Shown one piece after another: positions 1-64,000 of a stretch of DNA of 64,000 nt. The number at the start of each line of letters is the position of its first letter. Position 1 is the stretch's first letter. The DNA is from Patescibacteria group bacterium (lineage in GTDB: Bacteria > Patescibacteriota > JAQUNI01). The position numbers were made by a program, and so were the translations under genes. The notes beneath the pieces were generated by a model. The model did no database searches. It was not told where the DNA came from and saw only the letters and a program-made list of their open reading frames with translations. The DNA lies in NCBI GenBank assembly GCA_028717685.1, contig JAQUNI010000001.1, positions 207,451 through 271,450 of the forward strand, in the 5' to 3' direction.

Positions 1-126
1 CAAGAGAGCCATAACGAAACTATGCGCATCACCGTCTTCGTCTTCATCTTCATCTTCGTTATCATCTGTATCCTCGTCTCCCGCTTCAGGGTCGAGGTCA
101 TTATCCTCATCATCAAAGTTTACCAC
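1..126 (-). CDS. partial CDS (N-terminal ~42 codons) of an unknown, highly acidic protein; the rest lies left of the window
   Basis: GTG start preceded by a strong SD (revcomp reads AGGAGGTGAATTAAGTG); open frame to the window edge; translation VVNFDDEDNDLDPEAGDEDTDDNEDEDEDEDGD...; absent from the ORF track because it is under 60 aa in the window. Confidence 0.35.
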   Translation of the reverse strand, partial: MVNFDDEDNDLDPEAGDEDTDDNEDEDEDEDGDAHSFVMALL

Positions 127-545
127 TTAATTCACCTCCTCGTTTTTGGCAGTAAAATATTAAAGTTCAAACGTTTCTCAAGAAGACGATGCAGATGAGA
201 TTTTGAATGGGATTATTTCGGAAACGGCAGCTGTCTTAGGGTGAATAATTAATATGAATATTACCCTAGGTAATCCTGCCAAAAAATAATCCGTTCGCAC
301 TCTCTCCTCCACATCATTCTCTTGAGGATTCTTCGACGTTGGTTCAAGTCAGGAGACTTGAACCAATATTAGTAAACAAATAGCCCCGAGGTAGAAAACC
401 TAAGGGCTATTTGCCAAAATTCTGAATAAGTATTAAAAGGTTCTCTCTCCTTGTGCCCTCCGAAGCACAAAGTGCATAGGCGGGCTTTTACTTATATATA
501 TAAAATTGTAAATTAGCATTTTTCTTATTTTGTTTTAGGACTATT

Positions 546-574
546 ATCATAGCATACTTTAATATTTTTGTCAA
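546..574 (-). promoter_or_regulatory. near-consensus sigma70 promoter on the minus strand (TTGACA-17-TATGAT)
   Basis: Revcomp ttgacaaaaatattaaagtatgctatgat; points leftward across a 400-nt hairpin-rich untranslated stretch toward the partial acidic-protein CDS at 1..126. Confidence 0.45.
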
Positions 575-1273
575 GGGTTTCACCCGATTTTGGCTCAAAT
601 AAAGCTCTTTTTTCCTGATAGGGGGTTAAACCCCTCTTTGTCTCCCCTTGTCTGGGGAGATGTTTGGATTATCCATTATTCTAAGACTATCAATAATTCT
701 TTGCTTAGGCAGAGAAGCAAGAGCGGTGAAGATCAAACAGAGTTGAATAAAAATCATCTACGATCCTCGTTGGTCTTCACCGTTTGCGGATTCAGAAATC
801 TTGTCTTGGATCCCCATCCAAAGGGGAGGAATTTTCTGAACCTTCTAAATCCCACATCACAAAAATCTGAAATTTAGAAGATTGGTGAGCTGGTTTTGCC
901 TAGGTGTTTTCTAATCCCTAGAAAAGTTACTTTCCAAATCTTGTTGGAGCAAGAATTAATTTGAATGAACATATATATAAATTTTCCCTGCCCCAACTGG
1001 ACTTGAAAATAACTTTTTTGATATTTTGTTTGAAGTGGTATTATATCATAATCGCATATTTTTGTCAAGAGTATATTCTCTTTTATAACAAAAAATGGCT
1101 TAGATAAGCCGAATTTGAATCGTGAATAATGAATCAGGAATTAGGAATTAGAGAATTTTTAATTTAGATGTCTTAATTAAACCATTGATGATTTTGTGCA
1201 CTTTTATTGTTTGTTCGGCAATTTTTAAAAAGTCCTCCTTTACAATATATCGGACATCACGAGCGATAATCAA

Positions 1274-1531
1274 TTAATTCTGCAATTCAGTAACCGATCC
1301 CTGCGCTCTAGAATAAAAACAAATTTTATCTTTATAGGTCTGACGGCTGAAACCTTCGGCAATATTAGAAGTGATTGAAACTACACAACGACGCATTTGG
1401 CTCACTAAACCAAACATCTCTTCTTTGGGAAATTTTTTGGTAATTTCGTAAACCATTAAAACTAACTTGTGCCCTTCTTTCCAAGCATCTAAATCCGTGA
1501 ATGACTTAATTTTCTTTAATTCATTATTCAT
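1274..1531 (-). CDS. four-helix-bundle protein (23S rRNA intervening-sequence protein family, PF05635-like), C-terminally truncated copy (85 aa; last helix missing)
   Basis: Family motifs DLDAWKEGHKL...LVSQMRRCVVSITSNIAEGFSRQ; paralog of the intact 118-aa copy at 11162..11518; the N-terminus MNNELKKIK is encoded by the ATTC-heptad repeat arm; possible pseudogene. Confidence 0.6.
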   Translation of the reverse strand: MNNELKKIKSFTDLDAWKEGHKLVLMVYEITKKFPKEEMFGLVSQMRRCVVSITSNIAEGFSRQTYKDKICFYSRAQGSVTELQN

Positions 1532-1558
1532 AATTCATAATTCCTGATTCATGATTCC

Positions 1559-2737
1559 CTATTCTCCCCTCAACGCTTCCACGGGATCCATCCTGCTTGC
1601 CCGAAACGCAGGATAAAGACCGGACAATAGACCCACAAGCGTGGCAAAAACAATAATACTGCCTATAAGCCACCAAGGCAGAGCGAATAAATCAACTTGA
1701 GTTTGGACAATGTTTTGCGCGGCAATGTAATTATTGAGCAGAGAACTTAAAATTAAAGTAATGCCCCAGCCACAGAGCACGCCAAAAAAACCGCCGATAA
1801 AACCAATCGCGGAAGCTTCCAAACTGAAAATTTTTAAAATGTCCCGCCGCGACGCGCCGACCGCGCGCATCACCCCAATCTCACGAGTGCGCTCTAGGGT
1901 AGCCATAATCATCGTATTGATAATCCCGAGGGAAGCGACGCCCAAGATGATAATCCCCACGCTTCCGAGAGCAAGTTCTAAAATCCTGAAATATTTGGTC
2001 ACGCGGTCAACTAAATCATCTAAAGCGACTGCTTCCAGCCCCATCCCCTTAATTTCTTTGCTAATCCCCGCGACCTTTTGCACGGAATTTGCCTTCACCC
2101 GCAGACTATCATAAGTTACCATCTTTTTAATCTCGCTCGCCTGGGTCAAAGGGATAAAAACCCCATAGCCCAAGATATTCTCTCCCCGAGCCACGCCGAC
2201 AATTTTTAAAACTAAATTCTTTTGACCGAAGGTCAGATTTAAAGATTTACCTAAAAATCTCTCCGGGTAATCGCTGGAAAACTCTTTCAAAAAATTCTCT
2301 CCTATGACAGCGCTTTCCCCTGCCAAGCTTGAAGCGGGACTACCAGCGATCAATTTAAAAACATCCGTCGCCCCTGACGGCACGGCAGTAACTAAGGTCT
2401 TGCCTACGTTTTTTTCAAAACCGCTCAAGGATACCTCATCAGCCATCAAAGTAACCATCGGATCCACCCGCGCGACATCAGGCAGGCTTTCCAGCTTGCT
2501 GATTGTTTCGGAGTCCAGAAGCCGATTCCCATCCTCTTTTTGATAAACATTAATGTCCGTTAATTCTCCTGTGTCTTTCAGGCCTTTAACGACGATCTGC
2601 TGCAAACCCACGCCCAAAGAAACCATAGAGCTAATTAAAGTCGTGCCAATAAGAATCGCGAAGGTTGTTAAAACCGTGCGCAACTTGCGGCGGCGCAGAT
2701 TTTTAAAAGAAAATAATATTGCTGAAGAAAGCTTCAT
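1559..2737 (-). CDS. ABC transporter permease, FtsX/MacB-like
   Basis: N-terminal TM helix, large periplasmic loop, C-terminal FtsX-like 4-TM block; adjacent to the cognate ATPase. Confidence 0.8.
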   Translation of the reverse strand: MKLSSAILFSFKNLRRRKLRTVLTTFAILIGTTLISSMVSLGVGLQQIVVKGLKDTGELTDINVYQKEDGNRLLDSETISKLESLPDVARVDPMVTLMADEVSLSGFEKNVGKTLVTAVPSGATDVFKLIAGSPASSLAGESAVIGENFLKEFSSDYPERFLGKSLNLTFGQKNLVLKIVGVARGENILGYGVFIPLTQASEIKKMVTYDSLRVKANSVQKVAGISKEIKGMGLEAVALDDLVDRVTKYFRILELALGSVGIIILGVASLGIINTMIMATLERTREIGVMRAVGASRRDILKIFSLEASAIGFIGGFFGVLCGWGITLILSSLLNNYIAAQNIVQTQVDLFALPWWLIGSIIVFATLVGLLSGLYPAFRASRMDPVEALRGE

Positions 2738-2800
2738 AAAAATTTAAATCTTTTTAGATTTTAAATTGTAATTTTTCATTTTACACTTTGAATTTTACAT

Positions 2801-3463
2801 TTATACTATTCTCCCATCCTGCATCCTTAAAACCCGAGGCGCGATTCCCGCCGCTTCCGAATCATGGGTCACTAAAAGCACGGTGACGCCCAGGTGCTGA
2901 TTAATATAAGATAAAATCTCTAAAATCTGCTGGCTTGCCTGCGAATCCAGATTTCCTGTCGGCTCATCCGCCAAAATAATCTCTGGCCGCGTCACAAGCG
3001 CGCGCGCGATTGCTACCCGCTGGCGCTGACCTCCTGAAAGTTCACTGCCCTTATGTTCAAGCCGATCGCCTAACCCGAGCCAAGTGAGCAAGCTAGCAGC
3101 GATTTTATTTCTTTTCCTCTTGGGAACATTGGCGAATAATAAAGGCAAAGCGACATTTTCCACGGCGGTTTGCGAGGAGTCTAAATTAAACATCTGGAAG
3201 ATAAAGCCGATTTTTTGATTGCGGTAAACAGAAATAGCTTGGTCCGACAGACTAGTCAAGCAAAGCTGGTCTACAAAAATATCGCCCTGATTCGGACGAT
3301 CCAAACCGCCGATCACGTGCAAAAGAGTGGACTTTCCCGAACCTGAGGGACCCGTGATCGCCAAAAATTCACCTCGGCTGATATTCAAATTAATGCCATC
3401 CAAGGCAAAAATATTTTCTCCGCCCATCTTGTAGATTTTAGAAACATTCTGGAGGGAAATCAT
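2801..3463 (-). CDS. ABC transporter ATP-binding protein (MacB/LolD-like)
   Basis: Walker A GPSGSGKST, ABC signature LSGGQRQRVAIARAL, Walker B ILADEPTGNLD. Confidence 0.9.
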   Translation of the reverse strand: MISLQNVSKIYKMGGENIFALDGINLNISRGEFLAITGPSGSGKSTLLHVIGGLDRPNQGDIFVDQLCLTSLSDQAISVYRNQKIGFIFQMFNLDSSQTAVENVALPLLFANVPKRKRNKIAASLLTWLGLGDRLEHKGSELSGGQRQRVAIARALVTRPEIILADEPTGNLDSQASQQILEILSYINQHLGVTVLLVTHDSEAAGIAPRVLRMQDGRIV

Positions 3464-3583
3464 AACAAATTAAAAATTTAAAATGAAAAATGTAAAATTA
3501 TAACGCAAAATTTAAAATTCTTCAATTTCTTAATTTTGAATTTTGAATTGCAATTTTCAATTTTGAACTTTTAATTTTTAATT

Positions 3584-4174
3584 TTATATTCTTCCCCAAT
3601 CCAATTCCGCTGGTTTGTGGCTGCCGATTTTGTCCACTAATTTTAAATAATCACTCTTAAAAATTGTATCCACAAAACGGTCATGCATTTCCTGACGATA
3701 CAAAAATTCAGCGAGCGACACTACCGTATAATTTAACTCCTCGCCTAATCCCTCTTCTAATTTCCTCACGATACGCACGAGCGCTTTTTTATTGATCCTG
3801 CCCACAACAAACAAATCCACCGGCGAATCATCTAAACCGATGAATTTACCCGAGAGACAGGCAAACTTGATCCCCGCCAACTGCTCAATGTCCCGAGCCA
3901 ATTTACTCCCCTCCAATCCCGCCTTGAAAATCAGACGCTTTAATTCCGGATACAGTTTGAACTGATCGTTCGGGTAATAATACTTCTTGCCGTCTTCAAG
4001 ACGGCTCGTAAGAAGCCCTAATGTTTCCAGATTCGCCAGCTCAATCCGCACTGAGTTAATCTTTTCATCTAAACGGCGGGTTAATTCCCGCACATAATAA
4101 GATTGGGGCTTACCCGCCAGAAAAAGCGCCAACAGCTTCACCCTTACCTTGGAAGAAAATAATTGTTCCAGCAT
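3584..4174 (-). CDS. putative winged-helix (ArsR-like) transcriptional regulator with a C-terminal nucleotidyltransferase-like region
   Basis: N-terminal HTH-like segment KVRVKLLALFLAGKPQSYYVRELTRRL; C-terminal 'DLFVVG' nucleotidyltransferase-like motif; pattern recognition only. Confidence 0.4.
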   Translation of the reverse strand: MLEQLFSSKVRVKLLALFLAGKPQSYYVRELTRRLDEKINSVRIELANLETLGLLTSRLEDGKKYYYPNDQFKLYPELKRLIFKAGLEGSKLARDIEQLAGIKFACLSGKFIGLDDSPVDLFVVGRINKKALVRIVRKLEEGLGEELNYTVVSLAEFLYRQEMHDRFVDTIFKSDYLKLVDKIGSHKPAELDWGRI

Positions 4175-4478
4175 AGAGTTGCTTTGAACAAGTTAGTTGT
4201 TCATTTTTAATATAGCATAACAAAAATCAGAATGCAAAGCCGCCAATTCAAATTTGATATAGTTAGTCTAACCTGACATTAAATATAATAACCAACGGTT
4301 AAAGTTTTTGTAACTTGTAACCTATAACATATAACTCAAGGTCTTGTGTTACATGTCTGCCGCCAGGCAGGCAAGTTTCAAGTTATAAATTACAAAAATT
4401 AGAAATTTTCAATCCCTATCTCTTTGCATTTTTATCTCATAAATATTATAATATAAGTAAATACTTTGTGTATATCTT

Positions 4479-6788
4479 ATGTTCCAACGCTCAAGGTTAG
4501 AAATTCAAAACACCAAACTGCTAATTTCTAATCCTAAGGTGCGCGAAGGCTTGTGTAATGTTTTTATTTTTGAACCTGAAAGAGGGAAAGAAAACTTAGG
4601 AGAGCTTCTTATTCTTGTCAAAATTGAGGAAGACAACAGAGATAATCGGGAGATCGCCCAAGGAATCGTGGAAATTGTAAAAAATGAATTTTACCGCGAC
4701 GCGGAAAAAAATCCCGAAGAAAATTTAGAAGCTAGTTTGGTGAAAATTAATGAGATTCTGAAAGAGTTAGCCTCTTTAGGCAAAGTGGCTTGGGTGGGCA
4801 AGTTGGACGCAATCATCGCTTGTCTCCAAAACAAAAAGCTAATTTTAACCCAAACAGGAAAAGCCTTGTCTCTTTTGGTCCGCGATGGCGAGGCTAGTTT
4901 TATTACGGAAGGACGAGAAGAGGAAAAAGAAGGTCAACCCCTTAAAACTTTCAAGGGTTTAACCTTCGGTCTTTTGGAATCTAATGATCACCTTATTCTT
5001 TCCACTGCCACTTTATTTGATTTCTTCTCTCCGGCAAAACTCATCCAAATCCTCTGCCGCGGCACCTTAAAAGAAGCAAAAAATTATCTGGAAGAATTGC
5101 TCAAGGAGCAGATTGAGACGGAAATGGTGGGGACAATCCTTGTCTCCCTAAAACGAATCCAGTCTAAAAAATCTTTCAAACAAGAAGAAGGACAATTATC
5201 CGCTTTAGAAAAAATCGGCAGGCTTGAGGATTTCCCTGAAGCAGTGGAGATGGCAACAGAGGAAGCGGAAACTCAAACTGATTTCCTGCAAGCGGTGGAT
5301 AAAAGGCTGGAAGCAAAAAGAAGGGGTAAGTTTCCTTTTTCCCTCTTTCACACTCTCAAAAGCTCCCTCTTGATTTTAAAACAAGGAAGGCGATCTTTCT
5401 TTAAATATGCCATTAAAATACTCCAATCTCTATGGCGGTTCATCCTTTTTCCTCTCCTTCTTCTCCTTAAGAAAATATTTTCACTGTTTCCCGTCCTTTG
5501 GAAAAAACTCCTGCCCCTCTTCAGGAAAGTAAAGGGTTTCTTGGCGCGCAAAAAGATAAAAACTCCAAGCGTCACCCCCATTCAAACTAATCAGGGAATA
5601 ACCACCAAATTATCCTTTGTAAAATACATTCCGGGATTGATCAAACCGATTTCTCTCCGCCTGCAAGCTGTTCCTCTGCGAAGCAAAATAATTCTTTCCA
5701 GCCTGATCGTCGCGCTATTATTCCTTGCTTCCGGCATCATCTTCCTTAAAAAATATCATTCCCCAAAGCCCCAAGCCGCGCAAGGCGAGGAAACAATTCT
5801 CCAAGAGGCCGAGGGCAAAAGAAAAGCGGCGTTAGACGCGATGGTTTACAAAGACGAAAAGCAAGCAAGGGAACTTCTAGAAGAAGCGGACAGCCTTACG
5901 GGTCAAATTTTGGGTTCGTCCACGCATCGCGAAGAGGCAGAGAGTTTAAAAAACGCAATTGTAGAGCAATTTGACAAGATGGATAATATCACCCGCATCA
6001 CAGAACCAGCGCTTATATTTAATGTTGACCAAATTAACTCTGATTTCAATCCATTAGACTTAATTGGCTTGGAGAACGGTCTCTACGCTCTCTGCAACCC
6101 TAACAATATCATCCTCCGCCTTGACCCGCAAAAGAAAGAAGCAGTCCAACTCTCGCCCAGTTTTAATGATATAGGCTACCTCGTCCGCGCTTCCCAGATT
6201 GATCAAGGAAAAAATATCCTCTTTGTCAACGCCGATAACAAATTTTCCCTTTTTGATTTTAATTCCTTTAAAATTGAACCAATCAGCGCAGAATCCCCCT
6301 TAGAGCCCAACAATATTCAGGATTTAGCTGAATATTCCAACAAAATCTATACCCTCAATCCTAGTGAAAACCAAATCGTGAAATACACGCGCACGATTGG
6401 GGGCTTATCCAAAGGAAGCTTATGGCTTTCTGAAGGCGATATTAAAAATGGCGCTTCTTTAGCAATTGACGGCGATGCCTATGTCTTGACCCTTAATGGT
6501 GAAATCTTGAAATTTCGCGCGGGAAAACAAGTGAATTTCAATAAAGCCGCAATCCAGCCCGCTCTGGAAAAACCCACGAAAATTTTCACGCGATTAAATG
6601 ACAAAAATCTCTATCTTGTTGACCCCCCCACGCGGCGCATTATTGTTTTGGGAAAAAACACGAGCGAAGTGCTCCGCCAATTTACCTCGGACAAGTTTAA
6701 CGACCTTAAAGATATTTGGGTAGCACCGGATGAAAAAATAATTTATGTTCTGGCGGGCAAAAGCGTCTATCAGATAGAAAACAGGTGA
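4479..6788 (+). CDS. hypothetical large membrane protein (769 aa)
   Basis: Long ORF; internal hydrophobic segments (LFPLLLLLKKIFSLFPVLW; ILSSLIVALLFLASGIIFL); C-terminal repeat-like beta-rich region; no recognisable catalytic motif. Confidence 0.5.
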   Translation: MFQRSRLEIQNTKLLISNPKVREGLCNVFIFEPERGKENLGELLILVKIEEDNRDNREIAQGIVEIVKNEFYRDAEKNPEENLEASLVKINEILKELASLGKVAWVGKLDAIIACLQNKKLILTQTGKALSLLVRDGEASFITEGREEEKEGQPLKTFKGLTFGLLESNDHLILSTATLFDFFSPAKLIQILCRGTLKEAKNYLEELLKEQIETEMVGTILVSLKRIQSKKSFKQEEGQLSALEKIGRLEDFPEAVEMATEEAETQTDFLQAVDKRLEAKRRGKFPFSLFHTLKSSLLILKQGRRSFFKYAIKILQSLWRFILFPLLLLLKKIFSLFPVLWKKLLPLFRKVKGFLARKKIKTPSVTPIQTNQGITTKLSFVKYIPGLIKPISLRLQAVPLRSKIILSSLIVALLFLASGIIFLKKYHSPKPQAAQGEETILQEAEGKRKAALDAMVYKDEKQARELLEEADSLTGQILGSSTHREEAESLKNAIVEQFDKMDNITRITEPALIFNVDQINSDFNPLDLIGLENGLYALCNPNNIILRLDPQKKEAVQLSPSFNDIGYLVRASQIDQGKNILFVNADNKFSLFDFNSFKIEPISAESPLEPNNIQDLAEYSNKIYTLNPSENQIVKYTRTIGGLSKGSLWLSEGDIKNGASLAIDGDAYVLTLNGEILKFRAGKQVNFNKAAIQPALEKPTKIFTRLNDKNLYLVDPPTRRIIVLGKNTSEVLRQFTSDKFNDLKDIWVAPDEKIIYVLAGKSVYQIENR

Positions 6789-6944
6789 ATTTTTAATTTT
6801 TATTCCTTATTTTTTAACTAATTTTTATTGAATTATTGTTTTATTTGTGATGTCAATAAAAATTTCTGCCCAAGGCGGATCAGCCTAGGGCTGAAAGAAA
6901 CAAAAATTCGTTAAAAATTAAAAATCAAAAAATAAAAATTATAA

Positions 6945-6968
6945 AAACAGCCTCTTAACGCTGTTTTT
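6945..6968. terminator. bidirectional intrinsic terminator between the 4479..6788 gene and the convergent sortase gene
   Basis: Hairpin AACAGC-CTCTTAAC-GCTGTT flanked by A-run and T-run. Confidence 0.55.
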
Positions 6969-6981
6969 GTTTAGTTTAGTT

Positions 6982-7593
6982 TTATTCCACCAACCTTCCT
7001 TTAACAACAAGTCTCTTAAGTGGCGTTCCAACCGGCCAACAAGTCATTAGGGAAATGGTGGGCTCGGGAGTGGATGCTAACACCTGCACTTCATTTTCGG
7101 AAACAATTATTTTATCAATGACTCTATATAAATATTCTTTACCTTGATAATATACTTTGATTTCGTCATTTATTTCTAATTTACCCAAGAGAGCGAAAAT
7201 ATCTTTATAATCTCCTTTGCGCCAAATATAATCTGATGAATGGCCAAGGATAAAATAATTCCCTACCTCCCCTGAATTTGCCGTCCCGGGATAATGGACG
7301 ACGCCGTTCTCCAGACCCTTTTGAATCGTGCTCTCTTGGCTATTTTCCACCTCAACGACTGGCACATTCACATTAATCTTAGGGATGATGAGCCGAGTTT
7401 CCGCTGGAATCCCCTCCTCGCGAGAGGGCTTCTCTAAAATAGTCCGGATTACTTCCGCCTTGGGATATTTAGAATAAAAATAATATTCCGCCTGCTTCAT
7501 CAAAGCCTGATAATTGATCACTCCAAAAACTACGGCTAAAAACAAAACCGCGTAGATTATTCTTTTAATTAAACGGAGGGGGTGAAAAAACAT
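6982..7593 (-). CDS. sortase family transpeptidase
   Basis: N-terminal TM anchor; catalytic His motif ILGHS; active-site Cys in LMTCWP (TLxTC-like). Confidence 0.75.
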   Translation of the reverse strand: MFFHPLRLIKRIIYAVLFLAVVFGVINYQALMKQAEYYFYSKYPKAEVIRTILEKPSREEGIPAETRLIIPKINVNVPVVEVENSQESTIQKGLENGVVHYPGTANSGEVGNYFILGHSSDYIWRKGDYKDIFALLGKLEINDEIKVYYQGKEYLYRVIDKIIVSENEVQVLASTPEPTISLMTCWPVGTPLKRLVVKGRLVE

Positions 7594-7633
7594 AGAAAAT
7601 AATTAACTATTCTAATTATACCAAACTTAGAAT

Positions 7634-7666
7634 AAAAAATCACCTCATACTCTGGAGGTGATTTTT
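7634..7666. terminator. bidirectional intrinsic terminator downstream of rplL
   Basis: Hairpin ATCACCTC-ATACTCTG-GAGGTGAT flanked by AAAAA and TTTTT. Confidence 0.6.
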
Positions 7667-7676
7667 AAATCTCTAT

Positions 7677-8114
7677 TTATTTCAATGTTACCGTCGCTCC
7701 CGCCTCTTCTAGTTTCTTCTTAAGCTCTTCGGCTTCAGCCTTACCCATCTTGGCTTTAATCACTTTAGGGGAGCTATCCACAATATCCTTCGCTTCTTTT
7801 AGTCCCTGCCCGGTGATTTCGCGGACGAGTTTGATCACCGCGATTTTGGCATCGCCAGGGGCGGTCAGTTCCACATCCCACTCTGTCTTTTCTTCAGCAA
7901 CGCCCGCGGCCTCACCGCCCCCAGCAGGGGCGCCAGCGGCAGACATAGCCATAGGGGCGCTCGCAGAAACGCCAAATTTTTCTTCGAAAACCCTAACCAA
8001 CTCCGATAGGTCCAATACGGTCATCTTTCCTATTTCTTCCACAATTTTTTTGAACTTCTCTGGAACTTTAACCTTTTTTTCTTCCTTGATTTCTTCTTTT
8101 GTTTCCTCGGCCAT
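7677..8114 (-). CDS. rplL: 50S ribosomal protein L7/L12
   Basis: Typical NTD, Ala/Gly-rich hinge, and CTD ...[39 protein letters not shown]. Confidence 0.95.
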
Positions 8115-8164
8115 AAATTTTGTATAAAAGGGAGAATACGAATTATCAAAATCTTGATGAATTA

Positions 8165-8698
8165 TTATTCTGCGCCTTTTTCGCTAATATTTTTTAAAAT
8201 ATAAATTAAATTACGCAAGTTGCCCGCCAAAACATTAACAAAACCAGAAACCGGAGCGGCGATCGCGCCAACAACCCTGGCACGCATCTCATCGCGACCC
8301 GGAAGTCCAGCTAAACTTAAAATTTCTGTGTCCGCCAGGAAACGTTTATCTAAAATACCGCCTAAAATTTTCAAATCCTTATGCGCTTTTTTAAAATTAA
8401 CTAAAACGCGGGCAGGCGCGATCTCATCTTCTAAACCAAATGCCAGAGAAAGCGGCCCCTCTACCTTCACTTCTTCCTTTAAAACCTTCAGGTTTTTGTC
8501 CTGTCCAATGGCGATTCCGAAAAGCTTTTTTTTCATAACTTTCAGAACAGCATTCTCTTTTTTTAGACAACGGCGCAGATCTTGGATTTCAGAAACTTTA
8601 AGGTTTGTAAAGTCCGCAAAAACAACGGTTTTCATTTTGCCGAAAATATCGCGTAACCATTCTACTTCTTTTTCCTTTTGTTTTCTGGTTTTGGCCAT
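8165..8698 (-). CDS. rplJ: 50S ribosomal protein L10
   Basis: Directly upstream of rplL in the conserved order; L10-like sequence with the C-terminal L12-binding helix. Confidence 0.9.
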
Positions 8699-8702
8699 GG
8701 AT

Positions 8703-8950
8703 TTGGAATTATGAATTAGGAATAGTGAATCAGGAATAACGAATTAGGAAGAATAAAATAAAGCCTTTTCCCAAGGCTTTATTCAAATATAAAAAAGTGG
8801 ATTCTTGCCTACACGAGATTTACCAAGCGGCTCACACCGCCCTACTCGTGGTCTTGGGAAGCATATGTATTATACACTGGCAGAATAAACTGTCAACCTT
8901 AAGGGGATTAGGAATTATGAATATTTTTATATTCCTGATTCATGATTCCT
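8703..8950. repeat. heptad-repeat palindromic element (GAATNAG arms, ~150 nt GC-richer core), empty copy between mltG and rplJ
   Basis: Left arm gaattatgaattaggaatagtgaatcaggaataacgaattagg; right arm ggaattatgaat...attcctgattcatgattcctgattcatt; core includes hairpin aaagcctt/aaggcttt. Confidence 0.7.
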
Positions 8951-8957
8951 GATTCAT

Positions 8958-9971
8958 TTACGGAAGATATTTTTGCTTATTTAAATTGTGCTCCTGCAAG
9001 TTTTTGGAAAAAACAACGGGTTGTCCTTCCGGATGCAGAAAATACAAATAGTCCGTCTCTTCGGGGTAAATCGCCGCTCTTATCGCGGCTAAACCTGGGT
9101 TGCAGATCGGACCTGGCGGCAATCCCTTGTAACGATAAGTATTGTAGCGCGAATCCATTTGAACATCCTCTAAAGTAGGCTGGCGCGATTTTTTACCGGT
9201 CACGTAATTCACCGTGGCGTCGGATTCCAAAGAACGGTCCAATTCAAGGCGGTTATAAAATACCCCCGCGATCTTCGGCATTTCCTCTTCGTTAGCCGAT
9301 TCTTTTTCCACAATGCTCGCCATAATTAAAATATCATATAAACTCTTTCCCTGCCTCTCTATCTCCACCAAAAGATCAGACCCAACTTTCTTTTGAAAAT
9401 TTGCCAACATCTTTTTCAAAAGATCTACCGCGGCTTGATCCTTGTAAACCCGATAAGTATCGGGAAACAAAAAACCTTCCAGGGAAGATTCCGGAGGTGC
9501 CTCAAAACGATCAGCGAAGATGCTGTCTTTAAAACCGCGGGTTGCGACAATGAAATCGTCTCGCTCAATAAGCTTTAACCCCGCTAAATACTGGTCAATA
9601 TCCTGCCGATCCCAACCTTCAATAATTGTAATATCTATCTCCTTGGGCTCTGGTTTGCCAGTCAAAACGCGGACAGTTTCGGGGATATTAATCTTGGGTG
9701 GCAATTTGAACTCACCCGCCTTAAAATCTTTCTCTCTCTTCTCTGTCCAGACATAGACTTCAAAATACCAAGCATCGCGAATAAAACCTTCCTTTTGCAA
9801 ATTGCCGGCAATCTCTTTTACTCCCTGACCTTCCGCAATCGCAAATTGCCGCGTCCCCTCGCTCTCGTTAAAAGATCTGTGGATCTGCCATTCAATGTAA
9901 AGTAAACCCGACAGCGCGGCGAATAAAAATAGAATTGTAAAAAAAATAACGGAACGAAATATTGTCTTCAT
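8958..9971 (-). CDS. mltG: endolytic murein transglycosylase MltG (YceG-like)
   Basis: N-terminal TM; YceG signature ...YNTYRYKGLPPGPICNPGLAAIRAA... Confidence 0.85.
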   Translation of the reverse strand: MKTIFRSVIFFTILFLFAALSGLLYIEWQIHRSFNESEGTRQFAIAEGQGVKEIAGNLQKEGFIRDAWYFEVYVWTEKREKDFKAGEFKLPPKINIPETVRVLTGKPEPKEIDITIIEGWDRQDIDQYLAGLKLIERDDFIVATRGFKDSIFADRFEAPPESSLEGFLFPDTYRVYKDQAAVDLLKKMLANFQKKVGSDLLVEIERQGKSLYDILIMASIVEKESANEEEMPKIAGVFYNRLELDRSLESDATVNYVTGKKSRQPTLEDVQMDSRYNTYRYKGLPPGPICNPGLAAIRAAIYPEETDYLYFLHPEGQPVVFSKNLQEHNLNKQKYLP

Positions 9972-10024
9972 ATATTGGAATCAGGAATAATGAATTAGGA
10001 ATCAGGAATAGAAAATATTCATAA

Positions 10025-11104
10025 TCACAAATACTTCTTCTGCCCATTCTTCTCCAATGTCTCCACAATCTTTTTTACATCCTGCGACCGATCCTTGGGA
10101 CAGATTAACAAAATATCTTCCGTGTCAATAACCACCATATCGCGCATACCGATAGTAGCCACTAATTTTTTAGCGGGCGCATAAATTAAACTGCCGTCCG
10201 TATCCAAACCAACGTGATGGCACTTGATGTAATTCTCGGCTTGGCCGTGCGTCAAAATTTCCTTGACCGCCTGCCATTGCCCCACATCAGACCAGCCAAA
10301 TTCAGCGGGAATGGTTAAAATATTTTTGGTTTTTTCCACAATGCCATAGTCCACGGAGATGGGCTTAATCTTGCTGTACTCTTGGTTTAAAACTTTTTTT
10401 TCTTCCTTTGTGCCAATGGCTTTCTGAATCTTCCTTAATTTTTTATAAGTGTCGGGAAGATATTTTTCAAAAAGCGCGACCAAGGACTTCGCTTTCCAAA
10501 AAAACATCCCCGAATTCCATAAATATTGGCCTGAAGCGATATAGCGTTGGGCGGTTTTTAAATCCGGTTTTTCCACAAAACGTTTCACATAATAAACAGC
10601 GTCCTTGCCTCGCTTTTTTAAAAGACGGCTGCGTTCAATATAGCCATAGCCGGTTTCAGGATAAGCCGGATTCATGCCCAAAATCACCGTGTATTCCGGC
10701 CTCTCCGCAACAATCTGTTCAGCCAATTTTGCCACCCGGCGGTATTCATCTTCATCCAGAATATAATGGTCAGAGTAGACGCAAGACATCACTGCCTCCG
10801 GATCCCGTTTTTCCAAAATCATTGCCGCGAGGCCTAGAGCTGCCGCTGTATCTTTGCGTTCCGGCTCCAAAGAAAAATTGGAAAGCGAAAGAGAAGGAAG
10901 TTGTTTTCTAATATCCTTAAAATTTTTCCGCCCCGTGGTAATGAGGATATGTTTTTTATCCACGGCTTTGGCTAGACGGGTGAAAGTTTTTTGTAAAAGC
11001 GTGCGGTTGCCAATAATGGCTTGGGATTGTTTGGGTTTAGCCTTGCGGCTTACAGGCCAAAGGCGCGTCCCCGTTCCGCCCGCCATAATCACGGCGTAGA
11101 ACAT
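10025..11104 (-). CDS. mannose-1-phosphate guanylyltransferase-like sugar nucleotidyltransferase
   Basis: Nucleotidyltransferase G-loop AVIMAGGTGTRLWP; the track ORF extends to 11152, but Met17 (MFYAVIMAGG) is the likelier start. Confidence 0.75.
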   Translation of the reverse strand: MFYAVIMAGGTGTRLWPVSRKAKPKQSQAIIGNRTLLQKTFTRLAKAVDKKHILITTGRKNFKDIRKQLPSLSLSNFSLEPERKDTAAALGLAAMILEKRDPEAVMSCVYSDHYILDEDEYRRVAKLAEQIVAERPEYTVILGMNPAYPETGYGYIERSRLLKKRGKDAVYYVKRFVEKPDLKTAQRYIASGQYLWNSGMFFWKAKSLVALFEKYLPDTYKKLRKIQKAIGTKEEKKVLNQEYSKIKPISVDYGIVEKTKNILTIPAEFGWSDVGQWQAVKEILTHGQAENYIKCHHVGLDTDGSLIYAPAKKLVATIGMRDMVVIDTEDILLICPKDRSQDVKKIVETLEKNGQKKYL

Positions 11105-11585
11105 AGAAATAAAGTTAAAAGGTAAAGTGCAAAGTGCAAAACTAAAGCGCAAAGTTCAAAATTATTTCCTTCCCTTAAGAGTTAGTAAGCTTGCTCCGAG
11201 TATTTTTGCTAGTTCCTCTACTTCTTTTAGAAGTAAACTAATTTCTTCCTTTGGGAATTTAGTCGCATCTCTTAGTAAACCTAACCAATACTTTGTTTCG
11301 TTTGCTGACTTTAAGGCAATTTCATAAAATCTAGTAAAATCCCTTTTAGAACTCGCAGCCTGGGCTTCTATAATGTTTGCTCCTACTGAAGTAGCTGATC
11401 TCAAAAGTTGATCTGCAATTATCCGAAAAATATTTTGGCTAGGTAATTTACTAACAAATTTAATAATCTGAATTGAAAAATAATATGCACGATATTTAAG
11501 TTGTTGTTTAACTTCCATAACTTTTACGCTTTAAGCTGTGGTTTTGCCTTTTGCACTTTGCCTTTTGCACTTTTACTAATGGCAC
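11105..11585. mobile_element. heptad-palindromic element carrying a four-helix-bundle protein gene (inverted GCAAAGT/ACTTTGC repeat arms flank the cargo ORF)
   Basis: Left arm aaggtaaagtgcaaagtgcaaaactaaagcgcaaagttcaaaa; right arm gccttttgcactttgccttttgcactttt; inserted between manC-like and pcm, overlapping the pcm stop by 11 nt. Confidence 0.5.
11162..11518 (-). CDS. four-helix-bundle protein (23S rRNA intervening-sequence protein family), intact 118-aa copy
   Basis: Family motifs ...LLRSATSVGANIIEAQAASSKRDFTRFYEIALKSANETKYWLGLL... Confidence 0.8.
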   Translation of the reverse strand: MEVKQQLKYRAYYFSIQIIKFVSKLPSQNIFRIIADQLLRSATSVGANIIEAQAASSKRDFTRFYEIALKSANETKYWLGLLRDATKFPKEEISLLLKEVEELAKILGASLLTLKGRK

Positions 11586-12203
11586 AAACGAAAACCCTGG
11601 CTCTTCGGTAATTTCAAAATCATCTTCACTTATCTTTTCCAATCGCGTCATTGTGCAAGCATAAGGCGAGCCCACGGGAATGACCATCACCCCGCCCACT
11701 TTTAACTGCGCTTTTAAAGCTTTAGGAATATTGACGGCCGCCGCCGCCACAATAATGCGGCCATAAGGTGCCGCTACCGGATGCCCCTTCCAACCATCGC
11801 CTAAAATAAATTGAACATTGCGGAGACCTAATGCTTTGACATTTTTCTCGCCAAACTCTTTTAATTCCGGAATTACTTCTAGGGCGTAAACTTTCCCTTT
11901 GGCGCCAACAATATGCGCGAGCAGCCCTGTCTGCCAGCCAGAGCCTGAACCCACATCCAAAATCTTATCTCCCCTTTTCGGAGCGAGCATCTCCAGCATA
12001 ATCGCGACGGTCAAGGGCTGGGAAATCGTCTGACCAAAACCAATGGGCAAAGGGGCGTTAATTTCCGACTGTTCGCGCAGATCCTCTGCGCTTCTACCCT
12101 CCCTGGGGATAAAACGAAAGCGAGGCACTCTTCTAAATGCCTCAATGATCCGCGGTGTGCGCAAATGCCCTTGACTGATTAGGGTCTCAATTAGAGCGGA
12201 CAT
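11508..12203 (-). CDS. pcm: protein-L-isoaspartate O-methyltransferase
   Basis: SAM-binding motif ILDVGSGSGWQT; PIMT signature TISQPLTVAIMLE. Confidence 0.9.
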   Translation of the reverse strand: MSALIETLISQGHLRTPRIIEAFRRVPRFRFIPREGRSAEDLREQSEINAPLPIGFGQTISQPLTVAIMLEMLAPKRGDKILDVGSGSGWQTGLLAHIVGAKGKVYALEVIPELKEFGEKNVKALGLRNVQFILGDGWKGHPVAAPYGRIIVAAAAVNIPKALKAQLKVGGVMVIPVGSPYACTMTRLEKISEDDFEITEEPGFSFVPLVKVQKAKCKRQNHSLKRKSYGS

Positions 12204-12500
12204 AATGATGTTTATAATCTATCACAAATTTCTTTCCGAATCAAGGGAAAGACCCCCTCTTGCCTCCCCCTTGGTAAGGGGGAGTGCCGCTCCCACCCCC
12301 TCTAGTGTCAGGTTCTTATAATGCGAGTTTCACTAATATAGGTCTGCATTCTGGCCTGCCGGCAGGCAGGCAGGCTCCATAATCCCCTCGCTTCGCTCGG
12401 GGATTATGGAGCTCCTTGACTTTTATCTTTGTATATTCTAAAATCAATGTGCCCTGAATATCCTTAGATCTTTACACTAATACTGAAAGGAGAGAAAAAT

Positions 12501-12827
12501 ATGTCTCAGGAAAAACCAAAGAGAAGGATTATGTCACAACTGGAATTGGAAGAGCTCACTGACCCAAAGATAGTTATGTCAGAAGAGGAACGAAAAAAGT
12601 ACACTGGCCTTCTATTTAAGTGCAAAAGAGTTCTCCGTGGTTTCGGCTGGCATTATCTGGAAGGTCCGAATGGCATTGGTAAAGATGGCACCTTGGCAAT
12701 ACTGCGGCTAATGTATACAAAGGGATTACCTGACCCACACAGTATACTACACACTATCCCTTCGTTCCTCTACACTCTAGAATATGTGATACAACTATTC
12801 AAGATGTATGAGGAAAAAATGGAATAA
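12501..12827 (+). CDS. hypothetical protein (108 aa)
   Basis: ORF with an upstream promoter-like TTGACT-17-TAAAAT (~12415-12445) and a downstream intrinsic terminator; no recognisable domain. Confidence 0.4.
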   Translation: MSQEKPKRRIMSQLELEELTDPKIVMSEEERKKYTGLLFKCKRVLRGFGWHYLEGPNGIGKDGTLAILRLMYTKGLPDPHSILHTIPSFLYTLEYVIQLFKMYEEKME

Positions 12828-12873
12828 GTGCTGCGGCATTAGATGTTAGTGATTTGACAAAACAAATGCCTTG

Positions 12874-12901
12874 ACCCACGGAATAAGCTGGGTCTTTTTT
12901 T
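12874..12901 (+). terminator. intrinsic terminator
   Basis: Hairpin GACCCACGGAATAAGCTGGGTC followed by TTTTTTT. Confidence 0.7.
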
Positions 12902-13222
12902 ATAATAAATACCTCCCACCCCCTCTTAATCAGAGGGTAAAAATCCTTGCTTTTTTTCTTTAGATATGATATAATATAACCATCAAGTACAAAGAGCTCG
13001 CCCCGTGTTTAAAGCGAGCTTTTCGGCTTTTTAGGGATGTCGTTCGAACGACATTCTAAAGACATCCTAAAGAACGGTGAGACCCGCCTCCGCTAAAGCT
13101 TCCCCCTTCGCTCACAAGCTTCGGGGGACAAGTCGGAGGGTGAGACCCGCCTGAAGCCGACTACGGCGAAGTAAATCAAAACAAAAAATATCCTGCTCCA
13201 AAATAAGGGTAGGACACATAAA

Positions 13223-14644
13223 ATGAATACCAAAACCATTCTCAAATGGTGCGTGCCGCGCAAGAACAATCAATACCAACCTTACGCTCTGCGTAAAAAG
13301 GCGCTTACCTTTTATGTCGCCGTGATTTTCATACTGAAGGCGAGCGTCGGTTTTTTGTTTTTCGCTTTTCCGGAAACCGCCTATCTCTCCCAAGTGAGCA
13401 TTAAAGAAATCGTAGACCTCGCGAACCAATCCCGCGCCGAGGTAGGCCTTGCTCCCCTTAAACTGAATGCCAAATTAAATATCTCGTCCGCGGGAAAAGC
13501 CGAAGATATGATGACGAAACAATACTTTGCCCATACCTCGCCCGAGGGCGTGGAGCCTTGGTATTGGTTTGAGAAAGCGGGCTATCCCTACACCTATGCG
13601 GGAGAAAATTTGGCTCTCGGTTTTGAAACAAGCGCGGGCGTGCATCAAGCCTGGATGAATTCTAAAGGTCATCGCGACAATATTATCAATCCTAATTACA
13701 AAGAGATTGGCGTCGCGATTATTTACGGCAGTTTTGAAGGCAATTTCACCACGATTATTGTTCAGCATTTCGGCTCTGTTGAATCCACAACTCCCCAAGA
13801 AGTCCCTGCCTATCCGCCTCCGAAAAAAGAAATACCCGCGCCGACCGCTCCGCCTCAAACTCCCGCTGGTGCCGACCGCACGGCTCCCGCTCCCCCGCGC
13901 ATTCTTACTCCCGCTCCCCGCTACCTGACGAATAATAAAGAAGTGACCATCACGGGACAAGCCGAAGCGGAAAGCACGGTTTTAATCTATGAAAAGAACG
14001 AAAAGATCGGCCAGACCAAAGCTACTAAAAAGAACCGCTTTAATTTTGCTTCCGCCTCTGATTTTTCCGATGGCGAACATTCTTTCCGCGCCATGGCGGT
14101 AGATAAAGCAGGAAACCGCAGCGCTTTCTCTAAAAGCGTGGCGGTGGTCATTGACACAACTCCGCCGGTGATTGATATGGAAAAATCATATATCCTGCCT
14201 ACTTATCTTAATCCGCTTAAAACCTTTGATGTCTTCGCTTATGTGACTGGCGAACCGGTGGAAGTCAAAGCCACTGCCGGTCAAAACGAGGTTATGCTCA
14301 AGGAAAAAGAGGCGCATCTCTATCGCGAAGTCATTAACCAATCCACTGGCGGGGTTTGGGTTCAAGCAAAAGATGCCGCCGGCAATATTACCAAAGCAAA
14401 ATTAAACTTTACCCAAAATGTCAGCAGTGAGCGCGACCTGCATCTGGTAGACTCCGACAATAGCTGGACGCTTTTCTTAAACACACTGGATCAAACTAGC
14501 CGCAATCTTATTATAGTCTTTAGCGCCGCGATTGCGATTCTTCTGCTTGTAAATATTCTTGTGCATATCAAAAAACAAAACAGTAAAACCATCAGCTCTG
14601 TCCTGCTGATTATCCTTATTAACGGTCTTCTCCTGGCGGTTTAA
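13223..14644 (+). CDS. secreted/membrane-anchored CAP (SCP/PR-1, YkwD-like) domain protein with Pro-rich linker, Ig-like region and C-terminal TM
   Basis: CAP motifs ...HTSPEGVEPWYWFEKAGY...GENLA...HQAWMNSKGHRDNIINPNYKEIGVAI...; PAYPPPKKEIPAPTAPP linker; C-terminal hydrophobic helix. Confidence 0.7.
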   Translation: MNTKTILKWCVPRKNNQYQPYALRKKALTFYVAVIFILKASVGFLFFAFPETAYLSQVSIKEIVDLANQSRAEVGLAPLKLNAKLNISSAGKAEDMMTKQYFAHTSPEGVEPWYWFEKAGYPYTYAGENLALGFETSAGVHQAWMNSKGHRDNIINPNYKEIGVAIIYGSFEGNFTTIIVQHFGSVESTTPQEVPAYPPPKKEIPAPTAPPQTPAGADRTAPAPPRILTPAPRYLTNNKEVTITGQAEAESTVLIYEKNEKIGQTKATKKNRFNFASASDFSDGEHSFRAMAVDKAGNRSAFSKSVAVVIDTTPPVIDMEKSYILPTYLNPLKTFDVFAYVTGEPVEVKATAGQNEVMLKEKEAHLYREVINQSTGGVWVQAKDAAGNITKAKLNFTQNVSSERDLHLVDSDNSWTLFLNTLDQTSRNLIIVFSAAIAILLLVNILVHIKKQNSKTISSVLLIILINGLLLAV

Positions 14645-14746
14645 TCTTGGTTATTCTTGGGGTTTTTAAAGTCGGAGCCTCAAAATAACAATAGTAAAAC
14701 CCGCCTTCGTCTAATAGACTTCGGCGAGGTAAAACAAAAACAAAAA

Positions 14747-14776
14747 AACACCCTTAAATAAGTAAGAGGGTGTTTT
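14747..14776 (+). terminator. intrinsic terminator (AACACCCT...AGGGTGTTTT family)
   Basis: Hairpin aacacccttaaataagtaagagggtgtttt; a near-identical hairpin lies at 19937..19965 after the last gene of the SipW locus. Confidence 0.6.
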
Positions 14777-14790
14777 AATTATTAAAAATA

Positions 14791-14820
14791 TTGACAGCAT
14801 GAAATAAAAAAGAATATAAT
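14791..14820 (+). promoter_or_regulatory. near-consensus sigma70-type promoter (TTGACA-18-TATAAT)
   Basis: ttgacagcatgaaataaaaaagaatataat; followed ~100 nt later by a terminator hairpin with no ORF between. Confidence 0.6.
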
Positions 14821-14826
14821 GGTAGC

Positions 14827-14925
14827 GGATAGGTAAATACCCCTCCCAAAAGAGTATGAGCTTATTCCAGCCTTCAGGGAGCCCTTGATTTTGAAGAAAG
14901 CTTCCGGAAGGCTTTTTATTATTTT
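14827..14925 (+). ncRNA. candidate ~100 nt small RNA (promoter-to-terminator unit, no ORF)
   Basis: Perfect promoter at 14791-14820; hairpin aaagcttccggaaggcttttt plus T-run at ~14897-14930; longest internal ORF 10 codons without an SD. Confidence 0.35.
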
Positions 14926-15092
14926 TTTAAAGAAACTGTGAACAACTTAAAACAAAAAACGCCTTTAAATAAACAAGAGAGTGTTTTAATAAAGCGAAAG
15001 GCGAAAAGTGTAAAACGTAAAACCGCAACTTAAAGCTCAAAGCTTTACACTTTGCGCTTTGCACTTTGCGCTTTCATCTGTGGATAACTTTT

Positions 15093-15121
15093 TGACTCCT
15101 TTAATCAAGATAGTATATAAT
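15093..15121 (+). promoter_or_regulatory. sigma70-type promoter (TTGACT-17-TATAAT) for the SipW-locus gene at 15437
   Basis: ttgactcctttaatcaagatagtatataat; leaves a ~300 nt leader containing several terminator-like hairpins. Confidence 0.55.
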
Positions 15122-15436
15122 GATATATCTTTCCTAGTTTAAGCCTCAAAAATAAAAAATAATGTTTCAGAAAGAGCAAGGAAACCGAGTCAAAAAAAAT
15201 CAATTCAGCTGGGGGCTCGTTTATATTTTATTGATAAAAAAACAACGCAGTCGAAAGTCCTTTTGTTAATTCAAGGGACTTTTTAAATAAAATAAGTTTG
15301 CTTTCTAGCCTCTTTGAAATCAAAGAGGTAAACAACAAAGACTTTAACAAGGAGGGATAAGTCTCCCCCTTTTTATTTTAAAGGGTAAAGGCAAGCTTAT
15401 TTCTTAAAAATTATTTATGAAAGGAGGTGTTAAAAA

Positions 15437-16657
15437 ATGAAAAAAATTATTCTAGGCTTAGTTGCTGGGGTCGCTATAGTCGGCGGCGTCGTGGCGATGT
15501 CCGCCTTTGAGGCGCATGTCGTCAATGTTACCGCCAAGATTGAGAACGCGTTGGATGTACCCATTACAGAACTCGATTTTGGTACAGTCTTCCCAGAAGA
15601 AGTGCTCAACAAAACCATGGCTGTGAACTTAAGCGAATCGTTTATGGAGCAAGCCCAATGCAGTACGACAAGCATTATTGAAAATGGCGGGTTTGAAATT
15701 CCAGAAGTTACAAACCCTGCCAAATGGGAGACATTTCCTGTAGTCCCTGGTTGGAATATTACATGGGTAAATCCTGGAGATGCCCCTGCTCCTGCTTTGA
15801 TTGAATACCAGGCAGGTGTTAATGGTTGGAATTCTCATGAGGGTAATCAATGGACAGAGCTTGCCTCTGATTGGGGTCAAGCGCCAAACAGCTTGCCCAA
15901 TGACGCGCGGGTAATCATTTCCCAAGAAATATCAACCACAGTCGGCGCGAAATACACATTAACCTATTGGTATTCGGGCCGTCCGGGCCAGTCAAGCGCT
16001 GATAATATGATGGATGTAAGAGTAAATGGCATAACTAAACCATACGCAGAAAACAATCCCGGAGCCAATACGAATTGGAAAGAAGACAGCATTGAATTTG
16101 TCGCAACTGCCAGCACAACCAAAATTGAATTTCAAGGAACTGGAGCAAACCATACCTACGGAATGTTCCTAGACGATGTCAGCTTGGTTGAATGCGGTCG
16201 GGTCAGTACGGTTGATTACGTCTTGCGCCAGAAGCCCAAGTGTGTTGACGACAATAATTCTTCTATTCATCCCCAAGTCACTCATAACACAAATGGCGAT
16301 TTTGCTTGCCCTGAAGGTTCAACGATGATGCCCTTGCTCTGTCCTTATCTCTCTAAATCAGAAACAACGAATGATGGCGGCGAAGGGCAAAATAATGATG
16401 GTGTCGCGATTGCGGCCTTCCATGGCCCACTGACTGGATGGACAATGAAAAACACAGAAGACTGGCAAACTGGCGGCACATTATCCGCGGCGATCGGAGA
16501 CATTATGGATGAATGGTTAATTGATCTCCATGCCCCCTGCTTTAAAGGTATGTGCGCCCAAGACAATAAGATTGACCCAGAGTACCAAGCCGATCCAGCA
16601 CTTGAACACGCAGTCTTTGGCTGTGATCTCTGGCTGGAAGTGACAGGTATTGATTAA
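15437..16657 (+). CDS. secreted protein, candidate SipW-cognate substrate: signal peptide, conserved N-terminal strand (FEAHVVNVTAKIEN), TasA-like 'LDFG' segment, jelly-roll lectin-like (DUF642/choice-of-anchor-like) domain, C-terminal WLIDL...GCD motif
   Basis: Signal peptide MKKIILGLVAGVAIVGGVVAMSA; ENGGFE...W..F..VPGW jelly-roll pattern; C-terminus EWLIDLHAPCFKGMCAQD...GCDLWLEV shared with 19112..19906. Confidence 0.6.
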   Translation: MKKIILGLVAGVAIVGGVVAMSAFEAHVVNVTAKIENALDVPITELDFGTVFPEEVLNKTMAVNLSESFMEQAQCSTTSIIENGGFEIPEVTNPAKWETFPVVPGWNITWVNPGDAPAPALIEYQAGVNGWNSHEGNQWTELASDWGQAPNSLPNDARVIISQEISTTVGAKYTLTYWYSGRPGQSSADNMMDVRVNGITKPYAENNPGANTNWKEDSIEFVATASTTKIEFQGTGANHTYGMFLDDVSLVECGRVSTVDYVLRQKPKCVDDNNSSIHPQVTHNTNGDFACPEGSTMMPLLCPYLSKSETTNDGGEGQNNDGVAIAAFHGPLTGWTMKNTEDWQTGGTLSAAIGDIMDEWLIDLHAPCFKGMCAQDNKIDPEYQADPALEHAVFGCDLWLEVTGID

Positions 16658-16863
16658 GCTAATATAGCCAATTAACTAACACAGGTACAACCTTTAATTC
16701 CCTTTAGACAACTTTCATTGTTGATCGTTTCCCCTCTGCTCCTGCGCAAGGCGGACGGAGGGGAGGGATTAGTAATGAAATCATTAAAAAAATTATGCTT
16801 GAAAATAATTCGGAGGAAGAAAAGAACCCCGAAAACGAAGCGGAAAATCCAGTCCAAAAGTTA

Positions 16864-17307
16864 ATGTCCGAAAAGAAGGCAGAAAAGCCCAAAAGAAAAA
16901 TAAAGGTCGGGCGCATTATTGGCTATGTAATCATTGCAATTATCGCGGTCTTTATTGTTGTCCAGCTTTTGAGCGCTTCCTATTATAAGATGACTGTCAA
17001 TGTCGTGGAGGGTGAAAATGTGGTCGGGGTCAATCCCACGGCGGAAAAATTGGATTTTGGCGATCTTTCCCGCGGCAGTAGTATGACCCGCTACGTAACT
17101 TTAAAAAGTGCGGGAAAATCCCCAAGTTACATTATAGTCTGGAAATTTGGCGGCGTTGCCTCGCTCGTTAAGGTGGAAAAAAACTACTTTACACTTAATT
17201 CCAGTGAAGAGGTAAAAATTACTTTTTCTCTTACCATTCCTCCTTCCGCCCAAATCAAACACTATAACGGTCAAGTGATTATTTTCAAACTACCCAAGAT
17301 TTTCTAA
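16864..17307 (+). CDS. small secreted/membrane-anchored protein, candidate SipW-cognate (K-rich n-region, TM, 'YYKMTVNVVEGEN' strand, 'KLDFGDLSRG' segment)
   Basis: The track ORF starts at 16795; Met24 (MSEKKAEKPKRKIKVGRIIGYVII...) fits a signal-peptide n/h region better; start uncertain (see findings). Confidence 0.45.
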   Translation: MSEKKAEKPKRKIKVGRIIGYVIIAIIAVFIVVQLLSASYYKMTVNVVEGENVVGVNPTAEKLDFGDLSRGSSMTRYVTLKSAGKSPSYIIVWKFGGVASLVKVEKNYFTLNSSEEVKITFSLTIPPSAQIKHYNGQVIIFKLPKIF

Positions 17308-17313
17308 GTAAGT

Positions 17314-17805
17314 ATGAAAAAGATTTTGCAATATTTTCAAAAGCGTAAGGAAGAAAAATGCACACAAGCGGAAGAATTAAGTAAGAGGCAAAAAATTTTC
17401 CGGAAAGCTATCGGTTATCTATTTTATGTTGGGATTTTAATTGGACTCTTCTACGGTACACCCAAAATTCTATCCTATCTTCTAAATACTAAATATCCCT
17501 TTGCGTCAATTACATCGGGGTCAATGTGGCCAGTCTTAAAGAAGGGAGATCTCGCCTTAATCTGCGGCGTAGAACCCTCTGAAATCAAAACGAATGATGT
17601 TGTGGTTTTCCCTAATGAAAATGGCGCTTTAGCAATCCATCGGGTGATTAAAATAAATGGCGATAAAATTATTACCAAAGGCGACGCCAACACTAAAGAA
17701 GATAAACCTATTAACCGCTCCGACATCTTGGGTCGACTTTGCACAGTGGGTTCCCTTGAGGCAAAAATCCCAAAAATCGGATTAATCGCTCCACTTTTTC
17801 ACTAA
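17314..17805 (+). CDS. signal peptidase I, Sec11/SipW type (family S26B)
   Basis: N-terminal TM; Ser box SGSMWPVL (compare the SGSMEP box of Sec11/SipW-type S26B peptidases); KGDAN...D box; size ~160 aa typical of SipW. Confidence 0.7.
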   Translation: MKKILQYFQKRKEEKCTQAEELSKRQKIFRKAIGYLFYVGILIGLFYGTPKILSYLLNTKYPFASITSGSMWPVLKKGDLALICGVEPSEIKTNDVVVFPNENGALAIHRVIKINGDKIITKGDANTKEDKPINRSDILGRLCTVGSLEAKIPKIGLIAPLFH

Positions 17806-17812
17806 ATTATTT

Positions 17813-19090
17813 ATGCCAAAGATGAGTAGCAAAAATAAGTATTTGACTCTTGGTCTCCAAACACTAGGAATATTTATTGTTTTTGTTTTAGCTTTTTTCT
17901 GGGCAAATAAATCATTTGCTTATGAAGCGCATGTGATTGGCGTAACAGCGATGTTTCAAAATTATGTTTGCGGCGATGGCAATCTCAATCCCGGCGAAGA
18001 ATGCGATGACGGCAACAACACTAATGGCGATGGCTGTTCGGCGACTTGCGTCCTTGAGAAAACACCTAGTTGCATGAAAATTAACGAGGTCTATTACTAT
18101 CCAGATGATGCGCATGGCGGCGGGGATGCCGAATGGATTGAGCTTTATAATGCTTGCGAATATCAAGTTAATCTTAAAAATTGGTATTTGAAAGACAACA
18201 CTCAAACGGAAACCATCCATCAAAATTATATTATTGACCCCAGTCAATTTGTAGTTCTCGCGCCCAATGCTTCAATTTGGGAAAAATACTGGGATATTAC
18301 CCCTACGAACGCCATAAAAATCGCTTTGGGCGGCGGACAAAAAATGTTTAATAATCTAGCGAATGACGGCGATCGGGTTTTCCTTTATGATAATCACGAT
18401 AATGAGATTGACGCAGTAAGCTGGGGCGCGGATACAACCGCTTTTGACCCGAGCGTCCCCGGTGTTACCGAAGGTCATTCTATCGCCCGTAAAACAAAAG
18501 GTGTGGATACCGATACAGCAGACGACTGGGGAGATTTACCTACACCCAACCCGGGCACAAATCCCCATTCAACAATCCAAACAACTGTTCCTGAACCGCC
18601 CAAATTACAAACCAGTAATCTTAATATCGCTGGCGACAGCACGCCGATAATAACTGACACGACTGTGGGCGATGCCGATGATTCCACGCCCGCGACCAAG
18701 AATAACATAATAACCGACCCTGGCGATTCTACGCCCGCGACTGATACCCTTGAGGTAAAAGAACAGGAAGATATATCCCCTGCCTTAGAATCAAATGAAA
18801 ACCAAGAAGATAATGATAGCGCGGAAAATCCTGGTGAAACAGAAGATATTTCTCCTCCCTCCGGTTCTGATGACTCTCAAACCGATTTAACGCAAGAAGA
18901 CCCTGTAACAGACAATACGCCACCTGCTGCTAATAAAGAAGACATCAATAACACTGATTCATCTCTATCCCCGCCTGAAAATCCAGAGCCAGAAGAGGAA
19001 ACCAGTCCAACCAATAACCCAGAATCAAATTCTTCTTCTGAATCCCCTCCCCCTAACCCCGCAGAAGGTACGGAAAATAATCCCTCTTAA
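17813..19090 (+). CDS. secreted protein, candidate SipW-cognate: signal peptide, conserved strand (YEAHVIGVTA), Cys-rich repeat (CGDG...GEECDDGN..GDGCS..C), lamin-tail domain (INEVYY...EWIELYN), long acidic S/T/P/D/E-rich tail
   Basis: Motifs read directly from the translation; LTD signature INEV..EWIELYN..W.L.D; the tail is ~170 aa of low-complexity acidic sequence. Confidence 0.6.
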   Translation: MPKMSSKNKYLTLGLQTLGIFIVFVLAFFWANKSFAYEAHVIGVTAMFQNYVCGDGNLNPGEECDDGNNTNGDGCSATCVLEKTPSCMKINEVYYYPDDAHGGGDAEWIELYNACEYQVNLKNWYLKDNTQTETIHQNYIIDPSQFVVLAPNASIWEKYWDITPTNAIKIALGGGQKMFNNLANDGDRVFLYDNHDNEIDAVSWGADTTAFDPSVPGVTEGHSIARKTKGVDTDTADDWGDLPTPNPGTNPHSTIQTTVPEPPKLQTSNLNIAGDSTPIITDTTVGDADDSTPATKNNIITDPGDSTPATDTLEVKEQEDISPALESNENQEDNDSAENPGETEDISPPSGSDDSQTDLTQEDPVTDNTPPAANKEDINNTDSSLSPPENPEPEEETSPTNNPESNSSSESPPPNPAEGTENNPS

Positions 19091-19111
19091 ACTCTCTGTG
19101 TATATAATTTT

Positions 19112-19906
19112 ATGATTAAGTTTGACCGCAAATTAAAACGAGTCCTCTTTTCTCCCCAAGAAAAAAGTTTTAGGACTAAATTATTTATTTTCTTAACAGG
19201 AGCAATAACCCTCGTTTTATTTTTCTTCGTTCTGCAAGAAGAAACAACGCGCGTCTCGGCGCAAGCCTTGCCTATTGCTGTCTCAATGAATCATATTGAT
19301 TTTGGTTTGGTCTTTCCCGGGGAGAGTCTGGAAAAAAACTTTATTGTTTATCTGGCCAATGGTCAAACCGAAAAAGTAAATTACAGTTTAATTCAAAGGA
19401 GAAAGCCCCTGCCGCCTGAATCCAAAATTGAGGAAGATCCAAATATGCCCGGTTTCTATCGCGACCTCTGCCCCTTTCTCACCAAAACCACCAAAGAGGG
19501 GGAAGGTGATTTGGAAATCGCAGCGTCGGTGACACCCACCACTGATCTTACCGATAAATGGCTGATTGACTTGGCAGTACCAGCGTTGGAAGGCTATGTG
19601 GCTCAAGAACACGGTGATAAGATAGTGAAGATTGCCGGCGACTATGGCTGTGATATCGTGATTGATATTGAGTCGAATGGTAATGGTACAGACGGAAATG
19701 GAGCTGGCGGCGGTCCAGAATGGTTTTGGCAGGATATGAATCTTGCGGGAGCCATGGAAATAGCTACCTCTCCAATCAAAAAAGTTGTGCAGGCAGCAGT
19801 CAAATTACCGGCTAAACTCCCCCGCGTTGGCGCGTGGGGCAGCCTTATTGCCGCCTCAATGGGCTTAATCGCGACAGCAGCCTTTTATAGAAGGAATAAA
19901 AAGTGA
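19112..19906 (+). CDS. secreted protein, candidate SipW-cognate TasA/camelysin-like: signal-anchor, 'IDFGLVFPGESLEKNFIVYLANG' segment, WLIDL...GCD motif, Gly/Asn-rich segment, C-terminal hydrophobic helix plus basic tail
   Basis: IDFG..PGE...F.V.LANG resembles the TasA N-terminal NLKPGD...F.F.NNG; DKWLIDLAVPALEGYVAQE...GCDIVIDIE is shared with 15437..16657; C-terminus GSLIAASMGLIATAAFYRRNKK looks like a membrane anchor. Confidence 0.55.
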   Translation: MIKFDRKLKRVLFSPQEKSFRTKLFIFLTGAITLVLFFFVLQEETTRVSAQALPIAVSMNHIDFGLVFPGESLEKNFIVYLANGQTEKVNYSLIQRRKPLPPESKIEEDPNMPGFYRDLCPFLTKTTKEGEGDLEIAASVTPTTDLTDKWLIDLAVPALEGYVAQEHGDKIVKIAGDYGCDIVIDIESNGNGTDGNGAGGGPEWFWQDMNLAGAMEIATSPIKKVVQAAVKLPAKLPRVGAWGSLIAASMGLIATAAFYRRNKK

Positions 19907-19936
19907 AATTCTAGGGAATTTTTTTTATTTATTAAA

Positions 19937-19965
19937 AACACCCCTAAAGAATAAGAGGGTGTTTT
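19937..19965 (+). terminator. intrinsic terminator (AACACCCC...AGGGTGTTTT family)
   Basis: aacacccctaaagaataagagggtgtttt; same stem and loop family as 14747..14776. Confidence 0.6.
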
Positions 19966-19968
19966 AAT

Positions 19969-20093
19969 TAATTTTCAATTTTCATTAAATTTTCAATGTA
20001 TTAATTTTCAAACTTTTTTGTTGATGAAAGTTTTTAAAAATTAAAAATTAAAAGAATTTAATAGAAATTAGAAATTGAAAATTAAAAATTATT
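19969..20093. repeat. heptad-repeat palindromic element (TTTCAAT / GAAATTA arms)
   Basis: aattttcaattttcattaaattttcaatg ... aatttaatagaaattagaaattgaaaattaaaaatta. Confidence 0.6.
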
Positions 20094-20431
20094 CGTCTGT
20101 GGATAACTTTCTTGAATCAAATCTTAAACAAAAATATAATAAAAGTGCGTGTTTCCGCTAGTGTCAAATATTGTCATGCCGTTCTTTCGCTCCTTAGCGT
20201 CTAGCGCCAAAAGGAGCAATTGCTTATCCGCCTTTTTAGGACAAAGGCGGACACCATGCCTCTTGGAGAACTTATATTTTTTATGCGCGTGTTGAGTAAG
20301 TTTTCCAAGAGCGCTTTTTTTTGACAAAAAAAATTAAAAATGGTATTATAGAAAGGCTTTATTCTAAGAACTTGTTATTATTCTTGCTATTATTTTGGTA
20401 CATTTTATTTCAAAAATAAGGAGAGCAAAAA

Positions 20432-20683
20432 ATGAAACAAGTTGCCCAGTATCTAGCTGTTTTTTTATTCTTCTTTCTATTGATTTTCGGCGGAGCGGAC
20501 GTGGATAACATAAGCTATCTCCTTGCCATTCTGGGAGTGGCTATATTGGGAATAATCACGATTATTATTCTGGTTGTCGTTGATAACCGCCGTCATCCGC
20601 CCATTACAACAGCGGACTTGATTAAAAAAATGAATTTTGACACGCATCAAGAGATTATTAAATCAGCCCGCCGTTCTCTTTAA
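20432..20683 (+). CDS. small hypothetical membrane protein (83 aa, two TM helices)
   Basis: Hydrophobic segments; upstream AAGGAGAG RBS; followed by an intrinsic terminator. Confidence 0.4.
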   Translation: MKQVAQYLAVFLFFFLLIFGGADVDNISYLLAILGVAILGIITIIILVVVDNRRHPPITTADLIKKMNFDTHQEIIKSARRSL

Positions 20684-20712
20684 GGATCTGACCATTCAAG
20701 ATCCTTTTTTTA
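20684..20712 (+). terminator. intrinsic terminator
   Basis: GGATCTGACCATTCAAGATCC followed by TTTTTTT. Confidence 0.7.
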
Positions 20713-21029
20713 TTTAAAATTTTATGGTTCAGATTGGGAGATCTGAACCAACAGTAAGGGAATATAAAAAGATCAAAAAGAAATTCTAAAAAATAAAAGT
20801 GGCTTCTAAAAAGCCACTTTTATTGCTGGCTCCATAGTCCTGAGCGTTAGCGAGGGCTATGGAGCCTTAATGCAAATCATTTCATCTAAAAGGACTGCAT
20901 CCCGCTCCCTCACTACTATGAAGCCAACGAGGTCGTCATTTACTCGTCATTCCCAAATGACGAGTTTTTTTAACACAAAACCCCGTTTCAAAACGGAGTT
21001 TTGTGTAGTATATTTCTTATCAATAACCG

Positions 21030-22103
21030 CTATAAAAGCAGGTCGTTAGGAAAATTATCGCTTATTACGGGCTTTTGTCTAACCTTCAGATAAGAAGAAG
21101 CATTTGCTTTAGCTTTAGCATAATCAAAAGCTTCTTCTATAACCACATCTTTTCTTTCTGGTTGTACTCCGTCTTTATCATGGTCATATTTATCTGCCAA
21201 GCCTTGCAACATTCCTTCATTGACAAAATAACGGGTGAACACTCCTTCGCCATCTTGGATTCCATTGCCATCCACATCCTCCCCGGCAGTGGAATAGACA
21301 TAAGCTGATTGAGTTTCTCCGGTTGCCATAGAAACTACTCTTCCAACGCTTGCCACATCGTTCATTCCGCCAGCAAGGCAAGAGTCAAAAACAAAAGCAA
21401 TCCTTGTAGTAGCAAAACCATCAAACCAATTTCTTAGTTCCCCGTCCCATATGTAAGTTATGTTATTCTCTGTATTAGCTTCGGTGTTCCAAACAACAAT
21501 GCCTTCATCTGTGAGTTCACTGTCTCCGTCCATAGCTGTCCCTTTTGTTCCATGTCCGCTGAAAAAGAATACCACTTCATCGCCCGATATAGCATGACCT
21601 TTAATATCCATTATAGCATTATAAATCTTTTCGCGGGTTGGAATACTATAGGCAACACTACCAAGGTTAGGACCAGTAGTACCTCCGTCGTCCTTAAACA
21701 ATTTGATATTTTCTGGTTTATATCCATAAAGCTCGATAAGAGCTTTATACATATGCAGTGAATCTCCATCGGACTGGCAGAGGTCAAGGTTTGTGCCTGG
21801 ATAATCACAAATTCCGATTATCACCGCATATTTATTACCTGTTGCCGGCGCGCCTAAAATTCCAGTGGCTGCGCTCCCCGTTTTAGAAGGAGGAGAAGGT
21901 TTGCCCTTTCCCTTACCCACATCTTCAGAAAAAACTTTCTTTACCACCTCTATATTAGTAGCAGGAATGGGTTTAGGCGCTTCTCTCTTCGGACCCTGCT
22001 GTTTTTCAGATGGCGCTGCTTGAGAGACTAAAACTCCGGATAAAATCAAAGTTAATCCGAGTATCGCTATACTAGATACTAAAATACTTAATCCTTTTTT
22101 CAT
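21030..22103 (-). CDS. secreted caspase-like cysteine peptidase (Peptidase C14 family) with a C-terminal Asp-rich Ca-binding (dockerin/EF-hand-like) tail
   Basis: Signal peptide; His motif VVFFFSGHG and Cys motif AFVFDSCLAGG in the caspase order and spacing; tail DVDGNGIQDGEG ... DHDKDGV. Confidence 0.65.
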   Translation of the reverse strand: MKKGLSILVSSIAILGLTLILSGVLVSQAAPSEKQQGPKREAPKPIPATNIEVVKKVFSEDVGKGKGKPSPPSKTGSAATGILGAPATGNKYAVIIGICDYPGTNLDLCQSDGDSLHMYKALIELYGYKPENIKLFKDDGGTTGPNLGSVAYSIPTREKIYNAIMDIKGHAISGDEVVFFFSGHGTKGTAMDGDSELTDEGIVVWNTEANTENNITYIWDGELRNWFDGFATTRIAFVFDSCLAGGMNDVASVGRVVSMATGETQSAYVYSTAGEDVDGNGIQDGEGVFTRYFVNEGMLQGLADKYDHDKDGVQPERKDVVIEEAFDYAKAKANASSYLKVRQKPVISDNFPNDLLL

Positions 22104-22297
22104 GTTTTATGTTTTTAATTAAATTATAAATATTTAACCTTTGAGTTAAGGATTTTTCTCTTAACCTATATTAAAATTTTAACATATTTTTTGTAGAAAA
22201 ACAATAAATTATTAGGGCTTAGAAAATTCAAAACACGGGCATTGGGGTCAAGGTCTTGAATCATCCCGCGCGGTCGCTTATCACTTCATTCTAATCT

Positions 22298-22371
22298 TGG
22301 CAGGGGTGGAGGGAATCGGACCCCCGACTACGGTTTTGGAGACCGTCGTTATACCACTTAACTACACCCCC
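22298..22371 (-). tRNA. tRNA-Trp (anticodon CCA), 3' CCA encoded
   Basis: Manual cloverleaf: acceptor GGGGGTG/CACCCCT, anticodon loop CTCCAAA, T-loop TCCGATT, 3' end GCCA. Confidence 0.75.
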
Positions 22372-22380
22372 GAAAATAAA

Positions 22381-22494
22381 ATTTCTAATTTTCAATTTCT
22401 AATTTCTATTAAATTTTCAATGAATCAATTTTTAGGCAGTTTAAAAATTAAGAAATTAGAAATTTAATAAAAATTAAGAAATAAAAATTAAAAA
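22381..22494. repeat. heptad-repeat palindromic element (TTTCTAAT / GAAATTA arms) between tRNA-Trp and rpmG
   Basis: atttctaattttcaatttctaatttctattaaattttcaatg ... aaattagaaatttaataaaaattaagaaataaaaattaaaaatta. Confidence 0.6.
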
Positions 22495-22656
22495 TTATTT
22501 CTTTACTTCTTTATGCAAGATGTGCTTGCGGCAATGGCGGCAGTATTTTTTTAATTCCAGTTTTTTCGCCTGCGGATCCTTCTTGTTGCGGCGGGTGAAA
22601 TAATTGATATTCTTGCACGCCGTGCATTGCAGGCGAACTAAAGTTTTTTGGGGCAT
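22495..22656 (-). CDS. rpmG: 50S ribosomal protein L33
   Basis: Not in the ORF track (53 aa); translation [53 protein letters not shown] with the L33 Cys4 zinc ribbon; the conserved rpmG/tRNA-Trp neighbourhood is present. Confidence 0.85.
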
Positions 22657-22695
22657 AGAAATAAGTTAAAAGATAAAAGTGAAAAGTCATTTTTG

Positions 22696-22767
22696 AGCCC
22701 ACGAGCGGATTTGAACCGCTGACCTACTCCTTACCATGGAGTTGCTCTACCACTGAGCTACATGGGC
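22696..22767 (-). tRNA. tRNA-Thr (anticodon GGU)
   Basis: Manual cloverleaf: acceptor GCCCATG/CGTGGGC (one G-U pair), D-arm GCTC..GAGC, anticodon stem ACTCC/GGAGT, loop ATGGTAA, T-arm AGCGG-TTCAAAT-CCGCT. Confidence 0.75.
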
Positions 22768-22864
22768 TAAAAAGGAATCATATATTATGAATCAGGAATT
22801 ATGAATGGGGAAAATTATGAATAAAAAAAATAATTCATTATTCCCGATTCCCTATTCCTTATTC

Positions 22865-22947
22865 CATGATTGTGGGGAGAGCAGGATTTGAACCTGCGTA
22901 GCCCGAAGGCGCGAGTTTTACAGACTCGAGCAATTGACCACTCTGCC
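22865..22947 (-). tRNA. tRNA-Tyr (anticodon GUA), long variable arm
   Basis: Acceptor GGGGAGA/TCTCCCC, anticodon loop CTGTAAA, long variable arm, T-loop TTCAAAT. Confidence 0.75.
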
Positions 22948-23092
22948 ATCTCCCCGTCTTCAAGTTAAAAGTCCAGAGTTCAAAATTCAAAGTTGAATCC
23001 AAAGTTCAAAGTTAAATTCCTGAGATTTTAAATTTTTAACTGTAACTTTTAACTTTGCACTTTGAACTTTTAACTATTTTTGAGCCGAGGAG

Positions 23093-23164
23093 AGGATTCG
23101 AACCCCCAACCTTGGCTTTACAAAAGCCCTGCTCTACCTTTGAGCTACCTCGGCAAAAGGGAAT
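23093..23164 (-). tRNA. tRNA-Thr (anticodon UGU)
   Basis: Acceptor GCCGAGG/CCTCGGC, D-arm GCTC-AAAGGTA-GAGC, anticodon loop TTTGTAA, T-loop TTCGAAT. Confidence 0.75.
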
Positions 23165-23248
23165 AATGAATCAGGAATTATGAATGAGGAAAATTATGAA
23201 TAAAAAAAATAATTCATTATTCTCCAATTACCAATTACTAATTACAGA

Positions 23249-24205
23249 TTACTGATTACCCTTAATCTTCCTCTGTTTTTCTAAAAGCTCAATATATTTA
23301 TAATTACCAGGATATGCTTTCACCAGTTCTTCATAGGTTCTTACTGTTTTATCAATATTGTTCTGATTGCGATACATCTTGCCTAATTCTAAGTAAAAAT
23401 ACTCTTTGGAGCGGTTCTTTTTAATCGCCCGACGATAAATTTTTTCCGCCTCCTTCATCTTACCTTCCTCAGTATAAGCGAATCCTAACTTCCTATAAAC
23501 ATCAATTTCGTCCGCTCCTCTTTTCAAGGCTTCTCGAAAAGAAGATTCGGCATCGCGAAAATTTCCCTGCTCAAAATAAAGAGTGCCCAATATTTTGTAA
23601 ACTTGGGCATTTTTAGGACTCTTGCGAATGACGGAAAAACAAATCTTTTCTGCCGCTTTGAAGTGTTTTATTTTAACAGCATTTTGAGCATCGGTCAACA
23701 ACTCTTCCAAGCTTAACTCTTCCTGCTCTTCCCGCTTTAAAAGCGCGGAGGGAATTTCCACTTTGACCTCTCTGGCTTTGAACCCTTGGGACGTAAATGG
23801 TTTCGGCTTTCTTAACCTCCGTGCTTCTTGCTCATCCCCTGCCCGCATTAATATTTTTTCTTCCTGTTGAATTTTTTCGTTTTGATATGGTATTTTTTGC
23901 TTGTTTTTTCTTCTCGCCTCGATGAGCCCTTTAATTCTACCTCCCAAGGCTTTCAGCCCCCTCCTGCATAAAACCAAAATTTTTTTTGCCGCTCCTCCGC
24001 CCTTCCGAGCAACGGACAAAATAAAATACCATATATGAGGCAGACACGTTTTAAAAACCGCTAAAACTGTTTTTCTATTTTTTCTCGGCTTTGATACCGC
24101 ATCTATTTTTAACTCTCGGACCTCGGGCAACTTCCGACCTAAAATCACAACAATACCCGCCAGCGCTAAAACAATTACGAATTGAGGAATGATCTCGTAA
24201 ATCAT
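23249..24205 (-). CDS. membrane-anchored TPR-repeat protein
   Basis: N-terminal TM; C-terminal TPR-like repeats (..YKILGTLYFEQGNFRDAESSFREALK.., ..YRKLGFAYTEEGKMKEAEKIYRRAIK..). Confidence 0.6.
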   Translation of the reverse strand: MIYEIIPQFVIVLALAGIVVILGRKLPEVRELKIDAVSKPRKNRKTVLAVFKTCLPHIWYFILSVARKGGGAAKKILVLCRRGLKALGGRIKGLIEARRKNKQKIPYQNEKIQQEEKILMRAGDEQEARRLRKPKPFTSQGFKAREVKVEIPSALLKREEQEELSLEELLTDAQNAVKIKHFKAAEKICFSVIRKSPKNAQVYKILGTLYFEQGNFRDAESSFREALKRGADEIDVYRKLGFAYTEEGKMKEAEKIYRRAIKKNRSKEYFYLELGKMYRNQNNIDKTVRTYEELVKAYPGNYKYIELLEKQRKIKGNQ

Positions 24206-24338
24206 TATTGTATAATGGTTTAAAGTGAAGGTCCTTAAAGAATGAAATTTGGATTTTAATTTTACGCCACCCTCCCCCTTTTCACTCTAGATAAACCTCT
24301 CTTAAGGGCGGTTATTTCCTTGCGCAAGCCCTTCACCT

Positions 24339-25133
24339 TTAACTAAAGGTGAATGGGCAAGAGATCTCAATTTCTGTCCCGTCCTGGCTCAACTTAACTT
24401 TAACTTTCTGCGCCAAAAGGCTGCGACTGACAACTATCCCCTTGCCTTGGGGAGTGTTAACCACTTCATTGATTTCCGGCATCTGGCGGGCCAGTTCTTC
24501 ATACATATCCGCTTCGTAAGAAAGACAACACTTTAAGCGTCCGCACAATCCGGAATTTTTTTCACTGCCCTTATGGGTCATTTCTTGCATTCTAGCCATA
24601 TCCGTGGTGACGCTTTTCAATTCCTCCAAGAAACGGCTGCAACAAATTTCGCGGCCGCACATCCCATAACCGCCTACCACTTTCGCGCCATCTCTGGAGC
24701 CAACTTGCTGCAAGCGAATTGATTTCTGAAAATGATGCGTCAAGTCCTTTAAAAGATTGCGAAAATCAATCCTTCCCTCCGCTGTAAAAGCAAAAGTAAT
24801 GCGGCTGCCGTCCAAAGCAAAATGGACATCAATCAGTTTCATCGTGAGTTTATATTCTTTGATTTTCTCTTGAAAAATTTTGACCGCCTCATCCTTCTTG
24901 GTTTTATAATATTGAATCTTTTCCAGGTCGGTATTGACCGCTTTTCTTAAAACCGGCTTCAAGGCCGTTACCGATTTTTCCTCTGCGCTCTCCCTCACAT
25001 AAAGCACTCTCCCCAACTCCAAACCCTGTTCTGTTTCCACAATCACAGCATCATTTTCTCTTAAATTCAAATCCCGCGGATTGAATTCCTCCGTCATCCC
25101 CCAAGATTTAATTTTGACATTTACCACCTGCAT
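24339..25133 (-). CDS. PSP1 C-terminal domain protein (RicT/YaaT-like)
   Basis: PSP1 signature with Cys cluster GMCGREICCSRFL...GLCGRLKCCLSYE; the track ORF starts at 25184 and overlaps tsf; Met18 (MQVVNVKIKSWG) is the likelier start. Confidence 0.7.
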   Translation of the reverse strand: MQVVNVKIKSWGMTEEFNPRDLNLRENDAVIVETEQGLELGRVLYVRESAEEKSVTALKPVLRKAVNTDLEKIQYYKTKKDEAVKIFQEKIKEYKLTMKLIDVHFALDGSRITFAFTAEGRIDFRNLLKDLTHHFQKSIRLQQVGSRDGAKVVGGYGMCGREICCSRFLEELKSVTTDMARMQEMTHKGSEKNSGLCGRLKCCLSYEADMYEELARQMPEINEVVNTPQGKGIVVSRSLLAQKVKVKLSQDGTEIEISCPFTFS

Positions 25134-25149
25134 ATTCTGAAGAAAAGAT

Positions 25150-25737
25150 TTAGATTTCAAATTTAATAAACTCCCCCACCTCAATCTTCTCGCCTAACTT
25201 CAATATTTTTTCCTGCACCAATGCTTGAACGCTCATCTCTGGGTTTTGAAAAAATGGTTGCGCGAGAAGACAAATTTCTTCCTGATATTTCTTTAATTTT
25301 CCTGCCACAATCTTCTCTTTGACCTGCCGCGGTTTCTTTTTTCCTTTAAGCTCTCCTAAAATGATTTCCTTTTCTTCTTTGATTTTTTCCGCGGGGATAT
25401 CTTCCGGACGAACATAAAGCGCGCCCGCGGCTAAAACCTGCATTGCCAAGAGATGAGCTAATTCTTGAAATTCCTTATTTCGCGCCACAAAATCACTCTC
25501 GCAATAGACCTTGATGAGAGAAGCTACCTTGCCATTATTGTGGACATAACAGCCAATTACGCCTTCATGCGCGACCCGATTTTCTTTCTGCCTCGCAATT
25601 TTCTGCCCTTTTTTTCTTAATATTTTTTCTGCCTCCTTTAAATCGCCATCCGCCTCGCAAAGCGCTTTTTTGCAATTCATCATTCCCGCACCCGTCATTT
25701 CCCTTAATTTTTGAATAGAAATGATTGCTATTTTCAT
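25150..25737 (-). CDS. tsf: translation elongation factor Ts
   Basis: EF-Ts N-terminal UBA-like motif IQKLREMTGAGMMNCKKALCEADGDLKEAEKILRKKG; conserved rpsB-tsf pair. Confidence 0.9.
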   Translation of the reverse strand: MKIAIISIQKLREMTGAGMMNCKKALCEADGDLKEAEKILRKKGQKIARQKENRVAHEGVIGCYVHNNGKVASLIKVYCESDFVARNKEFQELAHLLAMQVLAAGALYVRPEDIPAEKIKEEKEIILGELKGKKKPRQVKEKIVAGKLKKYQEEICLLAQPFFQNPEMSVQALVQEKILKLGEKIEVGEFIKFEI

Positions 25738-25749
25738 TTTTTAATTTAT

Positions 25750-26457
25750 TTAAGAAGGTTTTATGGTTTTTAAATTTTTTTGAACCTCGATAATAGCCTC
25801 GCCTACCTTTGCACAGATAACTTCAATTCCCCGAATAGCGTCATCATTGCCAGGAATGGGATAATCAATAAGTTCGGGGTTGCCGTTAGTATCTACTAAG
25901 GCGATAATAGGCACTTTCTTTCTCCGCGCTTCAAGCACCGCGTTCTTTTCCCTCACCACATCAATAATGAAAATCGCTTGAGGAAACCCTTTCAGGGTCG
26001 CGAGCCCCCCCACCATTTCCGTGAGTTTCTCTTTTTCTCGGGCAAGGGCTAAACGTTCTTTTTTTGTATATTTTTCCCATTCCCCTCCTTTTTCTCCTTC
26101 TTCCAGCTTTTTGAGCCTCTCTACCTTTTGATGGATAACATCAAAATTGGTAAAAGTGCCTCCCAACCATCTTTTTACCACATACGGCATCTGCGTTTTA
26201 AGGGCTGTTTCCCGGATAATCTCTTGGGCTTGTTTTTTACTGCCTAAAAATAAAATTTGACCCCCGCGAGAGACTATTTCCTGAACAAAATGTAAAACCT
26301 CTCCCAACTTTTCTTGCGTCTTCTGCAAATCAATAATAGAAATCCCATTCCGCACGGTAAAAATATAAGGCTCCATTTTAGGATGCCTTTTAGACTTTTG
26401 ATGGCCAAAATGCAATCCCGCTTCCAGCATTTTAACAATTAAATTTTCATTCTCCAT
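25750..26457 (-). CDS. rpsB: 30S ribosomal protein S2
   Basis: S2 N-terminal signature MLEAGLHFGHQKSKRHPKMEPYIF; upstream of tsf. Confidence 0.9.
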   Translation of the reverse strand: MENENLIVKMLEAGLHFGHQKSKRHPKMEPYIFTVRNGISIIDLQKTQEKLGEVLHFVQEIVSRGGQILFLGSKKQAQEIIRETALKTQMPYVVKRWLGGTFTNFDVIHQKVERLKKLEEGEKGGEWEKYTKKERLALAREKEKLTEMVGGLATLKGFPQAIFIIDVVREKNAVLEARRKKVPIIALVDTNGNPELIDYPIPGNDDAIRGIEVICAKVGEAIIEVQKNLKTIKPS

Positions 26458-26800
26458 AAATAATTTTCAAAAGTATAAATTAATCCTTCAACAAATTTCA
26501 GGACTAATGCCAAATAAAGCCGAAATGAAAATTCCATTCTCATTCCCGCCTTCTAGAGCCAATTATAAGCAGAGCTTGAAATTCTTGTTCGGTCTAAATG
26601 AAAGTAAACTTTTATTTATCCCTCTACTAGCGAATTATAGCATATAAAAAAATTTAATCAAGGGGAGCAAACCCAGTTAGAGAACCTCGTTCTCTCGGGG
26701 CAAAAAACCGCTTTGAAAACCTTGGAGAGGTTATAAAAGCCGATAAATCTTGCCTAAATTCATCTTTTATATTATATTAATCTCATAGTAATTAACTTCT

Positions 26801-27061
26801 ATGAAAGAAAAAATTCACCCTCAATACGGCAAATCAATTGTGACTTGTTCCTGCGGCAACACTTTTGAAACCGGCTCCGTGATTCCAGAAATTCACGTGG
26901 AGATCTGTTCGGCGTGCCATCCATTTTACACAGGGAAAAAGAAACTCGTGGACGAAGCGGGAAGAGTGGAACGTTTTGAAAAAATCATGGCTAAAACGAA
27001 AAATATCAAAAAAATGAAAAAAACAAAAAAGGTAAAAAGGGGCAAAAAAAGTAAAAAATAA
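26801..27061 (+). CDS. rpmE: 50S ribosomal protein L31 (Zn-ribbon form) with a Lys-rich C-terminal extension
   Basis: MKEKIHPQY...[11 protein letters not shown]...[11 protein letters not shown]; promoter-like TTGCCT-17-TATATT upstream. Confidence 0.85.
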
Positions 27062-27062
27062 A

Positions 27063-27123
27063 TATTTGTTTTGACCCCGTTAGAAACATGCCCCGCCCCG
27101 TTAGAAAAAATTTTCTAACGGGG
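27063..27123. repeat. 'CCCCGTTAGAAA' palindrome (12-bp perfect arms) with a partial extra half-site, between rpmE and prfA
   Basis: gaccccgttagaaacatgccccgccccgttagaaaaaattttctaacggggttgac; same arm sequence recurs at 32404, 36153-36232 and 51957. Confidence 0.7.
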
Positions 27124-27234
27124 TTGACTAAATTGAGCTGTAAATAGCAGGGGCGGACCAGTGTGTCCGCCCGGTTTCGGGTTAACAGGAGATTGCGGGT
27201 TGACACATGGGTCAATCCCTACAATTTTATCTTT

Positions 27235-28287
27235 ATGAAAGGAAAAATTAAAAAAATTCAAAAGGAATATGAAATGATTTTGAGCGCGCTCTCCGAGCCT
27301 GCTGCTATTTCTGATCCCGCGAAACGAACTTCCCTTAACAAAAGAAGCGCTAGGCTTCAGACCATACTTGCGGAGCATGAAAATTACAAAAAAATTCAGA
27401 AAGAAATTAGAGAAACTGAAACCTTGCTTGTTGATCCCGAACTCAAAAAGGAAGCGGAGCAAGAATTGCAGAATTTAAAGAGTAAAGAGACGCAGATCAG
27501 GCAGAGTTTAGAGGAAAAATTAAATCCCCCAAATCCCAATGACGTCAAAGATATAATTATGGAAATCCGCGCTGGCGCTGGCGGCGATGAAGCCGGACTT
27601 TTCGCCGCCGATCTTTTTCGGATGTATTCACGTTATACTGAACAACGCGGATGGGAGGTAAATCTTCTTAATTCCAGCCGCACGGGCATTGGCGGCTTTA
27701 AAGAGATTATCTTTGAGGTGAACGGCAGCGATGTTTTCAGCCACTTAAAATACGAAAGCGGAGTGCATCGCGTCCAACGCATACCGGAAACCGAAAAGTC
27801 GGGGCGCATCCATACCTCCACGGCTTCCGTCGCGGTTCTGCCTCAAGCCGAGGAAGTGGAAATCAAAATCAAACCGGAAAATTTACGCGTTGACGTTTAC
27901 CGTTCTTCCGGACCCGGCGGCCAAAGCGTAAACACCACCGATTCTGCTGTCCGCATCACCTATCTTCCCACCGGATTAGTTGTTTCCTGCCAAGACCAAA
28001 AATCACAACTTAAAAACAAAGAAAAAGCGCTTCAGGTTCTCCGCTCTCGCTTGCTCGTTCAAAGACAAGAAGAAGGAGAAAAAGCGCAAGGCAAGGCAAG
28101 GCGCGCTCAAATTGGCGGGGCTAAGCGCGCTGAAAAAATTCGCACCTATAATTTTCCCCAAGACCGCATCACGGATCACCGGATCAAGAAAAGCTGGCAC
28201 GGCATAGAAAGGATTATGAACGGAGAAATAGACGATATTATTCAAACAATTAAGAATAATCTTGGACAGAACAACAGCAAAAGTTAA
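27235..28287 (+). CDS. prfA: peptide chain release factor 1
   Basis: GGQ motif SGPGGQSVNTTDSAVRITYLPTG; tripeptide motif PET in RVQRIPETEKSGRIHTS (RF1 carries a PxT motif at this position, RF2 carries SPF); the track ORF starts at 27163, but Met25 (MKGKIKKIQ) fits RF1 length. Confidence 0.85.
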   Translation: MKGKIKKIQKEYEMILSALSEPAAISDPAKRTSLNKRSARLQTILAEHENYKKIQKEIRETETLLVDPELKKEAEQELQNLKSKETQIRQSLEEKLNPPNPNDVKDIIMEIRAGAGGDEAGLFAADLFRMYSRYTEQRGWEVNLLNSSRTGIGGFKEIIFEVNGSDVFSHLKYESGVHRVQRIPETEKSGRIHTSTASVAVLPQAEEVEIKIKPENLRVDVYRSSGPGGQSVNTTDSAVRITYLPTGLVVSCQDQKSQLKNKEKALQVLRSRLLVQRQEEGEKAQGKARRAQIGGAKRAEKIRTYNFPQDRITDHRIKKSWHGIERIMNGEIDDIIQTIKNNLGQNNSKS

Positions 28288-28289
28288 AA

Positions 28290-28385
28290 GTTCAAAATTC
28301 AAAGTTGAGTTTCAAATTAAAAGCTTTAAGATTATTAACTTTAAATTTTTAATTCAACTTTTCACTTTGCACTTTGAACCTTTAA
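28290..28385. repeat. heptad-repeat palindromic element (AAAGTTC / ACTTTGC arms) between prfA and prmC
   Basis: aaagttcaaaattcaaagttgagtttcaaatt ... caacttttcactttgcactttgaacctttaact; near-duplicate of 22962..23090. Confidence 0.6.
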
Positions 28386-28395
28386 CTAGAACAAT

Positions 28396-29265
28396 TTGAT
28401 AAAAATTGCCTATATTTTGTCCCAAGCTACCGCAAAACTTAGAAAGAGACTGATTCCCTCCGCCCCTTTAGAAGCGGAGATTTTATTATCTTCTGTTCTA
28501 AGGAAAAAACGAGAATACCTGCTTGCGCGCCCAGGGGACGCCATAATTTTAAGCCAAAGCCAAAAATACCAAGCCTTAATCTCGCGCCGCGTTAAAGGTG
28601 AACCCGCGGCTTATCTCACACATCACAAAGAATTTTACGGTCTGGATTTTTATGTTAACAAAAATACTCTCATCCCGCGGCCGGAATCAGAACTAATCAT
28701 TGAGGAGGTCAAAAAAATTACAGCATCCTGCGCAAAACCAATTATTATTGATGTAGGCACGGGATCGGGGTGTCTCGCAATTACCTTGGCGCACAGCATA
28801 CCGCGAGCTACTGTATACGCCACTGACCTTTCGCCAAAAGCGCTCTCTGTCGCCCGAAGAAACGCCCGCTTACACAAGGTAACAATCAAATTCCTGCAAG
28901 GCGATCTTATTTCGCCCTTGCCATCTTGCGTTTGGCAGCTACCTAGCAAAAAAATTATTATTGCCAATCTCCCCTATCTTTCAGAAAAATACCGCGAAGA
29001 TATCCGCGACACGAGCTTAAAATATGAACCCAAAGCAGCTCTTTGGGGCGGCAAAGACGGTTTAAAATATTATCGGCAATTATTTCAACAAATCCAAACA
29101 AGAATCAGGAATCAGGAATCAGGAATCAGGATATTTGCGGAAATCAACCCTGAACAAGTGAATAAAATAGAAAGAATAATCAGAAAATATTTTGTCCATA
29201 CAGATATAAAAATCAAAAAAGACCTTGCTGGTCTTGATAGAGTTGTCGTTATAAAAATAAACTAA
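28396..29265 (+). CDS. prmC: release factor glutamine N5-methyltransferase (PrmC/HemK)
   Basis: SAM motif IIIDVGTGSGCLAI; NPPY-type motif NLPY; contains an in-frame GAATCAG x4 tandem-repeat insertion (RIRNQESGIRIF) at 29100-29131. Confidence 0.85.
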   Translation: MIKIAYILSQATAKLRKRLIPSAPLEAEILLSSVLRKKREYLLARPGDAIILSQSQKYQALISRRVKGEPAAYLTHHKEFYGLDFYVNKNTLIPRPESELIIEEVKKITASCAKPIIIDVGTGSGCLAITLAHSIPRATVYATDLSPKALSVARRNARLHKVTIKFLQGDLISPLPSCVWQLPSKKIIIANLPYLSEKYREDIRDTSLKYEPKAALWGGKDGLKYYRQLFQQIQTRIRNQESGIRIFAEINPEQVNKIERIIRKYFVHTDIKIKKDLAGLDRVVVIKIN

Positions 29266-29276
29266 TGGTGCCCTAA

Positions 29277-29452
29277 GTTATTTATTTTGTCATTGCGAGG
29301 AGGGCTTATAGTCAGATCCCTCGCTTCCGCTCGGGACAGGCTCCGTAATCTCATCGAGCTATATTTATACAGATCTAGGAGATTGCTTCGGGCTCCGCCT
29401 AGGGCGGATCCCTCGCAATGACGGTATATTTCGTAATTCAAGGTAGGCTACG
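29277..29452. mobile_element. MITE-like GC-rich element with ~40 nt terminal inverted repeat (ACCTTGAATTACGAAAT...TGTCATTGCGAGGAGGG), copy A
   Basis: Right end ccctcgcaatgacggtatatttcgtaattcaaggtagg; internal ggagattgcttcg and gctcgatgagattacggagcctgtcccgagcggaagcgaggg shared with the copies at 34232 and 50212; no ORF. Confidence 0.6.
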
Positions 29453-29454
29453 AA

Positions 29455-29802
29455 TTACTCCTCATGAATTTCATCTGAAACGTTAAAAGCGGGAGAGTTG
29501 ATTAAAATTGCTTTAAAATTTCCACTCATTTTATAGGGAGTATTTGCTGGTACATATAAAACTGAATCTTTTTCAACTTTTATTTTTTTATCCTCAAAGT
29601 CAAAAATGGCGTTTCCTTCTAAAAAATAATAAATCCTATCACTGACAGTGTTCATTGTTTGAAGGGCGCTTCCGTGTAATTCAGACACGGCTAAACTTAC
29701 CTTATTAGTAATCTCTTTAGTAATGAAATTGGCTATCTTATAGGTTGCACCTTCACCCCGAATGACAGCCTCGGAACTTCTTTTAAAGATTGGTTTACCC
29801 AT
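29455..29802 (-). CDS. cupin-domain protein
   Basis: Cupin beta-barrel motif region ...YYFLEGNAIFDFEDKKIKVEKDSVLYVPANTPYKMSG... Confidence 0.55.
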   Translation of the reverse strand: MGKPIFKRSSEAVIRGEGATYKIANFITKEITNKVSLAVSELHGSALQTMNTVSDRIYYFLEGNAIFDFEDKKIKVEKDSVLYVPANTPYKMSGNFKAILINSPAFNVSDEIHEE

Positions 29803-29827
29803 ATCAATCCTTCATTTTTTTCATTAT

Positions 29828-30946
29828 TTAATAAGTGACGTTTTTTTCTGGCGGCACCACTTCCACCCAGGTTGTGCCGGGGTTAAATTTTATTTCTTTT
29901 CCTTTCTCATCATAAAACCGCGTCCGCTCTTCGCGGCTGCCCTTTTTCCAAATTCCCTGAATTACTTCGCCATCGCGGAAGACGAGAGCCTTATCCCCGC
30001 CAATCGTATGCATACCGAGCCGTCCTTTAATATCACCAGGATCTTTCAATTTAGCCACCATATATTGCACGACGACATTTTTCGCCGCAATCTCCGCGCC
30101 GGAATTTTTGTCTATATGTTTGAAGCCGCCATTGTAACGCAAATATTGATTGTTTTCGCGGTCATACTTCCAAACCACTTGATAGCTGGAAGTAGAAAAA
30201 GGAATCACAATGTCCCGAACCTCCGCTCCCCGGCCACCAAGCTCTTTCTCTTTTTTAAAGAGCCAAGGTTGAAAACTGCCCTTGTCCTCCCAACCTTTGG
30301 ATTGCACAGCTTCCCGCAAAGATTCTATCTTAGTAAAAAGATTATGAGGAGCGAGAGCGTCAGAGGCGCGCCAGAAAAAACTGCCATTATACATTTGATC
30401 TAATTCCTTAATCCCATATTCCCGCGCGAGTTTTAAGGCGTAAGGATCTCCCCCGCAATGGGCATAGACCGCATTGAGCTCGCTTGCCCAATCCAGATAA
30501 TAAACCCGCGCGCTCCGCACTGGTCCGATTTCAGGGATATCTCCATCCTCGGTAAAAAAGGCTAAAAAGCGAGTAATCCCGCCTTCGGCGAGCGCTTCAT
30601 AAACTAAATTGGCTTGAGAGAGACCGGATTGGGGTCTGACCGTTACCAAATTTTCAATCATCACCCCCAAAGGCAGCCTGTTTACTTCCTCTTCTTCAAC
30701 CGGCATTCCGTCAATGAGGCGAATCCCTTGGGGTAAAACGTAATTTTGATTTTGTTGCGCGTCCTCCTGACTTAACTTACTCTCTCCTTCTCCTCCTCGC
30801 GCCTTGGGCGCAAATCCCCGAATGTAAAAAGTACTCAAGAAAACAGCCACTACCAATAAAAAAACAGCCGCGCCAAAAATAATTTGATGCTTGCGGCTTT
30901 CTTTTAACAGAGTAAAAAATTGACGAAAAAAAATTTTGATATGCAT
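29828..30946 (-). CDS. DUF3048 (YerB-like) domain lipoprotein/secreted protein
   Basis: N-terminal TM; DUF3048 pattern PLGVMIENLVTVRPQSGLSQANLVYEALAEGGITRFLAFF. Confidence 0.65.
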   Translation of the reverse strand: MHIKIFFRQFFTLLKESRKHQIIFGAAVFLLVVAVFLSTFYIRGFAPKARGGEGESKLSQEDAQQNQNYVLPQGIRLIDGMPVEEEEVNRLPLGVMIENLVTVRPQSGLSQANLVYEALAEGGITRFLAFFTEDGDIPEIGPVRSARVYYLDWASELNAVYAHCGGDPYALKLAREYGIKELDQMYNGSFFWRASDALAPHNLFTKIESLREAVQSKGWEDKGSFQPWLFKKEKELGGRGAEVRDIVIPFSTSSYQVVWKYDRENNQYLRYNGGFKHIDKNSGAEIAAKNVVVQYMVAKLKDPGDIKGRLGMHTIGGDKALVFRDGEVIQGIWKKGSREERTRFYDEKGKEIKFNPGTTWVEVVPPEKNVTY

Positions 30947-30961
30947 ATAATGTTAAAAACA

Positions 30962-31471
30962 CTATTTTTCAAATCCTCCGGTTACCCAATCAAACTCACT
31001 TTGCCAATTACGCCCAGAACAACTCCAACCGGGGCTATTCGGATGAGGATTACCGCTTGTCTCAATATCTACTACTCCTAAAACATAAAAGGCTCCTCGG
31101 GAAGCATCGCAACTATAACTCCCAGCAGGATAACGGTAATAGCGATAATTTCCACAATCATAATTATTGATCGGATCTTTTACGTCTTGGCTTAAGAATC
31201 CTGCCGTTCTTAAAGAAGAAATAAAATCACCATCTCCGGGAGTATCCCAACCACCACAACCCTGATAGTCTGAACTAGGATATAACCCATATTGATCATA
31301 ATACAGTGCTAAGGCAGTTATCAATTGTTTCATTGACGCTAATCTTTGGGCGTCTCGCGCTTTTTTTCGGGCATTGTTCACGGACACAGTCACGATTGTT
31401 GCCAGAAGACCGATGATCGCAATCACAACCAAAAGTTCAATCAGAGTAAACCCCGTTAAATGCCGCTTCAC
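30962..31471 (-). CDS. prepilin-type N-terminal cleavage/methylation domain protein (type IV pilin-like), probable GTG start
   Basis: Class III signal (V/M)KRHLTG|[17 protein letters not shown]; the track ORF (to 31627) adds a 52-aa N-terminal extension with no pilin leader features; GTG at ~31471 gives a canonical 7-aa leader. Confidence 0.7.
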
Positions 31472-31682
31472 GGCAATTTTACCAAAAGCAAAATTATTTA
31501 ATGGGGTAAACCCGATAGAAATTTTAGAACTTACAGCCTGGTGCCTATTGTTACCCTTTATTTCTAATGAGGTAAATTCCCTTGAATGCATTAAAGGATC
31601 AACGCGCTTTTTAGTTTTGCAAGACATAATCTTCTTGAACTAAAGGATGTTATTCGCGAATAACATCCTGAAATTTGTATTT

Positions 31683-32396
31683 TTATTTTGCATCCTCTTG
31701 CTTTTCTCCTGCTTCTTCTGGGGCTCCAGGTTCGCCTCCTGCTTCGCTTTCAGCCCCTTCCTCTCCCTCTTTTTTAACGCCCTCAACCTCTTCCACTTTT
31801 TCCTCTACTTTTTCTTCTAATTCTTCTAATTCTTTTTCCGAACGTGGCGGCATCACGGAAACGACCACATCTTCAGGGTGAGCCAACACTTCCACATTTT
31901 TTGGAATATCCAAATCTTTGACATGAATAACGTCGTCAAATGTCTTTAAAGAAGATATAGAAACAAGAATAGAGTGAGGCAAGTCTTGAGGCAAACAGGA
32001 GACCTCAATCTCATCTAAACTTTTCACCAAAACGCCATCCAGATCCTTTACCGCCCGCGATACCCCCTTAAATTCCAAGGGCGCTTCCGCGGTAATCTTC
32101 TCGGTCATCTTGACCTCGTAAAAATCTATATGCAAATACTCCCCAGATACTGGGTCGCGTTGCACCTCTTTAACTAAAACCTTGCGCGGTTTTTTTTCTT
32201 TTTCAATGGTAAGATCGATCAAAGAGCTTTCCCCTGCTTCTTGAAAAACCTTTTGAAATTCCTTACGATCAGCAATCAAAAAAACATTTTTCACCTTATG
32301 CCCGTAGAGCACCGCCGGCACCATTGCTTCTCGCCGCAACTTTTTGGGTTTATTTTGAAGATCTCTTAATTTAACTTGTAAAACTAAATCAGCCAT
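31683..32396 (-). CDS. rplY: 50S ribosomal protein L25 (general stress protein Ctc form) with an acidic C-terminal tail
   Basis: L25/Ctc N-terminal domain ...REAMVPAVLYGHKVKNVFL... plus C-terminal beta-domain; E/K-rich tail. Confidence 0.8.
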   Translation of the reverse strand: MADLVLQVKLRDLQNKPKKLRREAMVPAVLYGHKVKNVFLIADRKEFQKVFQEAGESSLIDLTIEKEKKPRKVLVKEVQRDPVSGEYLHIDFYEVKMTEKITAEAPLEFKGVSRAVKDLDGVLVKSLDEIEVSCLPQDLPHSILVSISSLKTFDDVIHVKDLDIPKNVEVLAHPEDVVVSVMPPRSEKELEELEEKVEEKVEEVEGVKKEGEEGAESEAGGEPGAPEEAGEKQEDAK

Positions 32397-32403
32397 ATTT
32401 GTA

Positions 32404-32436
32404 AACCCTGTTAGAAATTTATTTCTAACAGGATGA
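32404..32436. repeat. 'CCTGTTAGAAAT' palindrome immediately upstream of the rplY start
   Basis: ccctgttagaaatttatttctaacagg. Confidence 0.6.
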
Positions 32437-32625
32437 ACTTTCTCAAATATCCCTTTAAAAGTCTGCCTTTTAAAGGGAATATAAGCTCAATTTAATAATA
32501 AGACGAAATTCCTCTGTAACTCAAGTTGCGTATTTTAGCGAGGGAAAATAAAATCCCTTTAAAATCTGCATTTGCGGTAGACAAACCTGCCCGCTAGCCT
32601 AGCGGCAGCTTAGACAGGCGGGTTC

Positions 32626-32952
32626 CTAGCGGGTTAAAGAAGCATTTCTAGTCTTCATCTTCTCATAGGTTTCAATGACCTCATCACAATTCACCATTAA
32701 ACTGTCCACAAACCTTTCCAAATCATCTCCCGTAAAATCAGTGACCATATAAAGGGAACTTGTACCCAAAGGATTATTTAAAATGATATTAATAATTGAA
32801 GAAAAGCAAGAAGGACAAAGGATATAAAAAAGATAACGCCCATTTGCTTCCCGAACCAATCTTAAATCCTCCCCACGGTAGACCGCCTGACAAATGGGGC
32901 AACGCGGTTTCACTCCCATTCTTTGGATTAACTCACGATCAGTTTGTGACAT
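32626..32952 (-). CDS. hypothetical protein with possible Cys4 zinc-ribbon (CPICQ...CPSC)
   Basis: ORF; GC-rich hairpin terminator downstream; no family recognised. Confidence 0.4.
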   Translation of the reverse strand: MSQTDRELIQRMGVKPRCPICQAVYRGEDLRLVREANGRYLFYILCPSCFSSIINIILNNPLGTSSLYMVTDFTGDDLERFVDSLMVNCDEVIETYEKMKTRNASLTR

Positions 32953-33007
32953 AAAGTATTCCCTCCTGAAATTTATTATAGCGTAAAATAATAGGTAGTC
33001 AATAAAA

Positions 33008-33105
33008 TCTTATAACTTAAAACCTATAGCTTGTAACTCAAGGAGGGAAATACAGATGCTAAGTCTTGAAATCTTGGGTTACACGTTATAAGTTACAAGT
33101 TACAT
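33008..33105. repeat. GTTACAA/GTTATAA heptad inverted-repeat element (core TGTAACTCAAGG...CTTGGGTTACA)
   Basis: cttataacttaaaacctatagcttgtaactcaaggagggaaatacagatgctaagtcttgaaatcttgggttacacgttataagttacaagttacat; related copies at 4300-4400, 40293-40370, 50898-50975. Confidence 0.65.
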
Positions 33106-33107
33106 AC

Positions 33108-34223
33108 TTATTTCTCCCTTCCAAACGCAACCTTGCGATAATTCATATAGATACTCTCTATAAGCCCCAAACTAATCAAAAAACTAATCAACGCTGAACC
33201 GCCATAGCTGATCAAAGGCAAAGCAATGCCTGCCACAGGGACTAAGCCAATATTCATCCCAATATTAATCATCACCTGGCTCAAAATCAAAATAGCTACC
33301 CCCGAAGCCAGAAAAACTCCGAATTTATCTAAAGAGAGGCGGCCTACTTTCAAAATTCTTAAGATCAAAAGCGCGAAGAGAACTAAAACAACGAAACCCC
33401 CAAAAAAACCAAATTCCTCGGCTGTAACCGCAAAAATAAAATCAGTATGCGGCTCGGGAAGAAACTTCAGCTGACTCTGGGAACCATGTCCCAACCCCTT
33501 TCCCCAAATTCCGCCCGAACCAACCGCAATCATGGATTGAATTAAATTATAATTTACTCCCAGCGGATCTGCATGGGGGTTAAAAAAAGCTATGATCCTT
33601 GACTTCTGATAAGGAACAAGCAGAAAAAGCCAAGCAACTAAACTAACCAGAATGAAAACCGATAAAGTGATCAAAATATGTTTTAGTTTTAGTCCCGCCA
33701 CAATAAGCATCCCGACCCACACCACAAGTAAAATGACGGCTGCCCCTAAGTCATGTTCCAGAATGATCAAGCTAACCGGAAGAGCAGTTAAAAACCCAGA
33801 AATTAATAAAACTTTGAGCCTACTAATATGTTCTTGATGGTCAGCAAAAAATGAAGCGAGCGTAATAATTAAAAAAATCTTTGCCATTTCTGATGGTTGA
33901 AATCGAAACGGTCCCAAAGAAAACCAACTCCTGCTCCCCCGAATCGTTGATCCCCAAAAAAGAACCGCAATTAAAAGAAGGAGCATTAAAATGTAAACAA
34001 TGAAACGATAATTCTTCAAAAAACGATAGTCAATAAGGCTTAAACCTATAAGCAAAAAAAAACCGATGCCGGCGGCGATTATTTGGACCTTAATCTTAGC
34101 CAAATTCGCTCCCCCTTCTTCCCATGTAGCGCTGTAAATTACCACCACTCCTATGGAGATTAATAAAAATAAAGGAATAAATAACCGCCAATCAAAATAT
34201 TTGAAAAATTGCAAGATTTTCAT
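33108..34223 (-). CDS. FtsW/RodA/SpoVE family peptidoglycan glycosyltransferase (SEDS)
   Basis: ~10 TM segments; SEDS motifs ...GSGGIWGKGLGHGSQSQLKFLPEPHTDFIFAVTAEEFGFFGG... Confidence 0.85.
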   Translation of the reverse strand: MKILQFFKYFDWRLFIPLFLLISIGVVVIYSATWEEGGANLAKIKVQIIAAGIGFFLLIGLSLIDYRFLKNYRFIVYILMLLLLIAVLFWGSTIRGSRSWFSLGPFRFQPSEMAKIFLIITLASFFADHQEHISRLKVLLISGFLTALPVSLIILEHDLGAAVILLVVWVGMLIVAGLKLKHILITLSVFILVSLVAWLFLLVPYQKSRIIAFFNPHADPLGVNYNLIQSMIAVGSGGIWGKGLGHGSQSQLKFLPEPHTDFIFAVTAEEFGFFGGFVVLVLFALLILRILKVGRLSLDKFGVFLASGVAILILSQVMINIGMNIGLVPVAGIALPLISYGGSALISFLISLGLIESIYMNYRKVAFGREK

Positions 34224-34231
34224 AAAAACCT

Positions 34232-34440
34232 TGAATTATGAAATGCGTCGTCTATTAGCGAGAGATCCGCCCTAGGCGGAGACCAAAGCCCGCCCGCCTC
34301 GCCTGAAGCGAAGCGATGGCGGGCAGGCAATCTCCTAAATCTGTATGAATAACAGCTCGATGAGATTACGGAGCCTGTCCCGAGCGGAAGCGAGGGATCT
34401 GACTATAAGCCCTCCTCACTAATAGGCAAAATGAATTCCG
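34232..34440. mobile_element. MITE-like GC-rich element, copy B (opposite orientation to copy A)
   Basis: Contains gctcgatgagattacggagcctgtcccgagcggaagcgagggatctgactataagccctcctc (revcomp of copy A's internal segment) and TIR-like ends aaccttgaattatgaaatg... / ...gaattccgcgattcaaggt. Confidence 0.55.
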
Positions 34441-34510
34441 CGATTCAAGGTAAAAAGCGGAAGGTTTAAAATCCCAAACCCAAAATCACGATTTTTAAAC
34501 TTTAAAGTAT

Positions 34511-35359
34511 TTAGATATCTCTGTATTCCCCGCTCCCCTGCGGGCTATCCTCTGGCAGAGGTTCCAAAAAATTGTCAGGATTATAGATATTAGTTTCTAT
34601 AAAAATATCCATCCGCTGCATCTCCCCCCGAAAATCTTGCAACCAACGCATCCTGAATTCTCTCTTGGTGTTGGAATAAAAATTGTTTAAGGTGGTGTAA
34701 TTTACAGCCAAAATCGCATCATTCTCCCCCCAACATACCACTTTCACTTCTACGTCTTTAAAATTATAATAACCCTGGTTTTGCACGATAGCAAAAAGCT
34801 CCAGCTGTCCTAGAGGATTTAGAGAAAGGCTCTTTGCATCCTCCAAAACGGAAAGTGAGGGGGACAAGAGATCACTACGGTTTAACCACCGCCCTACGGG
34901 TTTTAGTTCCAGTGTCGCTCTTTCTACTTTTATATCTTGAACTTCAATATCTGGACGAATAATATATTGGGTCTCTCCAGGTAAAATATAACTTGCTCCG
35001 GCAATCTCTTTAATAATCTCCCCTTGCGCGTTAAAAAGAAAAAATTTATAGTCCAAATTTTGCAAACCTAAAGCGGGATTAGGGTTTCTAATGACCGCAA
35101 CCAAATTATATTTATTACCCGAAGGCAAGGCTTCGCATCTAACAACCTCCAAATCCTCCGCAGCCACATTCCTCACGGGGAGAGTGACGAGAATGCCAGG
35201 TTCCGCCGGCCGGGGGTTCCCTAAATACTGCACTACCGAAGCAAAAATATAAATACCGATGACGGCATTCACGGCAATTAAAATCACAATTGCCATCCAA
35301 TCAATTAAACGACGATGTTTAATGTACCACAAAGCAAAACTCACGTTAAAATCTTTCAT
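34511..35359 (-). CDS. hypothetical membrane-anchored protein
   Basis: N-terminal TM (MAIVILIAVNAVIGIYIFASVV), beta-rich extracytoplasmic region. Confidence 0.45.
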   Translation of the reverse strand: MKDFNVSFALWYIKHRRLIDWMAIVILIAVNAVIGIYIFASVVQYLGNPRPAEPGILVTLPVRNVAAEDLEVVRCEALPSGNKYNLVAVIRNPNPALGLQNLDYKFFLFNAQGEIIKEIAGASYILPGETQYIIRPDIEVQDIKVERATLELKPVGRWLNRSDLLSPSLSVLEDAKSLSLNPLGQLELFAIVQNQGYYNFKDVEVKVVCWGENDAILAVNYTTLNNFYSNTKREFRMRWLQDFRGEMQRMDIFIETNIYNPDNFLEPLPEDSPQGSGEYRDI

Positions 35360-35489
35360 ATTTTTGTTTCTTATTTTGCGGAAAAGCGCATTGGATTATC
35401 AAGACCAAAACGCATCATTCCTGTCTTTTAATTTAACATAAAAAGCGATTTGTCGCAAATGGCTATATTTAGTATAATAAATCTTAGGA

Positions 35490-36155
35490 ATGGCGCAAAG
35501 ACTGCGTCATAAAATCTCAATGTCTCAAAAAGTTTACAACTGGGATGCAGTTTCTGATTATCTGCGGGAAAACACGCAGGCAGGACTTCAAATAGCCGTG
35601 CTAGAGGCGGATAAAATTTTAATCGCCGTAATTCGAGATTTAAACTATCCTGGCAAAAATGGCGAGGAAAGGTTACTCTTAGCCCAAAAATTATTTTCTG
35701 ATTTTGACCGTGTCAAAAAAGCCCATCGGTTCGCGCAAAAAATCAGAAGAGAAATCGGTTTTTCTCTCACGCCAAAAACTACGGAAGAAATTCTCGCTGT
35801 TTACTACCAAGCTCTTCTAGACATCAAAGAACATTCTAATCCTCGTTTCAAACTTTTCGAAAAAATTGTTTTCTATTTTCAGAAAAGGATTTTGAAGACC
35901 AAAAAATTATTAAAATGGATCGGCATAGGCTTACCTCTTTTTCTTCTTGCCACCCTTTTCCTCGATAAAACCAAAATTGGTCATAAGATAGTGAAAACAG
36001 TGCTCGCGATTAATGATTTTATTTTCTCTTGGCTGATCATTTTAATCTTTCTTGCTGGTGGTATTATCGCCTTGACCTTCGGAAGCATCTGGTATTTTAA
36101 AACGCGCCACAAGATAGATATAGATATGGATATTAACATCAATAAACCCCATTAG
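35490..36155 (+). CDS. hypothetical membrane protein
   Basis: Two C-terminal TM helices; no family recognised. Confidence 0.4.
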   Translation: MAQRLRHKISMSQKVYNWDAVSDYLRENTQAGLQIAVLEADKILIAVIRDLNYPGKNGEERLLLAQKLFSDFDRVKKAHRFAQKIRREIGFSLTPKTTEEILAVYYQALLDIKEHSNPRFKLFEKIVFYFQKRILKTKKLLKWIGIGLPLFLLATLFLDKTKIGHKIVKTVLAINDFIFSWLIILIFLAGGIIALTFGSIWYFKTRHKIDIDMDININKPH

Positions 36156-36232
36156 ACCCTGTTAGAAATTTATTTCAAATGGAGCTAACGGTTTTCGCTG
36201 ACCCCGTTAGATAAGTAAACATCTAACGGGGT
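36153..36232. repeat. 'CCCCGTTAGA' palindromes (two copies) immediately upstream of dnaE
   Basis: ccctgttagaaatttatttc...gagctaacgg and ccccgttagataagtaaacatctaacgggg. Confidence 0.6.
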
Positions 36233-36254
36233 AAATAAAATAACACGCAGTTTT

Positions 36255-39200
36255 ATGTTCACCCACCTTCATACCCACTCCCACTATAGCCTTTTGGATG
36301 GTTTAATTAAAATTGATGATCTCGTGCAGATGGCTTCAAAAAACGGAATGAAAGCCCTTGCCTTAACCGACCATGGCGTAATGTATGGCGTGATTGAGTT
36401 TTACGAGAAAGCGCTAAGTGTAGGCCTAAAACCTTTAATTGGCGTTGAGGCTTATCTTGCTAATAATGGGATGACGGACAAGCGGCCCAATATTGATAAT
36501 AAGCAGTATCATTTAGTTTTAATCGCTAAAAACCAACAAGGCTATCAAAATTTAATTAAACTTACCACCCACGCGCATCTTGAAGGCTTCTATTACAAGC
36601 CGCGGATTGACCGCGAACTCTTAAAAAAACACAAGGGAGGTCTCATCGCTCTTTCCGCCTGTTTAAAAGGGGAAATCCCTAACGCGATTATGAATGGTGA
36701 CTTCAAGAAGGCTGAAGAGAGTGCTCTTTTTTATCAAAACACCTTTGGCGCAGGCAACTTCTATCTTGAACTCCAACATCACCCCAACATTCCCGAACAA
36801 GCCAAAGTCAACGCAGAGCTCGTTAAAATTTCCAAAAAGCATAACATCCCTCTGGTTGCCACAAACGATATTCATTATTTGGAAAAAACTGATGCCGAGG
36901 CTCAGGAAATTCTCCTCTGTCTGCAAAGTAAAAAAACCCTTCTTGACCAAAATCGTCCTCTTTCCATGATCGGCGACGACTTTTCTTTCACTCCTCCTAA
37001 ATTAATGGAGGAATATTTTCGCGACATTCCTGAGGCTCTAGAAAATACAGCTAAAGTAGCGAAGATGTGCAATCTCAATATCGCCTTAGGTCAAACCAAA
37101 CTCCCCCATTATCAAGTCCCATCCGGCACTAATCCAATTTCTTATCTTAGAAAACTTTGCCTGTCTGGTTTGCAAAAACGCTACCAAACGAATTATCAAA
37201 AGGCGCCACGCACAATTATAGAACGTTTAAACTACGAATTCTCCGTCATTGAAAAAACCGGCTTTGCCACTTATTTCTTAATTGTCCAAGATTTCGTGAA
37301 TTGGGCCAAGAACCATAATATTATTGTTGGTCCTGGACGGGGTTCGGCCGCCGGCTCCCTGGTTTCTTATCTTCTGAACATTACCGATATTGATCCGATC
37401 GCCCATGAACTATTGTTTGAACGCTTCTTAAATCCAGAAAGAATCTCTATGCCGGATATTGATTTGGACTTCGCGGATACCAGACGCGATGAAGTAATCG
37501 ATTATGTGCGCCAAAAATACGGCCAGGACCATGTAGCCCAAATTATCACTTTCGGAACAATGGCGGCGCGAGCAGCGATACGCGATGTGGGAAGGGTTTT
37601 TAGCTATCCTTACAGTTTTTGCGATCAAATCGCTAAAATGATCCCAATGTTCTTTTCGCTAGAACGAGCTCTCTCCACCGTCCCAGAATTAAAAACCGCT
37701 TACAAGCAAGACGAAAAAGTGAAGAAATTAATTGATACCGCAAAAAAATTAGAGGGAGTAGCGAGGCACGCTTCTACGCATGCCTGCGGCATCTTAATTA
37801 CTAAAGATCCCATTGATGAGGTCGCCCCTCGCCAGTATGCCTCCGCTTCTGATCAGACTATTGTGAGCCAATATGAGATGCACGCGATTGAATCCACGGG
37901 TCTTCTAAAGATGGATTTTCTGGGCTTGAAAAATCTGACTATTCTGGAAAACACCCTGAAAATCATTGAAAAAATCCGCAACGAAAATGTTGAACTTAAA
38001 AAAATCCCGATGGATGATCTCCGAACCTTTAAGCTGCTTGCCCAAGGTAAAACCACTGGCGTCTTTCAATTAGAGTCTTCAGGAATGAAACGATATTTGA
38101 AAGAGCTCCAACCCACGACGTTTGAAGATATAATAGCAATGGTTTCTCTCTATCGTCCTGGTCCCATGGAATGGATTCCCGATTATATCGCGGGAAAAAA
38201 AGGAAAGAAAAAAATTACTTATCTGCATCCTAAACTCAAACCGATTCTGGAAAAAACCTATGGCGTGGCCGTCTATCAAGAACAAGTTTTGCAAATCGCC
38301 CGAGATCTCGCTGGTTTTTCCTTGGGAGAAGCCGACATCTTGCGCAAAGCGGTAGGTAAAAAAATCCCAAAGCTGCTCGCCGAACAAAAAGAAAAATTTG
38401 TTCAAGGCTGCAAGCAAAATGGACTCTCACAAGACCTCGCGGAAAAAATCTTTTCATTTATTGAGCCTTTCGCAGGTTATGGTTTTAACCGCGCGCACGC
38501 AGCTTGTTATGCCCTCATCGGTTATCAAACCGCTTATTTAAAGACTCATTATCCTGCCGAGTTTATAGCCGCTCTATTAACCTCGGATCAGAGTAATACT
38601 GATCGGATCGCTATCGAAGTTGATGAATGTTCAAGCTTAGGAATTAAGGTCCTGCCGCCGGACATTAATGAGAGCTTCGCTAATTTTACCGTCGTCCAAC
38701 AAAAAGACAAAAAAGAAGTGATCCGTTTCGGACTTTCCGCTATTAAAAATGTGGGGGCTAACATCGTCGCCGAAATAATCAAGGAAAGAAAACAAAACGG
38801 CCCTTATCAAAATCTTGATGATTTTATTAAGAGAGTGCAGGATAAGGATTTAAATAAAAAATCGTTAGAAAGTCTTTCAAAATGCGGGGCGCTGGACAAA
38901 TTCGGCGAACGCAACCAAATACTTGCCAATACTGACAAGATTCTGCATTATGCCCGCGAGTATCGCCGCGTCAACGCCATTGGACAACGCGACTTGTTTG
39001 GAAATCTTTCTACCACCCAAGCGAATTTCTCCAGATTGCGCCTAGGAGAAGTCGCTACTGCTTCCAAGGAAGAAAAGCTAACATGGGAAAAAGATCTCTT
39101 GGGTCTCTACATCTCCCATCATCCCCTTGATGATTATCGCGAATACCTCGCTTATAAAACGACACCCATTCACGCTTTGAATCCTCTCCAGAAGAATGAT

Positions 39201-39761
39201 CTTGTGACTTTGGGAGGTATTATCACAAAAATCAAAAAAATTATCACTCGCAAGGGCGATCCTATGCTTTTTGTGACTTTAGAGGATTTATCTGACAAAA
39301 TAGAAATTCTCGTTTTCCCCCGCCTTCTAGCGCAAAACCCCACTCTTTGGCAGGAAAATAAAATTGTCCTTCTCTCGGGTAAACTCTCGGATAAAGACGG
39401 TGAACTAAAACTTCTCGCCGACAGCGCCTCTCACGTTACTAAGGAGATATTGACAGAATTTCAACAAAAAGTCAGAGAGCAAAAAATAGATCCAGATTCT
39501 GTGTTTGTGGCGAAACAAAAATGTCCAAAGGTCCAAATCAAACTGCCGCGAGCGGCGGATCGCGACCTGTTGATTAAGTTGAAACAATTCTTGGCCTCCC
39601 ACCCTGGATCCTGCCCGGTTTATCTTTCTATTCCTAATGGCAACCCCTCTTCCCCAGAACAAATCAAAACCGAGTTTAAGGTGGATCTGCAACAGAATGT
39701 AACCCAAGAATTAAAAAACTTTATGGGGGGAGAAAATGTGTCGGTAATCAGTAATCGGTAA
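36255..39761 (+). CDS. dnaE: DNA polymerase III alpha subunit
   Basis: PHP domain MFTHLHTHSHYSLLDG; polymerase core and OB-fold; 1168 aa. Confidence 0.95.
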   Translation: MFTHLHTHSHYSLLDGLIKIDDLVQMASKNGMKALALTDHGVMYGVIEFYEKALSVGLKPLIGVEAYLANNGMTDKRPNIDNKQYHLVLIAKNQQGYQNLIKLTTHAHLEGFYYKPRIDRELLKKHKGGLIALSACLKGEIPNAIMNGDFKKAEESALFYQNTFGAGNFYLELQHHPNIPEQAKVNAELVKISKKHNIPLVATNDIHYLEKTDAEAQEILLCLQSKKTLLDQNRPLSMIGDDFSFTPPKLMEEYFRDIPEALENTAKVAKMCNLNIALGQTKLPHYQVPSGTNPISYLRKLCLSGLQKRYQTNYQKAPRTIIERLNYEFSVIEKTGFATYFLIVQDFVNWAKNHNIIVGPGRGSAAGSLVSYLLNITDIDPIAHELLFERFLNPERISMPDIDLDFADTRRDEVIDYVRQKYGQDHVAQIITFGTMAARAAIRDVGRVFSYPYSFCDQIAKMIPMFFSLERALSTVPELKTAYKQDEKVKKLIDTAKKLEGVARHASTHACGILITKDPIDEVAPRQYASASDQTIVSQYEMHAIESTGLLKMDFLGLKNLTILENTLKIIEKIRNENVELKKIPMDDLRTFKLLAQGKTTGVFQLESSGMKRYLKELQPTTFEDIIAMVSLYRPGPMEWIPDYIAGKKGKKKITYLHPKLKPILEKTYGVAVYQEQVLQIARDLAGFSLGEADILRKAVGKKIPKLLAEQKEKFVQGCKQNGLSQDLAEKIFSFIEPFAGYGFNRAHAACYALIGYQTAYLKTHYPAEFIAALLTSDQSNTDRIAIEVDECSSLGIKVLPPDINESFANFTVVQQKDKKEVIRFGLSAIKNVGANIVAEIIKERKQNGPYQNLDDFIKRVQDKDLNKKSLESLSKCGALDKFGERNQILANTDKILHYAREYRRVNAIGQRDLFGNLSTTQANFSRLRLGEVATASKEEKLTWEKDLLGLYISHHPLDDYREYLAYKTTPIHALNPLQKNDLVTLGGIITKIKKIITRKGDPMLFVTLEDLSDKIEILVFPRLLAQNPTLWQENKIVLLSGKLSDKDGELKLLADSASHVTKEILTEFQQKVREQKIDPDSVFVAKQKCPKVQIKLPRAADRDLLIKLKQFLASHPGSCPVYLSIPNGNPSSPEQIKTEFKVDLQQNVTQELKNFMGGENVSVISNR

Positions 39762-39862
39762 TCAGTAATTAGTAAATAGTAATTGGCAAATCTGCATTAA
39801 AATAATTACCAGTTACCAATTACCAATCACTAATTACCAATTTACTATTATTCTTGCTAAAA
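39762..39862. repeat. heptad-repeat palindromic element (GTAATCA / TTACCAA arms) downstream of dnaE
   Basis: ggtaatcagtaatcggtaatcagtaattagtaaatagtaattgg ... ccagttaccaattaccaatcactaattaccaatttactatta. Confidence 0.65.
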
Positions 39863-39890
39863 ACATTATTTTTCTCTATAATAAGAGACA

Positions 39891-40304
39891 ATGCATATGC
39901 GCGACAACCGTTCTCTTTTAAAAATCACGCGGATCTTATGGCAAAAATATTTTTCCGATATTCCGATTAAAAACAACATTCTAATATTTTTTTCACGCCA
40001 TAATAAACGTGTTTTAGGTTCGATTAAATACGACCGCCAAAAGAGAACCACCTCTATCCGCCTCAATGGTTATTTTCAGGACGAAACAATTCCCCTTTAT
40101 GTTGTGATAGCAACCCTCGCCCACGAAATAGCTCATTATGCTCACGGCTTCTCTTCTCCGAGAAGACGGCTCTATCGCTATCCGCACGAAGGAGGAATTG
40201 TAAGGCGCGAGCTTCTCCAAAGGAATTTAGGTATTTTGGAAAAGGCATCTAGGAGATGGCTCAAAAAAAATTGGCTAAATTACCTAAAATCTTGCAACTT
40301 ATAA
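39891..40304 (+). CDS. putative HExxH zinc metalloprotease-like protein (SprT/DUF45-like)
   Basis: LAHEIAHYAHG motif; otherwise weak. Confidence 0.35.
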   Translation: MHMRDNRSLLKITRILWQKYFSDIPIKNNILIFFSRHNKRVLGSIKYDRQKRTTSIRLNGYFQDETIPLYVVIATLAHEIAHYAHGFSSPRRRLYRYPHEGGIVRRELLQRNLGILEKASRRWLKKNWLNYLKSCNL

Positions 40305-40370
40305 CGTGTAACTCAAGCATTTTCTTGTGTTATAAGTTACAAGTTATATGTTACAAGAATTTAACGGACT
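40293..40370. repeat. GTTACAA/GTTATAA heptad inverted-repeat element
   Basis: ttgcaacttataacgtgtaactcaagcattttcttgtgttataagttacaagttatatgttacaag. Confidence 0.65.
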
Positions 40371-40382
40371 TGGAATTGTTAA

Positions 40383-41543
40383 TTGTACGCTTCATACTTT
40401 AAGTTTTATGCAACTATGTATTTAGGTCGCATTGAATCTGGAAAATCATACAAGAAATTTTATCTTTTTTTCATTCTCTTGAGTATAGGATTAATAGGAG
40501 CAATTGTTTATATTACCTTTTCCCGAGCCACAATCATAATTACGCCGAAAAAGGTAACCTTTGAGACTAATTTTGAGGCTGAAGTTTTGGAAAATCCCAA
40601 TACAGAGAATGCTATACCCGGCAAAGTCCTTTCCCTAGAGCTGGAAGAATCAAGGCTGGTCACCACTAATGATAAAAAGGGGGTGGATGGACGCAGCCAT
40701 GGTCTCGTTACCATCTTTAATAAACGCGATAAGGATCAGCCTCTTCTCCCTAAAACACGCCTCCTTTCCGATTCTGGAATCCTTTTCCGCACAGACAAAA
40801 GAGCAGTCGTGCCTAGCGGAGGTCAAATAAATATTGAAGTCACGGCGGACAAAGAAGGAAAGGAAGGCAATATTGGACCAGAGCGTTTTACCCTCGTCAA
40901 CATTTGGAAAGGCTGGCGGGATAAACTCTATGCTGAATCTTATACTCCAATGACTGGGGGCTACACTGAAGTGCCATATATTTATGGTTCCACGATTGAT
41001 AAGGCTTTAGATATGCTAACTGAAGATCTTTACGCTAAAAATCTCACCGCTCTCCACCAAAGAGTCTCTTCTAGCGAAACCATTCTGGAAGGGGCGGTGA
41101 AGAATGAAATGTTGGAATTCTCTTCTTCGGTTGAGCCGGAGACACAAGCGGATAAGTTTATTATTAAAGCCAAAGTGAGAACTGTAGCGCTTGTTTGCAA
41201 TGAAGAAAAATTAAAAGATCTAGCCCAAAAACATCTGAAGAACGATGCTCCCCGCGACAAAGAATTCCTGGGTATTCAGTGGGATAGCTTTAATTACAAG
41301 CTTAAATCCTATGATTTAGAAAAAAAGACTGCCCTCGTTACCACCCACCTTGAGGGCGAATCCCGCGCGAAAATATCGGCAGATCTTCTTGAAAAACAGG
41401 AACTCGTTAGTCTGGACCGTTATGAAGTGAAAAAATATTTTGAACGTTTTGACGATGTGGGAGAGGCCGAAGTCTATTTCAAACCATTCTGGGTGCATAA
41501 AGTGCCTTCAATGTTGGATCATTTTGAGATCCAAGTTAAATGA
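40383..41543 (+). CDS. hypothetical membrane-anchored protein
   Basis: N-terminal TM (FYLFFILLSIGLIGAIVYITF); no family recognised. Confidence 0.45.
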   Translation: MYASYFKFYATMYLGRIESGKSYKKFYLFFILLSIGLIGAIVYITFSRATIIITPKKVTFETNFEAEVLENPNTENAIPGKVLSLELEESRLVTTNDKKGVDGRSHGLVTIFNKRDKDQPLLPKTRLLSDSGILFRTDKRAVVPSGGQINIEVTADKEGKEGNIGPERFTLVNIWKGWRDKLYAESYTPMTGGYTEVPYIYGSTIDKALDMLTEDLYAKNLTALHQRVSSSETILEGAVKNEMLEFSSSVEPETQADKFIIKAKVRTVALVCNEEKLKDLAQKHLKNDAPRDKEFLGIQWDSFNYKLKSYDLEKKTALVTTHLEGESRAKISADLLEKQELVSLDRYEVKKYFERFDDVGEAEVYFKPFWVHKVPSMLDHFEIQVK

Positions 41544-41753
41544 TAATTTTTAATTTTCAATTTCTAATTTTCATTAAATTTCCATTTACTTAATTTTTAA
41601 ACAAATAAAAATCAAATTCTCTTAACCCGCTTACCATAGAATCCGAAAGTTTAAAAATTATTTCATTAAAAATTTAATAAAAATTGCCACACCTAACGGG
41701 TGGTCACCCATTAGGGTGAAAAATTATAAATTAGAAATTTTATTTACATAAAT

Positions 41754-43526
41754 ATGCCTTTAAAAAACACAAACCGGCGTGAAGAACAAGAAAAAATTTT
41801 TAAGCTCTCTACCCTCCGCCATTCCGCGAGCCACATTCTCGCTGCCGCAGTTTTAGAATTATTTCCCGAGGCTCGTCTTGGAATGGGACCCGCGATAAGT
41901 GACGGGTTTTATTATGATTTTGAATTATCTCACTCCCTCACCCCGCACGATCTGCCAAAAATAGAAGAAAGAATGAGAACATTGATCCGCGCCAACAAAA
42001 AATTTGAGAGAAAAGAGATGCAAATTGATGCAGCGCTTAAAATGTTTCAAAAACTAAACCAAAGCTATAAAGCGGAACTCATTCAGGACTTGAAAAATAA
42101 GGGCGAAAAAACAGTCTTTCTCTATAAAACCGGTGATTTTACCGATTTATGCCGCGGACCGCATTTAAAATCCACCAATAAGCTGAAACCCAAGGCTTTC
42201 AAACTCACCAAGATTGCGGGCGCCTATTGGAAAGGGAATGAAAAAAATCCTATGCTGCAAAGAATCTACGGCACAGCCTTTAACAAACCGGAAAATCTTA
42301 AAAAGCATCTTGCAAATCTTGAAGAAGCGCGCAGACGAGACCATCGCAAACTCGGACAGGAATTAAATTTATTCAGCTTCCACCCCGAAGCTCCAGGCAT
42401 GGTTTTCTGGCACGCGGCTGGATGGACTATCTTTCAAGAGATTTTAAAATATTGGCGCGAAGAGCATAGAAAAGCTGGCTACCAAGAAGTGAGCACGCCT
42501 CTTATCCTCTCCAAGCGGCTTTGGCTTACTTCCGGTCACTTCGATCACTATAGGGAAAATATGTATTTTACTAAAATAGACAAAAAAGAATCCGCCGTCA
42601 AACCAATGAATTGTCCGGGAGGACTTTTAATCTATAACGAAACAATGCATTCTTACCGCGATTTCCCTTTAAAAATCGCGGAGGTTGGAGTGGTGCATCG
42701 CTATGAAAAAGGAGGAGTGCTCGCTGGCCTATTTCGGGTGCGTCAATTTACTCAAGATGATGCCCATATCTTTTGCACGGAAAAACAGGCGAAGGAAGCG
42801 GTAGGCGGCGTGATTGATCTCATTACTCATATCTATCGTGTTTTCGGCTTTAAGGATTATCATATTGAACTCTCTACCCGTCCTAAAAATTCTATTGGCA
42901 CTGAAGAGATGTGGCGCAAGGCGGAAGAAACCTTAAGTGAAATTCTGGAAGAGAAAAAGATTGATTATAAAGTGAATCCGGGCGATGGAGCTTTTTACGG
43001 ACCTAAAATTGACTTTCATATCAAAGATGCCTTGGGACGCACATGGCAATGCGGTACGATTCAAGTAGATTTTGCGATGCCTGAAGCTTTTCATTTATTT
43101 TACGTGGCACGCGATGGAGAGAAAAAAACTCCGGTAATGATTCATCGCACTCTCTTGGGCTCTATTGAGCGTTTCATCGGTATTTTGCTGGAACATTATG
43201 GAGGAATGCTGCCTCTATGGCTTGCTCCCACGCAAGTGGCGATCCTTCCCGTTTCCGAAGAAAAACATCGCGGCTACGCCAAAAATATTGCCCACTCCTT
43301 GCTTGATTACCATATTCGCGCCGTGATCAATAAAAACAAAGATTCTGTCAACCGCAAGGTCCACGACGCCGAGAAGCAAAGGATCCCTTATATTTTAGTT
43401 GTGGGCGATGCTGAAGAGAAAGACAAAATGGTCGCTGTGCGCACCCGCGGCTCGCAAAAGATTGAAAAGATGAAATTAGATGTATTTATCAAAACCATTT
43501 TGGAAAAAATTAAAATTAAACAATGA
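41754..43526 (+). CDS. thrS: threonyl-tRNA synthetase
   Basis: Class II aaRS motifs; ThrRS signature RDHRKLGQELNLFSF; C-terminal anticodon-binding domain. Confidence 0.9.
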   Translation: MPLKNTNRREEQEKIFKLSTLRHSASHILAAAVLELFPEARLGMGPAISDGFYYDFELSHSLTPHDLPKIEERMRTLIRANKKFERKEMQIDAALKMFQKLNQSYKAELIQDLKNKGEKTVFLYKTGDFTDLCRGPHLKSTNKLKPKAFKLTKIAGAYWKGNEKNPMLQRIYGTAFNKPENLKKHLANLEEARRRDHRKLGQELNLFSFHPEAPGMVFWHAAGWTIFQEILKYWREEHRKAGYQEVSTPLILSKRLWLTSGHFDHYRENMYFTKIDKKESAVKPMNCPGGLLIYNETMHSYRDFPLKIAEVGVVHRYEKGGVLAGLFRVRQFTQDDAHIFCTEKQAKEAVGGVIDLITHIYRVFGFKDYHIELSTRPKNSIGTEEMWRKAEETLSEILEEKKIDYKVNPGDGAFYGPKIDFHIKDALGRTWQCGTIQVDFAMPEAFHLFYVARDGEKKTPVMIHRTLLGSIERFIGILLEHYGGMLPLWLAPTQVAILPVSEEKHRGYAKNIAHSLLDYHIRAVINKNKDSVNRKVHDAEKQRIPYILVVGDAEEKDKMVAVRTRGSQKIEKMKLDVFIKTILEKIKIKQ

Positions 43527-43732
43527 CACCTTCAACAACTAAAGAAATGATACAAATTACAATTCAAAAGATTGAAGAATTTATCAAGATACAAGAAGAA
43601 ATAATTGAGTTCAGGCGCAAGGAAAGAAAATATTCGGAGAGTAAGCACAAGTGGTTAAAAATGGACAAAATCTGACAAATCAAGCACAATAAAATCGAGC
43701 TTCCCTAAAAACTCGATTTTATTATTACCAAA

Positions 43733-45115
43733 ATGCAAACCTATTTTTTAAAAACTTTCGGCTGCCAAATGAACCAGTCGGACGCGGAGCGGATTGCCGC
43801 GGTTTTAGAAAAAGCAGGGCTCACTTTATCTTCTGAAAAAGAAGCAGATATTTTAATCGCCAATGTTTGCGCGGTGCGGCAGCGAGCAATGGATCGGGTT
43901 TACGCCCTGGTGAATAAATGGCAAAAACGGAAAGATGCAAAAATTATCCTCACAGGCTGCATCTTAGAAAAAGATAAAAAATTGTTCTGCGATAAGGCGC
44001 ATGGTATTGTTCCCATAGGCGCGATTGCGAAACTGCCACAAATCATTAAAGATGGAGACGCGAAACATTGCATCTCTATAAAATCATATTTGGGAATAAA
44101 ACCAAAACATCATAATTCCTTTTCGGCTTATGTGCCGATTATGACCGGCTGCAATAATTTCTGCGCTTACTGCGTTGTCCCCTACACGCGAGGCAGAGAA
44201 ATTTCAAGACCGGCGGATGAAATTATAAAGGAGGTGCGAAGTCTTATAAAGATTGGATATAAAGAAATTATCCTGCTTGGACAGAATGTGAATTCATACC
44301 AGAGTAAACTCAAATGTCAAAACTCAAATGCCAAAACTACAACTCAAAACTCAAAACTAATAAATTTCCCAAAGTTATTGCAAATGATAGATAGCATAAC
44401 GGGTAATTTTTGGATTGGATTTATTACCTCGCATCCTAAAGATATGTCAGATAAGTTAATTAACACAATTGCGCGATGTAAAAAGGTTTGCAAATATATC
44501 CATTTACCAATCCAATCAGGAGATGATGGGATTTTGAAAAGGATGAACCGAAAATATACGGTTGCGCATTATTTGGGTTTAATAAAGAAAATCCGCTCCA
44601 GAATCCCGAAGGTGGCGATTTCCACGGATGTCATTGTCGGCTTTCCTGGCGAAACCAAAAAGCAATTTGAAAATACGGTCAAAGTTTTTAAAAAAGTAAA
44701 ATTTGATATGGCTTATATTGCCCAATATTCCCCGCGTCCTGGCACAGCCGCGGCGAAATTCAAAGATGACGTCAAAAGCCAAGAAAAAAAACGGAGATTT
44801 CAAATCTTAAATCAATTGCTCAAAAAGATTGCGCTGGAAAATAATCAAAAATTAGTGGGGAAAGAAATGGAAATTTTAGTGGAGCAATATGAGAAAGGAT
44901 ATTGCGTAGGAAAAACGCGCGCTTTTAAAAATGTGAAATTTAGAAATAATGGGAAGAAAAATTTGGAAGGTGAATTTGTGAAGATAAAAATCGCAAAAGC
45001 AACGGCGTGGGGATTAGAAGGGAATATTTCTCCCCTGACAAGGGGAGATAAGAGAGGGGTTAATAAAAAACCGCAAAATCTTTTTTTCAAGACTTTGCGG
45101 CAAAGAACGCAATGA
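43733..45115 (+). CDS. miaB: tRNA methylthiotransferase MiaB-like (radical SAM, MTTase family)
   Basis: N-terminal MTTase domain MQTYFLKTFGCQMNQSD; radical SAM CNNFCAYCVVP; TRAM domain; in-frame low-complexity insertion QSKLKCQNSNAKTTTQNSKL. Confidence 0.85.
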   Translation: MQTYFLKTFGCQMNQSDAERIAAVLEKAGLTLSSEKEADILIANVCAVRQRAMDRVYALVNKWQKRKDAKIILTGCILEKDKKLFCDKAHGIVPIGAIAKLPQIIKDGDAKHCISIKSYLGIKPKHHNSFSAYVPIMTGCNNFCAYCVVPYTRGREISRPADEIIKEVRSLIKIGYKEIILLGQNVNSYQSKLKCQNSNAKTTTQNSKLINFPKLLQMIDSITGNFWIGFITSHPKDMSDKLINTIARCKKVCKYIHLPIQSGDDGILKRMNRKYTVAHYLGLIKKIRSRIPKVAISTDVIVGFPGETKKQFENTVKVFKKVKFDMAYIAQYSPRPGTAAAKFKDDVKSQEKKRRFQILNQLLKKIALENNQKLVGKEMEILVEQYEKGYCVGKTRAFKNVKFRNNGKKNLEGEFVKIKIAKATAWGLEGNISPLTRGDKRGVNKKPQNLFFKTLRQRTQ

Positions 45116-45455
45116 GCTTTCTGCGAACAGTGAAAACTATATACGGTAGAAGGGTTGAAAACCTATGCCAAGAGAATTGAATTCTATATGGCATAAGAAT
45201 TAAAAACTCATATGCTCTATTGAGTAATATTACCTGACCAGAAGAATGGATAATCTTTTTCTCCCCCGAAGAGAGAATAGTCATTTTTAAAGATCCTTCA
45301 TGTTCACTGTGAACAAACAGAACAACACCAATTTGTCCGGTTTCAATAATACGAACTAATCTTCCGGGCTTGATCTCGTGCTGATTTTTATCCAGAGCAA
45401 CCCCATACAAATCATTATAATCTTTTTGACTCCCGGCATTAAACACTCTTCTCAT
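45087..45455 (-). CDS. hypothetical protein (122 aa)
   Basis: ORF overlapping the miaB 3' end by ~29 nt; no family recognised. Confidence 0.35.
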   Translation of the reverse strand: MRRVFNAGSQKDYNDLYGVALDKNQHEIKPGRLVRIIETGQIGVVLFVHSEHEGSLKMTILSSGEKKIIHSSGQVILLNRAYEFLILMPYRIQFSWHRFSTLLPYIVFTVRRKLIAFFAAKS

Positions 45456-45473
45456 ACCTCAAGCTCCTTTCTA

Positions 45474-46022
45474 TTAAATCCAGCCTTTATACCAATAATA
45501 GCCAACGGTTGGGATTTCACGCAACCACCAGTAATAGTTGTTGCGTGTCCACCATTGGGCAGAAAAGGGATTGAAAGGGATAGTCTTTAAACTACCGAAG
45601 ACCGCAGTTTCTATCCCGAGTTTTTCTAAACACTTTGCGCAACGCCAGACGTGGTCAGGGTGAGCAACTACAATTGCCTTAGTCCAATCTTGCTTTTTCA
45701 TAAATTCTGCGGCCTGCCGAGCAAATTCATAAGTGTCTAGGTATTTTCCCGGGACACTGTGTTCTTTGATATTTAAAACTATATTACCAGACATACTATA
45801 GAAATCCAGACACTCGACAATTTCAACTTGGCAAATTATCGGTATTTGCGTATATCCGCCCATGCCATAAGCAATGCAATAAATTTTTTCAGCGATTTTT
45901 TGATTACTAATTCCTGGACCAGGTTTAATGTATTCCTCTTGCGGATCATTATATCCAAAAGCAAAAGCGATAATACAATGATATTTGATAGCTCCGCCAT
46001 TTATCTTAAACAATCCACTCAC
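45474..46022 (-). CDS. DUF218 (YdcF/ElyC-like) domain protein
   Basis: AIVVAHPDHVWRCAKCLEKLGIE resembles the DUF218 'H.pR' motif; pattern recognition only. Confidence 0.4.
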   Translation of the reverse strand: MSGLFKINGGAIKYHCIIAFAFGYNDPQEEYIKPGPGISNQKIAEKIYCIAYGMGGYTQIPIICQVEIVECLDFYSMSGNIVLNIKEHSVPGKYLDTYEFARQAAEFMKKQDWTKAIVVAHPDHVWRCAKCLEKLGIETAVFGSLKTIPFNPFSAQWWTRNNYYWWLREIPTVGYYWYKGWI

Positions 46023-46025
46023 CTC

Positions 46026-46349
46026 CTAATCTTTTCTCCCATTCTCTCTTTCTGGCGCGAGTGTAACCTCTATTTCGAGGTTAATTTTGGAACCCACAAC
46101 GTGATAGCCTGGATGATTTTTGAGAAGTTCCCCTATTTTGTTAGACACTTCCTGATCAACATCAAACATATTTTTACCATCCTTAATAGTAGTTTTCCAG
46201 GTGTTCGGTGGAATTTGACCACTCCTTACTGGCGCGACATCCATTGCCTCCCAATAAGTAGAACTCATCTCTTTTTCTCTCTCCTTGCACCCAAAAAGTA
46301 AAAGGCAAAGAAATAACCCGCAAAGCGCCAATACTGTTAACTTTTTCAT
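46026..46349 (-). CDS. lipoprotein (hypothetical)
   Basis: Lipobox LLFGC after MKKLTVLALCGLFLC; the track ORF extends to 46388, but Met14 is the likelier start. Confidence 0.5.
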   Translation of the reverse strand: MKKLTVLALCGLFLCLLLFGCKEREKEMSSTYWEAMDVAPVRSGQIPPNTWKTTIKDGKNMFDVDQEVSNKIGELLKNHPGYHVVGSKINLEIEVTLAPERENGRKD

Positions 46350-46396
46350 CTCATTTCTCCTTATAATGCGTAGCTTTAAGATCTTCAAATATATTT

Positions 46397-46933
46397 CTAA
46401 TCAATAACGCCGCCCGCGCAGATCCGATGGAATAATGCTTCTTTTTCTTCTTCATCTTTATGGATAAAAAATATCCATTCGTGATAAAGAAAACTCTCAA
46501 AAGACGCGTTATTCGGGTTTGAAAAACGAATAACAAAGACAAGATCATCCGAAACAAAACTTTGCAATTCTGCGGCGCCATTCCAAAGATCAGATATGAA
46601 CCTAGCGCGCCCTTTTCTGACCGAATCTAGAATCATTTCTTTGGTGTAATCACTAGTCGGCGAGGTAATGCCGTAATAACTGCGTCCCCAAACCGGAACA
46701 TCATAGTCTTGAAATATCATTTCTTGACCAGAAAATTTTTCTCTGCCAAAATACCTATCAATATAACGTAACTTCGGCTTCGGAGTATTTATGTTTAATC
46801 TGGAATATTCATAAACTATTTCTCGAGGCAAGCTAATAGAAAATTCAACCTTAAAAATATCACCTTCCTCACCCGCCAAATAGGTTTTACTTTCAGCTTC
46901 TATTAAAAACTGTGTAATCTGTTCAATATTCAT
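46397..46933 (-). CDS. hypothetical protein
   Basis: Met16 (MNIEQ...) start has SD AAGGAGGA 8 nt upstream; no family recognised. Confidence 0.45.
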   Translation of the reverse strand: MNIEQITQFLIEAESKTYLAGEEGDIFKVEFSISLPREIVYEYSRLNINTPKPKLRYIDRYFGREKFSGQEMIFQDYDVPVWGRSYYGITSPTSDYTKEMILDSVRKGRARFISDLWNGAAELQSFVSDDLVFVIRFSNPNNASFESFLYHEWIFFIHKDEEEKEALFHRICAGGVID

Positions 46934-47009
46934 TTTTTTCCTCCTTATACCTATCAAAAAGCAAAAACTGATTATCATTCTCGGCGCAACTGCCTCGGGT
47001 AAAACTGAG

Positions 47010-48056
47010 ATGTCTTTAGAATTGGCTAAAAAAATTCCAAACAGCTACATCATTTCCGCGGATTCGCGCCAAATCTATAAAGGCTTAGATATCGGCACGG
47101 GAAAATTGACCGGCGGAAGACACAAAATTTTAAAAGGACAAAATATTCTTCACTTCCACAATATCCCGCATTATATGATTGATATTATGGAGCCGAACCG
47201 AGAATACACAGTAGCACAATATCAGAAGAGTGTCAAAAAGGTTATCCGCGAAAACAAAGGCAGAATCCCATTTTTGGTCGGCGGCACAGGGCTTTATATT
47301 AACGCGATTGTGGACGGCTTGTCTATCCCCCCTTCGGCACCAGATTACAAACTGCGCGGAAAACTTGAGAAAGAAACGGACGGAAATTTATTTCAGAAAT
47401 TAAAAAAATTAGATCCAATTTGCGCCCAAAAAATTGATTCAAAAAATAAACGGCGCTTAATCCGCGCGCTGGAAGTGTGTTTAAAGACAGGGAAGCCATT
47501 TTCTAGTTTACAGAAAAAGAAAAAACCCAATTACGATGTTCTGCAAATTGGGATTTCTGTGCCGCGAGAAGAATTATATGAGCGCATTGATAAGCGCGTA
47601 GACAGAATGATAAAACAAGGACTAATTGAAGAAGCAAAAAAAATCTTAAAAAAATATGAGCTTTTGAATTCACTCCCCCTGCCCGAGAAGAGGAGACGTG
47701 AGGGGGTGGGAGTTTATGTAAGTTTAGACCTCTCCAACCTCCCCCCGCACTCGCGGCAAGCAGGCTTAGTAAGGAAAATTTGGAGTGGTACTGAAAAAGA
47801 TTTAAAAAGTCGCAATCTCCCTCCCCCCCTACCCCCCCTCGGGCAGGGGGGGATAATCCACGATTCCATCGGCTACAAAGAAATAATATCGTATCTGGAT
47901 GGTGAAATCAGTTTAGATGAAATGATAGTCTTGATCAAAAAAAACACGCGACATTACGCCCGCCGCCAAATGACTTGGTTTAAGAGGGATAAAAGGATTC
48001 AGTGGATCAAAAATAAAAAAGAGGCGGAAAGATTGGTTAAAAAATTTTTGAGATAA
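47010..48056 (+). CDS. miaA: tRNA dimethylallyltransferase; P-loop lies upstream of the first ATG, and a ~55-aa GC-rich insertion is present
   Basis: SADSRQIYKGLDIGTGK and C-terminal IGYKE...RHYARRQMTWFKRD; the in-frame upstream sequence encodes LIIILGATASGKT (P-loop) with no ATG/GTG/TTG, so the true start is probably CTG/ATT near 46968. Confidence 0.8.
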   Translation: MSLELAKKIPNSYIISADSRQIYKGLDIGTGKLTGGRHKILKGQNILHFHNIPHYMIDIMEPNREYTVAQYQKSVKKVIRENKGRIPFLVGGTGLYINAIVDGLSIPPSAPDYKLRGKLEKETDGNLFQKLKKLDPICAQKIDSKNKRRLIRALEVCLKTGKPFSSLQKKKKPNYDVLQIGISVPREELYERIDKRVDRMIKQGLIEEAKKILKKYELLNSLPLPEKRRREGVGVYVSLDLSNLPPHSRQAGLVRKIWSGTEKDLKSRNLPPPLPPLGQGGIIHDSIGYKEIISYLDGEISLDEMIVLIKKNTRHYARRQMTWFKRDKRIQWIKNKKEAERLVKKFLR

Positions 48057-48061
48057 AAAGA

Positions 48062-48083
48062 GGGGTATATTCATATATACCCC
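48062..48083. terminator. hairpin terminator between miaA and the convergent gene
   Basis: GGGGTATAT-TCA-TATATACCCC. Confidence 0.5.
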
Positions 48084-48090
48084 ATAAAAA

Positions 48091-48363
48091 TCATTTAAAA
48101 GCCTCTTCTATTATTTGGATAGTGGATTCCGCATCATGCAGTTCCCTATCCTCCAATTTTTCCCTGGACCATTTTGCCACGTCATTCAGCAAAAATCTTT
48201 TAGTTATGGCGGAACCTTTCCTAGCCTTTGCCACCAAATGCAAAAGGTTTAATTCGTTATCAGCCTCAATGGATCCGGCATGGGCCTCCTTTATGAGTTT
48301 GCGGATCTCATCTCTGCTCCTTTTTCCATTATTTTTAGGACTGATTTCTTCACTATCAGCCAT
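48091..48363 (-). CDS. hypothetical protein (~90 aa)
   Basis: ORF; likely start MADSEEIS; no family recognised. Confidence 0.35.
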   Translation of the reverse strand: MADSEEISPKNNGKRSRDEIRKLIKEAHAGSIEADNELNLLHLVAKARKGSAITKRFLLNDVAKWSREKLEDRELHDAESTIQIIEEAFK

Positions 48364-48413
48364 CAAAAATCCTTTCTGCCCGCCTCCTTGGCAAGATCGG
48401 TGTAAAAGAGCCA

Positions 48414-48444
48414 TATAAAAAAACGACCCACTTTACGAGTGGGC
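48414..48444 (-). terminator. intrinsic terminator downstream of gatB (minus strand)
   Basis: Revcomp reads CCCACTCGTAAAGTGGG followed by TTTTTT. Confidence 0.6.
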
Positions 48445-48648
48445 TTTCGAACGAGAAAAATAATAAATTCTTTTGAAAATTGGGGAAAATTTTTGTAATT
48501 TCCTTTGCCACATAAAAGAATTTATTATCTCTACACACTGTTCTTATTTTAACCTTTTCTATAAAACTGTCAAGCGCCGCCATTCTGGCTTAGATAAAAG
48601 AAAAATAAAAAAACTGGGGATAACCTTAATAAAGTTGTCCACAGTTTT

Positions 48649-50109
48649 TTATTTCAATTTTTCCCTTATCAAATCCTGCACTATCTGCGGATTTGCGCGA
48701 CCACCTGTTTTGCGCATCACCTGCCCCACGAGAAACATAAGGGTTTTTGCATTGCCAGCCCGCAAATCCTCCACGGGTTTAGGGTTCTCTTTGACTACTT
48801 CTTCAATAATCGCATTCAACTGCTCTACATCACTCACCTGCGCTAAATTTTTCTCGGCAATCACTTGCGAAGGATCCGCGCTCTTCTCAAACATTTCTTT
48901 TAAAACAATCTGCGCCGCGGAGGAATTTATCTCCCCGCGAGACACGATATTCATAAATTCGGCGAAATTTTCGGGCGTGATTTTTAAATGGCTAATACTG
49001 ACTTTGTTCACCCTTAATAATTTCTGTAATTCCGTTACCACCCAGTTCGCCGCGAGTTTAGATATTTTTTGACCTTGATCTTCTGCCGCCGCTTCGGAAA
49101 CCACTTGCTCATAATAATCGCCTAGGGCTTTATTATTGACTAAGGCGCTAATATCTTCAGGTCCCAAGCCATATTCCGCCTTCAGCCTTTTTCTTCTATG
49201 GACCGGCAGTTCTGGCATTTGAGCCCGCATTGCTTCTACAATTTTTTTGAGCCTTAAAGGCGGCAAGTCTGGCTCTCCAAAATAACGATAGTCATGCGCT
49301 TCTTCTTTCGTCCTCTGCTCCCGCGTAATCCCCTTGCGATCATCCCAGCCTCGGGTAATTTTACCTTTTTCTTTCTTTAGCGCCGCGAACTCATCCGTCT
49401 GTCTATCCACTTCATAAGCTAAAGCTTTTTCCACCATCTTGAAGGAATTTAGATTTTTAATTTCCACGATGGGCGTTTTAGCATTCCCAGATTTAATATT
49501 AACATTAGCATCGCACCGCAGTTCTCCTTTTTCCATATCCGCATTGGAAACCCCCAAGTAACGCATAATGAGGCGCAGCTCCCGCAAAAAAGCTCCGGCT
49601 TCTTCAGGGGAAGTGATATCGGGTTCCGTCACAATTTCCATCAAAGGCGTTCCTCCGCGATTATAATCCACTAAGCTGTAACTTTTGTCTTCGGCGTGCA
49701 AATTTTTTGCCGCGTCCTCTTCAAGGTGCACCCTCCTGATGCTAATCTTATGACCATTAATCTCTAAATAACCATTGACTGCGATAGGCATATCGTATTG
49801 GGAAATCTGATACCCCTTAGGCAAATCCGGATAAAAATAATTCTTGCGGTCAAATTTGCTTTCTTTCGGTATTGCACAATTTAAAGCGATGCCCGTTAAG
49901 ACAGTCCATTCCACAGCCTTTTTATTAATCACGGGTAAAACCCCCGGATGCCCCAAACAAATTGGGCAAATGTTTTCATTCGCTTGTTTGTTTGTAATAT
50001 CATTATCGCACGCGCAAAACATCTTGCTTCGGGTTTTGAGCTGAACGTGAATTTCTAAACCGATAATGGTTTTAAATGATGGCATTGTTTCATTGTTGAA
50101 TTGTTTCAT
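48649..50109 (-). CDS. gatB: aspartyl/glutamyl-tRNA(Asn/Gln) amidotransferase subunit B
   Basis: GatB N-terminal signature IIGLEIHVQLKTRSKMFCACDND; the track ORF extends to 50160; start likely Met18 (50109) or Met26 (50085). Confidence 0.9.
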   Translation of the reverse strand: MKQFNNETMPSFKTIIGLEIHVQLKTRSKMFCACDNDITNKQANENICPICLGHPGVLPVINKKAVEWTVLTGIALNCAIPKESKFDRKNYFYPDLPKGYQISQYDMPIAVNGYLEINGHKISIRRVHLEEDAAKNLHAEDKSYSLVDYNRGGTPLMEIVTEPDITSPEEAGAFLRELRLIMRYLGVSNADMEKGELRCDANVNIKSGNAKTPIVEIKNLNSFKMVEKALAYEVDRQTDEFAALKKEKGKITRGWDDRKGITREQRTKEEAHDYRYFGEPDLPPLRLKKIVEAMRAQMPELPVHRRKRLKAEYGLGPEDISALVNNKALGDYYEQVVSEAAAEDQGQKISKLAANWVVTELQKLLRVNKVSISHLKITPENFAEFMNIVSRGEINSSAAQIVLKEMFEKSADPSQVIAEKNLAQVSDVEQLNAIIEEVVKENPKPVEDLRAGNAKTLMFLVGQVMRKTGGRANPQIVQDLIREKLK

Positions 50110-50211
50110 TGTTAATTTTAACAGAAAATGAGCTGAAAGGCAAAATAAAAAACTGGCCAAGTTGACCAGCTTAAGATGGAGATATTATTTTTATCCCCTC
50201 AATTATTGATA

Positions 50212-50362
50212 AACCTTGAATTACGAAATTCATTTTGTCGTTGCGAGGAGGGCCTTAAAGCCCGACGAAGCAATCTCATTAAGTGATATTTATGCCTAAT
50301 TTAGGAGATTGCTTCGGTCGGCATCAAATGCCTCCCTCGCAATGACAATACATTTCGTAATT
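50212..50362. mobile_element. MITE-like GC-rich element, copy C, with a clean ~40-nt TIR
   Basis: Left aaccttgaattacgaaattcattttgtcgttgcgaggagggcc; right cctccctcgcaatgacaatacatttcgtaattcaaggta; internal palindrome cccgacgaagcaatctc...ggagattgcttcggtcgg. Confidence 0.65.
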
Positions 50363-50388
50363 CAAGGTATAATAATATCTTTAAATAT

Positions 50389-50877
50389 TTATTTTTTTCT
50401 CTCTAAAACAACAAAAGAATAAGGATAAAGGTTGTTTGCGTCGGCAGGATAATCCTTGCGGCTTACTTCCTGCCATTCTTCCTTATTAAACACTGGGAAA
50501 AAAATGTCGCCTTCAAATTCGTGATGGACGAAAGTGAGATAAAGCTTATCCGCGCGGGGCAAGAATTGCTCATAAACCGAAGCGCCGCCGCAGATCATCA
50601 CTTCTTGCGCTTCACCCGCTTCTTGAAGCGCTTCTTCAATAGAACCTACAATAATGGCGCCTTGCGCTTTATAATTTGGGTCACGATTTAAGACAATATT
50701 TTTTCTGCCGGGAAGAGCTCTGCCGATTGATTCAAAGGTTTTCGCGCCCATAATGACGGGCTTCCCTAAAGTCATTTTTTTGAAATACGCAAAATCCGCC
50801 GGCAAATGCCAGGGGATTTTATTTTGATAGCCAATAACATTATTTTCAGAGACAGCGGCGATGAGGGAAATAAGCAT
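50389..50877 (-). CDS. folA: dihydrofolate reductase
   Basis: MLISLIAAVSENNVIGYQNKIPWHLPADFAYFKKMTLGKPVIMG... Confidence 0.9.
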   Translation of the reverse strand: MLISLIAAVSENNVIGYQNKIPWHLPADFAYFKKMTLGKPVIMGAKTFESIGRALPGRKNIVLNRDPNYKAQGAIIVGSIEEALQEAGEAQEVMICGGASVYEQFLPRADKLYLTFVHHEFEGDIFFPVFNKEEWQEVSRKDYPADANNLYPYSFVVLERKK

Positions 50878-50897
50878 TTAAATTGTTCTAATTAATC

Positions 50898-50975
50898 CTT
50901 GTAACTTATAACTTGAAACTTGTAACACAAGCCTTGAGTTACACGTTATAGGTTATAGGTTACAAGTTACAACAT
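50898..50975. repeat. GTTACAA/GTTATAG heptad inverted-repeat element between folA and thyA
   Basis: cttgtaacttataacttgaaacttgtaacacaagccttgagttacacgttataggttataggttacaagttacaac. Confidence 0.65.
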
Positions 50976-51045
50976 CTGTTATTGCATTTGGTTTGCCGTG
51001 TTAAATTTTCTTGGCAAGTATTTAATGACATCAAACAGAGTTTTT

Positions 51046-51870
51046 TTAAACCGCCATCGGCGCTTTAATGGCGGGGTGATATTTGTAATTCACCAGTTTG
51101 ATGTCTTCCATTTTAAAATCATCAATGTCTTTGATTTTAGAGTTTAACCAAAGTTTGGGTAATTTATATGGCTTGCGTTTCAGCTGCTCTCTCACCTGTT
51201 TAAAATGATTGAGATAAATATGGGCATCACCCAAAGTATGAACAAACTCCCATGGCTTTAAGCCCACAGCTTGGGCAACCATACGCAACAATAAAGAATA
51301 AGAAGCGATATTGAAAGGCACGCCTAAAAACATATCGCAACTTCGCTGATACATATGCAAAGAAAGTTTGCCCTGAACAGAGAAAAATTGGAAAATCATA
51401 TGGCAAGGCGGCAAAGCCATCATTTCTAACTCGGCGGGATTCCAAGCACTAACAATTAAACGGCGATCATTGGGATTTTCTTTTAATCCGCGTATTACGC
51501 GCGCGATTTGGTCAATAGGCTTTTTTTGATAGGGCGATCGCCATTTGCGCCATTGCACGCCGTAAACCCTTCCCAAATCGCCTTTAAAGCGCGCCCTGGG
51601 CTTCCAATAAGGCGCTTCCGCGTTCGCATCCCAAATATGACAGCCTAGTTTCTGCAGGTCTTGAACTCTGGAACTCGCGCTTAAAAACCATAAAAGTTCC
51701 GCCTTCACCGCCTCAAAAGCGAGTTTTTTGGTGGTAACAGCCGGGAAACCGTCGGCCATATTAAAACGCATCTGCACACCTAAAACAGCTCGGGAGCCGA
51801 CATCTGTGCGGTCAGGACGATCAATACCATTTTTCATAACATATCTTAGGGTTTTTAAGTACTGCTGCAT
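51046..51870 (-). CDS. thyA: thymidylate synthase
   Basis: ThyA catalytic motifs; conserved thyA-folA adjacency. Confidence 0.9.
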   Translation of the reverse strand: MQQYLKTLRYVMKNGIDRPDRTDVGSRAVLGVQMRFNMADGFPAVTTKKLAFEAVKAELLWFLSASSRVQDLQKLGCHIWDANAEAPYWKPRARFKGDLGRVYGVQWRKWRSPYQKKPIDQIARVIRGLKENPNDRRLIVSAWNPAELEMMALPPCHMIFQFFSVQGKLSLHMYQRSCDMFLGVPFNIASYSLLLRMVAQAVGLKPWEFVHTLGDAHIYLNHFKQVREQLKRKPYKLPKLWLNSKIKDIDDFKMEDIKLVNYKYHPAIKAPMAV

Positions 51871-52046
51871 AGAATTAAATTTTCAATTTCTAATTTTCAA
51901 TTTTCATTAAATTTTTAATGAATCAATTTCTAAACAAATAATTTTCAAACTGTTTGCCCCGTTTAGAAATTTGTCATTTCTAACGGGGTTTTAAAATTAA
52001 AACATTGAAAATTTAATAGAAATTAGAAATTAAGAAATTAGAAATT
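51871..52046. repeat. heptad-repeat palindromic element with an embedded CCCCGTTTAGAAAT/ATTTCTAACGGGG hairpin (51957-51990)
   Basis: aattttcaatttctaattttcaattttcattaaattt ... aaatttaatagaaattagaaattaagaaattagaaatt. Confidence 0.65.
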
Positions 52047-52613
52047 CTAGAAATAATATTTCTTCATAATTTCTTTTTCTATCTTTGCATATAATTCTTC
52101 AAAAGTTCCGATGTTTTCAATTTTCACTTTTGCTTTCTGCGCGGTCGCCTTGATCACTGTCTCTGTCGGACTTATATCTTCAATCTCCTTAAATTTGTTA
52201 AAATCCATATTCTTTTCGTCTGCCTTTTCAGTGCGGTTCTTCATTCTTTCAAAACGGATTTTTATCGGCGCGGTAATATACACCAAGATGAAATTATCAA
52301 GCTGGCTGAACATTTCTGCTTCTTCCCGGAAACGCATACCATCCACAATGATCAAATCCGCTTTCTCATCTTTCACATCTTGAAACAAAGTTTTAGCTAA
52401 GATATCATCGCCAAAATTTTGACGCAAAGAAAGACCTAACTTAATTTCATTTTCACGGGTGATCGGCAGATAGAGTTTTTTTAAAACTTCATCTAAAATT
52501 TGAGAAAAACGAAAAACCACAGCATTATATTTTTCCGCTAAATAAGCGGCGGTCGTGCCCTTGCCGGCTAACTTTTCACCAGTTAATCCGACGATGAATT
52601 TTTGTTTTGGCAT
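52047..52613 (-). CDS. P-loop nucleotide kinase (dNMP kinase / dephospho-CoA kinase-like)
   Basis: Walker A GLTGEKLAGKGT; DxxG-like LIIVDGMRF; adjacent to dCMP deaminase/thyA/folA. Confidence 0.5.
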   Translation of the reverse strand: MPKQKFIVGLTGEKLAGKGTTAAYLAEKYNAVVFRFSQILDEVLKKLYLPITRENEIKLGLSLRQNFGDDILAKTLFQDVKDEKADLIIVDGMRFREEAEMFSQLDNFILVYITAPIKIRFERMKNRTEKADEKNMDFNKFKEIEDISPTETVIKATAQKAKVKIENIGTFEELYAKIEKEIMKKYYF

Positions 52614-52725
52614 TGTTTTTCCCCATCTTTTGAAAAAGGTGGGGGCTCAATTTTAAAATAAAATTCACAATTCTTAAAAACAATAATTGTATAATCCCTT
52701 ATTCTTACAAATTTATGAGATTACT

Positions 52726-53340
52726 TCACTTAATCCCTTCGGGCTCCGCTCGCAATGAAGGGCGATTATTATTCCGATTATTTAACTCCATAATTTGATC
52801 TGTTATTTCTTTTTCGGTTAAGACCTTTTGCCCCTGGCCATATTGCTCTTTGTCGTCAATGACATCCGCGATCTGCCAATCGTGCACCCAGTCCTCAATC
52901 CTGAAAATCCGACAACCCCCATCGCGAGTAGAGCAAATCATATGCGCGAGTCCCGCATTAATCACAATTTTCTTACAAATAAAACAAGGCAAGGCATCAA
53001 TCACCTCGCCTTGCTCGTCCGCGGCGTACAAATACATATCTCCGCCCAGCACGGACACGCCGGCGCGGCTCGCGTTGACAATCGCATTTTGCTCCGCGTG
53101 CACCGAGCGGCAAAGCTCGTAGCGATGACCGTGGGGAATGCCAAGTTTAGTTCGAAGACAAAAACCATGCTCATAACAATCCTTGCCTTTGCGGATCGCG
53201 CCGATGTATCCAGCGGAGATCATTTGGTCGTCGCGGACAATAATCGCACCCATGATGCGACGATAACACCTTGTTTTCCGCGATACCTCGCGGGCAATGT
53301 TCATATAATACTCGTCTTTGGATAGTTTTCTCGTTTCCAT
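52726..53340 (-). CDS. dCMP deaminase (zinc-dependent CDA fold)
   Basis: HAEQNAI and PCFICKKI zinc-ligand motifs; probable start at METRKLSK. Confidence 0.8.
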   Translation of the reverse strand: METRKLSKDEYYMNIAREVSRKTRCYRRIMGAIIVRDDQMISAGYIGAIRKGKDCYEHGFCLRTKLGIPHGHRYELCRSVHAEQNAIVNASRAGVSVLGGDMYLYAADEQGEVIDALPCFICKKIVINAGLAHMICSTRDGGCRIFRIEDWVHDWQIADVIDDKEQYGQGQKVLTEKEITDQIMELNNRNNNRPSLRAEPEGIK

Positions 53341-53450
53341 TTTGATTTTTCTTCCCCTCCTTGAAGGAAGCACTTTTTTTATTTTAACATATTGGTTTAT
53401 TTTAGCACAATTCTTTAAAAAAACAAAAAACCGGAGATATCCGGTTAGAT

Positions 53451-53771
53451 TTAAGAAGTTTCAATGAGGTGAAAATTCAATATACTTTCCTGATTATTAG
53501 TCCGTATCGGCTTACCCGAATGATCATCGGGTAATCTTACAATTTCCCAAGAAATATAGACATAAAATTCTTCTTCCCCAATTTTCACCAGAAATGCCCC
53601 ATGATCCTTTCCAGCTATTCTCCTCCAGCGAGGCATATTTGCCACCACTGATTCAACTTGCCCGTAAATCGACAACACCTCTTCTTTTTCAAAATGAGCT
53701 TTGCGAAAAAAAAGATTGCCACATCCCCACCACCATGAACTTTTATCAATAACCGCATCAGTTCCTTGCAT
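53451..53771 (-). CDS. hypothetical protein (106 aa)
   Basis: ORF; no family recognised. Confidence 0.35.
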   Translation of the reverse strand: MQGTDAVIDKSSWWWGCGNLFFRKAHFEKEEVLSIYGQVESVVANMPRWRRIAGKDHGAFLVKIGEEEFYVYISWEIVRLPDDHSGKPIRTNNQESILNFHLIETS

Positions 53772-53855
53772 TACGCAGCCTCCTTTCTTTTGATCATTGC
53801 CATCGTGCCTGCCTTACTAATATTTACACTAAATTTTCCTTTATAGGTGAACCAT

Positions 53856-54545
53856 TTAATTCCTCACCCGGACCCCCGGTCCCATAGTGGAACAGACAGA
53901 GATAGAATTCACAAGCTCCCCTTTCTGTCCTTCTGGAGCTTGTTTTTTTACTGTTTCTAAAAGAACCTTAAAATTATTTGCTAATTCTGCCTCGGAAAAA
54001 GACATCTTGCCAATCACCTGATGCACAATCCCCTGTTCATCGGATTTAAACGAAATCTTGCCCGAGGCAAACTCTTTGATTGCCGCAATAATATTGGGGG
54101 TCACTGTCTCACTCTTGGGGTTCGGCATTAAACCTTTTTGACCCAAGAGCTTGCCGATTTGCCCCAAATGCCGCATCATCGCCGGTTCGGCTAGGGCTAA
54201 ATCAAAATTAACCTTCTGGGTTGTCTTGATTTTTTGCACCAATTCTTCGCCGCCCGCAATGGCGGCGCCGGCTTCTTTTGCTTCTTTCATCTTTTCAGGA
54301 GTCACAAAAGCGGCAATCCTTCGGCTCTTGCCCCAACTTTTCGGAAAAACAATCGTGCCGCGGACTACTTGCGTGCCGCTTTTTTTATCTAAATTCAGTT
54401 TAATATGCGCTTCAATGGATTCGTCAAACTTTGCGTTCGCCCCTTCCTTCACTTTCTTCACCGCCTCTTCAATCTCAAAAATTCTCTTTTCTTCCTGGGA
54501 AAGTTTATTTTTTAAATTTTGATAACGTCTAGAATGCTTGGACAT
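53856..54545 (-). CDS. rplA: 50S ribosomal protein L1
   Basis: L1 signatures ...RGTIVFPKSWGKSRRIAAF...; start at MSKHS. Confidence 0.9.
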   Translation of the reverse strand: MSKHSRRYQNLKNKLSQEEKRIFEIEEAVKKVKEGANAKFDESIEAHIKLNLDKKSGTQVVRGTIVFPKSWGKSRRIAAFVTPEKMKEAKEAGAAIAGGEELVQKIKTTQKVNFDLALAEPAMMRHLGQIGKLLGQKGLMPNPKSETVTPNIIAAIKEFASGKISFKSDEQGIVHQVIGKMSFSEAELANNFKVLLETVKKQAPEGQKGELVNSISVCSTMGPGVRVRN

Positions 54546-54550
54546 ACACA

Positions 54551-54686
54551 AATTTTCAATTTCTAATTTTCAATTTTCATTAAATTTTTATTTAATAAAT
54601 TTTTAAACACCCCAACCAAACAAAACAGGAGGTTTAAAAATTAGTTCATTAGAAATTTAATAGAAATTAGAAATTAAAAATTATTT
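54551..54686. repeat. ~136-bp heptad-palindromic element, identical copy 1 of 2 (rplA|rplK spacer)
   Basis: aattttcaatttctaattttcaattttcattaaatttttatttaataaatttttaaacaccccaaccaaacaaaacaggaggtttaaaaattagttcattagaaatttaatagaaattagaaattaaaaattatttta is base-for-base identical to 55112..55247. Confidence 0.8.
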
Positions 54687-55106
54687 TATTATCTCAATCC
54701 CCATACTCCTCGCCGTCCCTGCGATTATCTTTTTTGCCTGTTCTAGATCATTGGCATTTAAATCCTGCATCTTGACCTTGGCAATTTCTTCAATTTGCAC
54801 TTCTGTAACCTTGCCCACCTTTTTTTTATTCGGCTCGCCCGAACCCTTTTTCACTTGCGCTATTTTCTTTAAAAGCTCTGCGGCGGGCGGAGTTTTCAGA
54901 ATAAAATCAAAAGTGCGGTCCTCATAAACCGTAATTTCCGCGGGGATGATCTCGTCCCCTTTATCTTTGGTCATCTCATTAAATTTGCTGCAAAAATCCT
55001 GAATGTTTAATCCGTGCTGACCCAAAGCGGGGCCTATAGGGGGAGCAGGATTTGCCTTACCTGCGGGGATCTGAAGTTTGATAATTGTTTTAATAGGCTT
55101 AGACAT
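54681..55106 (-). CDS. rplK: 50S ribosomal protein L11
   Basis: L11 N-terminal motif [27 protein letters not shown]. Confidence 0.95.
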
Positions 55107-55111
55107 GTAAA

Positions 55112-55247
55112 AATTTTCAATTTCTAATTTTCAATTTTCATTAAATTTTTATTTAATAAATTTTTAAACACCCCAACCAAACAAAACAGGAGGTTTAAAA
55201 ATTAGTTCATTAGAAATTTAATAGAAATTAGAAATTAAAAATTATTT
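55112..55247. repeat. ~136-bp heptad-palindromic element, identical copy 2 of 2 (rplK|nusG spacer)
   Basis: Identical to 54551..54686. Confidence 0.8.
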
Positions 55248-55792
55248 TAGATTTTTTTGATCTGTAAAAAGTCTAACTCTACTGGCGTTTCCCGGCCAAA
55301 CATATTCACCAGGACCTTGATCTTTCCCCGCTCTTCATCAAGATGAGAAACTTTCCCGTCAAAACCCTTAAAGGGTCCGTCAATAATTTTGACCGCCTCG
55401 CCAATCTCCACATCAATTTTATATTTCGGCTCGGTAACGCCCATCCTCTTTTTCAAAGACTTAATCTCTTCATCAGAAATCGGTGTCGGCGTAGTTCCAG
55501 AACCAACAAAGCCGGTCACATTAGGGGTATTCCTAACCACATACCAAGAATCATCGGTGACAACCATTTCCACTAAAACATAGCCGGGAAAAATCTTCTC
55601 TTCAATCACTTTCCGCCGGCCATTCTTAATCTTAATCTTTTTCTCTTTAGGCACTAAAACATCAAAGATTTTGTCCTCCATATCCAAGGACTCAATTCTC
55701 TGGCGAAGATTATGGGCTACGTTTTCCTCGTAACCAGAATAGGTGTGAAGCACATACCAACGTCGTTCTTGCTCCCCTAATTGCTTGGGCAT
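55247..55792 (-). CDS. nusG: transcription termination/antitermination factor NusG
   Basis: NGN domain WYVLHTYSGYEENV; KOW motif. Confidence 0.9.
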   Translation of the reverse strand: MPKQLGEQERRWYVLHTYSGYEENVAHNLRQRIESLDMEDKIFDVLVPKEKKIKIKNGRRKVIEEKIFPGYVLVEMVVTDDSWYVVRNTPNVTGFVGSGTTPTPISDEEIKSLKKRMGVTEPKYKIDVEIGEAVKIIDGPFKGFDGKVSHLDEERGKIKVLVNMFGRETPVELDFLQIKKI

Positions 55793-55881
55793 ACACTTTA
55801 CCTAGCGCAAATAAAGGATTTATTTATCCGAGTCCCTTCGGATAATTTGTCCTTGACGCGCTTAAAAATTAAAATGATTTT

Positions 55882-56073
55882 TCAAAAAAGCTGACTTAAA
55901 GCAACTATCAAAAGATAATCTATAAAGCCCAAAAAGACAGCTACCGCTAAGCTAAAAATAATAACTATGTAGGTATGGCGAAACAACTCTGGCCGGGAGG
56001 GCCAAACCACTTTCGCAAGTTCGGTTTTGGATTCTTTGAAAAAAAGAATAATTTTATTCAAAAGGCGAGGCAT
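55882..56073 (-). CDS. secE: preprotein translocase subunit SecE
   Basis: 63 aa, KESKTELAKVVWPSRPELFRHT plus single TM; immediately upstream of nusG. Confidence 0.85.
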   Translation of the reverse strand: MPRLLNKIILFFKESKTELAKVVWPSRPELFRHTYIVIIFSLAVAVFLGFIDYLLIVALSQLF

Positions 56074-56082
56074 ATCTCTTGT

Positions 56083-56107
56083 TTTTAAAAAGCCCGCAGG
56101 GGCTTTA
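56083..56107 (-). terminator. intrinsic terminator downstream of gyrB
   Basis: Revcomp AAAGCCCCTGCGGGCTTTTT. Confidence 0.6.
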
Positions 56108-56245
56108 TTACCCTAAGTATATACTAAATAAAAAAAATTGGCAAGACCCTCACTTTTATCTAAGGTCTTCACCTTTAGGATCCACCCTTAGCTAAAGATG
56201 GATCCTTTATGAAAGGTGAAGACTAAAGGCGAAAGGTCTTTATAA

Positions 56246-58385
<2,140 letters not shown>

Positions 58386-60452
58386 TTAACCCTCTCTGAT
58401 GATCGCCCCAAACCTATTCTTCAAACCATTAATGATTTTTTGATGAATCGCCTTGGCTTCTTCTTCTTTTAAACTCCTTTTTGCGGAACGATACACAATG
58501 CGCAAGAACAATCCCTTCTTTCCTTTACTAATTTGTTTACCATGATAGGCTTCTAAAAACCGCACCTCGCTCACAAGCTTACCGCCGCTCACTTTAATTT
58601 TATTTTCCACCTCTTGCCACAAAGTCTCTTCCGACACCACAATACTTAAGTCAAATCCCACTGCTGGATATTTGGGTAAAGACTGATATGTCTTGTGGCT
58701 GGAAAAATCTTTGAATAAATCTTCAAAATTGAGATCAAAAACCAAAACCGGCTCTTTAAGCTTAAAGTTGGAAGCGATCGCCGGTTTCACTATGCCCAAG
58801 AAACCAACATCTCGTCCCGCCGCGCTAATTTCGGCGCTCCCCAAGGGAGCCACCAGTTTTCCCCCTCCCTCTTTCCAACTCAAATCGCGCACCCCCAAAC
58901 TATGGAGCAAGTTCTCCACCACAGCCTTCATTTGATAAAAGAGAGCGGTTTTACCATTTTTTTGCCACCACAAACCGACAAGATGCCGCTCTTCGCGAGG
59001 CAAAACATGGTCTCCTCCTAAATAAATTCTGGCAAGTTCAAAAATTTTAACTTCCTCTGTCTTCTGCCGATTCTCTTTGGCTACATTCAGAAGACTAGGC
59101 AATAGATCCCGACGCAAATATTCAAATTCTTGCGATAAAGGATTTGTCACTTTAAGATTATCATCTGTCTCAAAGCCGCATTTCGCAAGCAGATCTTTGC
59201 CCACAAAAGAATAGGTATAAACCTCGGTAAGACCTGCGCCGACCAGCATATCTTTGGCTTTCTCCTCCCACAGAAATTCGCAAGGTCTAATCTCTTCCGG
59301 AATACGTGTATCCAATAATTTGCCTCGCAATCTATGGTAACCATAAATCCGCGCAATCTCTTCCACCAAATCTTCTTCTTCTCCCGTGTCATAGTACCGC
59401 CACGCTGGCACGGAAACGATAGTCTTACCCTTCTCTGTTTTAGCCTGAAAACCAAGCCCCTCTAAAATCGCAATGGCGCGAGGGCGCGGAATATCCTCTC
59501 CAAGCAATCTCCTAGCGCTCACGGGATCAAATTCTATTTTCTTCCGAACAAATTTCTTGGGGTAAACATCTACAGCGCGGCTTGCTATATTGCCCCGCGT
59601 AAATTTCTGAAGAAGATCAAGAGCGCGGCTGAAAGGCACCTCTAAACCCAAAGGAGAAAGACCCTTTTCAAAACGCGCCGAAGCATCAGTCTGCAGGGAT
59701 AATGCGCGCGAAGTTTGGCGAATGGAAATCGGGTTGAAATTCGCGCATTCCAAAATAATCCTTTTCGTCTGAAGCGTCACCTCTGCTTTCTTGCCGCCTT
59801 TGATGCCGGCAAGAGCAATCGAACTTTTGGCGTCGGCAATGACAAGCATATTATCTTTTAATTCAAAGGTCTGGTCATCCAAGGTGGTAATCTTCTCGCC
59901 GCGGCGCGCTCTGCGCACGATAATTTGAGGAATCCCCTTTTGGGTATCCAGCCGATCCGCGTCAAAGGCATGCAAAGGCTGACCATATTCCAGCATCACA
60001 TAATTAGTGATATCAACCACATTATTAATCGGCCGCAAACCTGCTTGCTCTAACCTTAAGGCAATACCCTCGGGTGAAGGTCCTATCTCCACATCCTCCA
60101 AAAGAATGCCTAAATAGCGCGGGCAAAGGGCAGGCTCTAAAATTTCAATCTCTAAATTTTTTGAGAAAGACACTAACGTGGAGACAGCGAGAATCTTGGG
60201 CACAACCAACTTTTCCTTTAAGATTGCCGCTACCTCGCGGGCAATGCCAATAACGGATAGCATATCCGGCCGATTAGAAGTCACTTCAATATCATAAATA
60301 TATTCCGGCTTTCCGCCGCTCACTCTAGAAGATACTTTTTCCACCTTTTCCACCGAAACCCCGCAAAGAGAAACCCGAGAGGCAATCTCTTGGGGTTTAA
60401 GATTGGTTTTACAATATTCCAAAAGCCAGTTGTGGGGAATTAAAATATTCAT
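58386..60452 (-). CDS. pheT: phenylalanyl-tRNA synthetase beta subunit
   Basis: B3/B4 and B5 domains, C-terminal FDX-like domain; start likely MNILIPHNWLLEY. Confidence 0.9.
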   Translation of the reverse strand: MNILIPHNWLLEYCKTNLKPQEIASRVSLCGVSVEKVEKVSSRVSGGKPEYIYDIEVTSNRPDMLSVIGIAREVAAILKEKLVVPKILAVSTLVSFSKNLEIEILEPALCPRYLGILLEDVEIGPSPEGIALRLEQAGLRPINNVVDITNYVMLEYGQPLHAFDADRLDTQKGIPQIIVRRARRGEKITTLDDQTFELKDNMLVIADAKSSIALAGIKGGKKAEVTLQTKRIILECANFNPISIRQTSRALSLQTDASARFEKGLSPLGLEVPFSRALDLLQKFTRGNIASRAVDVYPKKFVRKKIEFDPVSARRLLGEDIPRPRAIAILEGLGFQAKTEKGKTIVSVPAWRYYDTGEEEDLVEEIARIYGYHRLRGKLLDTRIPEEIRPCEFLWEEKAKDMLVGAGLTEVYTYSFVGKDLLAKCGFETDDNLKVTNPLSQEFEYLRRDLLPSLLNVAKENRQKTEEVKIFELARIYLGGDHVLPREERHLVGLWWQKNGKTALFYQMKAVVENLLHSLGVRDLSWKEGGGKLVAPLGSAEISAAGRDVGFLGIVKPAIASNFKLKEPVLVFDLNFEDLFKDFSSHKTYQSLPKYPAVGFDLSIVVSEETLWQEVENKIKVSGGKLVSEVRFLEAYHGKQISKGKKGLFLRIVYRSAKRSLKEEEAKAIHQKIINGLKNRFGAIIREG

Positions 60453-60615
60453 GAAAAAATTTCTAATTTTAAATTCCAAATTTTAATTCAAATCCCCGCC
60501 CGCCATCGCTACGCTCTAGGCGTTAGCGGGCAGGCAAATTTTAAATTTTTTAATTTTAAAACCCTTTCTTCTTTCCCTTGGTTTTAAAATTTAAAATTGA
60601 GAATTAAAAATTCTT

Positions 60616-61659
60616 TCAAAATTGTTCTAAAAACCTTAAATCATTCTGATAAAACATTCTCAAATCCGGAATCAGCAAACCTTCCTTCATTAAATAGCAC
60701 CTTTCTACGCCCCAACCAAAAGCAAAACCTGTCACACTCTCGGGGTCTTGGCCTCCGGCGCGCAACACATTGGGGTGCACCATCCCAGCGCCGCCCAATT
60801 CCGACCAACCCTGTTTGCAATAGCGGCAACCTTTTCCCCCGCATAAACCGCAGGTAACATCCACTTCAAAAGAAGGCTCGGTGAAACGGAAATGAAAAGG
60901 CCGCAACCTAATTTTGCGCTTTTCACCAAAAAATTCCCGACAGAAATATTCCAAAACACCCTTTAAATGCACGAATTGAATCCCCTGATCCACAACCAGA
61001 CCTTCAAATTGATGGAACATTGGCACATGATTAATATCAATCTGCCTTCTATAACATTTGGAAATATTCATCATCCGAATCGGCAAAGGATGGTTTTCCA
61101 TCTCCCGCACCTGACCCGAAGAGGTATGAGGGGTAAGAACAATTTTTTGACTGCTCTTTGTCTTCAATTTTGGGTTTTGCAAAAAGAAGGTTTCCCATTC
61201 ATCACGCGCGGGATGCCCAGAGGGCATATTTAAGGCTTCAAAGGCGTAATAATCAGTCTCCACTTCGGGATAACGCCGCCTCACAAAACCAATATCTAAA
61301 AATATTCTCTCAATCTCCCGAATCGCTTGGGTAACAAGATGCAGGTGTCCCCTCCCCATTTTTCTACTGGGCTGCGTAATATCAATAAAAATCCGGGCAT
61401 TAGAACTACCTACCGCCTTTCTTTTATCTTGAAATGCTGTCTCTAAATCACGTTTTACGCGGTTAGCGAATTGCCCTGCTTCCGGTTTTTCCGAGGCAGG
61501 CAAATCTTTAATTCCTTTTAACGCCTCTGCCAACTCTCCTTTGCGACCTAGATATTTGACGCGGAAAGATTCCAATTGAACATTGGATTGAATAGCGAGA
61601 AGATCTAATAAAGCTTTGCTTTTGATTGCTTCTAATTTTTCTCTTAATTTAAATGCCAT
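60616..61659 (-). CDS. pheS: phenylalanyl-tRNA synthetase alpha subunit
   Basis: Class II core motifs; conserved pheS-pheT pair. Confidence 0.9.
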   Translation of the reverse strand: MAFKLREKLEAIKSKALLDLLAIQSNVQLESFRVKYLGRKGELAEALKGIKDLPASEKPEAGQFANRVKRDLETAFQDKRKAVGSSNARIFIDITQPSRKMGRGHLHLVTQAIREIERIFLDIGFVRRRYPEVETDYYAFEALNMPSGHPARDEWETFFLQNPKLKTKSSQKIVLTPHTSSGQVREMENHPLPIRMMNISKCYRRQIDINHVPMFHQFEGLVVDQGIQFVHLKGVLEYFCREFFGEKRKIRLRPFHFRFTEPSFEVDVTCGLCGGKGCRYCKQGWSELGGAGMVHPNVLRAGGQDPESVTGFAFGWGVERCYLMKEGLLIPDLRMFYQNDLRFLEQF

Positions 61660-62041
61660 AACCCCTACTCATAAAATAAAATTCTAATAAACCTACGGAA
61701 ACGGCGAAGAGTGCCCCGTCCCACCAATTGAGAATCCGAAACTGCTGAAAGACCAAACACCCGACAATGACCGTCGCTAACAACACTGCCTGACGAAAAG
61801 CAACCCCAACATGGGCAAAAAGAATCTCATTATGCGAAAAACGAATCCGCAGAGCTAAACCCGTGAGTGTAAAAGTTCCCACCAAGCTAAAAAACAAACT
61901 TAAATGGAAACAAATTAAACCTACAATCCCCGCGGCCTCGGGATCAATATAGAAAAGAATTAAACCCCAAGCAGTCCAACAAAAAACCGTGGCGAACATC
62001 ATCCCAATGACGTATTTTTTCAAAGACATAAAACAAAGCAA
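61649..62041 (-). CDS. hypothetical membrane protein (4 TM)
   Basis: Hydrophobic profile; overlaps the pheS start by 11 nt. Confidence 0.4.
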   Translation of the reverse strand: MLCFMSLKKYVIGMMFATVFCWTAWGLILFYIDPEAAGIVGLICFHLSLFFSLVGTFTLTGLALRIRFSHNEILFAHVGVAFRQAVLLATVIVGCLVFQQFRILNWWDGALFAVSVGLLEFYFMSRGYGI

Positions 62042-62311
62042 AAATAAGGATTATTGTTCCCTTGACATTTCCTATTATAAATCATTTTTGAATCTTCCAC
62101 AAGGCTAGATTTATACACGAGAATAGCAGGAAATATAAGCAAGGGAAACACAATTTTGTCTCTTTTTATCCCTCCCCGTTCCATAGACTTTAAGCTAGTC
62201 TAAAGCAAAAAAGCCCATTTTATGAGCTTTAAAAGCGCGGTTTATCCTTATTTATAATGAGACTCACAAAACTCCCTTGCCCATCCTCCCTCGTCCTCTA
62301 TTTTAAACCCC

Positions 62312-62821
62312 TTAAACTGAACTACCGGAGCGTCCCTCTGCCTTTTTTAGCTCACGATATTCTAAATAGGTCAAAACAATAATTACGATGTCAAAAACGG
62401 TCAGCAACACCAGCCAAAATGAATGATCGTAGCTAAACCGATAAATCTGGTACAGAATAAAAAGAAAGAAAAAAAATATCGCCAAGGGGTAAGCCCAAAG
62501 CTTTCGTTCGAATAAAGCAACAACTAAGAAAATTTTGATCACGCCATGAGAAAAAAGATAAATAGCGCTAAAGATTTGCGTGTTCAAAGAAAAATTCCGA
62601 GCAAAATTAACAAGATAGTGAGCAATAATATCCTGGGGATCTTCAACAAGTTCGCCTTGAGTCCATAACAAAATAAAGCGGTTGATCGCCGCTGGTTTAA
62701 TAACAAAGAGCAACCCCCCGCCAATGGTCTCTAAAAATCCATTAACGCCTTTTAAAAAAATACCAATGCTGAAGGCTTTATGAACGGCCGCTTTTGAGTT
62801 TAATTTTTTTTCTTTGCTCAT
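62312..62821 (-). CDS. DUF2127-like membrane protein
   Basis: Segment LLWTQGELVEDPQDIIAHYL followed by TM helices; family call from memory. Confidence 0.4.
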   Translation of the reverse strand: MSKEKKLNSKAAVHKAFSIGIFLKGVNGFLETIGGGLLFVIKPAAINRFILLWTQGELVEDPQDIIAHYLVNFARNFSLNTQIFSAIYLFSHGVIKIFLVVALFERKLWAYPLAIFFFFLFILYQIYRFSYDHSFWLVLLTVFDIVIIVLTYLEYRELKKAEGRSGSSV

Positions 62822-62828
62822 TCTGTTT

Positions 62829-63149
62829 TTAAAATAAATGACTCTGCAGCTCTGTAAGTTTGGCGCACCTGTATTCAGGGCAGTCTTTGCAATTTTTCAA
62901 ACCTCTACCCAAACCGCAAATCCTCACCGCGCACTCGCGGCAGTGGGCATACAAAGGCCCCTTGGACAGACAACCACGGCAATTAATCTCTTTGGGCTGA
63001 ACCGGCGGTTCTTGACTGCCTTTCATCTGATGCCGCGCCGTCCACTCGGCGGCTGTCTTCTTCCGCAGTTCATTATCATTATTTTTGGTAGCAATAAACG
63101 CAAGGCACGCGCCGCAATCCAAACCGCAGAAAGCAATATTTTTTGGCAT
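62829..63149 (-). CDS. DUF3795-like Cys-rich protein
   Basis: MPKNIAFCGLDCGACLAF...CRGC...CRECAVRICG...CKDCPEYRC; the track ORF extends to 63212. Confidence 0.45.
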   Translation of the reverse strand: MPKNIAFCGLDCGACLAFIATKNNDNELRKKTAAEWTARHQMKGSQEPPVQPKEINCRGCLSKGPLYAHCRECAVRICGLGRGLKNCKDCPEYRCAKLTELQSHLF

Positions 63150-63214
63150 AGAAATTATTATTTTAGGACTTTCGCATCTGGTAACAATTAAATTGAATAT
63201 ACTTATTGTCATTC

Positions 63215-63345
63215 CCGTCCGCCTTAGGCGGAGGAATCCAGGATTAGTGCTATTAACCTGGATCCCTGAGCCTACTTCGCCGAAGTCCGCCCCAGGCGGA
63301 CGAAGGCTGAATCAGGTCGGGAACGACAGCAGATGCGAAAGTCCT
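63215..63345. mobile_element. GC-rich MITE-like element with TIR TGTCATTCCCGTCC / GGTCGGGAACGACAG
   Basis: Internal hairpins ccgccttaggcgg, aatccaggatt...aacctggatcc, ccgccccaggcgg; related to 'gtcattccc'-type elements at 20808-20990 and 20150-20290. Confidence 0.5.
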
Positions 63346-63474
63346 AATTTATTTTTTCGGCCCAAGGCCGATCAGCCTCGGGCTGATAATTTTAAATATC
63401 TTACCGTGCCCTTAGAATAATATAGTCGGCTAATGAGCTTCTTTACTTTTTAAGCAAGATCATTTAATGTTTAG

Positions 63475-63993
63475 TTGATAGAAAAAATTGCAACAATTAA
63501 AGAAAAGGGAGGGATTGAGTTGAATGATGTTGATGCTTTGTCTTTACCTGTATCTAAACAAGAAACTGATTTGGCAATACTGTTTGAAATCCCTGAGCGT
63601 AAAAGTTCGGAAAAACCAGGACGGATTTTGCAAATGATTTGGGATAAAAGATTCCCCCTTGTTAAAGGAATGGCAGGCGCTTATATGTATACTGTAACGA
63701 TAACATCGGGAGGCGCAAGACCGGGCAACCATTACCACAAAAAAAGAAAAGAGATTTATTTTGTTCTTTCGGGTATAGTTGAAGTGTTCTTGGAAAATAT
63801 TGCAACAAGAAAACAACAGAGATGTTCCTTGGGTGATAAGCCGCAAGCGCTTTACATTAAACCGGGAGTCGCGCATGTAGTAGTTCCTCATGCAGAGCAT
63901 TCTATCCTGTTGGTGGTAGCTGACAGTCCGAATTCGGATGGAGATGAATTTGGATATGAGATATCTAAGCAGACTTTAACTGATACCGCTTAA
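63475..63993 (+). CDS. WxcM/FdtA-like cupin (putative sugar 3,4-ketoisomerase)
   Basis: GARPGNHYHKKRKEIYFVLSGIVEV...IKPGVAHVV matches the FdtA/WxcM C-terminal domain pattern. Confidence 0.5.
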   Translation: MIEKIATIKEKGGIELNDVDALSLPVSKQETDLAILFEIPERKSSEKPGRILQMIWDKRFPLVKGMAGAYMYTVTITSGGARPGNHYHKKRKEIYFVLSGIVEVFLENIATRKQQRCSLGDKPQALYIKPGVAHVVVPHAEHSILLVVADSPNSDGDEFGYEISKQTLTDTA

Positions 63994-64000
63994 TTCAAGG

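Follow-up and report, generated by a model that had tools for sequence, protein, structure and literature searches.

In the 64-kb stretch of DNA analysed here (hereafter the window), the entire spacer between an open reading frame (ORF) at 3584-4174 and the gene of a LolD-like ABC ATPase at 2801-3463 is occupied by a single repetitive palindrome:

3464-3583, no strand assigned: focal element, ORF-less heptad palindrome with an AAAATNN arm followed by an NNATTTT arm

TRF assigns a period of 7 to this element, the identity of bases seven positions apart (lag-7 identity) is 0.68 with z = 7.0, and the fold z-score of the plus strand is -3.7. The host belongs to the Patescibacteria (CPR), and both the essential operons and the tRNA cluster of the window carry elements of this kind.

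The focal element is one of 26 intergenic instances for which a sequence-only reading had claimed a 7-nt periodicity, and all 26 are periodic at lag 7, with identities of 0.39-0.71 vs 0.19-0.39 at control lags and z-scores of 1.9-7.9. When autocorrelation was computed for the pooled intergenic DNA, the signal lay well above 200 dinucleotide-preserving shuffles at lag 7 (z = 12.2) and recurred at lags 14 (6.1) and 21 (4.0), whereas coding DNA of the window showed period 3 only in the same analysis. TRF detected 43 period-7 arrays of at least three copies in the 64 kb, compared with one to five arrays for each of the periods 5, 6, 8, and 9, and the intergenic 17% of the window holds 85% of the array bases. 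That nearly every spacer is filled with such arrays was overstated; of the 45 spacers with a length of 40 nt or more, 20 contain at least 21 nt of period-7 array (TRF). The arrays are degenerate (70-85% matches in TRF) and not runs of identical units. The heptad units present in the window are AATTTYY, GGAATNA, AAAGTKC, GTAATYA, and GTTAYAA, each composed of a conserved 4-5-nt core and two to three free positions.

Within the 64 kb, the arrays cluster, as the sequence-only reading had expected, into dispersed families, designated A to E, with two to nine copies each and element lengths of 63-260 nt. The purine-rich consensus ascribed to them applies to families B and C and fails for family A, in which T-rich heptads are followed by A-rich ones. 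Besides the focal element, the following elements, all ORF-less and without an assigned strand, were catalogued:

14983-15082: family C palindrome, collinear with the ivp2 arms, AAAACCGCAACTTAAAGC included
22956-23081: family C, fills the tRNA-Thr/tRNA-Tyr spacer; fold z = -3.0
28279-28395: family C, prfA/prmC spacer; fold z = -4.3
2738-2800: C-like single-arm or partial array (D8), between the ABC ATPase gene and that of its permease
22768-22871: family B palindrome (D17), GGAATNA/TGAATNA, tRNA-Tyr/tRNA-Thr spacer
23155-23260: family B palindrome (23155-23225) plus family D arm (23224-23260) (D16, D17)
8699-8957: family B, arm 8699-8755 plus small palindrome 8895-8957, separated by a 140-nt core with a G+C hairpin; upstream of rplJ
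9972-10024: family B single arm, fills the spacer upstream of a YceG gene
19960-20100: family A palindrome, AATTTYY ... RRAAATT, with landmark CATTAAATTTYYAATGA; follows a G+C terminator-like hairpin
22372-22497: family A palindrome, rpmG (L33)/tRNA-Trp spacer; fold z = -7.3
41544-41753: family A palindrome with enlarged core, upstream of thrS
51871-52046: family A palindrome between a kinase-like gene and thyA, with a CCCCGTTAGAAA-type G+C hairpin nested in the core
54546-54680: family A palindrome, rplK/rplA spacer, reaching from the stop codon to a point 4 nt ahead of the ATG; Shine-Dalgarno sequence absent
55107-55246: family A palindrome (D7) between nusG and rplK
58271-58385: family A palindrome between pheT and gyrB; fold z = -5.4 and -6.5
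60453-60615: A-like palindrome containing a G+C-rich insert, pheS/pheT spacer
6789-6945: A-like palindrome (D1, D3), T-rich then A-rich heptads, convergent spacer
39741-39855: family D palindrome, GTAATYA ... AATTACC, directly after dnaE; fold z = -4.9
4297-4414: family E palindrome, TTGTAAC ... GTTAYAA, divergent spacer, G+C hairpin in the core
33008-33105: family E palindrome (D18), upstream of an FtsW/RodA gene
40305-40370: family E array (D18), detected by TRF and lag-7 identity
50898-50975: family E palindrome, thyA/folA spacer; fold z = -4.0

The eight copies of family A have non-periodic landmarks in common, the elements 54546-54680 and 55107-55246 are identical over 139 nt although their flanking genes are unrelated, and the B palindrome 23155-23225 is a 97% copy of 22784-22843. 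Copies differ from one another by indels of 7 or 14 nt. A neutral origin, in which slippage of DNA polymerase makes 7-nt tandems in A+T-rich spacers and template switching inverts them, so that there would be neither an element nor mobility nor function, accommodates these indel steps, the lineage-specific units, which can differ around similar proteins, and the absence of strand asymmetry (see below). Slippage has been proposed for the excess of heptamers in bacteria, where they are the commonest long class of simple-sequence repeats in many species (Mrazek et al. 2007, as reported in PMC4679880). Against such an origin speak the non-periodic landmarks common to copies at no fewer than seven loci, the 139-nt identity at two loci with unrelated flanks, and the degeneracy of the arrays; together with the gene association and the family replacement described below, these observations leave it a small probability.

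Two further elements of the window contain a gene between their arms:

11104-11585, minus strand: family C full-length cassette between a PCMT gene and a ManC-like gene, composed of left arm 11519-11585, PF05635/TIGR02436 gene 11162-11518 (118 aa), and right arm 11104-11161
1105-1565, minus strand: family B cassette with a decaying gene, composed of arms 1105-1170 and 1508-1565 and the PF05635 ORF 1274-1531

The arms are mutually complementary within each cassette. The arrays 11105-11160 and 11521-11585, which had been listed as separate instances, are the two arms of one cassette enclosing a small gene, and the same is true of the pair 1111-1167 and 1512-1560. The gene 11162-11518 matches the Pfam family with E = 1.7e-24, TIGR02436 with 96.6 bits (cutoff 24), and the structure 2RLD of the PDB with E = 7e-16; for ORF 1274-1531, the Pfam E value is 2.2e-27 and the TIGR02436 score 83.9 bits (cutoff 24). 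The latter ORF carries an in-frame TAA, beyond which the frame runs on to about position 1168, and it has the appearance of a stage between an intact and a lost ORF. PF05635/TIGR02436 comprises Avd-like four-helix-bundle proteins of about 120 aa, termed '23S rRNA intervening-sequence protein' or S23p. The structures 2RLD and 2GSC contain five chains each, and the family is described as pentameric (Lin 2006, as cited by PMC4990558). The relation to Avd, the accessory protein of DGRs, consists in a weak match to PF22296 (bAvd-like) and a weak match to NF033474, with scores well under the Avd family cutoff (20 vs 80 bits); membership in a common superfamily of four-helix-bundle pentamers is discussed in PMC10053308.

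The remaining copies of the window, about 25 including the focal one, are ORF-less, and their arms appear homologous to those of the cassettes. After removal of the ORF, the cassette arms are collinear with the ORF-less palindromes of families C and B as well as with the focal element, which matches them heptad by heptad, landmark AAAAYYAYAACGYAAAA included. For families A, D, and E, no ORF-bearing copy is present within the 64 kb, and their link to PF05635 is drawn by analogy and from one nested case (locus L176). No transposase was found among the 64 ORFs of the window, nor were genes for a reverse transcriptase or RNase III (rnc) found in its 64 kb; PF05635 itself is not known to be a transposase family. 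Carriage of the PF05635 protein by phages was considered and dropped, as IMG/VR contains no close relative of the window protein, and membership in a defence system was dropped for want of a PADLOC match.

The same cassette occurs in other lineages. In other Patescibacteria, the nusG-rplK junction (loci L003 and L008) and the pheS-pheT junction (L122) hold ORF-bearing cassettes where the copies of the window are ORF-less. Homologues of the ivp2 clade have AAAGNNN arms in six further genomic contexts, the AAAG-core units being retained across contexts, and cassettes lie between the cistrons of operons, among them defence operons, ribosomal-protein operons, and tRNA clusters. Plasmid-borne homologues were sampled from Cyanobacteria, Bacteroidota, Chloroflexota, Spirochaetota, and Bacillota, and inspection by eye revealed heptads on both flanks in 14 of 14. 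Among 21 scored cassettes, which take in only the first eight plasmid samples, strong heptad periodicity is seen on at least one flank of 17 and on both flanks of 11, compared with 8.5% and 0.8%, respectively, of 1944 control genes (Fisher p = 1e-16 for both flanks); the PF05635 loci were chosen by match rank or contig size and not by a blind census, and the statistic refers to wider flanks, as a crude filter for periodic and complementary flanks under-called cassettes with irregular arms or with arms at a distance of over 90 nt from a truncated ORF. This association with one gene family is not expected of neutral repeats. Over 100 kb of two plasmids, nearly all period-7 arrays abut the four-helix-bundle gene, and the link is thus not confined to Patescibacteria but extends to cyanobacteria and other phyla, in which 7-base repeats have long been puzzling. 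The ORF and its arms need not always travel together, since proteins of N. punctiforme and Dolichospermum that are 76% identical are flanked by unrelated heptamers, GTCGGAG and GTAATTC, respectively; the ORF could also be a secondary guest inside pre-existing palindromes.

A pentameric protein next to repeats of a fixed step suggests another reading, also among the options of the sequence-only reading, in which the arrays are binding sites for a nucleic-acid reader with a 7-nt step and organise DNA or control the flanking genes. Such a reader could be the PF05635 toroid, a ribbon-helix-helix (RHH) repressor like omega of pSM19035, or an RNA binder of the cold-shock or S1 type. Omega recognises WATCACW repeats of 7 bp, whether direct or inverted, and its period matches that of the arrays, but its motif does not. 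The construction of the unit from a core and free positions, the typical arm length of four to eight units, the conservation of AAAG-core units by the whole ivp2 clade, and the lack of strand asymmetry, which is compatible with a duplex DNA target, are all in agreement with such sites. Yet the 64 kb contain at least five unit families but no more than two PF05635 genes, a broken one included; the units differ around the similar proteins of N. punctiforme and Dolichospermum; no candidate DNA-binding regulator adjoins the arrays, an RHH gene beside them not being found in the window; and the elements are dispensable in close relatives. We regard binding-site arrays as unlikely.

The palindromic layout read from the sequence is borne out by RNA folding. 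Most of the listed instances fold as imperfect hairpins of 40-60 bp which bridge the whole distance between the stop codon and the following start, with z-scores of -1.6 to -7.3 (12 elements, mostly -3 to -7) and 26-72 bases paired in each element. Of 17 co-directional spacers, about 13 have an outermost helix that begins 0-8 nt past the stop codon and finishes 3-16 nt ahead of the next start. The stems are A.U-rich, have a mismatch about every 7 nt, and are devoid of a G+C clamp. All copies are located between protein-coding genes or tRNA genes, rRNA being absent from the window, and a search for known RNA families with Rfam at gathering thresholds returned solely four tRNAs. Elements lie inside normally co-transcribed units, namely nusG-rplK-rplA, pheS-pheT, prfA-prmC, and pairs of tRNA genes, and every spacer of the tRNA cluster is occupied. 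These positions bear directly on the proposal that the elements serve as terminators or insulators between transcription units, which must be considered very improbable. The hairpins do follow stop codons, the 3' arm is U-rich in families B and C, and the palindromes 14983-15082 and 19960-20100 lie between a terminator-like hairpin and a promoter-like TTGAC...TATAAT sequence; however, the unclamped A.U-rich stems interrupt co-transcribed units, family A ends in an A-rich arm, and distinct G+C-rich hairpins with T runs, some of them adjoining elements, stand where termination is expected.

No strand bias was detected, the mean folding energies being -27.9 kcal/mol for the sense and -29.2 kcal/mol for the antisense strand (Wilcoxon p = 0.54). 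Both strands fold equally well and thus give no sign of RNA-level selection on the transcribed strand. Counts of G.T vs A.C in the arm alignments are likewise unbiased, although this count is blurred by the multiple possible heptad registers, and compensatory changes in family A were found in just 2 of 26 pairs, too slight a covariation for arguing that the structure is conserved.

Comparison of orthologous sites in relatives with a DNA identity of about 92%, 80%, and 70% in the flanking genes revealed both occupied and empty sites, a presence/absence polymorphism. The nusG-rplK spacer comprises 140 nt in the window and 9 nt, i.e. no element, in L001. The pheS-pheT spacer measures 163 nt in the window, contains a different family in L081, and spans just 29 nt in L001 and 7 nt in L082. 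The pheT-gyrB element 58271-58385 is also present in L081, there with an added, nested G+C-rich insertion of 37 nt, and a heptad palindrome upstream of gyrB is found in the window, in L081, in L082, and at several more distant loci. Spacers of relatives also differ in having one or two copies, and even at 92% flank identity a different, unrelated family can hold the same site, which again argues against neutral repeats; a regulatory spacer lacking heptads, by comparison, has been conserved among these relatives. The sequence AATTTTT at both ends of the pheS-pheT element equals the 7-nt empty site of L082, but such a match has been seen once, in sequence that is A+T-rich and periodic, and target-site duplications are not demonstrable in such repeats. 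The landmark of family A is absent from 151 of 160 related loci, and of its matches only the one in L081 lies at an orthologous element, the others being single; the heptad families and their unit sequences are lineage-specific.

This turnover also concerns the idea that the elements are selected intercistronic RNA structures, acting as processing sites, as stabilisers, or by apposition of stop and start codons for translational coupling without a Shine-Dalgarno sequence. The genes behind elements are devoid of such a sequence while other genes of the window have GGAGG, the stems reach from stop to start codon, the tRNA-cluster spacers are all occupied, the palindrome upstream of gyrB recurs in relatives, and for the TAACTGA repeats a translational role has been proposed (MacGregor 2015, PMC4679880). 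Nevertheless, the same junctions are found without an element, with spacers of 3-29 nt, in L001 and L082, an unrelated family can replace the element at 92% flank identity, and the sense strand has no G.U bias and minimal covariation. The chances of a selected structure of this type appear slim.

The 23S rRNA genes of Leptospira, Coxiella, and Brucella contain intervening sequences (IVSs) with an S23p ORF, an Xanthomonas-type protein also being known (Ralph and McClelland 1993). In the IVS of Coxiella, a stem built from terminal inverted repeats is closed by a loop that contains the S23p (PF05635) ORF, two to three tandem GACAGAT heptamers precede the ATG in strain-variable number, and excision by RNase III occurs within the stem (Warrier et al. 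2016, PMC4990558). The rRNA genes of CPR bacteria hold PF05635 ORFs as well as short ORF-less insertions (PMC11270868). The elements of the window resemble these IVSs in their inverted repeats forming a long stem, the PF05635 ORF of about 120 aa in the loop, the existence of short ORF-less versions, an ORF prone to decay, and a sporadic, horizontal-looking distribution, and IVSs are regarded as selfish; tandem heptamers of variable copy number directly upstream of the ORF are shared with the Coxiella IVS in particular. They differ in that known IVSs interrupt 23S rRNA at helix 25 or 45, whereas the window elements lie outside rRNA, number dozens per 64 kb, consist of heptads on both sides of the whole stem, and include several coexisting arm families; furthermore, RNase III excision, which leaves the rRNA pieces unligated, is demonstrated for IVSs and expected here by analogy with them.

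Correia elements and ERIC/IRU are intergenic imperfect palindromes, and the hairpin RNA of the former is an established substrate of RNase III. As imperfect palindromes of 100-180 bp with many dispersed copies within transcribed intergenic regions, insertion polymorphism between strains, and a hairpin RNA likely to be cut by RNase III, the window elements are similar to these and to MITEs, miniature transposable elements with inverted repeats; they differ in their internally 7-nt periodic arms, in the absence of sequence relation (Rfam returning tRNAs only) and of a clear target-site duplication, and in ORF-bearing relatives which encode PF05635 and not a transposase. Short inverted-repeat elements in many dispersed copies are present, but no autonomous, transposase-encoding parent was found among the 64 ORFs of the window. 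The REP/MITE-like nature considered in the sequence-only reading was thus right in substance, given the dispersed families with landmarks, the copies identical over 139 nt, the occupied and empty sites, and the ORF-bearing 'masters'; it needs the qualification that the nearest known kind is the rRNA IVS and not REP. REP/BIME sequences are G+C-rich, 20-40 nt long, and associated with a Y1 RAYT, in contrast to the A+T-rich stems of at least 100 nt described here, and no RAYT/IS200-like gene was found in the window. The associated protein belongs, judged by weak matches, to the same four-helix-bundle pentamer superfamily as Avd, but the scores are far below the cutoff, and no reverse transcriptase, template repeat, or variable repeat of a DGR lies nearby.

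Among long simple repeats, tandem heptamers predominate in many bacteria, and they have served for decades as targets of STRR-PCR fingerprinting; to our knowledge, they have no accepted origin or function. In cyanobacteria, the STRR, known since 1990 (Mazel 1990), reportedly have the units CCCCAGT, TTGGTCA, and CAACAGT, and small dispersed repeats reportedly occur in heptamer arrays of Nostoc. Assignment of the window to the classical cyanobacterial STRR, to which its G+C content and heptamers had pointed, was rejected, as the unit sequences differ, all gyrB relatives are Patescibacteria, and dnaE is not of the cyanobacterial type. In Xanthomonas, the GGGAATC/GGGGAYT repeats form about 70 convergent inverted pairs (Rehm 2015, PMC4692102) and, like the window elements, are able to fold into stem-loops. 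The known heptanucleotide repeats agree with those of the window in the 7-nt unit, the intergenic position, the mixture of unit types per genome, the 7-nt indel steps, the absence from the same site in close relatives, and the lack of an assigned function. They differ from them in host and unit sequences, and in that the window arrays are short, degenerate, complete palindromes which fill their spacers. The sections of PMC4679880 and PMC4692102 consulted make no link between heptamer repeats and PF05635/TIGR02436 or IVSs ('S23' occurring 0 times in PMC4692102).

We consider it fairly probable that each heptad array is an inverted-repeat arm at one end of a small selfish stem-loop element of the IVS type. 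In this best reading of the data, the elements are IVS-like and MITE-like, and most copies of the window are ORF-less miniatures of PF05635 cassettes. A full-length element would consist of two inverted arrays of about four to eight degenerate heptamers around a four-helix-bundle gene of about 120 aa, and in the miniatures the two arms would face each other across a short core. Upon transcription through an element, the arms may pair to an imperfect A.U-rich stem of 40-60 bp, so that the insert is looped out of the precursor. If 23S rRNA IVSs are a guide, the stem is probably cleaved by RNase III, which would remove the insert and part the flanking RNAs. Because the elements would fold out and probably be cut by RNase III, they could be tolerated between cistrons and tRNAs, and the low cost of insertion into operons could allow copies to accumulate. 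Arms presumably grow and shrink in 7-nt steps via slippage, and even between closely related genomes copies appear to be gained, lost, family-swapped, and entered by further small repeats; the protein may have a part in this cycle and in the spread of the elements.

A wider generalisation, which we hold to be rather doubtful, is that heptanucleotide repeats across bacteria (the STRR, TAACTGA of Beggiatoaceae and Bacteroidota, GGGAATC of Xanthomonas) are the arms or relics of one IVS-like class built around PF05635/TIGR02436, whose pentamer would measure or bind 7-nt units, one per subunit, for excision, protection, or spread; the window would be an extreme case, a minimal CPR genome with about half of its spacers colonised by such elements, most of them without an ORF. 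The preferred reading of selfish stem-loops ties heptamer repeats and PF05635 together in one testable model, in which a stem-loop cassette is possibly excised by RNase III and has ORF-less miniatures. It also implies that CPR bacteria, highly reduced as their genomes are, put up with many selfish hairpins in the spacers of essential operons, a load which bears on the processing of polycistronic RNA and on translation initiation without Shine-Dalgarno sequences in these organisms.

Two observations concern annotation. The gene at 48649-50160 had been considered as dnaA because of nearby TGTGGATAAC-like boxes, but Pfam identifies it as gatB. Repeats of this kind can break metagenomic assemblies, and ORF calls overrun into the arms, as seen at the C-terminus of the PCMT and in the N-terminal 'extensions' of the PF05635 genes.

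A periodicity of seven nucleotides characterizes the spacers of the window. Gene calling yielded 64 ORFs and left 45 internal spacers of 40 nt or more, and in the pooled spacers base identity at lag 7 was 0.339 versus 0.283 in 200 dinucleotide-preserving shuffles, with autocorrelation z values of 12.2 (lag 7), 6.1 (lag 14), and 4.0 (lag 21), which bears out the period-7 signal claimed for intergenic DNA by a sequence-only reading; the coding DNA shows a period-3 signal only. Tandem Repeats Finder (TRF) located dozens of period-7 arrays, nearly all inside spacers: arrays of at least three copies number 43 at period 7 versus 1-5 at each of periods 5, 6, 8, and 9, and 85% of the array bases are intergenic, though intergenic DNA makes up 17% of the window. 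All 26 instances listed by that reading have raised lag-7 identity (0.39-0.71 versus 0.19-0.39 at control lags), but two of the loci (11104-11585 and 1105-1565) are pairs of arms enclosing a small gene, not separate elements, and the statement that nearly every spacer is filled with arrays went too far, as TRF finds them in 20 of the 45. The proposed palindromic layout with facing arms agrees with the single-strand folds of 12 elements, which are long imperfect hairpins (z mostly -3 to -7.3), and with the position of the outer helix, which in most co-directional spacers starts 0-8 nt past the stop codon and ends 3-16 nt short of the next start. Dispersed families were defined by a direct-repeat search and alignments.

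Families of heptad elements in the window
Family A: AATTTYY ... RRAAATT, with the non-periodic landmark CATTAAATTTYYAATGA; 8 copies aligned
Family B: GGAATNA/TGAATNA, with a super-period of 14 nt
Family C: AAAGTKC
Family D: GTAATYA/AATTACC
Family E: GTTAYAA

The units had been described as purine-rich, which is overstated for family A, being T-rich and then A-rich. Two family-A copies, one on each side of rplK, share an identical stretch of 139 nt that extends from the stop codon to 4-5 nt ahead of the next ATG, and their flanking genes are unrelated to each other. The cores of the elements are variable and in some cases contain nested G+C-rich hairpins (e.g., 51871-52046 and 60453-60615). As seen from gene identification, the elements interrupt normally co-transcribed units (nusG-rplK-rplA, pheS-pheT-gyrB, prfA-prmC, and thyA-folA), and in the cluster tRNA-Thr, tRNA-Tyr, tRNA-Thr, rpmG, tRNA-Trp every spacer holds one. 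Mechanical ORF calls run past true starts into elements; the true start of pheT is ATG 60452-60450, not TTG 60479, and that of rplA is ATG 54545, not TTG 54551. Genes behind heptad elements lack a Shine-Dalgarno sequence, strong GGAGG sites occur at other genes, and some genes are apparently leaderless or nearly so (39862-39893, 4440-4481), ORF 39891-40304 having a TTGCTA-17 nt-TATAAT sequence that ends 8 nt before the ATG. Heptads also occur within prmC (29102-29131, perfect GAATCAG x4.3, 30 nt, in frame, encoding ..RIRNQESGIR..) and within a MiaB-like ORF (44306-44358, AAACTCA x7.7, an insertion of about 18 aa in the radical-SAM domain region).

Two elements of the window are cassettes in which inverted heptad arms enclose an ORF.

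Cassette ORFs of the window
11162-11518: 118 aa, between inverted family-C arms; Pfam PF05635, E = 1.7e-24
1274-1531: between inverted family-B arms; Pfam PF05635, E = 2.2e-27

Both ORFs belong to PF05635 ("23S rRNA-intervening sequence protein") and to NCBIfam TIGR02436 ("four helix bundle protein"; 96.6 and 83.9 bits, cutoff 24), and the protein of ORF 11162-11518 has PDB matches in the pentamers 2RLD and 2GSC. ORF 1274-1531 is a decaying gene copy, interrupted by an in-frame TAA beyond which the reading frame stays open as far as the arm. Once the ORFs are taken out, the cassette arms and the window's ORF-less C and B palindromes form collinear alignments. The element at 3464-3583 aligns heptad by heptad, landmark AAAAYYAYAACGYAAAA included, with cassette arms from the window and from two comparison loci (L176 and L181), and likewise with ORF-less palindromes of L081, L170, and window positions 14983-15082; judged by this alignment, it is therefore best described as an ORF-less member of a family whose full-length form bears the four-helix-bundle gene. 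The final approximately 19 codons of a PCMT ORF (231 aa, Pfam match ending at residue 212) lie in the left heptad arm of a cassette (11508-11585), and the gene's own C-terminus and stop codon were apparently replaced when the cassette inserted; in L176, L179, and L181, what is annotated as an N-terminal "extension" of the PF05635 gene is a translated arm, too.

The same architecture was found in other genomes. The window does not belong to a cyanobacterium; the nearest GyrB relatives are Patescibacteria (CPR) MAGs, with L001 80% identical and others, labelled Kerfeld-, Moran-, Buchanan-, Falkow-, and Portnoybacteria, 55-66% identical; metagenome contigs are closer still (L081 95% and L082 90% at the amino acid level). 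In gyrB loci, PF05635 ORFs with inverted heptad arms occupy the very junctions that hold ORF-less elements in the window.

PF05635 ORFs at junctions in gyrB loci
nusG-rplK, L003: arms TTTAGGT / AACCTAA
nusG-rplK, L008: arms AACCGTN / AATCGGT
pheS-pheT, L122: between inverted heptads

Across 160 related loci, 270 period-7 arrays were counted versus 61-77 for periods 6 and 8; opposed arrays of lineage-own unit types occur in many CPR lineages, and the family-A landmark hardly occurs outside the window and L081. The window PF05635 protein has 3635 homologues at E <= 1e-5, the top 120 with 64-79% identity, and in six of six further genomic contexts the arms are heptads with an AAAG core. The L176 cassette is nested within A-like outer arms, and in L170-L174 an ORF-less palindrome comes after the cassette, as a single copy or a tandem pair in strains that are otherwise identical.

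A search of 72,556 plasmids by tblastn matched 34 records, nearly all from Cyanobacteria, besides Bacteroidota, Chloroflexota, Spirochaetota, and Bacillota. Tandem heptamers lie on both sides of all 14 inspected cassettes and are clearly inverted in most.

Heptamers flanking plasmid cassettes
N. punctiforme: GTCGGAG x4 and CGACYTC x5
Aulosira: TTCAAAA x4 and TTTTGAA x5
Euhalothece: CCAGTKA and TCACTGG x12

The usual site is between neighbouring operon genes (drmD/MmeI, hsdS/hsdR, cas2/cas1, RND adaptor/permease). Almost all period-7 arrays of two cassette plasmids (100 kb) adjoin the four-helix-bundle gene. Among 21 scored cassettes (13 from Patescibacteria loci and the first 8 plasmid samples), picked by hit rank or sequence length and not as a blind census, a strongly periodic flank is present on at least one side in 17 and on both sides in 11, versus 8.5% and 0.8% of control genes (n = 1944; Fisher p = 1e-16). 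Inverted heptamer arrays are thus strongly associated with the gene for the four-helix-bundle "IVS protein" across phyla.

Cassettes lie in or near defence and mobile-element genes in L185 (N. punctiforme pNPUN01, with XisH directly downstream), L188/L193 (Planktothrix p1), L195, L199, and L200. The drmD/MmeI cassette belongs to a DISARM locus, and in the same operon an array of AATCGTA x28.6 (L193, 23470-23669), annotated as "hypothetical protein" on the opposite strand, separates drmA from a DUF1998 gene. The downstream arm in L198 (Chondrinema litorale plasmid, Bacteroidota, about 631-780) carries TTACTGTTAACTGATCACTGAAAAACTGTA, which includes the TAACTGA heptamer, described by MacGregor as an intergenic repeat without an explanation; the TAACTGA repeats were also noted to resemble XisH/XisI in taxonomic distribution (MacGregor 2015, PMC4679880).

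Gene order is well conserved between the window and L081, L082, and L001, which allows a direct comparison of orthologous spacers.

Spacers at orthologous junctions
pheS-pheT: window A-like, 163 nt; L081 a different, C-like palindrome; L082 7 nt; L001 29 nt
pheT-gyrB: window family A; L081 the same element, enlarged by a 37-nt G+C-rich insertion; L082 a different heptad palindrome with the same outer ends; L001 two heptads only
nusG-rplK: window 140 nt; L001 9 nt
rplK-rplA: window 135 nt, without Shine-Dalgarno; L001 called spacer 27 nt, Shine-Dalgarno GAGGA, preceded by a single family-C arm running into the rplK ORF end

The L081 genes flanking the pheS-pheT spacer are about 92% identical to those of the window at the DNA level. 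In contrast, the non-heptad spacer 62042-62311 (270 nt) lies inside a block aligning at 93% with L081, with counterparts of 274 nt (L082) and 175 nt (L001). Promoter-like TTGACA...TATAAT sequences occur within this spacer, which is probably a true regulatory region or small RNA. The mini-insertion of L081 (CTGGCTTTGCCAGATCTCGCACAGCGAGAC..., 9866-9902) interrupts the left arm of the element upstream of gyrB, and at the nusG-rplK junction, which holds a family-A element in the window, L082 carries an extra gene of 210 aa (12931-13563).

In Coxiella burnetii, terminal inverted repeats of the 23S rRNA intervening sequence (IVS) form a stem with the S23p (PF05635) ORF in the loop, two to three tandem GACAGAT heptamers of strain-variable number lie just upstream of the ATG, RNase III excises the IVS within the stem, and the ORF is decaying (PMC4990558). 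CPR rRNA genes also carry PF05635 ORFs and short ORF-less insertions (PMC11270868). The window elements share the structural features of an ORF-bearing IVS but not its defining location in 23S rRNA; given the point-by-point match to the Coxiella description, they are most likely IVS-type stem-loops living outside rRNA. A transcribed element would fold back on itself, and RNase III would probably cleave it, detaching the insert and separating the flanking RNAs, so that insertion between cistrons or tRNAs would be nearly harmless. The sequence does not prove an RNA-level function: the folds of the sense and the opposite strand are equally good, and covariation is slight. Of the roles suggested from sequence alone, that of mobile elements resembling MITEs is supported in substance by the families, the turnover at orthologous sites, and the ORF-bearing cassettes, although a transposase-encoding parent is lacking, and neither a transposase nor a reverse transcriptase was found in the window; a role as terminators found no support, and arrays of binding sites for a heptad-reading protein are a less probable alternative.

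The cassette proteins of N. punctiforme and Dolichospermum are 76% identical and their flanking heptamers unrelated, so either the arms change very rapidly at their sites or the ORF can move independently. The unit of 7 nt possibly arises from polymerase slippage (Mrazek 2007, as summarised in PMC4679880), or it may be a register set by the pentameric protein or have some other cause.

Intergenic heptamers have long been known, among them cyanobacterial STRR and Mrazek's long simple-sequence repeats; TAACTGA repeats occur in Beggiatoaceae, Cyanobacteria, and Bacteroidota (MacGregor, PMC4679880) and GGGAATC repeats, including about 70 convergent inverted pairs, in Xanthomonas (Rehm, PMC4692102). 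A limited literature search found no account of heptamer repeats in Patescibacteria and, beyond the local Coxiella remark, no paper tying heptamer arrays to PF05635/TIGR02436. The cross-phylum association of arms and "IVS protein" gene is what is added here, and it lifts the interest above one more report of heptamer repeats.

Other repeats share the spacers. A second, non-heptad family consists of G+C-clamped hairpins CCCCGTTAGAAA...TTTCTAACGGGG (27075-27123, 32400-32435, 36156-36232, 51953-51990, and 41690-41720), one of which is nested in the core of family-A element 51871-52046. A third class comprises long G+C-rich palindromes GTCATTGCGAGGAGGGC...CCCTCGCAATGAC with CCTTGAATTACGAAAT at the flanks (29266-29454, 34224-34510, and 50161-50388), the last forming a hairpin of 83 pairs by arm alignment. 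A terminator-like hairpin AAACACCC...GGGTGTTTTAAT is present in three copies (14745-14790, 14955-14990, and 19937-19968), and after two of these come, in this order, a heptad palindrome, CTGTGGATAACTTT (15079 and 20098), which holds a DnaA-box-like TGTGGATAAC, and a promoter-like TTGAC...TATAAT.

Follow-up and report, generated by a model that had tools for sequence, protein, structure and literature searches.

A four-helix-bundle gene between inverted heptad arrays as a probable intervening-sequence-type cassette outside rRNA in a Patescibacteria operon

A four-helix-bundle (4HB) gene and two inverted arrays of 7-nt repeats make up positions 11105–11576 of the window, the whole 64-kb stretch of Patescibacteria DNA analyzed here. 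We consider it probable, with moderate confidence, that this segment is a cassette of the intervening sequence (IVS) type located outside rRNA, that 1111–1573 is a second, decayed one, and that the arms would form a stem in the transcript. S23p/four-helix-bundle proteins are among the commonest unassigned protein families in bacteria. The unit measures approximately 470 nt and comprises a 4HB ORF (S23p/Avd-like, PF05635) between two inverted arrays of 5–8 heptads. It occupies the spacer between two housekeeping genes, in the same orientation as the surrounding operon (pcm, cassette, manC). Other instances of an ORF between inverted heptad arrays were found within rRNA, on plasmids from culturable cyanobacteria and in operons across many phyla. 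The cassette is thus widespread, though it has hardly been studied, and is not peculiar to this genome.

The intact 4HB gene occupies 11162–11518 on the minus strand and encodes a protein of 118 aa belonging to subfamily 1. In profile searches, this ORF scores 86.5 bits against PF05635 (cut-off 33.8) and 96.6 bits against TIGR02436 (cut-off 24), and its product is 100% identical to a protein from an NCBI Patescibacteria MAG. The nearest solved structures are 2RLD (E = 2e-22) and 2GSC, each deposited as five chains. The upstream arm (11521–11576, minus strand) forms an inverted-repeat pair with the downstream arm (11105–11161, minus strand). It consists of eight heptads, which read in gene sense GTAAAAG TGCAAAA GGCAAAG TGCAAAA GGCAAAA CCACAGC TTAAAGC GTAAAAG, with the last one 2 nt 5' of the ATG and the signature AAAACCACAGC at 11535–11545. 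The downstream arm reads TTTTGAA CTTTGCG CTTTAGT TTTGCAC TTTGCAC TTTACCT TTTAACT TTATTTCT in gene sense and directly abuts the start codon of manC. No promoter-like site was found on the minus strand near the 4HB gene.

The first-pass annotation had described both 4HB genes of the window as bracketed by inverted heptad arms, and this is borne out: 45 nt of the intact element (11117–11161 versus 11522–11566) are 78% complementary, and 34 nt of the second element (1117–1150 versus 1531–1564) are 88% complementary. The arms of both elements have a 7-nt period. For folding, mini-elements were constructed from both arms with a short linker in place of the ORF, and 200 shuffles served as the null. 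The minimum-free-energy fold pairs the downstream arm with the upstream arm in both the whole intact element and its mini-element. The intact mini-element folds at -43.1 kcal/mol (z = -4.8) and the second at -34.3 kcal/mol (z = -4.9), and in each case 0 of the 200 shuffles were as good. The whole intact element does not fold better than its shuffles (z = -1.5); only the arms do.

The upstream arm doubles as coding sequence for an abnormal tail of its neighbor. The gene pcm (protein-L-isoaspartate O-methyltransferase; 11508–12203, minus strand) matches PF01135 over residues 2–212 of 231, and its conserved portion finishes near 11577 (...FVPL), after which the ORF reads through into the arm. The pcm homologues listed measure 191–323 aa, nearly all 202–226 aa, and their alignments cover no more than 94% (mostly 91%, in one case 76%) of the 231-aa ORF in the window; therefore, the last 19 codons of pcm are read-through of the arm. 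The 11-nt overlap of the pcm ORF, including its stop codon, with the start of the 4HB gene, noted in the first reading of the sequence, is real. On the other side, the manC-like gene (mannose-1-phosphate guanylyltransferase; 10025–11104, minus strand; PF00483 and PF22640) truly starts at the ATG at 11104 (MFYAVIMAGGTG) rather than at 11152, as indicated by aligning its N-terminus with relatives. Among relatives, L081–L084 and L088 have the element at the pcm–manC junction, and in L085 and L087 this junction is empty. The comparison with relatives that the first-pass annotation had proposed thus showed that those with the 4HB gene also have the arms and that empty junctions exist. Its impression that the element "looks inserted" is supported by the occupied and empty junctions and by the abnormal pcm tail, but judging from the sequences, the element at this junction is old and vertically inherited, not a recent insertion. 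No target-site duplication is visible at the junction, although the sequences have diverged so far that a short one could have been missed.

The second element contains an ORF of 85 aa (1274–1531, minus strand) that scores 95.8 bits against PF05635 (cut-off 33.8) and 83.9 bits against TIGR02436 (cut-off 24). This ORF had been called truncated, a description that needs correction: the full-length frame of the second 4HB gene (1148–1531, minus strand; subfamily 2) spans 127 codons, and relatives of this gene encode 125–129 aa. The frame is broken solely by one in-frame TAA at 1274–1276, where relatives have Gln, and the subfamily-2 profile matches both halves of 1148–1531 (E = 3e-54 and 1.6e-13). 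Because a single in-frame TAA interrupts an otherwise full-length frame, the sequence identifies 1148–1531 as a recent pseudogene. Both ends of this frame, MNNE at the start and the final codons, come from the innermost arm heptads, and the true stop codon of the frame is the beginning of the left arm. The upstream arm (1516–1573, minus strand) is built of GAATNAT-type heptads; its inner part codes for the 4HB N-terminus, and its outer part overlaps the end of an FtsX-like gene (1559–2737). The downstream arm (1111–1150, minus strand) reads GAATCGT GAATAAT GAATCAG GAATTAG GAATTAG on the plus strand.

The association of 4HB genes with complementary arms extends far beyond the window. Subfamily 1 was sampled at 78 loci from Patescibacteria, Dehalococcoidia, Planctomycetota, Verrucomicrobia, Omnitrophota, Atribacterota, WOR-3 and one archaeal MAG. 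Flank complementarity reached at least 30 in 69 of these loci, and no control position exceeded 29. In subfamily 2, 66 of 73 loci reached this level, while the controls had a median of 16 and a 95th percentile of 23. Arm sequences follow the pattern (CAAANNN)n in subfamily 1, with CAAA cores every 7 nt, and (GAATNNN)n or (GTATNNN)n in subfamily 2, such that within each heptad 4 nt are conserved and 3 nt are variable. In many subfamily-1 relatives, the innermost heptads supply the first 10 or so codons of the ORF. The number of heptads per arm is most often 4 in subfamily 1 and varies between 3 and 16 elsewhere; this distribution does not support a fixed five-heptad stoichiometry matching a pentamer. 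Arms are not equally frequent at any gene: they are present around 55 of 76 4HB genes but only 14 of 311 other ORFs, at least four of which are further 4HB paralogues. They also accompany the 4HB gene in genomes otherwise poor in heptad arrays, including Verrucomicrobia of 58–59% GC. In cultured bacteria, heptad arrays flank the 4HB gene in 11 of 12 plasmid loci, with examples on plasmids of Nostoc, Calothrix, Dolichospermum and Planktothrix; the Nostoc punctiforme PCC 73102 gene NPUN_RS34315 on pNPUN01, for instance, has GTCGGAR arms. Pseudanabaena has direct rather than inverted arrays, and in Nostoc 7120 the arrays on the two flanks differ. In Azospirillum lipoferum, the 4HB ORF lies inside a 23S rRNA gene, and the stem carries the heptads CAGAGGA CGGATGA CAGAGGA CGGAGGA. 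The residues Q37, R40, S44, N48 and E51 are invariant in subfamily 1, as are Q45, R48, S52, N56 and E59 in subfamily 2. The window proteins thereby satisfy the spacing of the conserved 23S_rRNA_IVP motif quoted as GxxRxxxSxxxNxxE (PMC3936711), with Q replacing G at the first position. Searches of IMG/VR viral contigs yielded no subfamily-1 relative, leaving phage carriage unsupported; no PADLOC defence family matches, and neither the arms nor the element have an Rfam match, whether gathering or E-value thresholds are applied.

Gene and arms behave as one unit. Arms of the same locus resemble each other more than they resemble the arms of other loci (38 versus 28, p = 6e-15). Copies with 85–92% DNA identity occur in unrelated contexts, twice within one MAG, and the homology between them is confined from arm to arm, ending at the outer arm ends. 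Of 74 loci, 64 have both neighbors co-directional with the 4HB gene and one has both antisense to it, and the gaps between the 4HB gene and its neighbors measure 45 and 66 nt. A dN/dS of 0.05–0.27 indicates purifying selection on the protein. On sequence grounds, gene and arms constitute a discrete cassette that is conserved as a block across phyla. None of the 65 ORFs of the window encodes a transposase, integrase or reverse transcriptase; the 4HB ORF, the only one of the element, does not match any transposase family, and to our knowledge 4HB is not among the recombinase folds. The window has no Y1_Tnp gene; the related contig L081 carries one. The search for target-site duplications proposed at the outset came out negative at three copy pairs with unrelated flanks, where divergence could hide a short one, as at the pcm–manC junction. 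Since neither a target-site duplication nor a recombinase was found, the mobility of the cassette is apparent only on an evolutionary scale.

Heptad elements lacking an ORF are abundant in the window. At a strict threshold it contains 13 period-7 arrays, nearly all intergenic, against 0–1 for periods 4–12; in the related loci, period-7 arrays stand at 2.5 per 10 kb versus 0.08. Most spacers hold hairpins, including those between tRNAs and between ribosomal-protein genes, and rplK is flanked on both sides by identical 129-nt hairpins. Hairpins of the CAAAG type, corresponding to subfamily 1, lie at 15005–15072 (-24 kcal/mol, z = -2.5; deviant heptad AAAACCGCAAC), 22963–23075 (between tRNA-Thr and tRNA-Tyr) and 28279–28387 (between prfA and prmC). 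The ORF-less hairpins share detailed arm architecture, including the deviant CCACAGC heptad in both arms. The first-pass annotation had listed three regions as 'empty' copies, of which 22775–22865 is indeed a simple ORF-less hairpin: a GAATNAG-type structure between two tRNA genes (22775–22867; -26 kcal/mol, z = -3.0). The region 9972–10024, between manC and yceG, proved to hold a single GAATNAG array (9977–10015), and this spacer carries a different heptad element or none in relatives. The region 8703–8950 is a composite of an array, a terminator-like hairpin, a conserved rplJ leader, a perfect sigma-70 promoter and the short hairpin at 8905–8957; its single GAATNAG array (8699–8757) lies directly upstream of the rplJ start, a position kept in L082. 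The short GAATNAG hairpin at 8905–8957 is orthologous to an element in L082 that still has a remnant of the 4HB N-terminus, MNQEAGIRNQGKIKSFTDLKVWQK (E = 0.009 against the subfamily-2 profile), and their alignment contains a 122-nt gap. At this one orthologous site, the sequences support the decay of a 4HB element to an ORF-less heptad hairpin by internal deletion. A profile search of all six frames revealed no hidden 4HB remnants in the other window hairpins, and three hairpin families of the window (AATTTTC, TTGTAAC and GTAATCA) lack a 4HB partner within it. The proposed contrast between autonomous and MITE-like copies is therefore sustained as far as a discrete unit and an ORF-less derivative at one site are concerned, while 'autonomous' is unproven for an element with no transposase. 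A solo CAAA-type arm (44306–44359, plus strand; signature AAAACTACAAC) lies in frame in a MiaB-like radical-SAM gene and is translated as SKLKCQNSNAKTTTQNSK. Within the window, arms are enriched at 4HB genes without being exclusive to them: complementary arrays with scores of at least 35 also surround YceG, rplK, an ABC ATPase gene and pheT, because complete hairpins of the same heptad family adjoin these genes.

In Coxiella, GACAGAT heptamers precede the S23p start of an IVS with a 28-bp stem and mapped RNase III cuts, and RNase III cleavage at the first heptameric repeat has been shown experimentally (PMC4990558). By analogy, pairing of the window arms in the operon transcript probably yields a stem of the RNase III type. 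The cassette would be transcribed by read-through from the host operon, and the arms would pair as a long imperfect stem from which the ORF is looped out. Such a stem would draw the host cistrons together and place the start and stop codons of the 4HB gene at its inner end, the apex. RNase III could then cut the stem, as in the Coxiella IVS, and removal of the cassette would do the host message little harm. The repeat periodicity may offer several pairing registers, so that slippage in one arm would leave the stem intact. New copies might arise by recombination between similar arms or through a trans-acting factor. Arm pairing is imperfect, at about 70–85%. Mismatches compatible with G.U pairing show no excess on the sense strand (169 versus 195 antisense), and the mismatch test therefore cannot separate constraint at the RNA level from constraint at the DNA level. 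In a closely related Dehalococcoidia group, variation was too low for covariation to support RNA pairing, with one compensatory pair in 34, and arm divergence approximates that of third codon positions, giving no clear constraint signal. Shine-Dalgarno sequences were found at 9% of 4HB genes versus 21% of other genes, a comparison made uninformative by crude start calls for the other genes. The window contains no rnc gene. An RNA-level role of the arms, suggested by the IVS precedent, was absent from the first-pass annotation.

The same observations can be read at the level of DNA, with hairpins or cruciforms moved in trans by an HUH/Y1 enzyme (RAYT or IS200-like), or spread passively through arm recombination or gene conversion, and the 4HB gene as cargo. 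This reading fits the palindromic structure of the elements, their mostly intergenic location and the abundance of ORF-less copies. It also fits the variation in spacer content between relatives with 85% protein identity, the identical hairpins around rplK, the in-frame solo arms inside genes, the Y1_Tnp gene on L081 and the absence of G.U bias. A DNA-only mechanism does not predict the 64:1 sense bias within operons, though, nor a protein that is under purifying selection and moves together with its arms. Moreover, 0 of 65 window ORFs is a transposase, neither a target-site duplication nor a conserved target motif was seen, and the very diverse heptad cores poorly fit a single sequence-specific enzyme; we regard this explanation as unlikely. 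Ordinary host punctuation, in which the hairpins are terminators or processing sites and the 4HB genes are ordinary small genes among them, would account for hairpins in most spacers, including the tRNA and ribosomal-protein ones, and for the four other bracketed genes. The cross-phylum data already contradict it: the gene keeps its arms even in genomes that otherwise have few heptad arrays, bracketing is 16 times rarer at other genes, the arms encode ORF ends, paralogue homology stops at the arm ends, and an identical architecture is found inside a 23S rRNA gene. This option is highly improbable.

Another possibility resembles TRAP: a pentameric 4HB ring would read 4-nt cores spaced 7 nt apart in RNA or DNA, acting as an autorepressor and, on ORF-less arrays, as a trans regulator of processing or termination. 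Repression of its own translation is conceivable because the upstream array covers the 4HB start codon. The core is specific to the subfamily (CAAA in subfamily 1, GAAT or GTAT in subfamily 2) and differs again in other taxa, and the division of each heptad into 4 conserved and 3 variable nucleotides, the five deposited chains of solved relatives and the low dN/dS agree with a ring of this kind. The homologue Avd binds reverse transcriptase and RNA in diversity-generating retroelements (DGRs; PMC10053308). On the other hand, 3–16 copies per arm give no fixed five-site stoichiometry, the core class of subfamily 2 tracks protein similarity weakly (65.5% versus 64.0%), and the only GAATNAG-type 4HB gene of the window is a pseudogene, yet GAATNAG arrays are abundant there. 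We doubt that the TRAP-like scheme is correct. A broader proposal, which we advance tentatively and hold to be rather doubtful, unites 4HB genes and heptad arrays in one very large cross-phylum class of transposase-free selfish cassettes, with the pentamer recognizing the heptad array and serving as a maintenance or mobility factor, IVSs as the members that landed in rRNA, and the heptanucleotide excess as largely their gene-less debris. If so, the STRR of cyanobacteria, the GGGAATC pairs of Xanthomonas and the spacer hairpins of Patescibacteria would be included in this debris.

The IVS-type cassette favored here ties together three decades-old questions: the origin of rRNA IVSs (since about 1990), the heptanucleotide excess and the function of STRR. 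Arm sequences can alter gene ends and protein loops in such genomes. 'Cas-associated' 23S_rRNA_IVP genes, with a 4HB gene between cas genes such as cmr2 and cmr3, were read as a functional association with CRISPR-Cas (PMC3936711). On plasmids of Picosynechococcus and Pseudanabaena, a 4HB gene is likewise wedged between cas genes. Because heptad arrays flank these genes and the range of host operons is wide, their position suggests cassette insertion rather than functional association. 4HB genes in cas, DISARM and other defence operons may thus be hitch-hikers and not system components. Apart from the Coxiella IVS note, we found no published link between heptamer repeats and 4HB genes outside rRNA in a literature whose subscription journals were thinly covered.

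Among known systems, the heptanucleotide SSRs, including the STRR of heterocystous cyanobacteria, resemble the window arrays as intergenic tandem heptamers that often form convergent inverted pairs and differ in copy number among relatives. The window arrays are themselves tandem 7-nt units, mostly intergenic and over-represented, as in SSRs of the STRR type. Reported cases include inverted GGGAATC pairs in Xanthomonas and GGGGATT in Nostoc (PMC4692102), and TAACTGA in Beggiatoaceae (PMC4679880); unlike here, no link to 4HB genes was drawn in those reports. MITEs and REP/BIME elements are likewise short, palindromic and mostly intergenic, and outnumber a longer ORF-bearing form. The window differs from them in lacking a transposase or RAYT and a detectable target-site duplication, and its arms are degenerate repeat arrays of many heptad families with no fixed terminal sequence. 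Avd, the accessory protein of DGRs, has a homologous 4HB fold, and the window proteins weakly match PF22296 (bAvd) and NF033474; their scores on the latter are 16.5 and 20.4 bits against a cut-off of 80, and neither a reverse transcriptase nor a template or variable repeat lies near the window genes. The 23S rRNA IVSs of Leptospira, Coxiella burnetii, Brucella and Xanthomonas share with the window element the S23p/4HB family, an ORF within an inverted-repeat stem, heptamers next to the S23p start with a strain-variable copy number (Coxiella, PMC4990558), ORF-less versions, and a patchy distribution with suspected horizontal transfer. In contrast to these IVSs, the window element lies between two protein-coding genes of an operon and changes the end of the upstream ORF, and Rfam detects no rRNA in the window. 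Since it resides outside 23S rRNA, the element is IVS-like rather than an IVS. The IVS ORF of Coxiella is decaying, whereas the protein of the window type is under purifying selection. A stem built of heptads is confirmed here in the Azospirillum IVS, a feature that it shares with the window cassette.

Both genes for four-helix-bundle (4HB) proteins of the 23S-rRNA intervening sequence (IVS) family lie between inverted arrays of 7-nt repeats (heptads), and this claim of the first-pass annotation is borne out by profile matches, complementarity and folds. The ORF at 11162–11518(−), whose 118-aa product is 100% identical to an NCBI protein from a Patescibacteria MAG, matches PF05635 with 86.5 bits (cut-off 33.8) and TIGR02436 with 96.6 bits, and the ORF at 1274–1531(−) matches PF05635 with 95.8 bits (cut-off 33.8). 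The arms of the intact element (11117–11161 and 11522–11566) are 78% complementary over 45 nt, and those of the second element (1117–1150 and 1531–1564) are 88% complementary over 34 nt, both with a 7-nt period. With the ORF swapped for a short linker, the arms fold with −43.1 kcal/mol (z −4.8) and −34.3 kcal/mol (z −4.9), respectively, and none of 200 shuffles was as good in either case. The minimum-free-energy structure of the entire 501-nt intact element also has the arms paired. The second gene, described earlier as a truncated gene of 85 aa, is instead a frame of 127 codons (1148–1531) with a single in-frame TAA (1274–1276) at a position occupied by Gln in relatives (125–129 aa), and its true stop codon lies where the left arm begins. 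The 11-nt overlap of pcm with the start of the intact 4HB gene is real, and the manC start is corrected to the ATG at 11104. Since pcm homologues are nearly all 202–226 aa long and most cover 91% of the 231-aa window ORF, the last 19 pcm codons are read-through into the arm. The dnaE ORF (36255–39761) likewise terminates within a GTAATCA heptad array (39741–39782), so that an arm supplies its C-terminal codons. No promoter-like site was found near the window 4HB gene on its strand.

A window scan at a strict threshold yielded 13 period-7 arrays, and periods 4–12 otherwise gave zero or one each. A heptad palindrome is present in most window spacers, including every tRNA-cluster spacer and both flanks of rplK, with the core families CAAAG, GAATNAG, AATTTTC, TTGTAAC and GTAATCA. 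Complementary flanks occur at both 4HB genes and at 4 of the 63 others; these four obtain them from adjacent hairpins of one family, and the association of arms with 4HB genes, judged from the window alone, is enriched but not exclusive. A six-frame profile search detected no additional 4HB remnants in the window, and none of its 65 ORFs encodes a transposase, integrase, reverse transcriptase or RNase III.

Identical 129-nt AATTTTC-type hairpins (54552–54680 and 55113–55243) stand on both sides of rplK, between nusG and rplA. The region 22298–23154 contains tRNA-Thr, tRNA-Tyr, tRNA-Thr, a short putative rpmG-like ORF and tRNA-Trp, in which each spacer is a heptad hairpin, with three core families represented. 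A second repeat family comprises GC-rich palindromes CCCGCCYGCCATCGC...GCGATGGCGGGCAGG, with related units carrying GATCCCTCGC / GCGAGGGATC, at 34224–34510, 60480–60615, 29266–29454, 50161–50388 and 63213–63474, and at 4182–4451 of the related contig L082. In L082, the palindrome occupies the loop of CAAA-type heptad arms, and arms can hence surround non-4HB cargo. Hairpins of the form CCCCGTTAGAAAT...ATTTCTAACGGGG recur at 27062–27162, 32397–32440, 36156–36254 and 51950–51990, one of them within the loop of a heptad hairpin with an AATTTTC core. Upstream of rplJ, the segment 8756–8896 (− strand) carries a perfect sigma-70 promoter (8896–8869; TTGACA, 16 nt, TATAAT), then a leader conserved with L082 and a terminator-like hairpin (8784–8756); Rfam gave no L10-leader match.

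The arms extend to 4HB genes of other genomes. For subfamily 1, that of the intact gene, the best 80 loci (54–75% identity, one genome per species) came from MAG records titled Patescibacteria, Dehalococcoidia, Planctomycetota, Verrucomicrobia, Omnitrophota, Atribacterota, WOR-3, Aminicenantes and a Methanophagales MAG. Each upstream flank was compared with the reverse-complemented downstream flank; of the 78 testable loci among them, 69 reached the score threshold of ≥30, and control positions of the same loci all scored ≤29. The arm consensus is C-A-A-A-[A>G,T]-[C>T]-[T>G], with CAAA every 7 nt even at 58–59% genome GC, and a deviant GC-rich heptad, CCACARC, often lies on either side of the ORF at a distance of two or three units. 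For subfamily 2, that of the second gene, 73 testable loci among the best 80 of a metagenome scan gave a median score of 37 (controls: median 16, 95th percentile 23). Their arms are (GAATNNN)n or (GTATNNN)n, and the innermost heptads, mutual reverse complements, encode the N-terminus MNNES and the C-terminus IIHNS. The first-pass annotation had named equal frequency of arms beside any gene as fatal to its reading, and the arms are not equally frequent: 55 of 76 4HB genes score ≥30, compared with 14 of 311 other ORFs, at least four of which are further 4HB paralogues. The arms match better within a locus (median 38) than between loci (median 28; p 6e-15), and they thus co-evolve beyond the common family consensus. 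One Patescibacteria contig (L030, 2459–4938) carries three 4HB genes of different subfamilies in 2.5 kb, with complementary flanks at each. The strongest inverted repeat among the loci (score 104) flanks a signal-peptidase-I-like gene (L016, 387–974).

In 64 of 74 subfamily-1 loci, the genes on both sides run in the same direction as the 4HB gene, and in one both are antisense; the median gap is 45 nt on the upstream side and 66 nt on the downstream side. Copy pairs with 85–92% DNA identity occur in unrelated flanks, two pairs each inside a single MAG, and their homology begins and ends at the outer arm ends; the target-site duplications that the first-pass annotation proposed to look for are not visible in these pairs. 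Relatives without the insertion, also proposed there as a check, do exist: the pcm–manC junction is occupied by arms and 4HB gene at the same place in five related loci (L081–L084 and L088), whereas in L085 and L087 manC directly follows pcm (spacer 64 nt and 50 nt, respectively). The pcm and manC tree places both empty genomes together, so that a single gain or a single loss suffices. At this site, 4HB identity (69–73%) comes near that of the host genes (74–86%), and the element is old and has been inherited vertically. The 4HB dN/dS is 0.05–0.27 (12 pairs). L081 and L082 share an identical pcm protein and the same pcm–4HB–manC block and diverge downstream of manC, with Sua5–SHMT–Y1 transposase in L081 and yceG–rplJ–rplL in L082, suggesting rearrangement or chimeric assembly at a repeat.

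Close relatives differ in spacer content. In the yceG–rplJ spacer of L082 (85% host-protein identity), GAATNAG arms surround a 4HB N-terminus remnant, MNQEAGIRNQGKIKSFTDLKVWQK (profile match E 0.009); at the orthologous site, the window has a short hairpin (8905–8957), and the alignment shows a 122-nt gap. This site and the nonsense codon of the second window gene yield a series from intact gene through pseudogene and remnant to hairpin. The ORF-less hairpin at 15005–15072 has the signature AAAACCGCAAC, and one in locus L009 bears it in each arm, as far from the loop as in elements with an ORF. Judged by sequence, ORF-less hairpins are kin of the ORF-bearing elements. Solo arms also occur in frame within genes. 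A CAAA-type arm with the signature AAAACTACAAC (44306–44359) in a MiaB-like radical-SAM gene (43733–45115) translates to SKLKCQNSNAKTTTQNSK in a loop following the NVNSY motif, and a perfect (GAATCAG)x4.3 array (29102–29131) in a PrmC/HemK-like gene (28396–29265) encodes RIRNQESGIRI.

In plasmids of cultured bacteria, tblastn matches of the 4HB protein fall mainly in Nostoc, Calothrix, Anabaena and Planktothrix, and heptad arrays adjoin the 4HB gene in 11 of the 12 loci read. They are inverted in N. punctiforme (GTCGGAR, score 58), Dolichospermum (GTAATTC, perfect x4, 66), Planktothrix (CGTAAAT, 55), Calothrix (GGGTGTA, 59), Riemerella (AAGGTTC, 44), Treponema (CGGAGAG, 33) and Picosynechococcus (GGAGATA, 29); the Stanieria arrays are also inverted (33). 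In Pseudanabaena, CTAAAAG x16 upstream and CCAAAAG x10 downstream are direct, in the same orientation and not inverted, and in Nostoc 7120 the heptads differ between the sides and are not inverted. Among the 11 plasmid loci outside rRNA, 10 have neighbours that run in the same direction as the 4HB gene. The earlier reported "cas-associated" 23S_rRNA_IVP genes (PMC3936711) fit an explanation by cassettes inserting in cas operons. In three of the plasmids, the 4HB gene is co-directional with its neighbours, which are cas10/cmr2 and cmr3 in Picosynechococcus (L179), cas6 and cas4 in Pseudanabaena (L180), and drmD of DISARM with the gene of an MmeI-type enzyme in Planktothrix (L174).

The anatomy, conservation, orientation bias, boundaries, polymorphism, purifying selection and decay of the cassette are demonstrated, and its mode of action can be proposed from homology with the IVS. 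The cassette would be transcribed through read-through from the host operon, its arms would pair with each other in the transcript, and RNase III would cleave within the stem. Such a stem would put the 4HB start and stop codons at its inner end and draw the host cistrons together. The arms are imperfect (70–85% identity), with no G.U bias among their mismatches, weak covariation and a divergence similar to that of third codon positions, so the heptads may also act at the DNA level or may be protein-binding sites. Protein binding would agree with the subfamily-specific heptad cores, but the heptad copy number varies, and the core class is linked weakly to the protein clade within subfamily 2.

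Earlier work had already described the 4HB protein family, how an IVS is built and the heptamers in the Coxiella IVS. In the searchable literature, which covers few subscription journals, we found no account of the ORF between inverted heptad arrays as a family-wide feature, of the unit lying mostly outside rRNA in operons of many phyla, of its subfamily-specific heptad flavours, or of its decay to heptad hairpins; heptad hairpins are on record as unexplained repeats (PMC4692102, PMC4679880). The pairing of arms in a transcript has its model in the IVS itself. The Azospirillum lipoferum element is a classical IVS, with an ORF (~2480–2845) within the 23S rRNA gene (Rfam LSU match 1292–4490) and a stem in which CAGAGGA CGGATGA CAGAGGA CGGAGGA pairs with an inverted copy (score 47). 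The Coxiella IVS has three or four GACAGAT heptamers ahead of the S23p start codon and a 28-bp stem with mapped RNase III cuts, and the same paper cites the old idea of the IVS being a mobile element with an ORF for mobility (PMC4990558). The heptamers and stem of this one-species report (PMC4990558) match the window element, which differs in its site, an mRNA operon and not rRNA. The features of the Azospirillum and Coxiella sequences suggest that the window element is the same kind of object as the IVS.

Follow-up and report, generated by a model that had tools for sequence, protein, structure and literature searches.

Among the closest described systems, the tapA-sipW-tasA operon of Bacillus subtilis (and the TIGR04088 proteins in general) sets a dedicated S26B-class signal peptidase among exported β-sandwich clients, one of them major and duplicated and the others minor and accessory, which share a conserved segment across the end of the signal peptide. 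Chaperone-usher pili, made with PapD-like chaperones and Nte donor-strand exchange, combine PapD/ASH-class Ig-like folds with an amphipathic N-terminal strand on the subunits, which may possess strand and fold, the strand only or the fold only. As for the bacteria dealt with here, PMC11623550 describes Patescibacteria as a large share of bacterial diversity, of which all cultivated members are attached to other microbes, and the attachment molecules beyond type IV pili as largely unknown.

The locus presented here lies within a 64,000-nt stretch of Patescibacteria group bacterium DNA (GCA_028717685.1, JAQUNI010000001.1:207451-271450), which was analysed as a whole and is referred to as “the window”. 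It has all of the above traits in common with tapA-sipW-tasA, but its clients fall outside PF12389 and TIGR04088 and are predicted to adopt an ASH/PapD-like Ig fold, its peptidase (C) is not a Bacillus SipW orthologue at the equivalog level (NF046067, 39.4 bits versus a cutoff of 190), an extra conserved membrane Ig protein (B) has no counterpart there, and the cluster is restricted to Patescibacteria. The fold class, the amphipathic strand and the threefold subunit logic are reminiscent of chaperone-usher pili, from which the locus differs in including a signal peptidase and in having no usher, no periplasmic chaperone family match and no detectable sequence relationship (genes for ushers or periplasmic chaperones were found neither among the scanned window products nor among the Pfam-marked called genes of loci L001-L006). 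C resembles Sec11, the catalytic subunit of eukaryotic/archaeal signal peptidases (SEC11A/C; TIGR02228), in its Ser-His-Asp boxes, N-terminal TM anchor and best PDB matches, yet it is bacterial, only 163 aa long and encoded in the operon of its clients, whereas Sec11 serves general secretion. Unlike Gram-positive sortase-assembled pili with SipA/LepA, the cluster has no pilin-type sortase, its A subunits have no LPxTG, and C retains the catalytic residues that SipA/LepA lack; unlike enterococcal WxL/WxLIP surface complexes, it has no WxL domains. A literature search (motif strings, SipW/Sec11 in CPR/Patescibacteria, donor strand, adhesin/sortase) yielded no description of the cluster, which agrees with the preliminary description of this DNA, where the operon was called apparently uncharacterised.

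Organization of the locus and its signal peptidase

Five co-directional, closely packed ORFs on the plus strand span positions 15437-19906: A (15437..16657, 406 aa), B (16795..17307, 170 aa), C (17314..17805, 163 aa), D (17813..19090, 425 aa) and E (19112..19906, 264 aa), with gaps of 6 nt between B and C, 7 nt between C and D and 21 nt between D and E. All five are present as had been claimed, except that the position given for B, 16864, is an ATG internal to the longer ORF; it is nevertheless the likely start, as it fits the ~135-aa homologues. The supposition of a CPR-like host was also correct, E being 100% identical to a protein of a Patescibacteria MAG.

The S26B (Sec11/SipW) peptidase previously proposed at 17314..17805 is borne out by profile searches, in which C exceeded the cutoffs of both TIGR02228 (75.3 bits; cutoff 51.85) and Pfam Peptidase_S26 (PF10502, 27.3 bits; cutoff 22.9). 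Among solved structures, human SEC11C and SEC11A come closest to it (E 4.6e-10); their SGSMEP, VHRV and KGDNNAVDD boxes align with SGSMWP, IHRV and KGDANTKED of C, leaving the Ser, the His (general base in place of Lys) and the GDN-box Asp all intact. Judging by its sequence, C, which also has an N-terminal TM segment, is a dedicated signal peptidase of the Sec11/SipW class and is predicted to cleave the signal peptides of its neighbours.

An invariant N-terminal block and the proteins bearing it

The signal helix of A- and D-type proteins is immediately followed by [SA]-A-[FYW]-EAH[VI][IV]NVTA, a previously undescribed N-terminal tag (hereafter “the block”), found on the plus strand at 15500..15535 in A (S22-A33, SAFEAHVVNVTA) and at 17915-17950 in D (F35-A46). 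The strings FEAHVVNVTAKIEN (A), YEAHVIGVTAMFQN (D) and YYKMTVNVVEGEN (B), on which the idea of a short conserved strand shared by the proteins flanking C had been based, do occur in the sequence, as do the putative cleavage-site strings proposed with them, and the common N-terminal signature of these exported proteins is both real and far beyond chance: EAH..VTA is unvaried across 15 related loci, in all of their A- and D-type proteins, and the block was present in 136 of the best 150 matches from a 1.84-billion-protein library, always N-terminally and in proteins of 61-1131 aa. The logo of these 136 diverse A-type proteins shows nine positions without variation and, within a stretch of 18 residues, a sole variable position, namely, the residue after VTA, which is also exactly where the segment common to A and D stops; the residue at -3 of the site preceding the block is bulky (M, F or L). 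The block is an easily searchable new sorting or assembly tag (about 430 representative proteins), and, together with the cluster, makes it possible to predict from sequence which proteins are clients of a Sec11-type peptidase in bacteria.

The clients show a split architecture: block and module occur together in A, the block is joined to unrelated cargo in D, and E possesses the module but no block. A and E have in common a ~150-aa two-cysteine Ig-like module, alignable between the two, which in A is split by an insert (~residues 70-250) recognized as a DUF642/choice-of-anchor-C domain (32.3 bits; cutoff 27). This insert evolves much faster than the scaffold of A or the peptidase: compared with the orthologues in related locus L007, its identity is 40-55%, versus 80-92% for the scaffold and 96% for the peptidase. 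In D, the signal helix and block are followed by a Cys-rich acidic repeat (TIGR02232, 49.1 bits), a lamin-tail domain (LTD, 62.5 bits) and a Pro/Glu/Ser/Thr-rich tail; in relatives, its position is held by other block-bearing, module-less proteins with unrelated cargo, and throughout the 15 E-anchored loci, the window among them, the block of D-type proteins precedes unrelated domains. E, for which no family was matched in Pfam/NCBIfam profile searches, consists of a signal helix, a linker, the module and a C-terminal tail resembling a sorting signal. Its linker has a near-invariant V-S-A at the position aligned with the V-T-A of the block, with the same spacing to the LDFG strand as in A, and its module is confidently predicted as a complete 7-strand sandwich without an extra strand. 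The block is absent in 109/114 members of the E family, and bare modules make up 90/123.

B appears, from its model, to be a membrane-anchored ASH/PapD-like Ig domain (one N-terminal TM helix and an external β-sandwich) and is a near-obligatory neighbour of C. In profile searches, it stays below the family cutoffs (choice_anch_D, 23.4 bits versus 45; ASH, 16.3 bits versus 27). It is the most conserved non-enzyme component, with about 60% identity across classes. The N-termini of A and B align in a profile comparison (55% probability, E 1e-4), and the first strand of B, YYKMTVNVV, homologous to the block, is modelled at high confidence (residues 39-48) as the integral first β-strand of the Ig sandwich. 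The cluster defines three protein families without a Pfam or NCBIfam model.

The preliminary description had called the four flanking proteins TasA/camelysin-like. The reading that they are divergent TasA/camelysin homologues forming TasA-type donor-strand fibres does gain something from the SipW-class peptidase within the operon and from the aromatic amino acid occupying +1 after the putative cut, a trait of TasA-type signals. At the family level, it is, however, largely refuted, and seems highly improbable at best: A, B, D and E matched neither PF12389 (E<=1) nor, in their first 70 aa, TIGR04088 (E<=10), while the B. subtilis TasA used as a positive control matched both kinds of model (38 bits against TIGR04088; cutoff 19); hhalign gave the A-type profile 5.7% probability against TasA; and the corresponding PDB sequence search was empty at E<=10. 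The LDFG..P(G)E segments that had invited the comparison are present in A, B and E, but LDFG..PGE..F.V is no TasA hallmark; it is how the first strand of domains of the ASH/choice-of-anchor-D type usually reads. Instead of the predicted TasA-like jelly roll, the models of the A/E module and the B domain have ASH/PapD-like/MSP Ig-like β-sandwiches as their top fold matches, and there could not be four TasA-like proteins in any case, since D has no β-sandwich module at all.

Conservation of the cluster

The window locus represents a cluster specific to the ultra-small Patescibacteria, whose genes run A(n)-B-C-D-(E), with one to four paralogous copies of A, and which recurs in about 90 independent loci. 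Synteny among CPR relatives was indeed observed: the full order is found in 13/14 E-anchored loci (named from Doudna-, Nealson- and Buchananbacteria and Parcubacteria, with Woesebacteria seen among E homologues only), and in 80 B-anchored metagenome loci C follows B in 70/73 cases and is itself followed by a block-bearing protein in 47/57, and the region upstream of B contains an A- or E-type gene in 43/43. The B-C and C-D gaps of relatives are often overlaps of -4 or -1 nt. A scan of genome contigs found 9 loci and, because it relies on exact peptide patterns, under-samples the taxonomic breadth. What emerges is a conserved, lineage-specific surface system with named members across several candidate phyla and fast-evolving displayed domains. 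D and E were also considered as an obligatory translationally coupled pair, which was rejected: E follows D in 15/15 E-anchored loci (window included) but in only 20/32 B-anchored ones, and about 9 of those clusters are without any E.

Possible assembly and alternative explanations

The operon probably builds a surface fibre or an adhesin complex, and its role is likely attachment to a host cell or surface. A donor-strand arrangement, indirectly favoured by the split architecture of A, D and E, is possible: C would cut at the small residues just N-terminal to the block (...SA↓F/Y-EAH..., compare SipW cutting TasA at ...TWA↓AFND), making the block the mature N-terminal β-strand, which would then pair with the module of another subunit by β-strand complementation or exchange. 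A subunits might thus chain head-to-tail, with D (strand only) and E (module only) capping opposite ends, the sortase-type tail of E tying the assembly to the envelope in this genome, and the domains grafted onto A (DUF642-like) and D (lamin-tail) acting as the displayed binding parts.

That the peptidase exposes a strand linking the subunits into a surface fibre or complex with fast-evolving binding domains is given here somewhat less than an even chance. It is in line with the identity and catalytic residues of C, the operon structure, synteny and block invariance, the mostly block-less, bare modules of the E family, the homologous strand of B modelled inside its sandwich, a fold class that is also that of PapD-like chaperones (with a weak likeness to donor-strand pilins), the rapid divergence of the A insert and the sortase encoded in the window, and, if true, it would add another kind of donor-strand fibre. 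The pairing in trans is, however, purely a matter of deduction: the E module is already predicted to be complete, so complementation may be unneeded, and B shows that the strand can pair in cis on a linker of equal length, which means that A, too, could be self-contained. The bulky -3 residue before the block also sits badly with a cut there, whereas N-V-T-A↓x follows the textbook -3/-1 pattern, with the near-invariant V-S-A of E at the aligned position; the frequent absence of E after D and the scarcity of sortase-type tails in the E family do not help either. The main competing explanation, possible yet on the whole unlikely, takes the block for a recognition element or pro-region, removed by a cut after V-T-A, and the products for independent surface proteins, secreted or anchored (adhesins, binding proteins), which form no polymer, with B perhaps holding the substrate by β-augmentation and the peptidase recognizing SA[FY]EAHVINVTA. 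In its favour, neither the V at -3 nor the A at -1 ever varies while the following residue is the one that does, the part shared by A and D ends right there, E has its V-x-A at equal spacing to the LDFG strand, and its modelled sandwich is full without the strand; an unusually strict peptidase-substrate code would follow. Such a cut would, on the other hand, fall 12 residues past the hydrophobic core, a long reach for an S26 enzyme, whose active site lies at the membrane surface (as in SPase I and the signal peptidase complex of the ER), the homologous segment of B is modelled as a structural strand, and nine invariant positions exceed the recognition needs of known signal peptidases.

In an explanation dispensing with any higher-order assembly, B would join C as the second subunit of a signal peptidase, a pared-down bacterial counterpart of the eukaryotic Sec11-Spc3 core, and the cluster would be a processing module plus clients. 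The constancy of the B-C pair (the most constant of all, with genes that often overlap), the conservation of B, its topology (Spc3 is likewise a single TM helix with an external β-sandwich) and the kinship of C to SEC11A and SEC11C speak for it, but it is considered improbable, and so is its extension, in which this enzyme would handle a special class of Patescibacterial envelope proteins. Returning to strand complementation, its most far-reaching version, which must be called doubtful, would make the cluster an unrecognised class of Patescibacterial surface fibres, whose Sec11-type-matured Ig-like subunits are joined by the EAHVINVTA strand, with D and E as caps and B as membrane platform or chaperone. 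Equally doubtful are the traits that such a class would have: a donor-strand system without an usher or a subunit-linking sortase, unrelated to TasA in sequence and bearing hypervariable domains for the attachment of episymbionts to their hosts.

Putative cell-wall sorting and expression signals

The C-terminal tripartite tail of E (19817..19903, plus strand) consists of LPRVG, 19 hydrophobic residues and RRNKK, with V in place of the canonical T; tails of its relatives read LPKTG, LPATG or LPRTG. A sortase gene on the minus strand (6982..7593; PF04203, 90.6 bits, cutoff 26.6), ~8 kb upstream of the operon and ~12 kb from E, is a possible partner in trans for this tail. E was also considered as the general cell-wall anchor of the family, which was rejected, as only 3/123 members have sortase-like tails, and the notion would concern this genome only.

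The near-consensus promoter reported upstream of the locus was recovered by a consensus scan as a sigma-70-like candidate (15092..15121, plus strand; TTGACT-18-TATAAT, 11/12 consensus positions), directly preceded by a 19-nt repeat (TTCATCTGTGGATAACTTT, 15073-15091, plus strand) that also precedes a promoter-like site at 20112. The structured 5' leader that follows (15122..15436, plus strand; MFE -74 kcal/mol, z -3.7) has a GGAGG ribosome-binding site just 5' of the ATG and is ~93% conserved in L007; neither it nor the upstream spacer reached the gathering score of any Rfam family, and a limit of E<=1 brought no convincing match. Between A and B, a strong stem-loop (16713..16780, plus strand; MFE -40.7 kcal/mol, z -4.0 for the 143-nt spacer), 87% conserved in L007, possibly tunes the output of A relative to the genes after it or stabilises the transcript. 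A terminator-like hairpin (19936..19968, plus strand), with a CACCCC...GAGGGTG stem and then a T-run, ends the operon. It and the hairpin at 14747 had been described as identical and as bracketing the locus; both are present and their 3' arm and tail (19 nt) match at 100%, but the 5' arm and loop differ, so they are near-identical overall. A third, degenerate copy of the hairpin is found at 14944-14990.

Operon Organization and Conservation

ORF calling delineated five co-directional genes, A to E, at 15437-19906 (+), encoding proteins of 406 (A), 170 (B, counted from its first ATG), 163 (C), 425 (D) and 264 aa (E), of which C is a signal peptidase and the others are the exported proteins flanking it; for B, the ATG at 16864 (147 aa) is a better fit to homologues of ~135 aa. 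The preliminary description had left room for the locus being non-syntenic in relatives, and it turned out to be syntenic: the order A(1-4)-B-C-D-E was seen in 13 of the 14 independent loci found via E homologues (the remaining one having D-E only), and C followed B in 70/73 cases among the 80 metagenome loci found via B homologues, the three apparent exceptions being two start-codon overlaps and one contig end. Within the same B-anchored set, a protein bearing the N-terminal block described below came after C in 47/57 loci, E came after D in 20/32, with E lying upstream of B instead in three more, and the gene immediately upstream of B was A- or E-type in 43/43. The number of A copies ranged from 1 to 4 (mode 3) in those loci having 6 kb upstream available, and the B-C and C-D gaps were often -4 or -1 nt, as compared with the 6 nt (B-C), 7 nt (C-D) and 21 nt (D-E) of the window.

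C, expected to be a Sec11/SipW-class peptidase, reached 75.3 bits with TIGR02228 (the archaeal/eukaryotic-type signal peptidase I model; cutoff 51.85) and also passed the cutoff for Pfam Peptidase_S26, and its closest solved relatives, human SEC11C (E 4.6e-10) and SEC11A (6e-9), have catalytic boxes with which it aligns (Ser SGSMWP, His IHRV, Asp KGDANTKED). As it reached only 39 bits against the cutoff of 190 for the Bacillus SipW equivalog, it is a member of the S26B class but not a SipW orthologue. C is a dedicated and apparently active S26B peptidase.

Exported Proteins and Their Folds

The proposal that all four flanking proteins are TasA/camelysin-like had to be abandoned: PF12389 and TIGR04088 gave no match for A, B, D or E even at E<=10 in a search whose positive control, B. 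subtilis TasA, scored 38 bits with TIGR04088 and also matched the TasA equivalog; a profile built from short A-type proteins aligned with TasA at a probability of 5.7%; and the models depict Ig-like sandwiches of the ASH/PapD kind rather than the TasA jelly roll. The A-family and E-family profiles likewise retrieved nothing from the PDB sequences at E<=10. Wang et al. 2022 (PMC9245690) mention no more than the occurrence of PF12389 homologues in Patescibacteria.

In the AlphaFold models, an Ig-like β-sandwich comes after a signal/TM helix (E, residues 1-188: pLDDT 85 from an 88-sequence alignment; B: pLDDT 88.5 from 43 sequences), the figures listed with them being 8.5 for HYDIN, 8.6 for VAP MSP, 8.5-8.6 for enterococcal WxLIP and ~7 for fimbrial chaperones, while the choice_anch_D match of B is sub-threshold. 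Given these models and their fold relatives, the LDFG..PGE..F.V pattern, formerly read as a TasA-like signature, is the first strand of an ASH/choice-of-anchor-D-like domain, and D, in which a lamin-tail domain accompanies a Cys-rich acidic repeat and an acidic tail rich in Pro, lacks any such domain.

A and E are paralogues having in common a ~150-aa module with two invariant cysteines and the conserved segments ...LDFG.VFP.E..., QK.KP, LCP[FY]L[ST]K, W.IDL.VP...G...Q and [YF]GCD. The E family counts at least 132 members, in none of which is the module covered by a Pfam model; the named ones are all Patescibacteria (Doudna-, Nealson-, Woesebacteria, Parcubacteria), and bare modules not longer than 200 aa make up 90 of 123. 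The B family (at least 125 members, typical length 135 aa, identity ~60%) has no family model either; in profile comparison, B aligned with the N-terminus of A over TM, strand and LDFG (probability 55%, E 1e-4) and with the E module (42%), and B and the clients are probably distant paralogues.

A DUF642/choice-of-anchor-C domain (32.3 bits against a cutoff of 27) splits the module of A behind the second strand, and what is inserted there, or added as a C-terminal extension, varies in relatives (VWA, DUF4215, SdrD-B, or nothing). This insert (15730-16186) is only 40-55% identical to the orthologue of a relative whose flanking DNA is ~92% identical and whose C, E, D and B are 96%, 91%, 87% and 88% identical, respectively; such fast divergence of the insert against everything else (80-96%) suggests diversifying selection or domain replacement.

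Two further observations concern the D- and E-type proteins. A D-type subfamily, represented at the D position in five relatives' loci (L001, L003, L004, L005 and L006), has a second conserved segment directly after the block, HIC..ETRT.G[YF]WK[NT]H.E, for which no family assignment was obtained. Three proteins from outside the window (P0008-P0010), showing weak, sub-threshold TasA/BsaA-like similarity, match the last ~60 residues of E near-exactly (GPEWFWQ...ATSPIKKV.QA.KLPAKLPRVGAW-TM-RRNKK), which suggests shuffling of this C-terminal anchor cassette among surface proteins of the lineage.

An Invariant N-Terminal Block

Directly after the hydrophobic helix, all A- and D-type proteins of the window locus and of 14 related loci (15 in total) have the block [SA]-A-[FY]-EAH[VI][VI]N[VI]TA, with a few substitutions (N→G, T→I, H→S) confined to D-types. 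The first 75 residues of A, used as the query of an exhaustive phmmer search covering 1.84 billion representatives, found 434 matches at E<=1e-3 (264 at E<=1e-10), always N-terminal, the matched proteins being 61-1131 aa long. Among the best 150 matches, 136 showed no variation at positions E, A, H, N, V, T and A and hardly any at I, E, N, A and L, the single residue after VTA being free. The block belongs to the A and D proteins; its counterpart in E, LQxxxTxVSA, is degenerate (V and A near-invariant), and that of B, YKMVVNVVEGEN, is modelled by AlphaFold as the first, integral strand of the B sandwich. No paper with the block motif or a description of the cluster was found in the literature searched.

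Possible Mechanism and Significance

The clients share this strictly conserved block within a split architecture (block and module in A, block only in D, module only in E, cis strand and domain in B), and B is the constant membrane-anchored Ig partner of C. The reading that we favour, at just short of even confidence, is by analogy with TasA (TWA↓AFND), where, as here, an aromatic residue is near +1: C would cut just before the block, which would become a mature N-terminal amphipathic β-strand; by trans pairing of this strand with a different subunit's module, A subunits would be chained, and D and E would cap the two chain ends. The C-terminus of E in this genome (LPRVG-hydrophobic-RRNKK), together with a sortase encoded at 6982-7593, suggests that E would be the envelope-proximal end.

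In the main rival, which we consider somewhat unlikely, the block would serve for recognition or as a pro-region and be removed at a textbook V-T-A↓x site; the free P1' position after VTA, the alignment of V-S-A of E with VTA, the block of D stopping exactly at VTA and the E model being a complete sandwich with no extra strand are all in keeping with it, whereas the distance of 12 residues that separates such a site from the hydrophobic core, and the structural part played in B by the homologous strand, argue against it. Quite improbable, in our view, is B and C forming a two-subunit Sec11/Spc3-like peptidase, which would be consistent with the B-C coupling and the topology of B but has nothing specific in the structures speaking for it.

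Like tapA-sipW-tasA, the cluster has a dedicated S26B peptidase with cognate clients, and, like chaperone-usher systems, it uses PapD/ASH-class Ig domains; membership tests placed it in none of TasA/camelysin, TIGR04088 and chaperone-usher pili. It defines three unmodelled families, namely the block-bearing signal, B and the A/E module, and is, as far as named sequences show, restricted to Patescibacteria; that it represents a strand-linked fibre of a truly new type is conceivable, if on the unlikely side. Besides being conserved and specific to its lineage, the cluster, whose mechanism we only infer, is surface-exposed and evolves fast, in a group with largely unknown host-attachment machinery.

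Regulation and Genomic Surroundings

The promoter previously placed before A is seen as a near-consensus promoter-like site at 15092-15121, followed by a 315-nt structured leader, and a terminator-like hairpin (19936-19968) lies 3' of E; the supposed identity of the latter to the hairpin at 14747, behind the upstream gene, holds for the 19-nt 3' arm, the whole hairpins being near-identical only. The 137-nt A-B spacer folds as a strong hairpin at 16713-16780 (MFE -40.7 kcal/mol, z -4.0), which could lift the output of A above that of the downstream genes, a higher output of the major subunit being common for major pilins. Housekeeping neighbours include rplJ/rplL, mltG-like (YceG), tsf, rpsB, prfA, dnaE, thrS, gyrB and pheST. 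E is 100% identical to PHW01_01170 of a Patescibacteria MAG, and the operon recurs in a Candidatus Doudnabacteria relative with ~92% nucleotide identity.

Just upstream of the operon, 13223-14644 (+) encodes a secreted protein that combines a CAP/YkwD domain with a Big_13 Ig domain and has a C-terminal TM segment, and three unrelated loci (L003, L004, L006) likewise have CAP-domain genes no more than a few kb away from the cluster. Between this gene and the operon, at 14791-14930 (+), a perfect 12/12 sigma-70 consensus promoter precedes a two-hairpin ~105-nt transcript ending in a U-run, a candidate small RNA matching no Rfam family and ~91% conserved in the Doudnabacteria relative. A 19-nt repeat, TTC[A/G]TCTGTGGATAACTTT, which includes the DnaA-box-like 9-mer TGTGGATAA, lies at 15073-15091 and 20092-20110 (+), directly 5' of promoter-like sites (15092 and 20112) on either side of the operon, with a third, weaker copy at 48631-48645 (-).

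In the window (7677-8698, -) as in a Nealsonbacteria locus (L001, 1027-2397), the rplJ-rplL pair is a few kb at most from the cluster, which hints at an old chromosomal neighbourhood. A bAvd/23S-rRNA-IVP-like gene, to whose family the accessory protein of diversity-generating retroelements also belongs, is found between rplJ and rplL in that Nealsonbacteria locus (1538-1915) and between B and C in L006 (6036-6431). Just downstream of the operon, 21030-22103 (-) encodes a signal-peptide-bearing caspase-like protein (Peptidase_C14, 42.9 bits), and, ~11 kb downstream, 30962-31627 (-) encodes a type IV pilin-like protein (N_methyl motif), the organism therefore also having the usual Patescibacterial pilus genes.
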